Assembly (NCBI GenBank): GCA_004431415.1
Contig: QPMI01000276.1
Location: 1-52,487, forward strand
Length of the DNA stretch: 52,487 bases
Reading direction: 5' to 3'
Origin: Cyanophora paradoxa CCMP329
Taxonomy: Eukaryota; Plantae; Glaucophyta
Shown here: one piece after another, positions 1 through 52,487 of the stretch
Layout: each line of letters opens with the position of its first letter
How positions within the stretch are numbered: position 1 is the first letter of the stretch
The notes under the pieces: generated by a model
What the model was told of the DNA's origin: nothing
The model's input: the letters and a program-made list of their open reading frames with translations, nothing else
Database searches by the model: none
Position numbers and translations under genes: made by a program

Positions 1-62
1 GGGGAGGGGGGAGGGAGGGGGCGGGAGGGAGGGGGCGGGAGAGGGGGGGGGGGGGGGGGGGG
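1..62. repeat. G-rich low-complexity tract
   Basis: Nearly pure G runs at the window start. Confidence 0.8.
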
Positions 63-1742
63 TGGCTGTGAAGGGAAGGGGAGGCTTGCTTGAAGACATC
101 GAGGAAGGCAGTTAGGACTTGGCGAGAATCAAACAGTGGGATAGCGGGGGGTACGCAGGGAGCGGGCGGGAGGGTACGAGCACTTTTTGTCGTCAAGTCG
201 TGCCTGGATGTCCGAATTCGAGGCGCAAGAGAGTGCCGACTCCCGCACACCGCTGCTGCGGAGCCCTTGATCATGAGCAACAGCGCGGGGGGTTCGAACG
301 ACAGCCTCGAGCTGCCGCAGGCGAGGCACGAGCTAGCTATATAGCGAGGAGAACGTTTAACAGGCATCGTAATCTAGATCTGGGGGGAGCCAGGCGAGCG
401 CGTTACGGAGAGGAGCCGATCGAGCGCTGCCTGATAGCTTTGATTAGCGGCGCGCAGGATCGTTGGCCCAGGCTCTGTTTGAGCGCGCGCGAGCTCGAGG
501 GCAGGCCAATGGCTGTACATGTACAGCTAGCTATAGCTATAGGTGACGGGAGAGCCGGACGGCTCTCACGCAGGCGCGGATGGATGAAGGTTGTAGAGAG
601 CGATCTAAGGTTAACCGGAGCCGGCTCGCAAGCGCGGCGGCGATGATCAGCACTAGCACTCGCCCGCCCTCGCCCCGCGGGAGAGCACGAAGCAGGTTAT
701 CGAACGATGGCTGAGCTCGAGATGCACGGGGCGGCGCGGGACTCACAGGGCAGGACCGAATGCACGCTCGCTTGGCCGCCTTCGCGCCGTCGTCCGAAGC
801 GCGTCGCCGAGTCGACCGACCCCTCCGGTCCTACCGCGAAGCGCGGAGACGCATGCTCGCTGCAGCTGCAGCTGTGCGATGGTGCAGCATTCGCTTGCTG
901 GTGTCACCGGGTACAGCTGGCCGGTGGTGCCCGGGTACGCTCTCTCTCAGACTTGACGTCGAATTCGAGATCGTATCTAAGCGGCAAGTTGGCACGGGCA
1001 ACTTTTTGCTGGCCCTTCGCGATTGTAACCCGGTTCTTACGTAACAGCAAGGCTAACCCTAATCCTCAGGGCCTGCGTATGGAGAACAATGGCGCTAAGC
1101 GGTTGTCGCGCGAACTTGTCGCCTACATGTGTGGCCGCAAGCGCGTCAGCGTCCGCGTCCCCGTAGCTTGCTCCCTCCGGATCCGAGTCCCTAGCTCGTC
1201 GAAAGCGATATCAGCAGTCGGCCGCTACAGCGCTCGAATATATCCGAATGCGCTCCTCGGCAACAGCGACGCGCGCGCATAGGCAAGCAAGCCAAGCGCG
1301 CTCGCCCTTAAGCGCATCTTCACGTAGGCCAGCTGCCGCACGAGGACAGCTGCAGCATGTTTTGAATCCAGCACGCGCGCTCAGCTGCGCGCGGCGAACA
1401 CGCGTACGACGCGTACGGACAGCCATGACAGCGAGCAGAGAAGACTCGGACGCGTTTGGCGATGGGACGACGGTGGCGAACAGCATGGAGAGCGCCTTGA
1501 TTTCGGCGCTCGTGAGCTTGGAGGACGGGTCGTGGCGGTGGCGGCGGCGGCGGGAGCTCCGCCGGCTTTCAACCGTCGCTCGGGCGCAGCGACGGGTGGG
1601 GCGGAGCGCGGGCCTCCCGCAGCTCCAGCGGACGGCCTTGACATCGCGTCTCCTGCGAGCGCTCGCGGATCTTAAGCTTCCTCCCTTCACTTCCCGCCAA
1701 GGCGGCGGCCATCATCGAGCTTCGTGGCCTTTCGGGGCCGGC

Positions 1743-4700
1743 ATGCTCCGGCGCCTCGCATCCGCGCGTACACGCCGGAGAACACGAAATCGACCCGCCG
1801 TGGGCCCCCGGCGCGCCCTGCCCCGGCCTCTCCGTCGTCAGCGACTCGCCCGACCCGCCGCGGTTCCTCCCGCTCTGCCGCGGCCGCCGCCCCTCTCCGC
1901 CCTCTCCTCGAACCCCTGCGAGCCGCCCGGGCGTGCGACCTCTGCGACTCGGCGTCCTCCTCAGCCTCCACATCGGTGGACGAGCTCGTGCTGCCGGCGG
2001 CCGCCGCGCGCCCCGCGCCCCGCCACCGCCTTGCTCCGACTCCCCGTCGCCGCGGCCTTCGCTCACCGCGTGCGCCGCCAGCCCCGCGCCCCGCCCCGCC
2101 CGCCCCTCCCCGCTCGGCCGACGCTCTTGACCCGCAGGCCCTCTCCGTGCGGGTCTCCTCATCGTCCCACCCTCCTCACCGTCCGCGCCCGCCCGCCGCC
2201 GGGCGCCCCTCGCGCCCTGACCTCCCCGTCGCCGCCGCAGCTCTCGCTCGAACATCTTCGTGTGGTCCGCGCGCCTCCCGCCGGCCGGCGCCGGCCCGCC
2301 CCGCCCGCGCGGCGGCCGACGCGGCCCGGCAGGTACCTGGGCTACCGCTCGTACTCGAGAACGTCGAGCGCCTCAGCGGCGTCATGGAGCGGGTCCGCGC
2401 CCGCCCGCGTGCCCCACTTCCCCTCTCGATCCGGGCTGGGCCCGGGCGCCGAGCCCCGGGCGGGCGGCAGGATCTGCTGGCGCAGCTCTCCTCCGCTCCG
2501 ACGACTTCGTCGACGGGCCCGCCGTCGCCGCCCGCGCGTGCGTACCCCCGCCCCGCCCGTCCCTCCTCCCGCGTCGCCGACGCGAGCGGGCGCGCAGCAT
2601 CGCGGACGAGTTCCTGTACGGGCGCCTGGTCCCCTCCGACCAGGGCGCCTCAGACCGCATGTGGAGCTGATGAAGAACCGCCCTTCGCCTACTCGGTCAC
2701 CCTGGGGTACACTCTCCCGCCTTCGAATCGCTGCCCGCACTCCGCCGACGGGGCGGGCCGGCGGCAGGTTCGAGAACGGGTACGCGCTGGCGTACGGCCG
2801 GACGGCCCGCAGACCGTGACCCGGCTGGGGCGCCGGGGTACCAGTATCGTGCGCGCCGCCCGTCGGACGGAGGCGCCCGCGCGCGGCCGACGGCGCCTGT
2901 ACCCGTCTCAGGTGACGCTGAACGCGACCTGCGCGAACCCGAACCTGCTCGCCGAGTCCTTCACCGGCGGGCCCTCCCGAACGCGCGCGCCGTACCCCCC
3001 CCCCGACCCCGATCTCCTCTGAGGGGTTTGCGCAGTTCGTGCTTTCAACGCGGGCCGCTCCGGTACCCGGAGGCGCCCCGTCTTCACCGTCCGAACTTCG
3101 TGCGCTGCCGTACGCCGGATCCTCTGCGCCTGCCCTCACCTCTTCTTCACCCAGGACGTCCGCCGGCACCTGTGCGCCGAGCCTGCCCCCGCGCGGCGGT
3201 ACCCCCGCGCCGGCCGCTGATCCCCGCGGCAGCTTCTACGAGACGGCGGCGGCGGCGAGCGCCCCGCGCTGGTCTCCCGCCATGTGCGCCCCGCCCGAGC
3301 CCGAGCCCGCCCGGCCGCCCCGCCCGGGACGAACGTTGGAGGGGGCAGGTTCGGGCGACGGGCGCTGACGCTCTTCCGGAGCGAACGCTGCGGGCCCGGG
3401 CCCGGGGCGCCCCTGCTCGGCGTCGCCGCGTGGAGTCCACGCCGCCGACTTCGGCGACGCCGCCCGCGTGCGTTTGGCAGCCCCTTTTGGCCCCCCCGGC
3501 TGACGCGGCGAGGGCGGCAGACGGTGCTTGGGCGCTACGGTCCGCGGCGCTCGCCTTCGCCATCGAGCGCCGTCCGAGCAGTTCTCTCTTCACCACGCGC
3601 GCCGCCCCGCCGCCCCACCCTCCGCCCGCATGGCCGCACTGAGCGCCGCCGCAGCCTCGGGAGCGCGACGCGGCACGTGGACCCGGCCCCGGGCCTCCTG
3701 GCGCGCCCTGCCCGCCCCGCCGCCCGCGCCGGCCGCCGCCCTGCCTCTCACGCCGCCCCCTGACGCCGCCCGCGGCAGGTGCCGGACGAGCGGCTGAGCC
3801 CGGGACGAGCGACGCGCAGCGATGCGCGACATTGTCCGCGCGCTCGAGGCGCCCTCGGCGGGTGCCGGCCGCTCTCTGCCCCGCCTCGCCCCGCGGCCCG
3901 CCATCGACACGGCGCGGGCCCGCGCAGGCCGCTGTGGCGGGTGGAGGGACGGCGACGCGGCGGATCGCAGTGGGGGGCGCTTCGCTGGTCGCCCAGGTCC
4001 TCCCACTCGAAGTGTTCCTATGCCCGACCCCTCACCCCCGCCACGCGTAGATCTTCCCTTACAGCGCGACGGCCTCGACTGGCTCTACGTCTTCTCGTCG
4101 AGGAGGCCCGCCCGCCCGCCCGCCGCCCCGCCGCCGCCCCGCGCCCGCTCGCGCTGACGAAAGTTTCGCGCCCGGCGCAGTCCGATTCCAAGACCAGCGG
4201 CCGGCGGAACAAGCAGACCGTCGGTGTGTCCGTGCGCACAGCGGCCGCGCACACGCGCGGCCGCCGCGGCCCCAGAAGCAGGAGCCCTGACGCGGCGACA
4301 GTTCTGATGACGGCCTCGGTGTGCTCGCTGGCGGTCGTGCTCGCCGTCTCCATCCGCTCCTCGTCGTCGTCCCGCTCCGCTCCCTCTCCCGCCGCATCGA
4401 GAACCTCCGCTTCCTCCGCCGCCGCTTCGCTCCGGCGAGACCGCCACGGACGAGGAGGAGGAGAGACGCCTCGGCGGCGCCGAGGAGACGGAGCACGAGG
4501 GCGGGGCACCCCGGCCCTGGCGCGAGCCCGGCGCCAGCCCCGGCGCGAGGGCGGGGCCCGCGGGGCGCTCCTTCGCCTCGAGCTCCTCGGCCGCCTCGCG
4601 GATCTCGCGGGAGTCGAACCCGGTCCCGGTGGAGGTTGACGAGGAGTCGCCCCCGCCCCGCCCCGGCCCGGCCCCGGCCTCGGGCGCCCGCATCGCCGCC

Positions 4701-6724
4701 CGACGCCATTCGGATGGCTCGGGCGCGGCCGCCAGCCCAGCCGGAGAGGCGCGCCGCCCGGCTCGCCCCGGCCCGGCCCGGCGCGGCCCCCCGGCTGATC
4801 CGCCTCGGCAGGTCGCCCCGCTGCGCCTTCGGCAGCGGCGGCGGAGCGTGCGGCCGATGCTCAGCGAGTTCCGTGCGCCCCTCCCCGCCCCGCCTCCCGC
4901 CCGCCTCCCGCCCGCCCCCCGCCGCCCGGCGCCCGGTCACCGCCGCGGGCGCAGGCGACATCGAGGACGCGTTCCGCGCGATGGCGGCCGGCGTCCGCAG
5001 CTTCGTGCGCCCCTCCGACCCCTCCGCCCTGACGCCGGGCCTGACGTCCCGCCGCCCGCCCGCGCAGGAGAAGTACGTCCCAGGCGACTGCATGGACGCC
5101 CTCATGCGCTCCCGCGTGCTCGCCAAGCCCGGTACCCCCTGCCCTCCCGTCCCCCTAACTTGGTTCTGACGGTACCCCCGCAGGCCTCTCGCACCACTCC
5201 TGCGCCGTCCTCTTCGCCGACATCCAGGTACCCCGCTGGCCCACCCTGGGGCCGGCCTGAGCGGTACCCCTCACGCAGGACTTCTCGGCGCTGACGGAGA
5301 CGATGGGCCCGAGCGGCTCGTGGAGTCGTCGGCGAGGTTCGCAGCGAGCGCCCGCCGCCGCCCGAGGGCTGAGCGGCCCTGCGCGCAGGCGATGGAGGTG
5401 CTCTCGCAGCGCATCACCGAGGCCCGCGGCACGTCGACAAGTACCTGGCGACGCCGTCGTGCGCCCTTTGCGTGGATCTGCCGCCCGCCCCGCCCGATCG
5501 AGCCGAGCGCCCGCCCAGATGGCGTTCTTCTCGACGCCGCTGCAGCGCTCGAGCAGCGCGAGCTGCACGCCTGCGCGGCCGCCCTCGCCTGCCAGCGCGC
5601 CTCGCCGAGCTCCGCCCCGGCTGGCGCGCCCGCGGCCTGCCGGCGCTCGAGGTCCGCATCGGCATCGACGGTGCGCCCGGCCCGGCCCGCCCGCGTCCGC
5701 GCGCCCGCCGCCCGCGCCGACGGAGGCTCCGCGCCCCCGCGCGCAGCCGGCCGGGTGCTCATCGGCAACTTCGGCTCCACCTCCCGTCCGCCCGCGGGCT
5801 TCCCGTTGGCCGCCGTCCTTCCGTAGCGACGCGCGCGGCGCAGGCTGAACTACACTGTGCTCGGCGACCGTGTGAACATCGCCGCCCGCCTCGAGCCCTC
5901 AACAAACGGCCCGCCCCGTTCCCGACTGCTCCGCGCCGCCGCGTCTGACGCGGGGCGGGCGGGCAGGTACGGGACTTCGATCCTGGTGAGCGGGGACGTG
6001 GCGACGCTGCCCGAGGTCCGCGACCGCTTCCTCACCCGCCTCGTCGACAAGGCCCGCCCCGCCCCGCCCCGCCCCGCCCCGCTCCCGGTCATCGGCGCCG
6101 CTCACCGGTCTGCAGGTGGTGCTGAAGGGGCGGAGCGGCGCTACATTCGCGCACGAGCTGGTGGCGGGTCGCGGGGAGGCGACTCCCGAGCAGGCGGCGG
6201 CGGCGCTCGCCTACGAGGCGGCCTTCGACCTCTACCTCGCCCGCAGGCGCGCCGGGGTCAGCGAGGGCGGCCCCCGCCTCGCGCTGAGGGGGCGGGGCGC
6301 TTGTCATCAGGTTCGGGGAGGCGGCGGCGGCCTTCGAGCGCTGCGGCCCGCTGCTGGACGCCGCCCGCGAGCCGGCCCCCGCCCAGCGCTCCACCTCCCC
6401 TCCAGGCCCGCCCCGTCCGCCCGCCCCGCCCGCCCCGCCGCCCCGCCCGCCGCGAGCTTCGGACCGAGGCGGCCCTCGCGCCCCCGCAGCACAACGCCAG
6501 CGACGGCGGACCGGTCGGCGGCGCTGCTGGCGGCGCGCTGCCGCGCCCTCGAGGCGTGCGCCCCCGGCCCGAGTGGACGGTCCGCCCCGGCCCGCGCCCC
6601 GCCCGCCTCCGCCCCCTTCCCCGCCCCCGCTCCCCGCCCCGGCCTGGCCCGCCCGGCCTCGTCTCATGCGGACGCTCGCCTGCGCTGCGCAGGAACTGAC
6701 GTCCTCGTCGACAAGTTCTCGTGA
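1743..6724 (+). CDS. Membrane HAMP-domain class III adenylate/guanylate cyclase (multi-exon; start uncertain)
   Basis: Spliced exons give cyclase motifs: AVLFADIQDFSALTE (~5205-5300), ..DKYLGDA, MAFF, EVRIGI, VLIGNFGS..RLNYTVLGDRVNIAARLE, YGTSILVS, RLVDKVVLKGRS. Upstream are a TM segment (TVLMTASVCSLAVVLAVS) and HAMP-like DIEDAFRAMAAGVRSFEKYVP. It ends DVLVDKFS* at 6724. Confidence 0.85.
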
Positions 6725-7646
6725 GAACCGGCGGCCGCCGCCGGCGGGGCCGGCTTGCGCGGCCGGTCCCGATTAAACAATAAGTAATTCAAGAGCCACT
6801 CCCGATGTTTCGGCGATCAACTCCAAATTGTACTTTCTAAGCTCCGCTTCTTGTACAGAGATTCGATGAAATCCTCCGGCTTGTGTAGCGTGTATACAGA
6901 GACTCACAGTTGCGCTTCGCTTTCCGTCAGTGATAGTTCTCGCCGCCTCCTCGTGCTAGGCGATTAGGTGTTTCAATTTGCGATTCCGGTTTTATCACAG
7001 TATCCGGAAATCGATCAAGTGTTTGCGATAAACCAGTGCTATATACTAGGCCTCGCGGGTATATTGTGTGTATTTTGAACCTGCAATTGCCCCTTGCCTT
7101 CGCCTCGAGCTCTGCGGGACCGTCGGACTCTTCAGTCCGCTGATCGTTAGACGCTCACCCGTGTAAAGCTAGGTGTAGACCTCGCGCGTACTTATGCCAG
7201 ATTGAGATTTCGTTATTTAGGATTATAATAGAACATTTTCGGTAGAATCTTCAGCGCCTCAAATGAAGCTAAACCGATGCAGTAACACGTCACGGCGTGC
7301 CATTGCCTGAAGTTCACTTAAATATAAACCTCGAGCTCGGGGTCTGGGTAGTGTTCGCTATAGGAGCCTAGGAGCAACTCGCGCGGTATCGATCGCGAGT
7401 CTAATTAATTCGCGACTGATGAGCTGTCGGGCAACTTCTGAAAAAACCGATTGCGAATGCGATAATTTTCTTCCCTTCACTCGAACTCGAATAGATTTTT
7501 TAACTGGACACATGACGTCGGACGTGACGTGGCGGCCGCGCGTACGCACCGTGGCACGTGATCGCACAGAGCTCAGCTAGCTCTCAAGCGTCGAGCGTCG
7601 AAATTACGGAAGATATCAATAGCGATGATGGCTAGGTTTCGGCCGC

Positions 7647-7732
7647 TAGATTTCACGATGGCTGCCGCTTCTTGTTCATGTGGCATAAATAGATTTCACG
7701 ATGGCTTCCGCTTCTTGTTCATGTGGCATAAA
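7647..7732. repeat. 43-bp tandem duplication
   Basis: tagatttcacgatggct(g/t)ccgcttcttgttcatgtggcataaa x2 with 1 mismatch. Confidence 0.9.
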
Positions 7733-8803
7733 TAAGTAGGGGGTGCGGGGGGGCTTGTCCCCCTGTTTGTTAAAGAAGCATAGCTGAAGTTCGAATTCAC
7801 GGCTTGCGGCTTCAAGGCTTAGGGGTTCGCTCCAGGCTAGGGAGTTCAACCTTGCAAACTTGAAGGTTAATCGTCGAACCCCCGTCACCGCGTGCCAAGT
7901 CGGCAGCAGTTAATTTTATAACAACAGCAAATTGACGAATAGGATCGATGTCGTCGTTGGGAAGCCCCCGCTTCATCGACGCTGGAGGCTGGAGCCGTGG
8001 GGTGCGGGCCTGCGCCCACCATATGCATGCCAGCCACACGGGTGCCACACTAACGTTCCTCGACAAGAAATGAAAGAGGAAATCGCAATTTGGAAGCAGA
8101 GCAGAGAGCTTAAGCTGTTGGCGTCCTGCAGTTCAGATGTGTTGCAAGTATTTAGTCGGAGGCCGAGGCCGAGGAGCGGGCTCTCTAGTTTCGGCGAATG
8201 AAAGCGTCCCGGCTCCTGCGAAGTTTGCTGAAAAGAGAAGATTTCGAATCGCGCTACGTCTACGCACACTAAACAAGAAGCGAAACCTATTTTGAGTTAA
8301 GACGTCGAAAGCAGGTTCTTGCAGCGATGCCCCGAACGCCCCTCAGGCTTGCAATTATCGCGTGTATTCGAGGTCGGCGATCCTCTCCCGGAGAGTTCAG
8401 CGGCCGGCCTTGCCCCCGTCAGGCGCTCCGGGCTACTCCTCGCGGCCCGGCGGGCAGCTGCCGGGGCGCTGCCCCGCGAGCTCGAGCGATGGGCGGCGCT
8501 GTACAGCGAGCGAGGGGGCTCCGGCCGAGGACTCGGCGGAGAGCGTGCCCATAAGTCCCTGCCCGAGCTCCACCCCGTGCACCTGCGCCCCGCGGCGATC
8601 GAAATCACTCCAACGCCCAATGAGAATTCACGGGGCCCGGCCCGCGATCTAAAGTGAACGCTGCATGTCGTTCGCGAATTCGATGTTAAATCGCCCAACC
8701 GACCGATTATAATTCACATGGCCCGGCCCGCGATATAAGTGAACGCTGGCCATGGATGTCGCTCGCGATTTAGACGTATATCTCCGTTTACTCGCCCGAC
8801 CGA

Positions 8804-11800
8804 TTAATGAAGACGCACCAGCATGGCCCCCTGCCCGCATTCCGCCTCCATTTCTGCCGCGACCGCCCCCAGCTCGGCCTCCACCGCCGCCGCCGCCGCC
8901 TCGGCCCCGGCGGGAGCCGCGGCGGCGGGCTCGGCGCTGCGGCGGCGGCGGCGGCGGGCGAGGCGCTCGGCCGCCGTGACCAGCGCCGCGTCCAGCTCCG
9001 CCGCCCGCACCGGCTTCTGCGGGGCGCGTGGGCGTTCGGCGGCCGGGAAGGCTTAAGGGGCGCCGGGGGGGGGCGGGCTGACGGCGAGGAAGGCGTCGAA
9101 GCCGGCGTCGGCGCACTCGATCCGGTCCCGCGCTCCCACGTTCGCTGCCCCCAGCGTGAGGCGAGGGGGGCGGGCGGGCCTCGAGCGGGGGCACGGGCGC
9201 GCCTGAGAGGGCGATGGCGTAGGGGAGGCGGGCCGGGGGCAGCTCGGCGCGCATTCGCCGCAGCGACTCCAGCCCGTCCATCCGCGGCATCATAATGTCT
9301 GCCCCCGCGATGCCGAAGTTAACGGATTCGTGGCCGATAAGGTATATTTTGGAAGCGTCCTTGTTCGCGATTTGATTTGGGGCGGGATGAAGGGCGGCAC
9401 CGTACCGGAGAGGAGGAGGTCGAAGGGCTCGCCGCGGGCCTCGGCCGCCCGCGCCGCCTCCAGCGCCTCCCGCCCGTCCCCCGCGTGCACGACCCGCGCG
9501 TAGCCCAGCTTCCGCAGCTGCACCATCACGATCTTCGCGTTCGTCTGCCCGCCCCGCCGCGTGAGGCGCGCGGGCGAGGCCGGGGAGGGGAAGAGAAGGG
9601 GCCCGGGGCGGGGCGCGCCGGCGTGTCCTCAGAGAAGAGGATGCGGAGCTGCGCGCGGTCCGTGGCCGCCGCTGGCGGCTCCTGCACGGCGGCCACCGGC
9701 GCCGCCGCCGAGGCCATCGACGGCCCCGCCGACTCGGCGCCCTCCGCCGCGACGCACCCCGCCTGCGAAATTAGAGAACGAGCGCAAACGTTAACACCGG
9801 TCAGCCCAACGTTCATAGTTGGGTCTCGGGGTTCGACGTCGGGGGCGGAGCGGGGGCGGACGGCGGGGGCGGGGCGGGGCGGGGGCGGCCCGGGCTCGAG
9901 GGCGCCGGGGAGGTCCTCGTCGAAGGCGGGCGCCAGCGTGTCCGCCTGTCGGAAGATCTACTCCGGCCCCGGCCCGGCCCCGGTCAGCGCGCCAGGCCCA
10001 GCTCCGGATCCCGCGGCCGGGCACGTGCACCTCTGTCTCGCTGTGGCTCCGCGGGATGGAGCGCGGCACGCTGGCGTCCCGCCGCGCCCGGAACCCCTGC
10101 ACCAGGCACCTGCGAGCCGCGCCACGGGCCGCTCAGGGCCGGCTGGGTCGGGTCGGGCGGGGCGGGGCGGACTCGTGGAGGTTGTGCTCGGAGACGGGGA
10201 GCCGCAGCGAGTACACGTTCTCCCGCCGCGCCCCTGCGCCCCCGCAGCGGTCAATGTAGGGCCGCTCAGAATGCGGCGGCGCGCTGCGCACAGGGGGCGA
10301 ACGGGACGTGGATGCGGAGGGGTATGACGGGGGCCGGCGCGAGGTCCCCCGCGCTCTTCGCCCGCTGGAGCTCCTCGCACAGGCCGTCCACCTGCGCGGC
10401 GACCGCGAGTTCGGCACGCAAGCTCGCAATACACGAGCGTGAACTCGATGTTTAATACGAGCTTCTGGCAGCTAGCAGCTAGCTTCACAGAGCGTAGACT
10501 TGAGTCTTCGACCGCTAAACTGCATCTGTAGGCCTAGGGGCGGAATCTAGACCGCGGGCTCTCGCGCACGACCGCGGCCATCTGGTCCTTGGAGACGAGG
10601 GAGGGCATGTAGAAGAGGACGCCCCCGATCTCGCCCCCGCGCCCCGCCGCCACCTCCGCTTGAATCGCCTGCGGGGGGACCAAGCCTCAAGTCGCAGGCG
10701 ACCGCCGTGCGAAAAGGCGGGAAAACAGCGGAGCCGCCAGCGGTCTCGCGATCGGTGTCGAGTTGGACGCACCGCGAAAGTGTCTTCGACGCTCCGAACC
10801 TGTCGACGCACGCGCATTAGACGCATTAGACGCCGGTTAACGTTCGCTTCACGTTTGTTTGCAAACTCAGATGTCGCATTGATTTATGTACACCATGGCG
10901 CAAGTATCACACAGTTTCGCAAATTAAAAGCGCTGCATATTTAGCGAATCGAGAACGCAATAGCTTTCAATTGGAATTATTTCTTGGTTTTGTTCAAGTG
11001 AGTTTTGCGGTCCTAGACTAATCTCGGCTTCAAATCAAGTAACGCCCCGGCCCCGGTTAGAACCTCAAGTTACCTTCGGATTTTGCAGATCGCCGATTTC
11101 CGTCAAAATCATTCGTTTTTGTTTAACAAAAAAAACGATTTTGCGGTCCCGTTTAGCAATAACTCGTCGCGCGAAAATATTTCGCGGTCTAAGTAAATTT
11201 ACGCCAAATGGATGAAGCGAAATCGAACCTCGACGAGGCGCATGCCCCAGCGGGCGCTGTCGACGGCGATGGTGCCCGCCCACTCGGGCTCGTCCACCGC
11301 GATAATGAAGGCCTTGCCCCGCAGAACCGGGTCGCCCTGCCCGCCCGCCCCAGCGTGAGCGGAGAAATTAATTCGAGCGTCAGCGGGCGGGCCTCGAGGA
11401 CGGCGGCGGCCTTGAGAAGGGGCAGCAGCGGGTCGTCCTGCTGCACCGCCGCCGCCCGGAACGTGAACGAGAACGTGCTGCGAGCGCGCGCGCGGCCCGC
11501 AGGTAATATAAGGCGAGCGGCAAAGGGAATTCGAGGGGGCGCGGGCGGGCCTGCCGGTGCCGGGCGTGGAGACCACCTCCAGGCCCCCGCCGAGCGCCTC
11601 CGCGATGTGCAGCTGCCCGACCCCATAGATGTCGGATCTCGGATGGAGACGTTTACGCGATATCGATCTGTGGGCCGGGGCGATTACCGAGATGAAGAGT
11701 CCGAGGCCCGTCCCTGCCGCGTCGATATCACGCGTGAGAAATATGAATAGATACGATCTCGAGCAATTTAACCTTAAGTATGATTTATATCTCAATCCCT

Positions 11801-14630
11801 ATCTGCGGCCGCGGCGGACCGCGGTGCTGGCGGCTCTTGCGGGGGTCGAGCTGCGTGAAGAACTTGAAGAGGCGCCGCTGGTCCGCCTCCGAGATCCCCA
11901 GCCCGGCGTCTGCCGGGAAACCGCGTGAGGAGCGGCTGAGAGGCTTAACGGCCGCCTGCAAAGCGGGCGGGCCGGTGACGGTGACGCGGAAGAGGGTGCG
12001 GCCGTCTGCGTCGGGCGAGCCCTCCGCCTCCACCTGCGCCCCGCGGGGGGCCTCAGGCCCGGCCCGGCGCGAGCGGCGGGCGGGCCCGGCCCTTGTGAGG
12101 GCGCGCATGCACACCTCGAGGATGACGCGCCCCTCTTCGGAGAACTTCGTCCCGTCTGCGGCCCACTTTTGAGTGGCGATTCGAATTTCTGCGGAAATTC
12201 GGACACGGTTCGTGCGCGCGCGCACTGCCGACGAGGTTGATGGCCACCTGACCCGCCGAGGGCGTGATCATGAGCGGCCGCGAAAACCGCCTCGAAAGCT
12301 TAAGACGGGCAGGGTAGGGTGCTCGCGGCACCTGGCGGATGCGGCTCTTGTCGCTGACGATGAAGCGCGGCACACCAGCCTTCATCTGCGATGCGTCGCG
12401 GGCCGCGCTGCATCGAGCCCGAGAGCAAGACAAGCGCACGCGGAGTTGGAGGGCGAGGTTGCTCCGCGAGGCCACGGGCCACCTGCGCCCGCCCCCGAGC
12501 CCGTCAGAGGCGCGCACGCGCTGCGGGGCGGCCGGGGCTGCGGCTCGCATCATGTCCATGACCTCCTCGACCGCGGAGCGGAGGTCCATCGGGGCGACGG
12601 CGATGCGAAGCTGGTTCCCGCGCTCCACGGCGCTCGCGTCCAGCACCTCGCTCACCAGGTCCACCAGTCTGCCCCGAGCGACGTGAAAAGCAGAGGATGC
12701 GACGGGCTGGGCGGGGCGGACGCTTGGCCGCAGGAGCGGATGACGGAGAGGTACTCGCGCTGCTCGATGGCCGGCTTCATGTCCAGCAGCAGGTCAGTGA
12801 TCCCGATCACCGCCTGCATCGGCGTCCGCATCTCGTGCGTGATCACTGCCGCCGCAAGCGTCAGGGTGCAAATCAAAGGCGAGAGAAAACTGCAAGCGGG
12901 GTGCGAAACTCTGCAAGCGAGACGCGAAAATTGCAAGCGAGGCGCGAAAACTGCAAGCGAGGCGCGAAAATCATGCGGACCGGAGAGGAAGTCGGCCTTG
13001 GCGCGGGCGTCCTGCTGGGCCTGGAGACGAACGATGCGATTCAGCCCGCCGGGTTGCCGCGGTACAGCGTGCGGAAGCGTATCCGATCTAGCTATCGCCC
13101 ACCTGATGGGCGACGGAGGCGTGCGCCAGCGCGACCCCGACGACCTGCACATGTCCGGGATAAGGCGGGAGCACAGCTTCCGGCCGGCCCGGAGCTTTGA
13201 TTGCGCGTTTACGCACCTCGCAGACGTCCTGGAAGAGGGCGAGCTCGGCCGGCTTGAAGGTGCGCCCCGCCTCGTTCCACTTCACCTGCCGGCCGCCCTC
13301 GCTAAGGGCTCGAGGGCGACAGCACGCGCGGGAAGAGATTTGAAGGTGGAAGGGCAGGGGAGAGCGCTAGGCGTGCCCGCCGAGGCGGGCGGTGTCCCCT
13401 CTAGCGCGCTGCGCGCTCTCCGGGACGGCTAGAGGGGACACCGCCCGCCTCGGCGGGCACACCTAGCGCTCTCCCCTGCCCTTCCACCTTAAAATCTCGT
13501 ACAGCACGCGCCGGAAGCTGCAAATTAAGCTTCGCCGAGCTGCGCATGCTGCCCAATATCCAAACCGAGCGGGTGTGACGGCGGCGCACCGTGAAAATTC
13601 CGTTGATCTGCGCGAGGTGCCGTGCGTTACACATGGAGGGCGCGGCGCGAGCTGCAAGCGCGCAGTGCCGGACCTGGCCGCCGGCGACAGAGGTGCGGGC
13701 CAGCATGGATCGGACGCCCAGCTTCCGCATGGCGGCCACGGTGGCCTCGTCCGCCAGGCCCTCCGGCCCGTGCGGCTCCTCGCCCGCCCAGTCCTGCTCG
13801 CGTGCCGCGGGAGCCATGGTCAGCGGTACCGTCGATGTTGCAATTAATGCAAAACTGAATTTGAACTCGAAGAGGTTAATATCGATGTGCACTCGCCTGC
13901 GCCTTGAACAGGTCGGCGATCTGAACTGTCTCGTGCGGCCGCGATTTCGCCAGCGCCTGCGCGAAGTAAGACGCCGCGAAATAGAATTGGCTTCGAAATT
14001 CCTTTGCTTCGATCCCACTTTTGCGTGCGCATCGCGGCCCGCGCGCACCTCGAAGCGGCGGCTGAAGACGGGCCAGATGGAAGGGTCGGCCTCGTTCGGC
14101 CCGCCCTCGGGGCAGATGGCGACGTCCGCGACGCGGATCTCCCGCCCCTCATCCTGCAGCTGGTGCTCAAGGCACGCCCCGCTCGGCTGGGCGCTGACGG
14201 TCATGATCTCGACGACGTCGGCCCCGTACGCCTCCCGCAGCAGCTTTGCCGTCGTCTCGATCACCCTGCCGCAGGTTCGCACGCGCACGTTGGACCGAGG
14301 CCTTGGGCAACCCCAGGCGACGCACGCTTGTGCACGCACCTTTTACTTTCGAGCGTCGACCGGATGTCCTTCGTCATCGACCGCAGCAGCTCCGCACGCG
14401 AGAGCTGCGCCGAGCCTTCTCAAAACTTTTGACGCGGAATTCTCGAAGAAAGCGCACGCTTTACGTACCTCGCTCTGCAGAAGGTGGTTGCGCGACTGTA
14501 GCTTTCGAATCAAGCTGTCCTGCCCGATCTGCGGCAGCGGGCCAAGTTCGTTGTTCGATTTTCGGTGAGCGCACAGGTAGCTATAGATGTGCATATAGCC
14601 GAAGTGTCCTCACCACGTGGCCGATCTGAT
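8804..14630 (-). CDS. Hybrid sensor histidine kinase: GAF - HisKA - HATPase_c - receiver (multi-exon)
   Basis: H-box AKADFL..ITHEMRTPMQAVIGITDLL; N-box RIRQVAINLVG..TKFSEEG; G1/F/G2 DAGLGISEADQRRLFKFFTQ..GTGLGLFIS; receiver LRILFSED..FDLLLSDIMMPRMDGLE..YAIALS..AFLAKPV. GAF-like LGVRSML..GIFTVKWNEAGRTFKPAELALF precedes HisKA. Confidence 0.9.
12881..12970. repeat. Intronic minisatellite, ~20-22 bp unit x4
   Basis: Consensus ctgcaagcgaggcgcgaaaa, repeated inside the intron that splits the H-box region. Confidence 0.75.
13335..13498. repeat. Long inverted repeat (71-bp arms, 22-nt loop) in a histidine kinase intron; MITE-like or hairpin RNA
   Basis: 13335-13405 is the reverse complement of 13428-13498 with 2 mismatches. 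Confidence 0.9.
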
Positions 14631-14699
14631 CTCTGCGCATTCACACACTCGTGTCAAACAATATATAAATAAATAACTATCAGATCACGCAATAAAGCG

Positions 14700-17435
14700 T
14701 GCGCGAAATAAAGGCAGCTGAACGCGAAGGGCGGACGTGAGGCACTGGAAGATGGAGAGCTCGTGCTTGGAGAGGGTGCGCGGCCGCAGCCACCCGATTG
14801 TCACCAGGCCCGTCGCCTGTCAGCCCGGATAGAGCTGCGTCAGGGCCCGCGCGCGCAAGCGCCAACAACGTTGACGCAGGGCGCGCGCCTGCTCGGCGAG
14901 CTCGAGGGCGCGCTCGATCGCGCAGTGGACGCCGAGGGGCTCCGCCCACGCGACGATGCTCGCGAAGTCCTCCGCGGGGACCTGGCGAGGACCGCGCCCC
15001 GTCCGCCATCATGACCGCCCGCGCGCACGTGCCCGGCAAGCGGGCCCGCACCTCTTCCGCGAGGTTCCGGTAGAACGACGTGTGCGCGTCCATCGTAAGC
15101 GTCCGCTGCTCGCAAAACCGTGAACTCGAACGTTGGATCGCATGTTTTGCGAACAGTGATTCGAAGCGATCGCGCGCACCGCGACTCGGCGGAGGACGGC
15201 GGAGGAGTGTGGCGTGAGGACAGATTCCTCCACCTCCGTCGTGCCGGACCGGAGAAGGTACTGCGCAGAGCTCGTGATCAGCAGGCCGGTCGAGCCGGAG
15301 GCAGGACCGGAGGCGGGCCGGTCGGGCGCACGTAGCGCTCGACGGGGCTGCTGTTCGCCTCCTCGCCCTCCGAGACCGAGTGGATGGCAACGACGTCGGC
15401 CTGATTACGCATTGATTACGATTACGCATTACCCGGCCCATGGTCAGAATTATGCGAAAGCTAGTGAGCTCAAGGCGCAAAATCCGCGCGCGTTCAATCT
15501 CGCACCTGGAAAAGGTCCCGAATTCGCCCGGCCACGTCGCGGAGAATTTCGCGCAGGCTCAGCTGCCTGCACGGTTGCGAGAGTGGCTCAAATACATTAG
15601 GTACCAGCGATCCCGAAAGCACGCTGCGCACGCTCGCATGTCGCGGGCGATGTCCCGCAGGAGGGCCTCGCTCAGGAGCCAGCTCTCCAGCCGCGTGGTC
15701 CGCTCCGCCAGCTGCACGCACAGAAGCGTCAGCCGCAATCTGAATCGCGCGGGAAGCTTAAGAAATTTCGTTCATAATTATGCGAAAAACCGTCACCTGG
15801 CCCTGCAGTGTCTGAGCCCGCAAAGACAGCTCTTCGAGCGTCGCCGAGGCGACCGCCTGCATGCACGCGCACGTGCGCGCTCAGTCGAAATACTATGATA
15901 AGCATCGATCGCACCGACCCGCGCACCCGATCGCGAGTCGGGTCCTGCGCTTGCGCATGTTTGCCGGAAGCGACGAAGGAAAGCTCGACTGGCAGAGAAG
16001 TAAAGGGCATTCAGATCCAATTGAAAGTCACTGGAATGCGAATTTGATCCCGGAATCCGAGCGCACTCTCGGCGGCGAGGGCGGCGAGGGCGGTGCGGTC
16101 GATGGCGGCGCAGTCGCAGCCGAGGTCCTCGAGGACGCGGAGGAGGCCCTCCATCGGCCCCGCCCCCGCCACCGCCTCCCTGCCCCCGCCCCCGCCCCCG
16201 CGTTGCACATCAGCAACTCTGACGGGGCACGACCGGGCCGGGGCTGAGGGCTTCGGACCGGAGGGAGGGGCGCTTGCTCGGCTTCGGGGCCCCGGGCCAC
16301 GCCACCGGCGAAGCCGACTCTGCTGCCCGCGACCCACGCCGAGTGGACGGCTCCGAGGCCCACACGAGCGCAAGCGACATGCCGACTGCACGCGCGCAGC
16401 GCAAAAACGTCATTCGGGGCGCAATCGTGAGTCGACGCGCGCGGGAAACTGCGCGCGCACCGCAGTCTCCGACGGCTCCGAGGACGGCGCGATTCTCTGC
16501 AGTGAAGGGCCGGCCGGGCGCGCGCGAGTGGACGGCGACGAGGGCCCACGGCTGCGGCAGAATGTCGAACGTGCGGCGCGAAGCCTCAAGCTTTAATTAC
16601 ATAAATCATATGCATTTAGCTACTCACCGTGCCGAAGGCGGAGCACAGGCGCCAGATGCAGGACCCGGCGCCCACCTTCTCTGCGATGCTCGCCGCGCGC
16701 CCCGGCTCGAGCTCTCGGCCCGCGAGCGCCGCGCCTCCGTCGGGCACTTCGTAGATCGGATCGCGCTCGGAAAGGTTCGCCAGGGCCAGCTGCACCAGCT
16801 CTTCCGGATACTTGTCGCTGCGATATTAATTATATATAATATTGGTGGCGCGCGCGCGGTTGCAGAAATGAGAAGGCTAATGAGCAGAGCTCGTACAGCG
16901 GAGTATAGTTATGCAGGGCCTCGCGTGCATATGCGTACGAGATGACGGCTGCATCCGGAGAGCCCGCGGTGGCAACGTGGGCGCCGATGCCCACTTCAGC
17001 AGGATCGCAGTGCGGCGCCGGCGTAAGGTGCACGACGAAGGCGCTGTCTGCATTGAGCGTCTCTTTCAGTAACTCCGCCATCAGCCCGAGCTTGCATCTG
17101 AGGCCGCAATTGCAAGTCGCGTCATGATAAGCCGCGCGAACCGATCGCGAGCGAGATTGCGGTGTATCTAGCCGGCGACGCGGCCCGATTTTGCACAAAA
17201 ACGATCATTTATTGTCGAAAAGAGTAGTTCCGGCGTCGTTCATCGATATCCTCGTCCACGAGCGCACCCGAACGACGGCGCGCCCTGCTCCTCGCCGAAC
17301 GCAACATGCGCCTCTCCCGCTTTGTACTTGTGCATCGTGACGTTGCAAACGGTAGACGAGAGGCCGAGAAGCGCGGAGGCCTTTCGAGCGGCGTCCCGCG
17401 CGGCGCCATCGACATCGATGCCCGACTCCATCATC
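14700..17435 (-). CDS. Probable upstream exons (further GAF-like sensory domains) of the same kinase, or an adjacent gene
   Basis: Exon-like segments with splice sites, e.g. LLKETLNADSAFVVHL and LLSEALLRDIARDMR, resembling GAF N-terminal helices. Confidence 0.45.
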
Positions 17436-17773
17436 TGGAAATTCGCGCTGCGAAATCGAAATTCGAAAGCCGCGGGGCGCGCGGCGCCGCACGATCGACA
17501 GCTCGCCGACCTTCCTTGCGGATATGAGACTCCAGCTAGAGGAGATCTCGGAGGGGGGGGGGGGGGGGGGAGGGGGGGGGGCTCTAGATCTACGTATATA
17601 TACATGCTCCCTCTAGATCCCGGCGACCTCTAGCTATAGATTTCTAGATCTAGCGTTCCCCCCTTTTGATTCTTCCCCTCGAGTTTCTCTTGCGGAGTCC
17701 GGCTACGCACCACGCATGCACAGATTCGAATTCAAAGAAATTTCAAAGCAGGGTCCGGGGTCCGGCGGGCGGG

Positions 17774-19686
17774 CTACGCGTGGGGGACGATCTCGGCGAG
17801 GGCCGCGAGCCCCGCCGCCAGCCGCCGCGCCGCCTCCGCGCACCGCTCCCGCCCCTGGTTCCCGTACGTCACCTGGCCCCGGCCCCTCAGCGGCGCCGGC
17901 TCGGCGGGGAGAGAGGGCGGAGCGCACGCGGACGTGGCCGGGGGCGCCAAAGGCCGAGCCCGGCGTCACGAGCACGCCGTGGTCCTGCCGCCCCGCCCCG
18001 CCCCGCCCCGCCGGCGTCAGATGGCTCCGGGCGGTGCGGGGTGCGGCGGGGCGACCTCGGCGAGGCGGGCGACGGCGGTCGCCTCGTCGAGGCCCCGCGG
18101 GAGGGGTACCAGGAAGTAGATCGCCCCCGCCGTCCGCACCTGCGCCCAGGGAAGTGGGCGGGGCGGCCGGCGCGGGGCGGCGCGAGCAGGAGAGGGGCGG
18201 CGCACCGTCCCCGCCGGCTCCACGGCCGCCCACACCGCCTCCCGGTTCGCCCTAACGTCTGCCGGCGCGCGGCGGGCGGCACTCGGCTCGGCTCGTGGGG
18301 CGACGCGGCGCGGGGCAGGGCGGGGGGCTGCAGGCGGGGACCGTACCGGCGAGGCGGGCGGCGAGCCAGGCGGGGTCCTCGCGCAGGCAGGCGAGCGCCG
18401 CCCGCTGCGCCGCCACCGTCGCGCACGTCGGGATCGTGTCCTGGATCTGGGGTACGGGGTTCGCGGAGCGGCGCGGGGTAGGGGGCGGGGCACTGTAGGG
18501 GGCGGGGGGCGGCGGGCCTTCTGCATGTGGATGGAGAGGCGAGGGGGGTACGCGATCCAGCCGACGCGCCAGCCCGCCATCCCGTACGATTTCGAGAAGG
18601 AACCTATGTGGACGACCTGCGGGGTACGCGGCGTCGCAATAGATGGGGAATGGGGGGGTGGGGGGAGCCGGGGGTACGGGGCGGCCGCACGTGGTCGCCG
18701 CGCGGGGGGCAGTGGACGGCGCCGTCGTGGACGAAGTCCTCGTAGCTGCGGGGGGGAGTACGTGAATATTCTCCTGGGGGGAGAGGGGGCCGGGGGCGCG
18801 GGTGCGGGTCCCGGGCGGACACTTCGTCGGAGACGAGCCAGACGCGGCGGCGGCGGCACTCCTCCTCGAGGGCGCGGACGGTGGCGGGGGGCAGGCAGGC
18901 GCCGGAGGGGTTGCCCGGGGTGACGAGGACGAGGGCGCGGGTGCGGGGGGAGAAGAGGGCGGGGAGGGCCTCGAGGTCGGGCTGCAGGTCCTCGGGGCGG
19001 AACGGCAGCACGCGCGGCGCCACGTTCGCCAGCTGCAGCGCCATCATGTGGTCTGCCCCCGCCTCAGCGCCCCCGCACCCGCGCGCCGGCTCCGCCCGCG
19101 TCGCGGCGCGGCGCACTGAAGTAGTAGGGGGCCAGCAGGATCGCCTGCGGGGCGGCTGCATGGGTGGCCGCGCGCGGGCGGGCGGGGCGCGGGCCGGGTC
19201 GGCGGACCTCGTCTCCCGGATCGCAGAGCGCGAGGACGGCGTTGACGAAGGCCTGGTTCGCCCCCGCCGTCACCATCACCTCCTTCCCCACGACGCCTGC
19301 GCCCGCGCGCGGCTCACGACCGGCGCCGGCGGCGCGCGAGGGGAGCGGCGTACGCGCACCGCTGCGCTCCTCCATGCGCCTAGCGATGGCCTCGCGCAGC
19401 TCGGGGAGACCCAGCACGGCCCCGTAGCGGTGCGTCGACGGCTCGCTCGGGCAGCTCGCCGCCGCCGCGAGCGCGGACGGCGGAGGGCCCCAGAAGGCGA
19501 ACCCCTGCGCGCGGAGAGACGATCGCGCGCCGGAGAAGCGAGCGGCGGTCCCGCGCTGACCTGCGCCATGCTGATGATCCCCGGGAGCGAGCCGTACCGG
19601 TCGAGCACCTGCTCGATCGCCGGCAGCTCCGTCTCCTGCACACGCCGCGAGGGACCCGGCTCGCCTGGCTCGCCCGGCTCGCCCAT
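17774..19686 (-). CDS. PLP-dependent class I/II aminotransferase, ISS1/VAS1-like aromatic aminotransferase
   Basis: ISMAQG, RYGAVLGLPELREAI, VMVTAGANQAFVNAVLALCDPGD, LAPYYFNH, VTPGNPSG, WLVSDE, IGSFSKSYGMAGWRVG (PLP lysine), KIQDTIP, VLVTPGSAFG. Confidence 0.9.
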
Positions 19687-19927
19687 TTCGATTCGCTGCG
19701 CGGGGTACGCTGAATTAGGCAACGAGGCGACCCAACTGGACCGTCCGGAGGAGCGAGGCGCGCCGCCGGGCGATCTTCGGCACCGCGCATAATCGGCTTC
19801 TTGTGTCTAGCAGCCGACAGGAGCGTCCGGGAGGCGCGCGGGAGCAGGCGCCCGGGAGCGCCACCGCGGGCGCGGCGAGGCTGCGAGGGCCGGCGTGACA
19901 CGCGCCGCCTCATCGCCGCTCGCCGCG

Positions 19928-20599
19928 ATGCTGCCGTTCCTGCCGTTCAAAAGGTTCGCCGGCGGACGCCACGCCGCCGCCAACGCGCGGCTGAGCGACC
20001 GGCATTCGCCGCGCAGGAGCAAGAAATGCACGAAGCTCGCTGAGGACTGCAACAAGGCGCTGGAGCGCGCGCAGTTCTGGCAGGAGCAGTGCAAGTGCGG
20101 GCGGCCTCGGATTCGAAGTCGCGGGCCGTAGCGCGGGCCGGGGCCTCACGATGGCGGGCCGCAGGTACGCGACGGAGACGTGCAAGCTGGTGCCTTCGAC
20201 GGCGCCGCCGCCGATCGAGGACCTCGCCTCGGGCATGGGCCGCCGCTACGAGGCCCGCCGCGCCGCCCCGCCCTGCCCCGCCCCGCCCCGCCGCCCCGCC
20301 CCGCCGCCCGCGCTGACCGCGTGGGCGGGCCCCGCGCAGAACTGGCCGTCGCAGGTGTGCAGCTACAGGAGAGAGTACTGCGCCCGCGCCTTCCGCGAGG
20401 CAAGCCGCCCCCGCAGCGCCCGCCCCGGGCCGCCGCGGCGCCGGCCGACCGGCGGCGGGCGGGGCGGCAGATCGAGCAGTCGAACGCGGAGTGCGACCGG
20501 GCGACGCGCTGCATGCGGCTGAACCTCATCGAGCGCGGCATCCTCACCACCCGCCGCTTCCTTAACCAGTCCGAGTACGACTTCCTCCGCTTCCTGTAG
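19928..20599 (+). CDS. Small hypothetical Cys-containing protein (~125 aa, 5 exons), divergent from the aminotransferase
   Basis: Splicing yields MLPFLPFKRSKKCTKLAEDCNKALERAQFWQEQCKYATETCKLV...RRFLNQSEYDFLRFL*. No recognised domain. Confidence 0.6.
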
Positions 20600-21079
20600 C
20601 CCCCGCCCGCCTGCTCCCCCTACCCGCCCCGCCCCCTCCCCCGCCCCCTCACCGCGCACCGCCACTCTCCTCGTCCCTCCTCCGGGGACCCCCCAGGCCC
20701 CGGCCCGCGCCGCTCGTCCAGGCCGGCCCGCCCCGGGCCCTCTCCCGGCCCTCCCCGCATTCTGAGTCCAACCCCCTTCTTCCCACGTCCGCGAGCCCGT
20801 GTGCGTCCCTCGCCCGATTGGAGTTCCTCTTCTAAGCTTGCATGTATTACGCTACTCGGGCCGCGCGTGACAGCCAAAAAGGGGGCTCGATCTCCGGCGC
20901 TGCGGGGGGCGCGGGGAGAAGGAGCTGCTGCGCGCTGCACGCGCTCCGCGGTCGGTTGAGGTCGAACTGCTAATGCGAGTGCTCGCGGGGGAGCGGGGGA
21001 GAGACGGGGGGGCGGCCGAGGCCGGGCCGGCCCCGCGCCGGGCACGGGGGTTTGGAAGGAGGAGGACGCCCGGGGCGGC

Positions 21080-23860
21080 CTAGTGCGGGGTCGAGCCGCG
21101 CTTGAGCGACGACGGGAACATCTGCGCAGGCGGGGGTGGGGGGGTGCGGCGCGGGGCGGCTGCGGGGGAGGGGGGGAGGGGGCGCGGCGCACGTAGCCGG
21201 AGCGGAGGGAGTGGGGGATGGAGCCGACGTGGCCCTCGCGGCGGCGCAGGAGCCCACGAAGTCCTGCGGGGCACAGGGCTCGCCCAGGGTACAGCGAGGG
21301 CGGGGCCCGGCCCGGGGGGGGGGGGGGGGGGTAGCGGGACCTGGAGCCGATGCGGTGTGGCTCGGGCTCGCGGCTGGCGGCGGGGCCGACTCCCGCGGGC
21401 GCCGCGGCTCCTCGCTCCTGCGCGCGCGCCGGCGCTCAGCGGGGCCGGGCAGGGCCGGCCGGCCGGCCGGAGCGGGGCGGGGCGGGGACGGGGGCGGGCG
21501 GACGGGCGGCGGAGACGGCGATGGAGACGGCGGCGGCGGGGCGCGAGGGCGCCGCGGGGGCGCCGCCGGCGCCGCCGTCGCGTACTTCGTCGCCTCCGGC
21601 TCTGCCCCGAGCCTCAGCCGCGGGACGGGGGCGGGGCGGGGCGGGGGGAAGGCGCGCACCCTTCTCGCCGGCGCTCGAGTCCTCTGCGCGGGGCGGGGCG
21701 GGCCGGTTAGCGCGGGTCGCGCCCGGGGGCGCGGCGGGGCTGGGCGGGCCGGAAGGGGCCGGACCCTCGGAGTCGGCGACGAGCTCGCTGCGGTTGTAGA
21801 CGATCGTGCCCGTCACCATGATCACGAACCCGAGCTGGGCGTGGCGGGGCGGGAGGGAGTCAGGCGGCGAAGGCAAGAAAGGGGAGGCGGGGGGGCGGGG
21901 GGCGGGGGCGGGGGCGGGGCTCGCCAGCTGGGTGAAGGAGCCGTGCCCCCACTTCTCGCCGTACTGGCCGTGGGAGACGACGTAGTACAGGGTGAGGCCG
22001 ATGAGCCAGGCCGAGAGCGTCCGCATCGTCTCCAGCAGCATCCGGTGGATCGCCGACAGGCCCTGCGTCACTGCGCGGCACGTCGGACGCGCGGGATAAG
22101 GGGGAGGGGGCCGGGGCGGGGGCGCCAGGATCTGGATCGAATCCAGCCCCCCGGGCGGGCGGGCGGGCGGGCGCACCGCACATGGCGAAGTAGTTGTAGA
22201 GGAGCGTCGCCACCGTGTCCAGCAGCTGCGCCGGCCCGCCCCGCCCCGCGCTCGGCGAGGCGGCGGGGCGGGGCTCGCGAGGGGCGGGGCGGCCGGGGCC
22301 GGGGGCGCACGCCGAGGCCGATGAGGGCGCCGCTGTTGGCGATCAGCCGCATCGAGTCGAACGAGTTCTCGAACGAGCCCTGCGCCGCGGGGCGGGCGGC
22401 GGGGGAGGGGCGAGGGACGAGGGTCGGAACGGGCGCTCTTTCGGGGGCGGGCGGGGGTAGGGGCACCTCGTCGGAGCCCGGGAGGTACTGGGCGAGGGGC
22501 AGGGCGACAAGGAGGCAGATGGCGGTGCCGTAGATGCCCTCCCACCCCACGATCTCCAACGGCTCCATCTGCACGCACGCGCCGAGTGAGCGAGGCGCGC
22601 CCCCGGCCATCCGGGGGGACGGGGCGGGGCATGCGGGCGGGCCTCGATGTGCTGGAGGAGGTACTCCTCGATGACCATCTGCGAGGCCTGCACCATCTGC
22701 CTGCGCCGGCCTCGACCTCCCCGGAGCGCCGAAGGAAGGGAGGGGCAGGGAAGGCGCACGAGACGAGGATGAGGCCGATCCCGAAGTACTGCTTCGACCG
22801 CGCCTCCTCCGTCTGCGCCGCGCGCCCCGCGCGAGGTCGGCTGGGCTGGGCTGGGCGGCGCGGGGCGGCGCGGGGGCGGGGACGGGGGCGGGGGGGCACC
22901 GAGACGCCCTCGCTGCCCTCGGCGTTCATGCCGCCGGCGATGCCGACCAGCGTGATCCCGATGACGCACAGCACCAGCCCTGCAGCGCGCCGGCGGCCGT
23001 CAGCGGCCGGAGCGGGCGGACGGGCGCGGCGGCGGGGCGGGGCGCGCCGGTCCAGTTGTACTTGTCGAGGCGACGCCCGAGGAAGATGATCGAGAAGATC
23101 GCGCAGAAGACGAGGTTCGCCCCCGACAGCGTCTGCCCGAGGCGCGGCCGCCCCGCCTCAGGCGCCGCCCCAGCAGGCGGGGCGGGCGGGCGGGCGGGTC
23201 GGCACCTGGTTAATGGAGACGGTCGCTGCGAGGGAGCGTGGTGAGGCGGGGGCGCGCTCGGGGGCAGCTGCGGGGCGGGGCGGGCGGACTGTAGACGAGA
23301 CCGGACATCATGAGGAGCGTCGCCGTGAGGTCCGCGACGGCGGGGATGAGCGCCAGGAACACCTGCACGCGCCCCGCCGCTCGCCCACGACCGAGGCGCG
23401 CTGGCGCCCCCGCGCCCCGCGTACGCGACGGTGGTGGTGCTTGTGCTTGGGCGTCTCCGGCCGGTCCGACACCTCGACGCTCTTCAGCGGCTGCCGCTCC
23501 GGGTCCGCCGCCGAGCGACGCTCTTGCCACTGCTTGAGCCGCAGCAGCGGGAAGCAGAAGCACATGCCCGCGAACATCGTCATCGTCAGGAACCTGCGGT
23601 CGCGCCCCCCCAAGCACGTCAGCGCGCCCCACGAGCAGCGCGCGCGTGCACGCGCTGACCATGGCTTCTCGAAGTTCTTCGGCTGCCCCGAGAGGCCAGT
23701 AGACTTGACCTGCGCTGCGTGTGAGCGCGCCCCGCGAAAAGGCGAAAAGGCGCATGCGCAGGGCGCCCCGACGCGCCTCGTAGATCAGCTTCGCCGTAAG
23801 GCTAATGGTAGTACCGAAGGCCAGGAGGCCCGCAATTGGGAGCAGAACGCTCTTGCCCAT
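21080..23860 (-). CDS. SLC35F6-like nucleotide-sugar/DMT-superfamily transporter
   Basis: NFEKPWFLTMTMFAGMCFC, LIPAVADLTATLLM, FCAIFSIIFLGRRL, QASQMVIEEYLL, PLEIVGWEGIYG, GLSAIHRMLLETMRT, QLLGFVIMVTGTIVYN. Confidence 0.88.
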
Positions 23861-24120
23861 GTTTCGTCTTTCCAGGGGTCAGAATGCCGAGGCGTGCTCT
23901 CCGACGCTCAAACGGGCGATACGTGCGTAATTCGGGACGCTCCCCCGCGCGCTCGCTGCTGGCCGATCGCGGCTCCTGCCCTCTCGCGCGTAGTTGCCGT
24001 GTACCCGGCACGCGCTCGCCCCTGGGTCCGGCATCGTCTTCTCAGCAGCCGGCGCAGGCGAGCGCAGGCGAGCTAGCATGAAGGCATAGGCTTCTCACCA
24101 ACCGAATCAGGCGAGCTCGC

Positions 24121-26447
24121 ATGGCCACTGAGAAGCGCCGGGAGCCGGAGGGCGGCGCGGGCGCCGGCCCCGCGCCCTCGAAGCGCACGCGGAGGGAGGA
24201 TGAGAGCGCTCCCGAGCGGCCCGCGGCGGGCGATCGGCCGCCGTTGCAGGCCTCGCCGATCGAGCAGCTGCCGACGGACCTCCTGCAGGCGGTCTTCGCT
24301 CACGTTGGCCTCGCCGACGCATACGCCGGCCGCCTGGCCCTCGTCTGCCGCCGCTTTCGCGAGGCGCTGCTCGGCTGCGCCTGGCCCGAGCTCCGACTCT
24401 CGACGCGGGGCGGGCGCTACGCGTACGGGGACCTGCGGGCGGAGCTGGAGGCGTGGAAGGCGCGGGCGAGCTCGAGCGCGCAGGCGGCGGCCGGCGGGCT
24501 GCGCGTCGCCGCGCTCGAGGTGGAGGCGACGCACCTGAGCCTCCGCGGGCGCCTCCCGTCGCTCCTCGGCGCCCTCGCCGGCGTGCGGCGCGCGCTGGTG
24601 CGGCAGTGGGCGCACGGGCCGCAGCCGCCGGCGCACTACCGGGCGCGGGGGACGCGGCCGGCGCCGCGCATGTACCAGGAGCCGCGCAACTGCGACGCGA
24701 TGCTGCGGCGGGCGGGGCTGGTGCACGGGTACGCGGCCGCGCTGCTCGGCGCGCTCGCCGCCCGCTCGGCGGACTCGCTCGAGGACCTCACCGTCGACCT
24801 CGACACCCTCCGCGTCGCCCCCCGCCCCGTGCCCCCGCCCCCGCCCCGCCCCGCCCCGGCCGCGGCCGCTGACGTCCAGGGCAGGGGGCCGGCGCTGCGG
24901 GCTATCGCGGAGGGGCTGCGGCCCTTCGGGGCGCTGCGGCGGCTGGACCTCGCCGGCTGCTGCTCGGCCGACGCCGCACTGGCGCGGGCCCTCGCGGCGG
25001 CCGCGCCCCGCCTCTCCACCCTCCGCCTCGCCGCCGCGAGCCGGACGGGGAAGAGGAGGAGGCGGGGGCGGAGGGGGAGCGGGTGGGGCCGGACGCTCCG
25101 GCGCTGGAGGCGCTCGCCGCGGCCCTCGCCGAGGGGCTTCCCACCCTACAGGCGCCCCCGTCCCCGCCCCGGCCCCGGCCCCGGCCCCGGGCCCCGCCCC
25201 TCTGGCCTCTGACGCGGCGAGCGTCGCTGCAGGAGCTGGGGCTGGTCTGGGCGCGGGGCGACGGGGCGGTCACGGCCGCCGCCCTGCGCGCCCTCGCCCG
25301 CCTCCCCCGCCTCCGCCGCCTCGGTGCCGCCCCGCCCCCGCCTCCCGGCCCGCCGCGCGGCGCGGCGGACGCGGCCGACGGGCCCGGCGGCAGAGCTGGC
25401 GTGCGGGAGCCTGCAGGCGGGCGCCCTGGACGAGCTGGTGGGGCCCGGGGCGCCCCCCTCGAGGGCCTCGCCCTGCGCCGCGCCCGCGGGCCCCGCGCCC
25501 TCCCCCGGACCCATCCCCCCTCCCTCGTTCCCCCCGGCGACCTCGCCCCCCTCGCGTCCATGGCGAGCCCCTACCCCCCACTTTACACACACGAAACTTT
25601 TCAATCGCTGACCCACCTCCTGTAGGAGCGGCTACGGTCGCTCGAGGTCGATGGGGCGCCTATCTCTCCCCCCGACGTCGCCGCCCTCGCCGGTACCCCC
25701 CGCCTCCCGTTCCACTCCGCCCCCCTCATCTTTCGCCGCAGGCGTCTGGGGCCGCCTGGCGCGGTTCTCGCTCGCCCTCGAGCTCTCCCCCGCCGACGGG
25801 GCGGTCCTCGGTGCCCTCCTAGGAGCCGGCGGCCCGCCCCCGGACCTCGACCTGACCCTCGGGGGGTGCCCGTCGGCCCTCGCCGCCGCCCTCGGCGCCC
25901 TCGCCGGCTCCGCCCCCTCGCCCCCCGCCGTCCTCCGCCTGCGCCTGCGCCCCGGGGCCCCTGCCCCTGCGGCCCCGCCTGCCGCCCCGACGGCGAGCCG
26001 CCCTCGCTCTCATGCGCGGCGGCGGCGGCGCTGGTGGCGGCGCGGGCGTGCGTGCGGGGTACCAGCGGCGGGGCCTGGAGGCGGCGGGGCGGGGCGGAGG
26101 TGGCGGCGCTGGCGGCGTGCGGGGCGCTGGAGGAGGCGGCGGTGGCGCTCGCCCCCGCGCCCCTCGCCGAGGGCGACGTGGCGCTGCTGGCGCCCCTCGG
26201 CGCCCTCCGCCCGCCCCGCGGGGCGGACCTCGCCGCCCACACCGCCCCGAGCGCACCTGCCCGCCCGCCCTCCGCGCCCTCGCCGCCGCCCTCCCCGCCT
26301 GGCCCGCCCGCCCACCCGCCCTCTCCTTCAAGCCCTCCCTCTGCTCTGCCCTGACCCGCGGGGCGCAGGAGCGTGTTCGGGGGGCAGCACTTCCCGTGGG
26401 AGGCCCCCGGGCGCTCCCGCTGCCCCGCCTGCCGCCTCCTCCGCTAG
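24121..26447 (+). CDS. F-box protein with LRR/RNI-like repeats (3' end approximate)
   Basis: F-box PIEQLPTDLLQAVFAHVG..RLALVCRRFREAL; LRR-like ALRRLDLAGC, RLSTLRL, LQELGL, RLRSLEV. Confidence 0.7.
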
Positions 26448-27457
26448 AGCGCCGTCCTCGACCTCGGCGCCGGCATCGACCTTCCACGCCCCCGCTTCCC
26501 AAGTTCCATCGAAGCTTCCGCCGCCCCATTACCCCCCTTCCCCCCGGCCGATCCCGATTCTCCCCGATTCTCTTCCCGTGACATTCGGGGGTGTTGAACT
26601 TGCTGCCTAGGCAGTTCTAGATCTGTGCACAGTATGCCTTCCCCGCCTTGCCCGGGCATTGGTCATTGAGGAATCCAGAGATCTTCTTAGATGCCCACTG
26701 GGCCAGTCCATCGATGTCGGCCTCGGTGCCAGCGCCCAGTCTGCGAGACCGGCGATCTGATTGAGGCCGGCCCGGTGCTGGCGTCCGCCTCCGCCTCTGT
26801 GACCGACTTCTCGCCCCTCATTCGGCGCTGGCCTGCAGCTGCCGAACGAGAACGCCGATAACGTTAACGCCGCCGGCGCCTGCGCATGCGCATGCCGCAG
26901 TGCAGCTGGCGCTGGTCTAGATCTGCCGAATTCGCCGAATTCGAACGCGTACGTGAGCTCGAGCGCTAGCTATAGCTCGAGACAGTCACTGAGTGCGCAT
27001 GCGCATGCTGGGCGCGAGCTGCCGCCACGGCCGCCTGCCGGACGAGATTGTCAACTAACGCCGCAGCTAACGGCTTAAAGCTTGCGACGTGCAGCGCTAG
27101 CGCTAGCGATGTCGCTAGCGCTTTGATGCATTCACGGGCTTGGGGTACGTATACGGGGGCCGTGCACCAGCTTGGGGTACGGGGTAAAGCCACAAAGCAG
27201 CGTCGACGTCGCCCCGCCGATCTCGGTTCAGGCGCGGCGTGAGCGAGCGTCGACATCCCGCCGCACTAGCGCTTCGAATTCGGATTCGCGGTCGCTCTGC
27301 AATCCGCGCCTGGCGTCGTCGCCGAAGCTCCAGAAAGTCGGACCGGAGCGCCTCGCACGCGTCGACGTCTTCAGCGCCGGCGTCCGCCGGTCCGGCAGCA
27401 GCTCAACAGCCCGACAGCTGCGCCTCTCGCCCGTGACCGCGGCAGCCAATTGCAACC

Positions 27458-27712
27458 ATGGCGATGGGCCCGGGGGCATTAGGATATGCCCTCGCGTATG
27501 TTACCCAGCCGATCTGGAGGCCAATCGGCTCGGCTATCGAGAAGGCGGGAGGCTTCAAGGCGATGGACAATGCCATCACGGGGGCCAGTCGCAAGGTCTC
27601 TGGGTTCGTCAGGGATCAATGCTGGGGCAAGGCGGGGAAGTCGCACTGCGCGCATCACTGCAAGGGCGAGTACGACACGCCCGCATGCCACGGTGCGTGC
27701 ATATACACGTAA
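27458..27712 (+). CDS. Small intronless 84-aa peptide with Cys-rich C terminus
   Basis: MAMGPGALGY...DQCWGKAGKSHCAHHCKGEYDTPACHGACIYT*. Normal amino-acid composition, unlike the shadow ORFs around it. Confidence 0.5.
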   Translation: MAMGPGALGYALAYVTQPIWRPIGSAIEKAGGFKAMDNAITGASRKVSGFVRDQCWGKAGKSHCAHHCKGEYDTPACHGACIYT

Positions 27713-27747
27713 AGCCGATGCGACCCGCCCCGCCGGGCCGCGCCTGC

Positions 27748-28041
27748 GCCGCGCCCGGCGCTGAAGACGACGCAGCGCGGCTCGAGCGAATGGAAAAATG
27801 CTTGGGCGAGTACCACACTGAATTTTGCCGCGGTGTGACCGAGCCCCCTCCCTTGGCGCAAACCACGCCGGCCTTCGGCGTTAGCGTATCTTTTGATCCG
27901 CGCGAACAGAGAGACTGAAGGCGAAAGTGATCGACAAAGCCGCGCCCGGCGCTGAAGACCACGCAGCGCGGGTCGAGCGAATGGAGAAATGCTTGGGCGA
28001 GTACGACATCGATAACTGCCGCGGTGTGTACGAGCTCCCCT
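27748..28041 (+). repeat. Two ~100-bp direct repeats (period ~191 bp) related to the peptide C terminus
   Basis: gccgcgcccggcgctgaagac(g/c)acgcagcgcgg(c/g)tcgagcgaatgga(a/g)aaatgcttgggcgagtac... at ~27748 and ~27939. Confidence 0.85.
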
Positions 28042-28087
28042 GTCCGACGGTCCTCAGCGTACCCTCTGACCGGCTCAAGCAGGGTAT

Positions 28088-29170
28088 TTGGAGAAGAATG
28101 CTACGGCGAAGCTTAAGGCGGCCAAGGGCCGCGGAGGGCCGAAGAAGGCGACCAAGTCCACGAAGACGGCAAAGGCGGCGAAGGCGGCGAAGGGCAGCGG
28201 AGGGGCGGCCAAGCAGAAGCCCCTCGCGGCTGCAGCCGGCCCGGACCAGGCCGGACCCAGCGGCGCGGACGCTGGTCCCGATCAAACCGCGGGGCGCGCG
28301 AGCCCCGGCGCCCCTGCCGCAGCGCGCAGTATTCGCTGATCGAGCGCTCTGCAGGGCGCTCCAGGGAGCCGGCCCCTCCGCTCCACCCCCGTCCACCTTC
28401 CCCAGCGGCAAGGCGGGCTACTACGGAGGGTGCGCTCGGGCCGGGTCTCCCCTGCTGCGCCGATCGCCAACGCAGCGCCGCGCAGGGCGGCGCGGGGGCC
28501 CGTGGCCGGCCTCGGCGCGCCTCCCCCGCCCGGCTACCCCGGAGACGGGGCGGGCAGCTACCCCATGCAAGCGCTGGACTCGGACGTGCGCCCCGCCCCG
28601 CGCCCCGCCCCCCGCCCCGCGCCCCGCCGCTGACCCGAAGCTCGGGCCGCGCTCAGACCCTGGCATGTGTCGAGGACGGTTCCCTCGCCGCGGGTATCGC
28701 GTACCCCCGAGCCGGCAACGTGCCTTTCGCGACTCACCCTCGCCCGCAGATGCGCAGGCGGCGCCCGAGGATGGGGGCACCGGCTTCGCCGAGGTGCGCG
28801 GGCTGTACCCCCGTCCCTTCCCTTTCTGACGCCTGTACCCCCGCAGGACGGAGCGCCGCACGAGGGGTACACGAGCTACAGGGTGGTGCGCGGCCCGGGT
28901 ACGGGAGCGCCTCCCGCTTGCCGTCGAGCGGGGCCCGCAGGAGGGGTACGGCGAGGCGGAGGAGGCGCCGGCGGCGGGGGCGGAGTCGACGGAGGGGTAC
29001 GCCTTTGAAGCCGCCGCCGACGGCGGCCTCGCCCTCGCGGTACCCCCCACCCCCCGCCTCCCGTTCCCCTGCCCAGCTTGCTCCGGCTAACCAGTACCCC
29101 CCAGGACGGAGAGCTCGGGGGGTTGTGGCTCGCGGGCCACGAGCCGTCGGCCCTCTGCTGAGCACTTGAG
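28088..29170 (+). CDS. Low-complexity Lys/Ala then Gly/Pro/Tyr-rich multi-exon hypothetical protein
   Basis: KLKAAKGRGGPKKATKSTKTAKAAKAAK followed by exon-like G/P/Y-rich segments with splice sites. Confidence 0.35.
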
Positions 29171-29273
29171 CGCGTTCAATTAGTTTCAATTAGTTTTTCG
29201 ATTAGTTTGCAAGACCACAGCTCGGGAAGGTCAGCGCGGCGCCCTTGAGCGTGCAGCTGCGAAGGCGCTCCTA

Positions 29274-29336
29274 TCGGGAGCCCCCCTATCAGCTCCAGCG
29301 GGTTGGGCTTCGGGAGCCCCCCTATCAGCTCCAGCG
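29274..29336. repeat. 27-bp direct repeat, period 36
   Basis: tcgggagcccccctatcagctccagcg x2. Confidence 0.85.
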
Positions 29337-30513
29337 TCTCAAAACAGAGCGGAGGGGTACCAGCTCCCCCAGTTCGAGGCGGGGTCATAGTCGAGGAAGA
29401 GGGCCTCGAAGAGCTCGGCCCCCATCTAGATCTGCCCTGCACTATTTTTAGACGCGGGGGGTACTAGTACAGGATAGGGGTACAGTTGACGTTCAGGTCC
29501 TTCGCGAGGTAGCTCGCCACGTTCTGGGGTACGCGTCCAGGGACCTGGCAGGCGAGGTGCGACATGAAGCCCGTCGCCGCGAGCTCCGGCTCCCGCATTG
29601 CAATTGCGACGTCGACCAGTGGCATGCCCATCTGCCGAGGCTATCAATAGACACGCAAGGGGGTACGGGGCCCGCGCACGCGGCCGGCGGCCGACGCGTC
29701 GAAGAGCACCGCGTCCGCTTGATGCCCGCGCGGAAGAAGACGTGGTCCCCATGCTAAAAGTAGGATCGGGGGGGGGGTACGTATACGTCGTTCAAAGGGA
29801 GTGGGGTACCCACCTTCGCGGAGAGGAATCGGAAGAAGTATTGCCAGAGGAGCCTCGGAGGTCGAATACGAGCCGCTGAGCCAGAACGTGCTGGGGGCGT
29901 CGACGTCAGATCCGCTTCGAGAGGCAAAGGGGGTACGCCACGCCTTTGATTCGCGTATACGTATACGTATATATACCTGGCGGGCCGAGAGGCGGCCTGC
30001 GTCCACCCACGCCGAGAACTGCGGCGAGGTTAGAGAGGGGGCGGATGTGAAGGGGGTACGCGCACCTTGCCAAGTTGCTGCTGCATTCGGCGCCGAGCAT
30101 CTCGTCGCGGGTCTCCTTGTAACCCCCTCAGGAGGTCCTTCAGGCGATGCGCACGCCCTTCCCCGATCGCGAGCTAGGGGAAGGACGCAGCTGCAGCGGC
30201 CGGCGTGGGGGGCGGAGGGAGGCGAGGAGCTGGAGGAGCGCGTCGCCGGCCGCGGGCTCGGGGCGGACCCCGCCGGGCCGGCCCGGTCGCGTCCAGGGGG
30301 AGGGGGGGGTAGCTGTAGGCTATTCTAAAACAAAGCTCAGCTGAGCACCTGCCACAGCCTGAATAAAAGCTGAGCGCCAGGGCTGAAATAACCTGAATGG
30401 GCCGGGGGCCGGGGCCCGGCCGGGCCGTCCGCCGGCGCGGCGGCCCGGCGGCCGCCGGGCGCCCCGGCCGCGGGCCACGGCCCGTCGACGTCGACGTCAC
30501 ACGGCGTGGCCAC

Positions 30514-30577
30514 TGGGCCATGGGCCGTGGCCCGTGGGCCGTGGCCCGTGGGCCGTGGCCCGCGGGCCGTGGCCCGT
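30514..30577. repeat. 7-bp microsatellite G(G/C)CCGTG
   Basis: gggccgtggcccgtgggccgtggcccgtg... Confidence 0.85.
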
Positions 30578-32669
30578 ACGCGTGGCCTGCGCCGCGGCGG
30601 CGACTCGAGCTCGCGCAGCGTCGCGTCGGCCGGAGTCGCCGGACTCGCCGGCAATTCATGATTCAATCATTGCAAGTCGCCGGCCGCGGATAGTACGCGG
30701 CTGTACGCCGGATACTATACTCGGAACAGTACTGGTATTACGGTACTTGGGTAACTCGGGTAGGGGTGCGGCTTGCCGGCCAAAAAGTCGGCTCAAGCCA
30801 AGCCAAGCCCCGGGCTCTCGCGGTCAAGCCAAGCCAAGCCGGTCGACTGGCCGGCCCTTGCCTTTTTTGTTTTTCTGCGTTTGTTTTATTTGTTTTATAC
30901 ATCGCGATCGTGCGTCCATCGTCGTGCGCCGTGCGACATATATGTACACGACATACACGATATATAAGATATGTACTGGTACGTATACAGGCTAATACAG
31001 GCTTTATTCAGCAGCAGCAGGGCCAGCGGCGCTCAGCGGCTGCAGCGCTCAGCGGCTACGGGCCTACGCCGTCCCTAGAGTCGGGGCTAGACTCCCTAGT
31101 AGGAGTCCCTACGGCCCGCGGCCGCTCAGCGGCTTCGCGGCCGCTCAGCGGCAACCCTATTCCCGGAATCCCGGGTCCCGCGGCCCGGGCGGCCGGGCCT
31201 ACGCCGCCCTACGGAGGCTACGGTCCGACGGTCCCACCGCGCCTACCGGACCTAGTACCGGTAGCTCAGAGGCTCAGATCTAGAGCACTGCGGCAGCCTG
31301 GCAGGCTCATCAGAGCACTGAGAGCAGCAGCAGCTGCAGCTGAGCAGCTGCACCACCCCGTACGGTACGCTTGGCGCCGGCGCTTCCGAAAGTTCAGAGC
31401 AGCAGCTGCAGCGGCGAGCGCCACGCCGCCAGCGCCGTATGTATAGATCCGAGTTCGACGCGTATACGTATACATACAGTCACTGAGTACGCCGTCCGTC
31501 GGACTGTCGGACATAGACGATGATCGGCCGCGGGTCTCCGTTACCGTCGGCGTAGGGGGAGCGGCGCCGCAGGAGTCCGACGGTCCGACCGTCGGAGTCG
31601 GTCGGACGGTTGCAGCAGGACTCGCGGTGGGCGTACGCGTGGCCTGTGGGAGCTACTCTGCGAGGCGCCGCGGCGTGCGCATCGCACGGTACACTCGGAG
31701 TATACGTACACGTGTACATGTACAGCTTTCAGTATATGTAGCTCGCGGCCTCCGGACCGGCAGTGTTGCGATATAGCTACCACGTGCACAGCGCTGTGAC
31801 AGCACTCGCTCAGCCCCGGCCCTCTAGATCTGCCCCACTGACTTACAGGCTTGAGGCTTAGCTGCGCAAGTTGGCCACTGTCGACGTCCGTCTATCCGAC
31901 GTCGACGGCCGCGGATTTGTGCATGCGATAGTGATGCATGTGCTCGGGTCAACATCGACGTTCCCGAGTGCACGTACGCGTGGAGCGTGTGGCGACGAAA
32001 GCGAACGGCTTCAACGTGCCACTGACGCGGACGATGACGGGAACGCCACAGGAGATGGGATCGCCACGCACACACGGATTCCAATTCCACACTTGTGCAC
32101 AAAACTTCGGCTCCAGTACACGCCAAGGTGCGTATCATGCATAGCTATAGCTATAGTATATATATATCGACCGTCGGGCGGTGTACGTATTTTTTGTCAT
32201 CAATTGCAAGCGCGCCCCTGAATTCTCTCTCTCATGATCGATGTAATTTATTTTTAACATTCGAATTTTCGTGCTTGGTCGGATTCGAAGGTCCAGAAGG
32301 AGAGGCTCGAGTTGGCCGGCGCCGCAGGACGCCGTCCTGTTTTCGGAGGACGACTGCTGGGCTTCGCGATCGGTCGTTGCTGTGCGCCATACCGATTCTG
32401 CAGGCCTGAACGATCGCCGGAGGCGCTTTTTCCTTGAACGGCCCGTTGAAGGTGCTCCCGTACCACTCATTAATCTTGTGCACTGTCCAATTGCATTGCA
32501 TTCGATCATCATGGCATACTTGGATGCAGTATTAATCGCATGATCAGATCTAAACACGGCTGCTGTTTATACGTATCGCGGAGGACGGCAAAAGCAGGCC
32601 CCCGCCTCGCTTGTAGCGCTTCCGCTGGCCTCGGCATCCGACTGGGCCCACGTTCGCCGATTCGCATGG

Positions 32670-35600
32670 ATGCGCGGTGATCATGACCGGGTTAGTCTCA
32701 TCTTATTGCATATGTTCAAATTTTCCCCAGCGCCAGCTGATCAAGGCTGTCACTACCACGTTGGAGAAATTCATGACGCGCTCACGTTATCGATCGTTGC
32801 GCAGCTAAAGCATCGCCGGGTGCAGGGGGCGGCGTGGGCGGTCCTCCTTACTTTTCAGGTCCTTCTCCTCCAGCTTGTTGCGGGCCAGCTGCAGTCCCCT
32901 CCCTTCGCGGTCTCGCCCGTGGATGTGCGCGCCCGCACTGCCGTCCTCTCCTTCAGCTTTGCGGCGGGGCTCTCGCCGGCGAGCGTGCAGGCGCGCTGCG
33001 GCCTCGCGTCGGAGGTATCGCCGCTGTGGACCGCGTCCTCCCACGTGCCCTATGGCGCCTCTGCCGTCAATCTCACCGCCTCGGGCCTGTACGCTGGCGC
33101 AAAGCACGCCTGCCGCGCCTCCGTGGTGGCCGCCGCCCCGACGAACGCGACGCGTGTCGTCTTCACGACGCTCGTGGACCCACCCGCGCCTTCCGTCGCG
33201 CTCTCCTACGAGCGCCTTAACCAAACGCACGCGGACGCGGCGTGGCACATGGCCGGCCAGTTTGCATATAACGCATCCGATAGCCTTATCTTTGGTCCGT
33301 ATTCGCACACCATCCTTTAGGCGCGCATGGTGGCACATGTACAATCGCAAGTAATCCGCGGCGGGTTCTCGCGCAGTGGGCGGCCCGGCGGCCCCGGGGC
33401 TCGCGTGGTCGTTCGATCCTTTTGTTCTTGCCTGGACCAACGCGAGCGACATCTCCACCAGCAACTGCGACTTTTTTGTGGGGGACGCTGCCGGCGGACT
33501 CCACCCAGGCGCCCTCTTTACTGGCTTCGGGGGCGCCCGCTTCTTCGTCGCGCGGACGGGCTCCTCGTTCTCAGCGCCCGACCCCGCCGACCCGCTGCTC
33601 ACCGCCTCGTACCCCATGAACTCCTGCTACTGGGAGTGGAACGGCGCGCAGAGCTGCTTTGACGTGAACTCCGTTGGGACGGCCCCAGAACGCATCTTTC
33701 GCGCTCGGAGGTCGACGGTCGACGTGTTGTGGAACGGCACCGTGCGCGAAAAACAACTCTCCTGTGACGATTTCTACGCCTCTTTCAAGCGTCCCGCCTC
33801 GCGCAGTTTTACTCCGCTGGCGGTAGGGTGTGCACCGATGCGACCTCCGGGATGTTCAACCTCACCGCCTCCGTCATGTGAGCCCTTCGCGGTTGCTTGC
33901 AATTGGTTTTCATTTTTGACCGTCGCGTGCTTTAAATTTCTTGATCGTGCGCCCCTCGCGTCCTTTTAGCTCGTACACGCCGGGTACCCCCGGCCAGGTG
34001 GGCGCGTGGGCCGTGGTGATCCCCCACGAGACCGTCATGGACGGAATGCACTCCGATCCTACCGAGAACGCCGTCGGCGCTGTCTTCGGTGCCTTCCCGC
34101 GAAGAGTGTTAGGGCACTGCTTGCGCCTCCCCTAACTCGCAGCGTCCACCGGGCGCCGGCAGACGGGAAGCTGTTCTACTACGGCGGCGCGATGGCGAAC
34201 GGAACCGCCTCCGCCGCGCTTTATTACGCCAACCTTGTCTCCGCAAGCCCTTCCTGGGTCGCTGTGTTTCACGTATGCCGCTTTAATTTGCCACTTGCCG
34301 GCGCTCTGCCGACCGTCGGACCCGACCGCAGAACGGAGGAAGTCGACTGTCAGCCGGGGCATGGGTCTGCGGACCGCTCTTCGTAATTGTCGGCGGGCGC
34401 GACTACGGGCTCGCGCCGCCATACGAGGCGCCCGCCATTTTCGCGGACCTGGCACCTTTCGACGAGGCAGCGCCTTCCCTCAGCTTCTCCGCAGCGGGAG
34501 CCACCGTGCAGGCCGGCGTCAGTTTAATGTCCGACATCATGCAGTCCTCTGTGGCCCAGGCCTCCGCATCCGGCTCCTGCGGTGCGCGCAGCGCTCGAAG
34601 CAATGTTCGCCGGCATCGCTTCGAATTCTGCATGCACTGATGTCTATGCATCTGCATCGGCGGCAGCCGCGTATCTCATCGGGTTCAAGACGGCGGGCGG
34701 GGACTTTGTCCAGGACGTCCTCCGCGCCTGTAAGCGATAGCTGAATCTGTTTCAGCCTCTTCGAATTCACGATCGCGCGCAATGACATCGATGTCGCGCA
34801 GACGCGAATCGGGACGCGGAGGGAAGGGGCCTCCACGTCGGAGCGCCGGATGCGCCCGCGGCTGTGGAGGTCACGGCCGTTGGGGCCGACTACATGCGGC
34901 GCAACGCGACGTTTGGCGTCACGTTCGGCCCGCAAAACGGGCACTGGGTCTCGGCCGCCGTCGTATCCTGCTCGTGCACGCCGGCGTGCACGGCGGAGAA
35001 GCGGGGGAGCTTCTACGTCCCGCCGGGCTCCACGTACGCCAACGTGACGCTGGCGGCCCTGGACGCCGGCCTCGCGTACGACTGCGCCGTGCACCTGGAG
35101 AGCTTTGCCGGCGCGTCGAACGCGACGGCGGCGGCGCAGTTCTCCATCGCGCAGGACCGGCCCGACAGGCCGATCGCGGCAGCCCCCACCGACCTGGTCG
35201 GGATGACACACGCGACGGTCAACGTCACCATGAGCCCCGACGGTGGCGCGGCCATCACCGGAATCATCGTAAGCTGCGCCGCAGCCGCGGGGGGCGGGGA
35301 TGCGTGGGGCGGATCGGCCACCGGCTCCTTCGCGGCCGGGAGCTGGTACTCGTTCATGGTGACGGGTCTGACCGTAAACACGACATACACGTGCACGGCG
35401 AACGCGACCAACTCCGTTGGCATTTCCGACAACGCGATCGTCTCATTCACAACGAGATGTCCGCGCTATCGCCTCCATAAATATGAACCTGCCTCGCGAT
35501 CTGTGACTGTTTCGCAGCGCTAATTCGGCTGACGACGAGGCGACTGGGCGCCACCGGCTTTGTGGTGCGGCGGGCGGCCAGCGTGGTCTTCAGGGATGCC

Positions 35601-37574
35601 GCGGGCAGCCTCAAGGTCGTCTCGTCGGGCGGCTGGACCGGGCCGCTGTCGATCCCGCTCCCGGCCCCTCCGACGACTCTGCCGTCCGCCGCGGACGCCA
35701 GCGCGCACGTCTCCGACCAAGTCTGGACGTACGACGTCGCGTCCGATAGCTGGACCAAGATGAACGTCACCCAGCCGTACAAGAGCATCGGGTCGGCCTG
35801 CGTCTGGGACGAATACCAGCAGATCTACTGCACAGGTGTGCATCCGCAGTCGATGTTTACACTCAACCCTAGATCCACATGCATATTGTAATTATATTAT
35901 TATTCTTCGCTTGGAAATCCGTATCGACGTCGACTCTACGGATACTTTGCGTTGGCGTCACCGGGGCACATGAATTCGTTCGTCTGATGTCCGCATAGGG
36001 GGATGGAGCAACGTTGGGGGAGAACGAGATGGTCTCTGGTCCTACGATGTATCATTTACAACGACCACTGTTTTGCCTAAGATGCCGAACGGATTTACAG
36101 GTGCTGAGTATTGCTATTTCGAATTCAGACGAACTCCACTCAATTTTCAAATATGCATGCAGGGCACGTAATGGCTTTTTATAATGGGCTCATTTACGTG
36201 CGCTTTCCCACACGCTATTCCTTCTGGGTGCACGAGCGCTCGGCTTGTGATCGAACACATCCAGGTCACTGGAGGGATGCACACCTCGGGCACTGGTGGC
36301 GCTCTGGTGAAGTGCGCATGCGCCTCCCTCACGCCTCGAGCTCGCCTGCAGCCGAGAAGCAGTTCTAACAGCTTCAAATTCTCGATGGCCGCCCAGGTAC
36401 GACCCCGCGTTCGGCTGGAGCAGGGACCTCTCGGGTCCCGTGACCCCCGGCGTGGTGCTCACGAACCACTACGCATACACCCGCGTCGGGTCGCGCCTCT
36501 TCGTCGCGTGGGGCGTCTACCACCGCAACGCCACCATCCACTCGCTGGATCTTGCTCTCCCCGCGCCCAAAACATGGAGGCAGGTCGCCAACTTCTACCC
36601 GTCAATACAAAAGGCGTACGGAGAATCGTACGGCGCCGCGCTCGGCACCTGCGGACAGTACCTCCTCGTCGCCGCTACGGGGCTGCGGCCGATGTTGCTG
36701 GATTCTCAAAGTGCGCTCTTTCGATTAGCCTCTTTGTTTCCCATATGGACCCACCTGGGCGAATTTTTAAAAATCGTCTAGCTGGAGCGATTGTTGCGGA
36801 CGGGGCAAGCGCAACCAATGACGGCGACCAACTCGATTACAAGGATGGTCCGCTCTCTTCTCGCTTTATTCACATACACGCGTTAAATGCCGAAACAAAA
36901 CGCTAATATACAGGGATTTACGGGACGGTGACGGACGGGTCTGCGTGTACATTGTGCGTCGCGGTTTTGAAATTCAAAGCTGCAATTGCAACTTCGCGCG
37001 CAAATTAAAATTGAATCCTTTAAATATAGACCGATGTGTCAGTAGCACGCTAAACGGTTCTTGTCGTTCCTGGCAGATTCGTAGGCCTTGGAACCGATCA
37101 AGCAAACTCCAGCATCAACTTGTCTATGTACAAGATCAACGGTCTGCCCAATCGTCATTGGTATCGCAAATGCATCGTTCAATCTCGTTCTCACGAATAC
37201 ACTGCTTGTTTGGATGATCAGGAACGTTTCCGGCGAGCGGGGCGCCCTCCGTGACGGAGATCCGCGTCGCGAATACGACGCAGTCTTCAACAACGCTGCT
37301 AGTCCGCTTCGGGTTTGCAGGCGACGCGGCCGTCACGGAGGCGGCGGCCTCCTGCGCCCTGTACAACGCCACCACCGGGTCCGGAGAGGTAGTCTGGACC
37401 GGGCGAATGGCGGTTCTCAGCGACCAGGGCTATGCGCGCTTCGAAGTGGCTGGTCTTGCCTCGGACAGCACCTACATGTGCAGGTGACGGGCACGCTGCG
37501 CGGGGCGGGTCAGCACACTCTCTAACGAGAGATCAGTGCAAATGCGACTAGCCCATTGGGAGATTCCGGCAATG
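32670..37574 (+). pseudogene. Secreted/surface kelch-repeat + fibronectin type III protein, interrupted by the viral insertion
   Basis: Signal-like AVLLTFQVLLLQLVAG; FN3 motifs VTGLTVNTTYTCTANATNSVG and VAGLASDSTYMCSANATSPLGDSGN; kelch motifs KLFYYGG, VWTYDVASDSWT, GHVMAFYNGLIYVTGG. The last FN3 exon runs straight into AT-rich viral DNA. Confidence 0.7.
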
Positions 37575-37862
37575 TCACACATAGTAAAATGCGGAGTTTT
37601 AACCCTCGGCTTAATCTTAATTGATTTTGTTGATATATATCGTATATTCTATTTCAATCAATCGATAATCTGTGTATATCTTATCGAATATTCATTTATT
37701 TCGATTATTTTGTATTCTTTTCGATATTTTATCGTAAATTTCTCTTATTTTCCGATTAGTCTTACTGAGTTAATCGATAATCTGTATATATTTCCGAATA
37801 ATATAACTGAATCTCAATTAGATCTTGCCTCTGGTTAAAACTCCGCATTTTACTATGTGTGA
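37575..37862. repeat. Perfect 30-bp inverted repeat at the element terminus
   Basis: tcacacatagtaaaatgcggagttttaacc (37575-37604) and ggttaaaactccgcattttactatgtgtga (37833-37862). Confidence 0.95.
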
Positions 37863-38113
37863 TTGGTCTTTTTGTTAATTGATTTAATCGATATTATATT
37901 CATGTACTTTCTCGATTAAATTTAATTAAATTTAATTCATTTAATCGGAAATATATCGCTTAACTCGATTAAGATCCATAAATGATTCATTTGTTTAATA
38001 AAACAAATAGATCTCTTATTGAATTCAATCGTAATTATACATGAAACTTATATGATTTTATCATTGTTTTATTGAGTCTAAGGGGGGACCCTTAGGATTT
38101 TTGAAATAATTGG

Positions 38114-38433
38114 GTGTCACAGGTGTCACAGGTCCATCCCAAACTTTTGAAAATTCATTCTTTATAGGAGAAACTTTGGGATAAACCTGTGACACCTGTG
38201 ACACATACCATATTTAGTAAGGATCTCTTTTATAATGAAAAACTCAGTAATAATCTTATCTATGTATTTCTAATTAAATGAATAAATGATTTAATCGAGT
38301 GTCACGGGTGTCACAGGTCCATCCCAAACTTTTGAAAATTCACTCTTTATAGGAGAAACTTTGGGATAAACCTGTGACACCTGTGACACATACCATATTC
38401 AGTAAGGACCTCTTATATTGTGAAAATCTCAGT
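38114..38433. repeat. Two ~135-bp direct repeats (period 185), each with a 91-bp TGTCACAGG iteron palindrome
   Basis: gtgtcacaggtgtcacaggtccatcccaaa...tttgggataaacctgtgacacctgtgacac at 38114-38204 and 38299-38389. Confidence 0.95.
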
Positions 38434-38823
38434 GTTAGTTGGTGTAGTTGATTCAAAAAATGCATTTTATACTCTGATTCATTGTTATTTCCTGTGAAAT
38501 TTGAGTCAACTCAACCCACTTAGTCAACCCTTGCATTGAATTCGTAACAAAATCCATATACTATTACTACTTTTACGATTAATATGAGTCAACCTTGAGT
38601 CCACTTTAATATAAATATTATATAATAGGGGAATCAAGGGGAGATGCTTATAAACATATGAATTATTGAGCCTATGATACTTACATCGTCAGGCAGGCCT
38701 CGTTAAGAGGATTCCGAATCTGTTTTTGGTTTTGTCACATGATGAGTTGGTGAAGAGATACATGCATTTTAGTGTTTTGTATGTGGTTTAATGATATGAT
38801 GTCATAATGCATGGGTTTTCGTC

Positions 38824-38922
38824 AACAGTTAAATGAACAGTTAAGTGGACACCGTTTCACGATAAACGAGTAGACACTGCCTACTCCCAACAGGTGTCCA
38901 CTTAACTGTTCACTTAATTGTT
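38824..38922. repeat. 30-bp inverted repeat built from AACAGTTAA units
   Basis: aacagttaaatgaacagttaagtggacacc / ggtgtccacttaactgttcacttaattgtt (2 mismatches); partial extra arm at ~39011-39034. Confidence 0.85.
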
Positions 38923-39401
38923 CGCAATTTGCTTCATTGTCTTTCAATAGCTTTCCCGCATATCTTGTTTTCAATTGTTGTTGCAGTACACTATTACAAT
39001 AGTTGTCTCGTTAACTGTTCACTTATCTGTTCGCTGCGGAAAAAAGACGATGACGGACGTGTTATGTTACGAAATGATGTCATAATGACGATGCATATGT
39101 ATATGATATATATGACACACCATCGAACTCGGGAGATCATGACGATCACGGCGATATATATATGTTATGTGTTTATGATACATCATTATTACATCATTAT
39201 GATGCATCATTCCGAAATCTCGAAAAATCGATAATCGGCATCTTCAAACGCTTGTATCTCATCACCAGATTATCAAATCGCAACGTTCTGCATATCGCTG
39301 TGAAGCGCTTGAAAAGATCTACAAGACAATGTGTATATCATATGCATATATGTATATCAGTCATACATATATTTGGAAAAAACGAGTTTTCGGCTAGCAA
39401 A

Positions 39402-40785
39402 CTAGCTAGTTTTGGTCCTCTCTCTTAGTGTTCTTTGAGGTTTAGGGGCTGTATATGACTCCTTAGTAGTCTGAAAGTCACTATACCATCTCTGGCTATT
39501 CACTTCTGAAAGTTTCTGTGTGCCTGCTATGGTGAGCTTTTTGAGTTCCCTATTAACTTTCCCAGCCTTCTCCTTCCTAGCCTCTATCAAAGGCTTATCT
39601 GGGACTTCATTAGCAGCTTCTATGCCTTCTCTCCTTATAGCAGCATCAACCCTAGCTTCCTCTTTAGCTTGCTCTAAGGCATCTACTGTAGGGTTTCCAG
39701 ATACTCAACTGCATTCACAGGCAACAGCTCATGGAAAGCAAACCTGTTATCTATGATCTCTCCAGTGGGACTCTTTAGCTTAAACTTAAAGCCTTCCCTA
39801 CTATCAACAGTGTAAACCATCCTAGACCAATTGTTACCCTGTTTAGCAAAGGGTTCTTCTCTACTTTCACTCTAACAAACATGCCAGGCTGCATGGTATC
39901 AAGATAAGCTATTGATTTCTTGAATCTTTCATCTTCTAATCCTACTATATACCTATAATGCTCCTCTGTAGTTTCACCTGGCTTCATCTTAGTAGCTGAG
40001 TGAACTGTATTATTGTAATTAAACTCAATATCACCCAACACATCAAAGAATCTAGCTGTGTTATTAGCTATGCAGTAGTTTGTGATCAATCTCTTAATCT
40101 GCTTGTTAAAGGCTTCAATTCGACCTTGGCTCCTATGGTCTGCAGTTCCACTCACTTGGTGTTCTATGTATTTACTAGATAAATACTCCTGGAATATTCG
40201 ATTTTGGAATTCACTCCCAGCATCTGATTGAACCTTTACTATGGGTCTTGCTACTCTCATCTCAAGCTGTTTAAATGCAGCTAATGTAGTGAGAGCTGAT
40301 TTATCCCTTATAGGTATGATATATCCAGTTCTCAGTGTTGATTCCATTGCAGTCATAAATGTATCATAGCCATTGTTTTGTTTCTTATAAGCTGGGAAAA
40401 AGAGCAAATCAATCACATAGGTATCAAGGGGTTGCCTTATTGGAACCATGGGATCTCTCTTTCTAGATATAGCAGGTGCATTGATCTGAACTACCTCTTG
40501 CTTTTTATAGAACTCTTGCAACTGCTTGTAGGATTCATCTGGTAACTCAGCCCTCATAGCTTGAAGCCCTTTGTAACCAGTTCTCACATCATAGAATCTC
40601 TTGGCAATCTTGCTAGTTTCTTTCACTGCAATAGCAACTGGGATCTCTACTGGGACAAGCTCTTTCATTTCAGACTTTTTAACAATTCGAGATTCCCCTT
40701 TTTCCTCCTTTGGAACTGTGATAGGCAGTAGGTTACCTTGCAGTTGCTCAGTGGTTCTCCTAACTATTCTTCCAGTTGCTGGCAT
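39402..40785 (-). CDS. Retroviral-like (rve, DDE) c-integrase of Polinton type; two homopolymer frameshifts in the C-terminal part
   Basis: YVIDL (D), VQSDAGSEF (D), RIEAFNKQIK (E), YNNTVHSATKMKP; after the frameshift NPFAKQGNNWSRMVYTV. Confidence 0.93.
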
Positions 40786-40788
40786 CTC

Positions 40789-43700
40789 TTAATTAAAAGG
40801 AACAGAATTAATACCATCTGGTAAGATGTATCTCTTTGCATCAAAGCAGTTTAGGGCAACCCTTCTACTCACGGTATCTATTATTGTGTGATCTGCCCTT
40901 CTCTTCTGCTTTGCAGTCACAGTCTTGCTGATACCTGCAAATAAACACTGCTTAAAATCATTAAATTGGAGTTCCTCAGTGGAAGTCCCAGAGAGCTTAC
41001 TCCTCTCAATCTCAGCAGTTCTGAAACTGTAAACTTTTGCTCTCAGACCTACATACTCCAATATTGCAGAGCCAGGCATTTCATTTTTGTATTTACCTGG
41101 GGTCATTCTGTTAGATCCCCTAGGTCCAAGGCATAAGATATATTCTCTATATCTTTTTGTAAGGTCTTAGATTCAATATATAGACAGAAGGAGTCAGTAT
41201 CATGGAATAGTAACTTTGCTTTTGTCCATTGGGACCTTACAGTATCATAGAAGAACTGGTAATTATGCAGTTTGGCTGCATCCAAAACATAAGCCCCAAT
41301 TGCAACAGGCTTATCTAGTTTCACATGCTTTGTGTAAAACTCAAAGGCAACTGCTTTTTCGTTTATGGGACTTGTTGATTTCACCAATGGGAAGCTGCAT
41401 ATTTCATAAACAGTTTCTCACTGTTTGCAATCTTAACCACAGATCTACCTCTGCAAGATTCAATGCATTTCCCATAGATTGAGTTATTCATGAGTTTATA
41501 GAAATCAGCCTCGAATTTATTCACTGCTTTCCTTCTCATCTCAGTATTCAGCTCAATGTAGGGTTTCATTACAGGAGCCACAGTAAATGAGAGGACCCTG
41601 TGAATTTTCTTTAATTTCACACCTTTGTCCAACAGATATTGCAGAAGAGGCTCAGAAATCACATAGTTTGCCACAGAACCAAAGGTTGCAGTTAGCTTAG
41701 GGGTCTTATCAAGCTCTTCTCCTGAAAGATCCAACAGGCTCTTTTGATATTGTGATAATTCCGCATATTCTACTATTTTCTTGTTAATAATTAGGGGAAA
41801 TCACTGTGGTCTAGATATAGCCTTATTGGGTATTCCAGATCAACTTCCAGGAAACTGGATCTGTTATCTTGTGGGTTGAATTCGGTCTCCCATCTAAAAT
41901 CACCAACTGGAATTGGCTGACTCAAACAGTAGCCATACAAGTTGTTAGCATCAAACAGCATAATGTGGGAGTTCTCACCATCAGCCTCAGCATACCTACA
42001 AGGCATTGTTGCAAAGCCACCCCTGATTCCCCTCTCAACAAATTCGTATTGCTCTACATCACTTATAAGCTCTATTTTTGCCTCGGTGGTCCTAAGCATA
42101 GCATCCCAAGATAACCCAGGTGCAGATACATAATGAACTGGGTCAAGTCCATATACTGAGTGTGAAAGCCTTCTGAAGGCTTGGAATTTGTTCATTAACT
42201 CATCTACATCAGCAGCTCCAAAATCCATGAAATTGCTTGCATCAATGAACTTGTAAAGACCCCATTGCAATGAAAGGTATTGATCAAAGTTTTTCGAAAG
42301 GATTTCGATTCGCTTTTTATCACCCATGCCTGCTATTTTTCTGAAAATGAATGTCCCACAGTCATCCATTTGGTCAACAACTACTGCAACTTTGGTTTGC
42401 TTTGAGATTCTCCTATGGAGATTGCAGTTTCTGCATGCAGGAGCAATATAATGACCTGTGTGGTGATCATGATCCCTGCATTTGAAGTTCTCCTTAGTGA
42501 ACCTCTCACTGCAAAGGTAACAGTGTTTGGTAGCTCTGTAAATTGCTTTCTGCTCATCTGTGAGTTCATTCATAGGAATGTTGGTAAACAGGAAATCGAT
42601 TAGTTCTCTTGCTTTGGACTCCAAGCATTCAAAGAGACCTCCCATTGGATCCTGACCCTCAAATCGAAACTCCTGAACATCTGCCCCAGTGACTACTCTC
42701 AGGTTGACTGCTGAGACTTCTCTCTTGGATTTTGATGCATCAATGGGGATGCTTCTATGTTCAATCTTGCAGTATACCACAACAGGAAGCCACACAGTTT
42801 TCCTGAGGTTTTTCAGTCCAAACTCTATGGTGGTCTCAGGCTTAGGAGTGATTCCCTTTGAGAGTCTCCAATCAATGCATCTGTTTGAGTCCACATGAGC
42901 AGTGAGTTTAGCCTCAGACCTGAATCGAGATAAGCATGTGTCACAGTAGTGTAACTTTTGATCCTTGGTTTTATCAAGGGCAACTCTGAGAAGTCTTGAA
43001 AGGGACATGATTGTAATATAGTGACCATTCCCTTCATCATCATGAATGAGCATCAGATTAATCTTTTGCTTTCTGCCTGGGTTGCTGGATTGATGTAGGG
43101 GATATATAACATCTCGATCCATTCCAAATATGTTTATGCTGATGCCTGCATTTTGAGATTCGAATTTATCAATGATTTCAGCATCACAGGGAACAGGGAA
43201 TGGGATGTTATCGAAATTGAGAGCCAGAGGATTGTATGTAGTTGGTGAGTATTTCCATTTGCGATATTGTGTTAGCTCACTTCTCTTGTGGGAATTCACA
43301 TCTTTCCTATGGATCCATGCCAAAACTGCATTTTCGAAGCAAGAATCATCAATATTTCGAATATTCACTGTGGCTCTCTTGGCTGCAATTGAATCAGGTG
43401 TTTTAACATAGCAACCACCAGTTGGGGCATAACTCATAATAGCAACTCTGAGCATTTCGATTCTCTCCAATCGATAGCTATCAACAACATTCATCTGCTC
43501 CTGACACATTTGGGCTGCTTTATTCAGCTCAGTTCGAATATTTCTCGATTTGGTTAATACAAAATAATCGCTGTAAATGTATTTCGATATCCAAACCTGT
43601 GGATTGCTGACTTTTACGAACTTGCAGATAAACGATAAGCGAACTTTGATTGCCCTGAATTGATCTAGACTGTCTCTTAAACGTTTTGGTAGAGAGGTTG

Positions 43701-44030
43701 CAATTCTATCTAAATATTCAATCACATCAACAACAACTTCCCTTCTGGCTCTGTAAGTGAGCCAGCGATATAATTCATTCATTGCTGTACCATCTTCTGC
43801 CTCTGGTTCTATTTGCCTCAGGCGATCGAGTTCATCAAGAGTTTCAACTTTATCATAGAGGTTATTGGCTTTTCTGGTTAATTTCGCTAAAGTGGGTCTG
43901 CCCCTTGAAATAAATCCGATTTCCGGTCATATTCAGCCTCTGTAATTTCATGGGCTGCATACAGTGTTCCCAGTAATCCCATGAGTTCCCATTTCTTCTC
44001 TCTAATGAGTCTGTTGCTAATTCGGGGCAT
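40789..44030 (-). CDS. Protein-primed family B DNA polymerase (pPolB) with C2H2 finger and EndoVII-like insert; split by four -1 frameshifts
   Basis: Motif A MLFDANNLYG, motif B YKLMNNSIYGK, motif C FHDTDS; also YGLDPVHYVSAPGLSWDAML, ERGIRGG, GKYKNE, EYVGLRAKVYS, DAKRYILPDGINSVPF. Joins ORFs 41791-43782, 41381-41734, 41103-41387 and 40789-41106; probable ATG at 44030. Confidence 0.93.
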
Positions 44031-44087
44031 AGTTCCTAACTTGTTCCTACTAAAAGGGGAGGTTTTAAATGGGGATATTCCGAACGC

Positions 44088-44138
44088 AAAAATTTGATGA
44101 AAACTACTTAAAGAAATATCTTCTATATATATAAAAGG
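44088..44138 (+). promoter_or_regulatory. Putative early promoter box
   Basis: AAAAATTTGA followed by aaaactacttaaagaaatatcttctatatatataaaagg just before ATG 44142; near-identical copy at 45427-45465. Confidence 0.65.
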
Positions 44139-44141
44139 ACA

Positions 44142-44960
44142 ATGGCAGAGAACAAAGCAACATCTTCTCTGGAACGCTTGAAGGCTACATTAATGTTTCT
44201 TTGTGGATCTAATAACTTTAAAGACTTTGTCGCTTTGGGGAGAAGCAAATATATGAACTCTTTGTATTTGAAACTTGCAAAGTATGATTTGACTCACGAA
44301 AGCCTTCCTCCACACTCAAACAGCTGTGCTTGCAAGCATCATATTGAAGAACAATGCTACATCTTGCATGTGGATAAAAAGATTGTGGTTCTTGTTGGCA
44401 ACTGCTGCATTAAACGATTTATGCCAAATGGTGCAAGGAGGGAAGATATATGCAAGAAATGCGGAGATCGACATAAAAACCGTAAGGATAATTTCTGCAA
44501 TAAGTGCAGGATTATCATAAAGGAGGAGGAATTGGAAAGAAAAAAGCAAATCCAGAAAGAAGCAGAGGAGCGAAAGAAACAACTTGAATTAGAAGAAAGA
44601 GAGCGAAGGCAGAGAGAATTAGAACAAGAAAGAGCAAGGAATAGACATGCAGTTAATCTTTTCCTGATTTGGTGCAACCAGTTCATTCCAAAAATGGATA
44701 ATCTTCGCAGAGATGATATAGAGAGGTTCAGAGAGGGTAGATCTGCATTGATTGAAATGTATGCAGAACTCAGTACAACAAACACATTGGTTGCTGGGTT
44801 TCAGGTGCCTTTTCTTAAAAAAGATATCGCAAAAGGATTAGATTGCAGATGGAATAAGGACAAGAAAACATGGGAGACCTTGGAAATCGAACCATTTGTA
44901 GCATTGCTAGGTAAGCATTTCAAACTTATGTATATTGAGAGATTTGGACAGAGAGGTTAA
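44142..44960 (+). CDS. Cys/His-rich Zn-binding protein with coiled coil and C-terminal DUF5710-like domain
   Basis: CACKHHIEEQCYI..VGNCCIKRF, CKKC..CNKC, E/K/R coiled coil, FQVPFLKKDIAKGLDCRWNKDKKTW. Confidence 0.75.
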   Translation: MAENKATSSLERLKATLMFLCGSNNFKDFVALGRSKYMNSLYLKLAKYDLTHESLPPHSNSCACKHHIEEQCYILHVDKKIVVLVGNCCIKRFMPNGARREDICKKCGDRHKNRKDNFCNKCRIIIKEEELERKKQIQKEAEERKKQLELEERERRQRELEQERARNRHAVNLFLIWCNQFIPKMDNLRRDDIERFREGRSALIEMYAELSTTNTLVAGFQVPFLKKDIAKGLDCRWNKDKKTWETLEIEPFVALLGKHFKLMYIERFGQRG

Positions 44961-45016
44961 AGAACAAAAAATGATTTAAAGAATTCTCTATATATATTAA
45001 GAGAGACAGAGGAAAA

Positions 45017-45271
45017 ATGCCACTCAGTGAAGCCCAGAAGAGAGCTATGAAGAGGTACCAGCAAACTGAAAAAGGTAAGGCTCAAATCAAAAAGTTTAAC
45101 GAAAAAATAGCCACACAGCTAAGAGATCTATATCAAACCGATGATACCTATAGAGCCATGAAAATAGCAAGTTCATGTCAGCGAAAGTATGCAGCCAATG
45201 CAGTCTGCTTTGTCAAATATTTGTATGATGTCCCTTACTCAAACAGAGGGAGAAAATCGAAACATGTCTAA
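45017..45271 (+). CDS. Small basic protein, possibly DNA-binding
   Basis: MPLSEAQKRAMKRYQQTEKGK...; has its own AAAAAATGATTTAAAG..TATATATA upstream box. Confidence 0.7.
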   Translation: MPLSEAQKRAMKRYQQTEKGKAQIKKFNEKIATQLRDLYQTDDTYRAMKIASSCQRKYAANAVCFVKYLYDVPYSNRGRKSKHV

Positions 45272-45406
45272 ATTATTTTCCCAGCATATTACTAGGCTGG
45301 GGATATGCTGTTTATTCGCTGAAATACCAATTCATCCTTTTTGTATCTGAACCACTCGATATATCATGTGGATAAATTTCGTAGGGATACTTTCTCGATT
45401 TCCAAC

Positions 45407-45476
45407 AAAAAATGATTGGGGGACCCAAAACTACTTAAAGAAAAATCTTCTATATATATAAAAGGGACCCCCAATC
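45407..45476 (+). promoter_or_regulatory. Putative early promoter of the primase-helicase
   Basis: AAAAAATGA plus the 39-bp box (45427-45465, 1 mismatch to 44100-44138), flanked by a 13-bp inverted repeat. Confidence 0.65.
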
Positions 45477-45483
45477 GCTGAAA

Positions 45484-47808
45484 ATGAACGCCAAACAGAC
45501 CAAGTTAATCAAATCGCTCGCTAACTGGCTTCGTTCTGATGAGGAACTCGCCAAAAACATGATTATCCCAGTGAAACCTGACAGCAAAGACCCAGTTTTC
45601 AAGCATAAGGGAGGTGCTTGGTCCTGGGAAAAGTATGAGGAAGCGCTGGCAACTAATCAGTATGTATCTTGGGGCATTCTGCTCTCAGACAACATGATGG
45701 TTATTGACTTTGATGATGAGGAGAACTTTGAGAAATTCCGGGATATGTTTCCTGATGACTTTGATGCCAATCAGCCCATGGCAAAAACTAAAAAAGGCTA
45801 TCATGTCTACTTTAAACGACCTGAGGAGTTCACTAAACTCAAAATCACCGATAAGGCTCCAGGCTTTAAAGGCTTTGAAAAGGTTGACCTGAAAACAATC
45901 ACTGGAACTGGAACTTCTGGATTAATTAATGTTTGTCCCAGTGTCAACAAGACCTGGGTAATTGCTCCATGGGATGATACCTGTGATTTCAATGAGCCTA
46001 CTGATGAGTTTAAAAAGTGGATTGCAGAGAACTATATCTATAAGAGTGAGTATACTGCTAATGCTACCTCACATGATGCATTGGAAAAGAGTATTCTTAA
46101 AGAGCTGGTGGATATGGGCTTTATGCATCCCAATATAATCTCTCAAACTGAACTGGGCTTTAACTTTGATGCTGCTAATAAGGGACTTAATTGCCCATGC
46201 TGCAATGGGTCCCATGAATCGAATAACTGGTATGTTATGACAGCCAAAGGAGAAGATAAAAAGTATATTGTGTCCAGCTACAGTGGCAATTGCAAAAAAC
46301 GATTTATCTTCATTGGAATGCAATCTGATATCTTCAATCTCATTGATAAGTCCGCTGGTTCTGGAGGCGCTCATTATGATGTCAGTCTTGTGTGCAAAGA
46401 GGTACTACAACATACTTGGAGATACTCCAAAAAGTCATGGTTCAAACTCAATACTGATACTGGGATTTGGGAGCATGATGACACAAACCAAAAGATTTAC
46501 CTAGACATAAGTTGCCTTGTTGTCCCTCAATACCTTGGCAGGGCTGTGCATTATAGCCAAAGAGCTTTGAAGGATGAAGAGAATAGAACAGCTTTCGAAG
46601 AGAAATCGAAAACATTAATTTCTATTGCCAAAAATCTTAAACAATCAGGATATCGCAAATCCCTTCTGACTGATCTGCTCCCTCTGCTGAATGATGATGA
46701 ATTCTATGAAAAGATTGATACAGTTCCATATGTAATTGGATTCGATAATGGTGTATTTGATCTGACAACTATGACTTTCAGAAAGGGGAAACTGGAAGAT
46801 ATGGTGAGCAAGAGTGTGGGTTATGATTATACTGAGAATGTAGACCCAAGAAAGTAGACCATCTCAATCAGATTTATAGAGAGATTGTAGATGATCCAGC
46901 AGAGCGAAACTACCTTCTGGCATCTATTGCAATTGCCCTCAGTGGATCAACAAAATCACAGAAGTTCTACATGTGGACTGGTGCTGGGGCAAATGGTAAA
47001 TCACTTGTTCAGGAATACTGCAAACAGATTTCAGGGCTTATTATAGCCCTCTCGAAATATCCTATTGGACCAAACCTAAAAGAACTCATCAGATGCTACT
47101 CCTGAACTTGCCAAACTCCTTGGAAAGCGACTTGTATTCAGTAATGAGGCTGAAGATGGTGATAAACTGCAGATCTCCAAAATTAAGGAGGTCACAGGTG
47201 GAAATGAAATGACTGTGAGAGCCTTGTTCAAAGACCCAGTAATCCTCACTCCAATGTTCCAGGTTTACATTACAACTAATGACAATTTGACTATAAATAA
47301 ACCAGACTTTGCAATTCAAAGAAGACTTTCATACCAGAGATTCAATAATATATTCAGAGAGAAGCCTGAAGCTGGTCAGAAGAAAGCTGACCCAACACTG
47401 TTCACACTTCTACACAATGATGATGAGTATAAGATGGCTCACATGAAGATATTACTGGATATGTGGAAGAACAAAGAGGTTGAAGAGATCTTAAGAAATC
47501 CCCCTCAATCGATTATTGAACAGGGAATAAACTTTATAGCTGAAAATGATAAGATTGGTGAATGGCTTAGGGATAATTTCGAAGTTACCCATAATGCAAA
47601 CGACTTTGTTTCGAGTGATATCATTTACAAATCATACAGAAGTGTCGATGATAAAGTTGAATGTGTTTCTGTGATGAAGAGAGTAAGGGAAATCTTCAAT
47701 GTGAAATCAGAGGTTAAACGAATTCAGGGAACCAGAGCAAGGGGCTACATTGGACTTCGAAAGATAACAAGGGTTCAAGAAGACAATGGAGAGGATGTTG
47801 AATATTAA
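45484..47808 (+). CDS. PrimPol (AEP) - Zn finger - D5-like SF3 helicase - C-terminal winged helix; three -1 frameshifts
   Basis: IIPVKPDSKDP, MVIDFD, TKKGYHVYF; CPCCNGSHESN; IGFDNGVFDL; Walker A GAGANGKS (46980-47003, outside the ORF track); TPELAKLLGKRLVFSNE, IKEVTGG.EMTVRALF, AIQRRL; wHTH-like DKIGEWL..IYKSY..RARGYIGL. Confidence 0.92.
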
Positions 47809-47868
47809 ACAAAACGATTTATGATTGAAATGTATATGTATTTTTTATAGCCTTACTGGAAATGGTGT

Positions 47869-47960
47869 TGTTCACAGGTGTCACAGGTCCATCCCATCTA
47901 GGGGGCTATAAAAAGAAAAATGACCAGGGGACGATAAAAACCTGTGAACACCTGTGACAC
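47869..47960. repeat. Third iteron palindrome, directly downstream of the helicase (candidate origin)
   Basis: tgttcacaggtgtcacaggtccatccca ... aaaacctgtgaacacctgtgacac; arms conserved, loop diverged. Confidence 0.85.
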
Positions 47961-48028
47961 CTATCGGAAAAGACCAAAATTTGACAAGAATACTTAAGGC
48001 TTACTTGATTGTGTATAGTGAAGACAAA

Positions 48029-48250
48029 ATGGCAAAGACTCTTGATGAGATGACCATGACTGAGTTAGATAAATGCATTAAGCATGGAGATATTGGAGCA
48101 TATATCGAAATGTCACAGAGATTGATAGGTTACAATATGTATGCAGCTAAACCAAAGAGAAATAGATCAGTTAACATTCACATTACTGTTTCAGTGTCTG
48201 AGAATGCAAACAAAAAACAACAAAAGCATATTTACAAAAGTTATCTGTGA
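48029..48250 (+). CDS. Small hypothetical viral protein
   Basis: MAKTLDEMTMTELDKCIKHG...; upstream AAAATTTGA..TACTTAAG motif. Confidence 0.6.
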   Translation: MAKTLDEMTMTELDKCIKHGDIGAYIEMSQRLIGYNMYAAKPKRNRSVNIHITVSVSENANKKQQKHIYKSYL

Positions 48251-48337
48251 CTTGATTGCAAGTATAAAGCCAATTCCTTTGTATATATTTTTATAGCTGC
48301 CTCAGTAGCATACTGAGACCGCTTTTTCTCGATTATC

Positions 48338-48838
48338 TTATAGACCTGGGGGTCCATTGCTACTATCAGTAGGCAAATAATATTTAATCGGTCTCCCTCT
48401 GGGTCTCTGCTCCTCTTTTTGGGCTTTTCTGCGATAATAGGATGCCAGGGCTTGCTGCTTTTTATACTCTCTATATTCTGGGTCCTCTCTATATCGTTTC
48501 TGCTTTGCTAGAATGTGTCTAATAGCACCCTCAGTTAAAGGCTCATCACTGGTAAACTCGATCAAACTAATTGTATCCTCCATTAATATTTGCTGAGAAA
48601 ACGTTTTCGCCTGGCAAAGAACTTCTCCTTGGATACTCCTGTTGCTCATATGTATACTCTGTGGGTCTGCTGGCATTGACTCCACAGAAACTGTTGATCT
48701 CCTTCTCTCTCTTGCTTCTGAGGCATTATCCTCATTATCTGACATCTCAAACTCCACTGTTGTCTCACAACATCCACTGTGGCAATTGCTCACCACATGC
48801 AGACTGAACATCTCGAAGAACTTTCGTATTATGTCCAT
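48338..48838 (-). CDS. Basic viral protein with AT-hook
   Basis: MDIIRKFF..SNCHSGCCE..KQKRYREDPEYREYKKQQALASYYRRK..RPRGRP. Confidence 0.65.
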   Translation of the reverse strand: MDIIRKFFEMFSLHVVSNCHSGCCETTVEFEMSDNEDNASEARERRRSTVSVESMPADPQSIHMSNRSIQGEVLCQAKTFSQQILMEDTISLIEFTSDEPLTEGAIRHILAKQKRYREDPEYREYKKQQALASYYRRKAQKEEQRPRGRPIKYYLPTDSSNGPPGL

Positions 48839-48860
48839 ATCTCTAATAAAACAGAGATAA

Positions 48861-49595
48861 TTAAAGCCAAACTCGTCTTTTATATACTGTTGGGGCAACT
48901 CCCTTTTCTACTTCAGCTTTGGTGGCACCAGGTTCAATGGTTCCCTTTTGGGTCTTTGTTTTCATTTCATCTACTGCCTGCTCATCGATTTGGTTCTCTT
49001 TCTTAGCAATAAACTGTTTATCCGGGACACCAGTGATTCCCATTTTATAAACTTCCTTTCGAAGCATCTCCTTTAGCTTGGCTCTCTCTTTCTTCTCAGT
49101 AACATACTGCTCCAAGGCACTTGATTTGGCTTCCAGGTCTTTGAGTTTAGCAGTCATCTCATCCCATTGAGCCTTGGGAATTCGATGAATATTTTGAGTG
49201 GGAGCAGTCTTGTATGTGACTTCACCAGCCATAGACTGAATAACCTTGTCTGATTCTTTACTTAGACCTTCACCTTTGCGAGCCAGTGATAGATCTTGCA
49301 AGCCTAAACCTTTATCATCAGCAGCACCAATAATTCGCCTGGCTCCCTCAGCAACAGCCTTCATCTTTGAGGCTTCAGGTGAAATGTTGAGTTGGTCACT
49401 GGTTGAAGCCTGTGGGGCTTTGTCATCAAATGATTCCTCATAGGCAGCATTGAGGGGGTCTTCTTGTTGTTGAGAGGGCTTCACTTCATTCATACCATTG
49501 AATTTCAGTGGGTCTGTGTTAATGGATCCATTGTTTCCACCACCTGAATAGCCAACAGCCCCAGCAGGGATCCCTATTTTTCGTTTGGGAGGCAT
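48861..49595 (-). CDS. Hypothetical viral protein (candidate core/virion protein)
   Basis: Intact 244-aa charged ORF starting MPPKRK, immediately downstream of the ATPase in the structural cluster. Confidence 0.7.
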   Translation of the reverse strand: MPPKRKIGIPAGAVGYSGGGNNGSINTDPLKFNGMNEVKPSQQQEDPLNAAYEESFDDKAPQASTSDQLNISPEASKMKAVAEGARRIIGAADDKGLGLQDLSLARKGEGLSKESDKVIQSMAGEVTYKTAPTQNIHRIPKAQWDEMTAKLKDLEAKSSALEQYVTEKKERAKLKEMLRKEVYKMGITGVPDKQFIAKKENQIDEQAVDEMKTKTQKGTIEPGATKAEVEKGVAPTVYKRRVWL

Positions 49596-49623
49596 TGTAT
49601 CTTTATTAGAATGAGAGATAATT

Positions 49624-50406
49624 TTATAAACCGCGTTTATATCGCATCAATTTATTGCTATGGACTTGGCTTTTCACTTCTTTGGGGGCTTCCTCTTTTT
49701 CTGGTGGTTTCAGTTCATCCTCTTTCTTTTTTGGCTTCCTGTGGAAGCGAGGAAATGGGAAATCTTTCACAAGCTCAGCTTTATCTACATAGTATTTAAC
49801 TGAGTAGTTTGCAGAGGACCAAATGATATATTGATAGGAGTGAACATACTCTTCAAACATCTTGTAGAAATCCTCTTTATTTCGCATTATATTGTATTCT
49901 TCCTCTATGGCTTCAAGTTCTTTGCGATTAGCAGCACTGAGAAACATAGCATAGTCAGAATTAACTCGAATAGTCGACGAGACTTTCCTTAGCTTTTGTG
50001 TGATGCAGATAATGGATATTTTCGAATGGCGACCTCTGGAATACAGAGATCCGATTATTTTATCCCTTGTGAGATCGACTATCTCATTATCGATTAAATC
50101 ATCTAAAACTACACATAACTGGTTAACAGGCTCACCCTTTTCTATTTTCTCTTGCCTCTCATCTAGCAATTTAGCAATGTAAGGGGCATCCCATTTTCCC
50201 AGTTGCAGTGTTGCCACTTTATCCCAGAAATGATTGAAGCTGGTTCCACTCACAACTAAAACAACATCAATCTTTTTGGCATCATGTAACTGCTTTAACC
50301 AATACTTTACAGCTTCTGATTTACCAGTGGCTGATTTCCCGATTGCCAATACACGAAATGGTGGTTCTATCATTTCACCAGCATTAAATTCTTCCAGATC
50401 ATTCAT
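49624..50406 (-). CDS. A32-like (FtsK-HerA) DNA packaging ATPase
   Basis: PFRVLAIGKSATGKS (Walker A), CVVLDD (Walker B), SRGRHSKISIICITQ, IRVNSDY. Confidence 0.93.
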   Translation of the reverse strand: MNDLEEFNAGEMIEPPFRVLAIGKSATGKSEAVKYWLKQLHDAKKIDVVLVVSGTSFNHFWDKVATLQLGKWDAPYIAKLLDERQEKIEKGEPVNQLCVVLDDLIDNEIVDLTRDKIIGSLYSRGRHSKISIICITQKLRKVSSTIRVNSDYAMFLSAANRKELEAIEEEYNIMRNKEDFYKMFEEYVHSYQYIIWSSANYSVKYYVDKAELVKDFPFPRFHRKPKKKEDELKPPEKEEAPKEVKSQVHSNKLMRYKRGL

Positions 50407-50471
50407 TGTTGTATATCTTTCTACATAAAGACAGATAAAAATAATGCAGGGAGACTGAAAATCGTAACAAT

Positions 50472-51831
50472 CTACAAATTTATACGACGTAATCCATCTT
50501 TGTCTACAATTATGAACGAATGCATGAGAGCGCGAACATTAACATCGATTACCTTATCTGAAGGCATGTAGAGGGTGAGGAAGGAAGAAGAGGAATTTGT
50601 TAAATCAACATAACCAGACTGGGCAATATTTCGAATTGCCTTTTCTCCATCAAGGCAGAATGGGAGTCCTGAAAGGACATAGCGATCAGCAACCTTGTCC
50701 ATGTTAGAGCATTTGAAGGCATCAGCAATTAGCTCAGCACCTTTGAGTAGGGAAATTGGCTCAGTGGCAAAAAGTCGCTGTCCATTTATTTCAGTTGTGA
50801 ATGTTATGTCTTTGGAGTTGGCATAGGTCTTAAGAACACTGTGGGAGCCATTGGATTTATCAACAGTTGCATTATCACGAACTGAAACAAGCAGAGCATA
50901 TACAAGACCTGAGATTTGAGAGAGGTTAATTCGATTGGGTTGGGCATTGCCCTTGGCAGGGAAAGCACTAGCATCTACAAATCCAATGTCTAGAGCAGGA
51001 ATAGCCATGCCAGTAGTCTTTACTTTTTCAATTACAGTAGCGAAAAGCTCATCAGAAACATTAATAGCATGCATGTAAAGGCGAGGAGAAGTAATAGAAA
51101 TGACAGGGTTGTTGCACCAAGACTGAAAGTTGTGATATTTTGACCAACATGGGCAAGGGTTCCATCTGTAAAGTTTCCAAGACCATCATCAGCAGTTGCA
51201 TCAACAGTTCCAACAGCAGTTGTGAGTTCACGACCACCATAGGAAGTTTCAACATAACCCTTATCAGCATCCTTAAACCAAACAGTAACAACCATTTCAC
51301 CAGATAAAGCACCAAGGGAAGATAGTGATTTAGCCAAGGCACAGGGATTTCAACGAAAAATGAGCCACCAAGTCGGTTGGTTCCATGAGCAGGATACCAT
51401 GAACCATGCCCATTGAGCGTTTCTTTTTAGCTAGTTGATCCTCCGAATAATAGACCAGGGGAAATGAGCAAGGAAATCAGAAGGAATGTGGTAGGTGTAA
51501 GATCCATAGTAATTTCAAGTCGCTGAACTAAAGCACCAACAGGGCGAGTGTATCCATTGCGAACAAGGTCCGTATCACCAGCAAAAGTGATGGCTGGAAG
51601 GTCGAAAGCAAGTTCGAGTTTTCCACAGAAATTGTAGCGAGGTAGCTTGAAGGAATGCGATTTCCTACATTATTCTCAAAAGTATTGCTGGGATTCACAA
51701 CAACTAGAACTGGCTTAGACTTGGATTCGAGACCAAGCATAAGGGAGTTATCCAAGAAAAAGGCTTTCGCCTCCTCTGGGGTTGTTAGGGCTTCTTTCAG
51801 CGAAAGTCTTGAGAGTGGAAGTGATATCCAT
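50472..51831 (-). CDS. Double jelly-roll major capsid protein (frameshifted, ~450 aa)
   Basis: Joined fragments are beta-rich: GALVQRLEI, FFVEIPVPWLNHYLPLGALSGEMVVTVWF, INLSQISGLVYALLVSVR, GYVDLTN. Size and position between penton and ATPase fit. Confidence 0.72.
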
Positions 51832-51871
51832 TATATTCTCTTTTATTATACTGCAACATAAAAATCTACCA

Positions 51872-52487
51872 ATGATCCTTAATTATGCGAAGCTTGTAAT
51901 AACTGGATAGAAGGGTGAAGCTGTGACATTCGCATCTTAAAGTATTCATAAACAGGGTCGCCTGCTGGCTCATCACCATAGCGAATTTCAAGGTCAGATG
52001 AACAGGTTGACCCTCAAATCAATTGGTTCATTAATAGCATTTACAATATCAACCGAGAAAGTGGATAATCCACCTTCTTATTATAGTATTTTAAAGTGGA
52101 TGAGCCTCTGTCGAATTGTAAACTACATGCTCACCATAATCTTTGTCAGGGACCACTATTTTATGGAAGTAACCAGTCAAAGACCATCCCACATTGCACC
52201 AGATCACCCAGCTCCTTTACTCTCACAAACAAAACACTATCTCTGGTCTTTCAGGCTCAAATGAAGATAGAATACCGTTCACTCGAGTCCAGTAAAATAC
52301 CATCAGTGAGAGCATCATAAACTTTGTGATTGGATTGAGGAATTGCCATATCTTCCAGGATCAAGACCAAGCAGTCTACCTGAACTCAATAGCTTTTGAA
52401 TTGTTTGCAGGTTGGATTTACAGCAAGTGAGAAGCCAGGTAAAACTTTTTTCGGAATGGAATACTATTCGTTTTCAGTGACTCATCC
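51872..52487 (-). CDS. Minor capsid (penton) protein, C-terminal part (frameshifted; start outside the window)
   Basis: SVLFVRVKELG..YFHKIVVPDKDYGEHVVY..LSTFSVDIVNAINEPIDLRGQPVHLTL resembles the Polinton/PLV penton C terminus. Confidence 0.68.

Follow-up and report, generated by a model that had tools for sequence, protein, structure and literature searches.

A multicopy polinton-like virus integrated in the Cyanophora paradoxa genome, with predicted loss of proofreading in its pPolB and inverted TGTCACA repeats as candidate helicase origins

We analysed a stretch of 52,487 nucleotides from Cyanophora paradoxa CCMP329 (contig QPMI01000276.1; hereafter the window), and the reading that we consider probable is that its right part is an integrated copy of a multicopy glaucophyte polinton-like virus, with a DDE integrase, a pPolB without predicted proofreading and an SF3 helicase predicted to act on inverted TGTCACA repeats. 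The virus family is not new, since it was already catalogued in Bellas 2023 (PMC10120064). We found no published description of two of its features, the inverted TGTCACA units and the decayed pPolB exonuclease, a statement that for Bellas 2023 and the preprints cited below covers their accessible parts.

Results

The element is inserted in a host gene

The GC content is 68.9% over positions 1-37572 and 38.8% over 37573-52487. One 6785-nt short-read contig crosses this junction with no mismatch over 32600-37602 in three runs (depth 32.1 in X1, 17.2 in X2 and 116.4 in X3), showing that polinton-like virus DNA is truly inserted in a putative host FN3 gene, in a predicted exon. This single-copy contig shows no branch at 37572 in the three runs and it stops at 37602, after covering 30 bases (k-1) of the repeat, in all three DNA-type runs, so that the start at 37573 given by an earlier sequence-only reading was correct. 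Co-assembly of foreign DNA, named beforehand as the finding that would overturn that reading, is refuted by the same contig. Runs X20, which bears another organism label and may be RNA, and X23 gave only short, low-depth pieces and were left out, and a joint of 37246-37577 in X2 was discarded as a likely chance match with a 25-base side. The features around the junction are:

37484-37536, forward strand: host intron (GT-AG, predicted splicing)
37484..37572, forward strand: this intron and the host exon that the insertion interrupts, both in what is predicted to be an FN3-repeat gene
37573..37862, unstranded: left terminus of the element, starting with TGTCACA and forming a long self-complementary hairpin

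The spliced host reading, YMC-S-ANATSPLGDSG, is similar to the end of an upstream FN3 repeat (YTCTANATNSVGISD), and the fn3 match on 34786-35520 is weak (E 8e-4). The arms of the terminal hairpin lie at 37575-37617 and 37820-37862, and its fold (z -10.6) was matched by none of 200 shuffles. The right end of the element lies beyond the window, which ends inside a penton-like gene.

Capsid and packaging genes

49624..50406, reverse strand: A32-like packaging ATPase, unbroken, with Walker A and Walker B present
50472..51831, reverse strand: major capsid protein, modelled as double jelly-roll family, whose 5' half changes frame several times
51879..52487, reverse strand: gene that we take to be penton-like, in small pieces and cut by the window end

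The capsid pieces, in three frames, span residues 3-456 of the homologue P0001 with 63% identity. It was this full-length homologue, and not the window's own capsid, that was folded (mean pLDDT 57), and its model matched PBCV-1 Vp54 in Foldseek (E 3.8e-15). In the VIA comparison, whose structure list shows no polinton capsid, this model of modest confidence aligned with PBCV-1 (Z 21.1, rmsd 4.6, 311 residues aligned) and with the mavirus MCP (Z 11.8, rmsd 5.7, 328 aligned). The capsid family thus has, as modelled on P0001, a double jelly-roll fold, so that the other finding named beforehand as overturning the sequence-only reading, a repaired MCP lacking this fold, does not refute it either.

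At the sequence level, the capsid had no Pfam match, and a search of 1.84 billion representatives gave five real relatives, none of them named to a group; a further hit, P0003, was a repeat-protein false match and was removed from the alignments. Neither the capsid sequence nor its alignment found relatives in IMG/VR, the alignment had no match in JGI metagenomes, and a PDB sequence search gave nothing for capsid and ATPase. The earlier statement that this capsid fits no named group agrees with Bellas 2023 (PMC10120064, Tables S2 and S4), where the 366 C. paradoxa capsid genes are split over two clusters of 272 and 94, neither of them named, and are counted outside the Maverick columns. In the same source, gene_47449 is P0001 and gene_64235 (465 aa) is close by eye to the window's capsid pieces; both were assigned there as MCP by HHpred.

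The ATPase matched Pox_A32 above the Pfam cut-off (E 3.2e-11) and had no IMG/VR relatives, and the eight pieces of the presumed penton gene (22-45 aa) had no relevant Pfam match. No protease family was matched in any ORF scanned, the right part of the element lying outside the window; the earlier reading likewise saw no adenain-type protease in the window.

The integrase and a pPolB with a predicted dead exonuclease

39405..40785, reverse strand: rve (DDE) integrase, the frame changing twice on the way into its tail, near 39850 and near 39700
40789..43926, reverse strand: pPolB, with frame changes near 41118, 41390 and 41793
41952, 41497 and 41204: pPolB polymerase motifs A, B and C
42522-42421: endonuclease VII zinc-finger insert in pPolB
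43350 and 43026: predicted vOTU Cys and His in pPolB

Several of these Pfam matches lie below the curated cut-offs: rve for the integrase (E 8.6e-5), DNA_pol_B_2 for pPolB (E 9e-6) and Endonuclease_7 within the pPolB frame. The integrase also matched foamy-virus integrase (E 8e-9) with the D-D-E triad aligned. A 47-aa frame from 44030 may be the true start of pPolB.

pPolB retains intact polymerase motifs and an intact predicted vOTU Cys/His, and its exonuclease appears decayed, so that proofreading is predicted to be dead. In an alignment with the sole homologue found (21% identity), the position that we take to be ExoI reads CKIE in the window against FDTE, and 83 window residues cover 177 homologue residues (about 90 fewer). 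Asp residues at the positions presumed to be ExoII and ExoIII may survive. The short form is ungapped in high-depth contigs (42148-42264 in X3 and 42236-42351 in X2), no single contig spanning 42205-42258 whole with 31 bases on each side.

Together with the helicase described below, these genes uphold most of the gene set first proposed (rve, pPolB, PrimPol-SF3, A32 and MCP); the penton was left without a relevant Pfam match, and the set cannot be called full in a window that stops inside the penton-like gene. Altogether, the gene set, the capsid-family fold and the junction contig agree on an endogenous polinton-like virus, as originally suggested.

A PrimPol-SF3 helicase next to candidate origins

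44142..44960, forward strand: 272-aa ORF with a Cys/His-rich N-terminus, a coiled coil and a weak DUF5710 match
45017..45271, forward strand: 84-aa basic ORF, no family match
45484..47808, forward strand: SF3 helicase of the PrimPol-D5 type with its Walker A at 46980; the frame changes near 46850 and near 47050-47090
48029-48250, forward strand; 48241-48907, reverse strand (two frames); 48861-49598, reverse strand: short ORFs, no meaningful family match
38114..38204: inverted repeat unit 1, two TGTCACA, a 53-nt spacer (70% AT) and two TGTGACA
38299..38389: inverted repeat unit 2, which lies in a 147-nt stretch duplicating unit 1 (92% alike), spacer 68% AT
47870..47960: third inverted repeat unit (unit 3), some 60 nt past the stop of the helicase gene, with slight degeneracy and a spacer of 58% AT

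The helicase matched Prim-Pol, D5_N (E 4e-11) and DUF5906 in Pfam, its best PHROG was 1156 (E 3e-33), it had no IMG/VR relatives, and among PDB sequences it gave only weak matches to ASFV C962R.

The repeat-unit pattern gave five matches against 0.01 expected, and in viral contigs the architecture was found at 17 loci against none for one permuted control. At six of these 17 loci an SF3 helicase gene is no more than 100 nt away, and in metagenomes seven of 18 motif loci, all from two of six clusters, sit 4-8 nt past a D5-type helicase; the three of these seven helicases that were scanned had PHROG 1156 as their best match, as the window's helicase did. When its C-terminus was aligned with those of five motif-linked helicases, R201, R214, R221 and G225 were invariant. 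Since 13 of the 35 phage and metagenome loci have this motif right next to an SF3 helicase gene, the TGTCACA units are likely, from this comparison of sequences, to be helicase origins. The 22 other loci show no SF3 helicase by the motif: two of them repeat the motif on a contig that does carry a helicase, some lie on contigs that end nearby, and two whole clusters of motif loci show none. Among the literature matches listed, we found no description of the motif or of iterons in virophages or polintons, nor, in the accessible parts of the sources, of where replication starts in polinton-like viruses with AEP-SF3 replicases.

Copy number, frameshifts and CpG depletion

The element is multicopy: in X2, single contigs over 44.6-46.0 kb stand at 39-47 times the flank depth and the contig depth at 41912-42114 reaches about 100 times, a read depth that sums integrated and free copies alike. 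Low GC is a family trait; better evidence for recent spread than the AT-richness noted earlier is that 4,523 of the 5,682 pieces placed in X1 are at least 95% alike. The pPolB and capsid regions have similar depth, and the summed depth of the helicase region is about one third of theirs in three runs; the helicase may therefore be missing or replaced in many copies.

The indels compared, 12 of 68 in one comparison and all four in another, consist without exception of bases absent from the window, and at 14 of 15 distinct sites the absent base is identical to the one that follows. The frameshifts checked are thus runs one base short, likely from long-read errors, and published work reports such artefacts for these elements. 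If the window's frameshifts stem for the most part from the assembly, as would seem to be the case, the family probably has intact copies.

The CpG observed/expected ratio is 1.18 in the host flank and 0.39 in the element. In C. paradoxa, methylation is reported on repeats and on viral genes, and host copies may be kept silent through CpG methylation.

Discussion

In the mechanism that we propose, the element would integrate, probably by its retrovirus-type integrase, would package its DNA in the double jelly-roll capsid, and would likely be replicated by a pPolB without predicted proofreading, aided by the PrimPol-SF3 helicase. By analogy with staphylococcal island Rep proteins on their iterons, the C-terminal domain of the helicase, a putative winged helix, may bind the heptamers; the helicase would then melt the AT-rich spacer and prime, and the units by the left end could let it open the terminus region. 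The helicase might also offset the loss of the exonuclease, as has been suggested for mavirus; Krupovic et al. 2024 proposed a trade of exonuclease for helicase. More tentatively, and with clearly less than an even chance in our view, the lineage may be midway in swapping replication systems, its pPolB losing proofreading independently of mavirus while a phage-type PrimPol-SF3 helicase is retained with a bacterial iteron origin kept letter for letter and copied to the terminus; if so, this would be the first defined internal origin in a polinton-like virus.

A mosaic is a less likely reading, to which we still give a real chance: either a linear pPolB-integrase unit (38114-47960) was joined to a capsid module, or the helicase and its own origin form a passenger replicon independent of pPolB. 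The genes enclosed by units 1-2 and unit 3 are precisely those for replication and integration, and 38362-38407 matches 47851-47896 in inverted orientation over 46 nt; the depth is lower over 44-48 kb; and the accessible text of bioRxiv 2026.10.13.758929 describes repeat-bracketed replicases, including a Cyanophora element. However, the true junction at 37573 falls outside this bracket, the bracket match is the palindromic unit alone, and the pPolB and capsid regions are similar in depth. In phages, moreover, lone units of the motif occur by helicase genes, as would be expected of an origin more than of a terminus.

It is rather improbable that this is an ordinary polinton-like virus whose replication depends on protein priming and nothing else, with repeats that serve as integrase, packaging or promoter signals or are relics, now without function, that arrived with a phage-derived helicase. 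The terminus does start with the same TGTCACA heptamer, unit 3 is degenerate, and the pPolB motifs and predicted vOTU Cys/His are intact, but units 1 and 2 retain the phage layout with its 53-nt spacing and the motif tracks SF3 helicase genes on unrelated contigs. A last and very improbable reading is that this copy has decayed and is dead, or that foreign DNA was co-assembled: the many frameshifts, some of which could be unique to this copy as the contigs are pooled, and the continuation of the element to the window end would fit it, but the breaks seen are one-base-short runs of the kind described as artefacts for these elements and the junction contig is unbranched at 37572 in three runs.

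A 90-bp candidate origin with its helicase makes a simple system for binding and replication tests. The decayed exonuclease would give the trade proposed by Krupovic et al. 2024 one more case, arisen independently. As a glaucophyte that can be cultured and has hundreds of such insertions, the host allows reactivation to be attempted.

Comparison with known systems

The accessible part of Bellas 2023 (PMC10120064) does not describe a replication module, exonuclease decay or origins for its Cyanophora clusters. Like Maverick/Polinton elements, the element has a pPolB with a predicted vOTU, an rve integrase, an A32 ATPase and a predicted double jelly-roll capsid; it differs from them by the extra PrimPol-SF3 helicase, the decayed exonuclease, the absence of a protease in the window and a capsid without sequence-level match to named groups.

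Endogenous mavirus-like elements are also low-GC insertions in a GC-rich protist, and mavirus shares pPolB, rve, a separate SF3 helicase and exonuclease loss with the element. In contrast to mavirus, the element seems to keep part of the exonuclease, with an endonuclease VII insert, its helicase is fused to PrimPol, and its capsid model, that of P0001, scores higher against PBCV-1 (Z 21.1) than against mavirus (Z 11.8).

The multi-replicase polisuviruses described in the accessible text of bioRxiv 2026.10.13.758929 (section 13) likewise carry pPolB-DDE and an AEP replicase together, with internal repeats that bracket the replication genes, and include an example from Cyanophora; that text takes the repeats as mobility boundaries, not as origins. 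The candidate origins proposed here also resemble the SaPI PriRep5/Rep origin (bioRxiv 2026.10.17.759575, accessible text), where opposed short repeats likewise surround an AT-rich spacer directly by an SF3 primase-helicase gene, whereas those origins span about 300 bp with five to six repeats per side and another sequence, against about 90 bp and two per side in the element. The heptamer at phage D5/VapE helicase loci (L015-L022, L028-L039) and at the metagenome loci is identical to that of the element, whose units, unlike the SaPI origins and the phage loci, stand in a eukaryotic virus and have extra copies near the terminus.

A low-GC virus inserted in a predicted host gene

At position 37573, the GC content of the window drops from 68.9% to 38.8%, and this is where the low-GC element described in the sequence-only reading begins (37573..52487, running past the window end). 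When contigs assembled from three DNA-type sequencing runs (X1, X2 and X3) were matched to the window, one 6785-nt contig was found in all three to span 32600-37602 with zero mismatches and at single-copy depth, ending 30 bases into the element, where unique flank meets a repeat that begins at 37573. This junction-crossing contig shows that the element is a real insertion, as first proposed, rather than co-assembled foreign DNA. No empty-site branch was found at the junction in X1, X2 or X3, nor was an empty allele of the interrupted host gene seen there. The window or part of it is present in twenty sequencing runs, 19 of them sharing one organism label; these are not all independent, because one may be the window's own source. 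The element exists in many copies: its individual contigs reach ~25 to 100 times the flank depth, which we read as "many copies" alone because contig depth does not equal copy number and GC bias inflates the depth of the element.

A hairpin is formed by the first 290 bases of the element, whose initial heptamer is TGTCACA. By our exon/intron reading, the insertion probably splits a predicted exon that follows a GT-AG intron of 53 nt in a host gene with FN3 repeats. That host gene (32544-37572) also gave a weak match to a kelch-like family (NANM). Further upstream, a host region reading like a histidine kinase gene contains an 84-nt inverted repeat (13322-13511; 92% complementary, 22 nt apart).

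Gene content and capsid

Pfam searches of 24 frames returned rve, DNA_pol_B_2, Endonuclease_7, Prim-Pol, D5_N, DUF5906 and Pox_A32 at the expected positions, and PHROGs searches of 17 frames agreed, bearing out the proposed rve integrase, protein-primed polymerase (pPolB; 40789..43926, minus strand), PrimPol-SF3 helicase (45484..47808, plus strand) and A32-like ATPase (49624..50406, minus strand). The integrase matched that of foamy virus (E 8e-9), and the D-D-E residues line up. A family search of the pieces of the penton-like gene did not confirm its identity as a penton; we take it to resemble penton C-termini. An upstream box containing TCTATATATAT precedes all three plus-strand genes (44100-44138, 44979-45000 and 45427-45465) and is absent elsewhere in the element; with two copies 97% alike over 39 nt, it is likely a promoter common to these genes.

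The C-terminal capsid piece led to one longer relative, P0001 (456 aa, 63% identical), which its source assigns to Cyanophora paradoxa; residues 3-456 of P0001 are covered by the window capsid pieces. A capsid search of 1.84 billion representatives gave six matches, of which one was the query, four were distant relatives and one was false. Distant relatives (P0004, P0005, P0006 and P0008; about 25%) lie on ENA metagenome contigs of up to 11.9 kb. An AlphaFold model of P0001, built from a six-row alignment (mean pLDDT 57, pTM 0.61), had PBCV-1 and iridovirus capsid proteins as its top 10 PDB matches in Foldseek (best E 3.8e-15), and a viral structure library was concordant. In VIA, the best 15 rows were all double jelly-roll (top Z 21.1, rmsd 4.6, 311 aligned), with mavirus at Z 11.8. 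The model thus supports the double jelly-roll fold expected of the capsid.

The ATPase reading frame is intact, and pPolB, the helicase, the integrase tail, the capsid and the penton-like gene each occupy several frames. Every indel displayed (12 of 68 in a first contig comparison and 4 in a second) is a single base missing from the window, identical to the following base at 14 of 15 distinct sites. Each of the three breaks in pPolB is among these sites, as are several of those in the capsid gene. The pattern fits long-read consensus error, although breaks private to the window copy may also exist; such error is described for these elements in the portion of Bellas 2023 (PMC10120064) available to us.

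A shortened polymerase exonuclease

A single pPolB homologue was found, P0009 (1145 aa, 21%), and it could be aligned along the window piece. The window protein keeps the Cys and His of the predicted vOTU domain, as well as motifs A, B and C of the polymerase. In the same alignment, a Lys occupies the ExoI Asp position and about 90 residues are missing between ExoII and ExoIII, these motif names being our presumed assignments. Since the short form is present in overlapping high-depth contigs, it is a property of the family rather than damage private to the window copy. Exonuclease loss accompanies helicase gain in mavirus and PLVs, according to the accessible text of Krupovic 2024; that of PMC13215967 treats mavirus-related truncated polymerase forms and does not mention a Cyanophora host. 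From its sequence, the element seems to be an independent instance of such loss, and an incomplete one.

Candidate replication origins

The element carries three ~90-nt repeat units, in each of which a pair of TGTCACA heptamers and a pair of their inverted counterparts flank a 53-nt spacer:

Start 38114: TGTCACA repeat unit
Start 38299: TGTCACA repeat unit
Start 47870: TGTCACA repeat unit, about 60 nt 3' of the helicase stop

The heptamer-unit pattern has 5 matches in the element, with 0.01 expected by chance. In viral contigs, the exact pattern gave 5 loci, a looser one 17 loci on 15 contigs and one permuted control 0 loci. An SF3 helicase gene lies at most 100 nt away at 6 of the 17 (motif downstream in four, upstream in two), two more are second motif copies on helicase-bearing contigs, like the multiple units in the element, and no SF3 helicase gene was found by the other nine (16 of 23 nearby frames scanned, tblastn on all 17). 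In metagenomes, a D5-type helicase ends 4-8 nt before the motif at 7 of 18 loci, from two of six clusters; the three such helicases scanned had the window helicase's PHROG family as their best, with C-termini alignable to it. Two low-GC clusters (L008, L012, L013, L014, L020; L025-L027, L030, L031) have the inverted TGTCACA unit, and no SF3 helicase was detected close to it. The motif is thus linked to SF3 helicases, though not only to them. In one of these two clusters, a 199-211 aa ORF with no assigned function stops 22 nt from the motif.

Literature searches found no description of the TGTCACA motif. SaPI origins, in the part of bioRxiv 2026.10.17.759575 consulted, have iterons in opposite orientations, located 3' of the rep gene and bound by the SF3 helicase winged helix, and this layout is the same as that of the TGTCACA units, which by this analogy are candidate replication origins.

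A second palindrome family (38824-38922 and 38997-39034; 30-nt arms, 93% complementary), unrelated to these units, lies in the left non-coding region. Within 38783-39096, 286 bases are skipped in some family copies in two or three runs.

Proposed life cycle

The element is most likely a latent virus. The integrase would insert the linear viral genome, and the inserted copy may then be methylated by the host; the CpG ratio of the element is 0.39, and methylation of repeats and viral genes in C. paradoxa is described in PMC12344493. During a putative activation, the helicase-primase would open the TGTCACA units, pPolB would copy the viral DNA and the ATPase would package it.

A mosaic virus, in which a replication and integration unit would have joined a capsid module or the helicase would be a passenger replicon, is still a live alternative, kept open because the summed contig depth over the helicase cassette (43871-47848) is about a third of the pPolB and capsid level in the three runs. 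The same depth weakly hints that this cassette varies among copies of the family.

Comparison with described viruses

The virus belongs to a family that is already catalogued. The accessible part of Bellas 2023 (PMC10120064) records P0001 as an MCP, along with a 465-aa protein very similar to the window capsid. It counts 366 C. paradoxa capsid genes, divided between two clusters that are listed under "Iterative HMM searches" and fall outside the named groups, in line with the initial view that the capsid could not be placed in one. In the excerpts available, Starrett 2021 notes adintovirus-like proteins in C. paradoxa, a cryptophyte paper (PMC12220804) mentions a Cyanophora PLV, and a 2026 framework preprint does not name the genus; a second (bioRxiv 2026.10.13.758929) reports elements that have several replicases and bracketing repeats, including one from Cyanophora paradoxa. 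This is a genuine virus of a kind already described, and its candidate origins and decayed exonuclease set it apart as a variant worth bench testing.

Follow-up and report, generated by a model that had tools for sequence, protein, structure and literature searches.

What are three units of facing iterons doing in an integrated virus that encodes both a protein-primed DNA polymerase and a primase-helicase? We propose that they are probably bound by the winged helix that forms the tail of the element's own primase-helicase and would act as internal replication origins of the pRN1/SaPI type. We analyzed the window, that is, the whole 52,487-nucleotide stretch of Cyanophora paradoxa DNA, and found that the units belong to a multicopy Polinton-like virus (PLV) integrated in a GC-rich protist genome. 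The left end of the virus lies at 37573–37577 (uncertain by a few bases), where the GC content drops from ~0.65 to ~0.39; in three runs, the single-copy host contig stops at 37602, past which depth rises sharply. The right end lies outside the window. A Polinton/Polinton-like gene set is present on the minus strand, consisting of an rve integrase (39775–40785; PF00665, E = 8.6e-5, under the curated cut-off), a protein-primed DNA polymerase B (pPolB, 40789–43782; PF03175, E = 9.1e-6, and PF02945; four frames in this copy), an A32-type packaging ATPase (49624–50406; PF04665, E = 3.2e-11), and a major capsid protein (50472–51700; several frames, 5′ end approximate) with pieces 63% and 69% identical to protein P0153. 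The scores of rve and pPolB fall short of the Pfam cut-offs, narrowly or by a wide margin, and the likeness of the capsid protein to Capsid_NCLDV clusters is at the level of features and weak by the tool's own recognition score.

All three units were found at the coordinates given by the original prediction. Terminal unit 1 (38114–38204) comprises two 9-bp iterons, a spacer, and two inverted iterons; terminal unit 2 occupies 38299–38389, and the internal unit (47869–47960) lies 60 bp past the stop of the primase-helicase gene (47808), the end of which is 9.5 kb away from the terminal pair. The spacer is 53 nt in three of three units, and every unit has at least two opposed iterons per side, the arrangement that defines SaPI origins (PMC9371898). 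The terminal units sit within direct repeats (38102–38248 and 38287–38433) that had been put at ~135 bp and are actually 147 nt long, 92% identical, and 185 nt apart. A variant with one terminal unit, joining 38101 to 38292, is present in one contig of run X15 (X15 and X17 being RNA only by our guess). Chance is far too weak to explain the three units. The exact 9-mer occurs nine times in the element (37573 onward), whereas 300 dinucleotide shuffles contained it 0.09 times on average and at most once. When we searched motif-blind for a tandem pair of repeats opposite an inverted pair, the terminal units alone were recovered, and none of 100 shuffles had such a layout.

The presence of several copies, with symmetry closer to perfect in the terminal units than in the internal unit, might also be expected of a small foldback transposon (MITE) or of template-switching products with no partner protein, an explanation that we consider highly improbable. 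The 37.5-kb host part of the window holds no exact 9-mer, so that the anticipated check for copies scattered through host DNA came back empty there. Relative to the internal unit, the terminal units run in the opposite orientation and, once turned around, have their outer flank and a CTATAAA core of the loop in common with it, unlike new insertion sites, which would differ; moreover, the layout recurs next to unrelated primase-helicases, as described below. The shared core also qualifies the expectation that the third copy had kept its arms and spacing and lost its loop: the spacing is indeed kept, and the loop is not wholly unconserved because CTATAAA is common to the terminal and internal units. 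Similarly, an AT-rich loop holds for the terminal copies (70% and 68%) but not for the internal one, which at 58% AT is below the element as a whole (61%) despite containing an A-tract.

The terminal units fold strongly (hairpin z about −9) and the internal unit follows a stop codon, both of which would suit transcript-end hairpins, i.e., termination or polyadenylation signals as in Mimiviridae. We regard this reading, in which the allelic change described below would reflect shared descent, as distinctly unlikely. The helicase-side copy is the poorest hairpin of the three (z = −2.7), and about 1 kb separates the terminal units from the nearest ORF listed (100 aa or longer). Two iterons of the internal unit, the outer left and the inner right, are TGTTCAC variants; their positions do not mirror each other and therefore weaken the hairpin, yet they leave the array intact. 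These variants are not assembly errors, since contigs from three runs agree there. In addition, Mimivirus signals lack sequence conservation (PMC4402537), whereas iterons, period, and spacing are fixed here.

Other scans of the region added context. An Rfam search of 37400–52487 gave no match, a metagenome scan with a 17-mer common to the three units yielded 42 single matches that bear no relation to the element, and a sigma-70 promoter/terminator scan, a method unsuited to this virus, stayed at chance level. Repeat and hairpin analysis revealed a second palindrome family with a 12-bp period and a TTAACTGTTCAC core, plus a partial copy (38817–39034); some contigs jump over this block (joints 38783 to 39070 and 38809 to 39096), and a scan for the family returned 32 matches, in none of which sites were present in both orientations.

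The gene next to the internal unit (45484–47808, plus strand) encodes a Prim-Pol/D5_N/SF3 primase-helicase of about 775 aa (PF09250, PF08706, PF19263) that is split into three frames in this copy; upstream in the same module lies an ORF with a weak DUF5710 match (44142–44960, plus strand; E = 1.9e-4). An intact 775-aa relative (P0003) shares 39% identity with the first frame and 38% with the last, and PHROG primases match across the whole C-terminal frame. Single-protein locus scans returned no relatives, and word-based protein searches returned 0 and 2 matches. The original prediction of a winged-helix-like tail was supported by an AlphaFold model, which places an RFX-type winged helix at 47551–47763 (plus strand) with high confidence (mean pLDDT 93; 34 for prediction without an alignment) and for which Foldseek found RFX5 (8zjr_M, E = 2.6e-4) and RFX1 (1dp7, E = 6.4e-4). 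The domain is complete within one open frame (47080–47808), and its wing hairpin corresponds to residues 210–224 of that frame (47707–47751, plus strand). As in pRN1- and SaPI-type systems, a single protein thus combines primase, SF3 helicase, and C-terminal winged helix, and an inverted-repeat element lies directly 3′ of its gene.

A second allele of the helicase, allele B, makes up 44–50% of the A+B contig depth in three public runs and offers a view of wing and repeats together. One contig (X1 record 3, X6 record 21) spans from the winged helix to the left arm of the internal unit and carries TGTGACAGG twice where allele A has TGTCACAGG; the right arm is changed too, as a loose end in X2 and X6 has matching inverted units. 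Every visible iteron is altered at the same position between the alleles, by one base, as expected if a protein reads the site, whereas a plain hairpin would not require it. Residue changes, read by hand from 32 listed coding differences and a codon map, include V212R, I215V, Q216N, T218I, and R219L in the wing and none in helix 3 among the differences listed, so that, within the same set, 5 of 15 wing codons and 2 of 47 other codons are affected (P = 0.007). The nucleotide differences, too, are concentrated in the wing (20 of 34 fall in one 60-nt bin), and the excess of residue changes among differing codons is not significant (P = 0.36); among 140 homologues, wing and helix 3 are equally variable. 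The linkage between wing and iterons spans about 120 bp in two alleles and could reflect shared descent. Because the second allele alters the repeats and the DNA-reading loop together, we consider the units to be likely helicase binding sites.

We surveyed other viruses for the same association, although the loci are partly redundant and related, so that P values overstate their independence. Among 67 IMG/VR loci with the 18-mer of allele A or B, 22 of 28 two-orientation clusters adjoin a phage primase-helicase gene, compared with 3 of 39 others. The neighbours of the B motif include AAA_25 or NrS-1-type proteins, not SF3, in 7 of 13 cases. In a motif-blind test, the layout followed the stop codon in 11 of 80 D5-like loci versus 13 of 691 other genes, and all 11 positives (L112–L116, L118, L157, L158, L171, L179, and L181; freshwater, IMG/VR) fall within 25 virophage loci. 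The strict layout is missing from the other 14 virophage loci and from 75 of 76 loci in another set dominated by giant viruses, where the lone positive is a contig already counted; the predicted co-occurrence in relatives is therefore seen in part of the virophages and is missing at most D5 relatives. The virophages carry 2–5 scattered unit copies, iterons and wing are lineage-specific, and two virophage lineages are separated by the same pattern as alleles A and B, a change at one position shared by the iterons. Two features of these copies would fit transcript-end hairpins, namely that 17 of 17 inspected copies are located 3′ of a gene and that mirror changes preserve pairing at 6 of 26 aligned pairs; by eye, however, three copies that follow genes on the minus strand point the same way in the genome as the one that follows the helicase gene on the plus strand. 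Together, the allele-linked change, the phage neighbours, and the virophage layout support, as comparisons of sequence, the predicted role of the units as iteron sites for the winged helix.

Binding might nevertheless serve regulation or mobility of the helicase cassette, through autoregulation, enhancer-like sites, or recombination boundaries, with replication primed by protein from the ends only. The element retains pPolB, contig depth (not a copy number) is lower over the helicase module than over core genes, and section 13 of one report takes repeats on either side of a second replicase to indicate mobility (10.64898/2026.10.13.758929). Against this, geometry and position agree with experimentally defined origins (PMC4234260, PMC9371898), and none of the 15 contig joints listed, out of 17, removes the whole module; we judge a purely regulatory or mobile function unlikely. 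In the origin mechanism that we prefer, the wing hairpin would read the iteron core, one helicase hexamer would be loaded per arm, the spacer would be melted, and priming would be carried out by the protein's own Prim-Pol domain. Gene and site would evolve as a matched specificity pair, carried by part of a virus family in which a protein-primed polymerase is encoded as well. The terminal units would be inverted duplicates of the internal unit, providing extra loading sites near the end.

A broader version of this proposal is possible and is offered tentatively: PLVs and virophages with D5-type primase-helicases might initiate replication internally, at iteron origins that the wing of the helicase recognizes, in parallel with protein priming or in place of it. 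Here, two origin specificities might coexist in one host genome, much like plasmid incompatibility groups, and the terminal repeat pair and the gene-side site might both be needed. If the binding is real, the origin logic of phage satellites would reach eukaryotic viruses, and virophage origins could be located by rule. The target of the winged-helix tail of D5-type helicases was called unclear for ASFV C962R (PMC10516667), and this locus constitutes a natural two-by-two test, with two wings set apart by five residues and two iterons by a single base.

Where PLVs or virophages possess a second replicase or terminal palindromes, earlier reports have proposed terminal repeats or priming from hairpins (PMC11296320; 10.64898/2026.07.28.741278; 10.64898/2026.10.13.758929); unlike the present case, the passages of these reports considered here describe neither iterons after the helicase gene nor a pairing of wing and iteron. 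In our searches of the literature, we came across no iteron origin described for Polintons or virophages and no characterization of the 11 freshwater virophages from IMG/VR. These virophages resemble our element in having two iterons of 9-bp period facing two inverted ones at the stop of a D5-like helicase gene, extra copies elsewhere, and a lineage-specific iteron and wing, and differ in their iteron sequences and Sputnik-type capsid.

In phage P4, both distant sites are required for initiation. The P4 record X51522, which labels crr 'cis required region', shows two 120-bp repeats 180 bp apart with iterons at 9-bp spacing. The original comparison with P4 captures the shape of our locus, where two direct repeats likewise lie about 180 bp apart, iteron pairs face inverted ones, and a second site is kilobases away. 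It fails for the placement of the gene-side site and the type of primase: crr lies directly past the alpha gene, whereas a single unit follows the gene here and the paired repeats are distant, and the P4 primase is DnaG-type (PMC2777425) rather than Prim-Pol (PF09250). The P4 winged helix has been likened to RFX (PMC2777425). The P4 iteron is GGTGAACA, compared with TGTCACAGG or TGTGACAGG here, and its 7-nt core occurs at only 2 of 12 iteron positions. The TGTTCAC variants are present in the internal unit as predicted, and their match to P4 is probably incidental because the left arm of allele B lacks TGTTCAC. A paper search for the P4 iteron gave primer sequences only among the matches listed.

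As analogies, pRN1 and SaPI are closer parallels than P4. ORF904 of pRN1 likewise unites Prim-Pol, D5_N, SF3, and winged helix in one protein (PMC4234260, PMC2777425), and an essential stem-loop of ~100 bp follows its gene (PMC4234260), with the inverted repeat 54 bp past the stop, compared with 60 bp here, a stem of 21 nt compared with ~19, and a loop of 58 nt compared with 53. pRN1 is an archaeal plasmid and has no iteron array, whereas our eukaryotic virus has tandem 9-bp iterons in three copies alongside pPolB; sequence-specific binding by the pRN1 winged helix could not be demonstrated (PMC2777425). In SaPIs, an AT region directly after rep has at least two opposed iterons on each of its sides; these are located next to the gene and are bound by the winged helix (PMC9371898). 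The likeness to SaPI Rep/PriRep5 therefore covers the origin directly past the gene, the opposed iterons around a spacer, and the C-terminal winged helix as reader, while SaPIs have 6–12 iterons of 5–6 nt, a clearly AT-rich center, one origin, and demonstrated binding, which here is predicted. On our reading, the iteron units likely form an origin of the pRN1/SaPI type that is read by the virus's own helicase.

The AT-rich element that begins near 37573 and reaches the window end is a Polinton-like virus (PLV), an assignment based on its genes for an rve integrase, a protein-primed polymerase B (pPolB), a primase-helicase, an A32 ATPase and a major capsid protein, the last with a Cyanophora paradoxa protein as the only relative found. 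The host part of the window is of high GC content and eukaryotic style. All or part of the window stretch was present in 20 of 24 listed sequencing runs. The host flank showed zero differences in three runs, and the element there was covered by many deeper, variant contigs, which indicates a multicopy family. Several frame breaks in the polymerase and capsid genes are, among the differences listed, missing from the deep contigs and are thus errors or private to the window copy. Host DNA contains an inverted repeat at 13322-13511 (84 nt, 92% complementary, 22-nt gap) and, in a minus-strand frame at 12655-13281, the motif THEMRTPM, which we take to be histidine-kinase-like.

Three units, each of two 9-bp iterons facing two inverted iterons, lie exactly where the original prediction had placed them: two near the terminus (38114-38204 and 38299-38389) and one (47869-47960) beginning 60 bp past the primase-helicase stop. 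The feature is real; the element has nine copies of the exact 9-mer and the host part of the window none, whereas 300 shuffles averaged 0.09. The terminal units sit inside 147-nt repeats, 185 nt apart, and once reversed they share an outer flank, an arm and a spacer core of CTATAAA with the internal unit, so we regard them as its inverted duplicates. The expectation that the third copy keeps arms and spacing was borne out, with a 53-nt spacer in all units, but the loop described as unconserved has the CTATAAA core in common, and base composition supports an AT-rich loop only for the terminal units, not the internal one.

Other repeats accompany these units. Another TGTCACA iteron core lies on the host-element junction, at 37573, and the extreme element end forms a foldback (37575-37862; 43-nt arms, 86% complementary, 202-nt AT-rich spacer) that may be related to the terminal palindromes reported from virophages and PLVs in 10.64898/2026.07.28.741278. 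A second palindrome (38817-39034), with 12-bp repeats and a TGTTCAC core, is flanked by TGATGTCATAATG direct repeats and skipped as a block in some contigs. A 39-nt repeat with ACTACTTAAAG and TCTATATATAT stands in 97% identical copies (44100-44138 and 45427-45465) directly before ORFs 44142 and 45484, with a partial copy (44979-45000) before 45017, and is likely a promoter common to those ORFs. Upstream of the helicase this promoter-like repeat is bracketed by a short GGGGACCC / GGGACCCC pair (45416-45428, 45463-45475), and the similar GGGGGACCC lies at about 38082, directly before the first terminal unit.

The primase-helicase occupies three frames (45484-47808), and each of them matches a single intact relative of 775 aa, which has Prim-Pol, D5_N and SF3 domains. 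As predicted, it ends in a winged-helix-like domain: a pLDDT 93 model of the last frame, built from 140 sequences, shows a winged helix next to the helicase portion, the wing spanning residues 210-224, and Foldseek matched African swine fever virus (ASFV) C962R to this frame overall and RFX5 and RFX1 to its tail. In RFX proteins it is the wing that recognises major-groove bases. Most RFX DNA contacts are made by helix 3 and the wing, according to PMC2777425.

Contigs over 47500-48250 revealed a second allele (B) of the winged helix and adjoining iterons, with 42-44 differences from the window's allele (A) across 290-330 nt, at 44-50% of combined depth in runs X1, X2 and X6. The same allele-B contig reaches the left arm, where TGTGACAGG replaces TGTCACAGG at two positions; in X2 and X6 a loose end carries two readable inverted copies of the B iteron on the right arm. 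Reading the 32 listed coding differences by hand against the codon map, we assigned seven residue changes to the winged helix (R187K, V212R, I215V, Q216N, T218I, R219L and L226I) and three further ones to the acidic tail. Among listed differences, residue-changing codons were concentrated in the wing (5/15 vs 2/47 others, P = 0.007), but when only differing codons are compared the excess was not significant (P = 0.36). Among homologues, helix 3 is as variable as the wing. Because the 120 nt from wing to iteron are more alike (7 listed differences), a more conserved stretch separates the two changed patches. In this one allele pair, the joint change of wing and iteron is the pattern expected of a matched protein and site.

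The iteron 18-mers of A and B were found at 30 and 37 IMG/VR loci, respectively. A Pfam scan of nearby ORFs chosen by proximity (19 for A loci, 16 for B loci) placed a primase-helicase beside 12 of the 30 and 13 of the 37, all but one at or in the gene's 3' end. Such a neighbour accompanied 22/28 two-orientation clusters vs 3/39 others, some loci being near-duplicates. One 80.7-kb phage-like contig (L001 and L018) carries a TGTCACAGG unit of almost identical geometry beside a Prim-Pol/D5 gene, on its 5' side, and has another copy some 36 kb away.

In a motif-blind test of eukaryotic-virus genes, the layout followed the stop in 11 of 80 D5-like loci vs 13 of 691 other genes, and some of those 13 may be additional copies of these units. 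The 11 positives all fall among 25 virophage loci, in two lineages with differing iterons and wings. The layout was not found after the stop in the other 14 virophage loci, nor in 75 of the 76 examined (of 78) in a second, mostly giant-virus set, whose single positive is a contig already counted. Layout-bearing virophages have up to five copies each in the DNA examined. In each of the virophage contigs L112, L113, L114, L118 and L157, one iteron palindrome recurs at 2-5 dispersed sites and may constitute a separate multi-origin or terminator system; past the helicase stop, L110, L111, L119, L121 and L140 have only GC-rich short direct repeats lacking an inverted arm, possibly half-sites.

By analogy with PMC9371898 and PMC4234260, the helicase would most likely bind the iterons through its wing, load on both arms, open the spacer and prime with its own Prim-Pol domain. 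The window's terminal pair is alike in shape to crr of phage P4, but the scattered virophage copies would fit several independent sites as well as a joint need for both sites, and one contig is without one terminal unit. Such an origin may act alongside protein priming or in its place; pPolB is retained in the element, where the helicase module has lower contig depth than the core genes. A less likely alternative is that the units are terminators, forming transcript-end hairpins; its best support is that all 17 virophage copies inspected, from six loci, sit 3' of a gene. For an iteron origin, the natural allele pair makes the pairing of wing and iteron directly testable. In the mostly open-access literature searched (including PMC9371898, PMC11296320, PMC4234260, PMC2777425, PMC10516667, PMC4402537, PMC12220804, 10.64898/2026.07.28.741278 and 10.64898/2026.10.13.758929), iteron origins were not seen to be described for any Polinton, PLV or virophage; the sole match joining virophage and iteron, PMC7145576, concerns Vibrio satellites, and the figure of repeats in 10.64898/2026.10.13.758929 may bear on such origins. 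The feature is most likely a variant of an established origin type, in a group of eukaryotic viruses for which the searched literature describes none.
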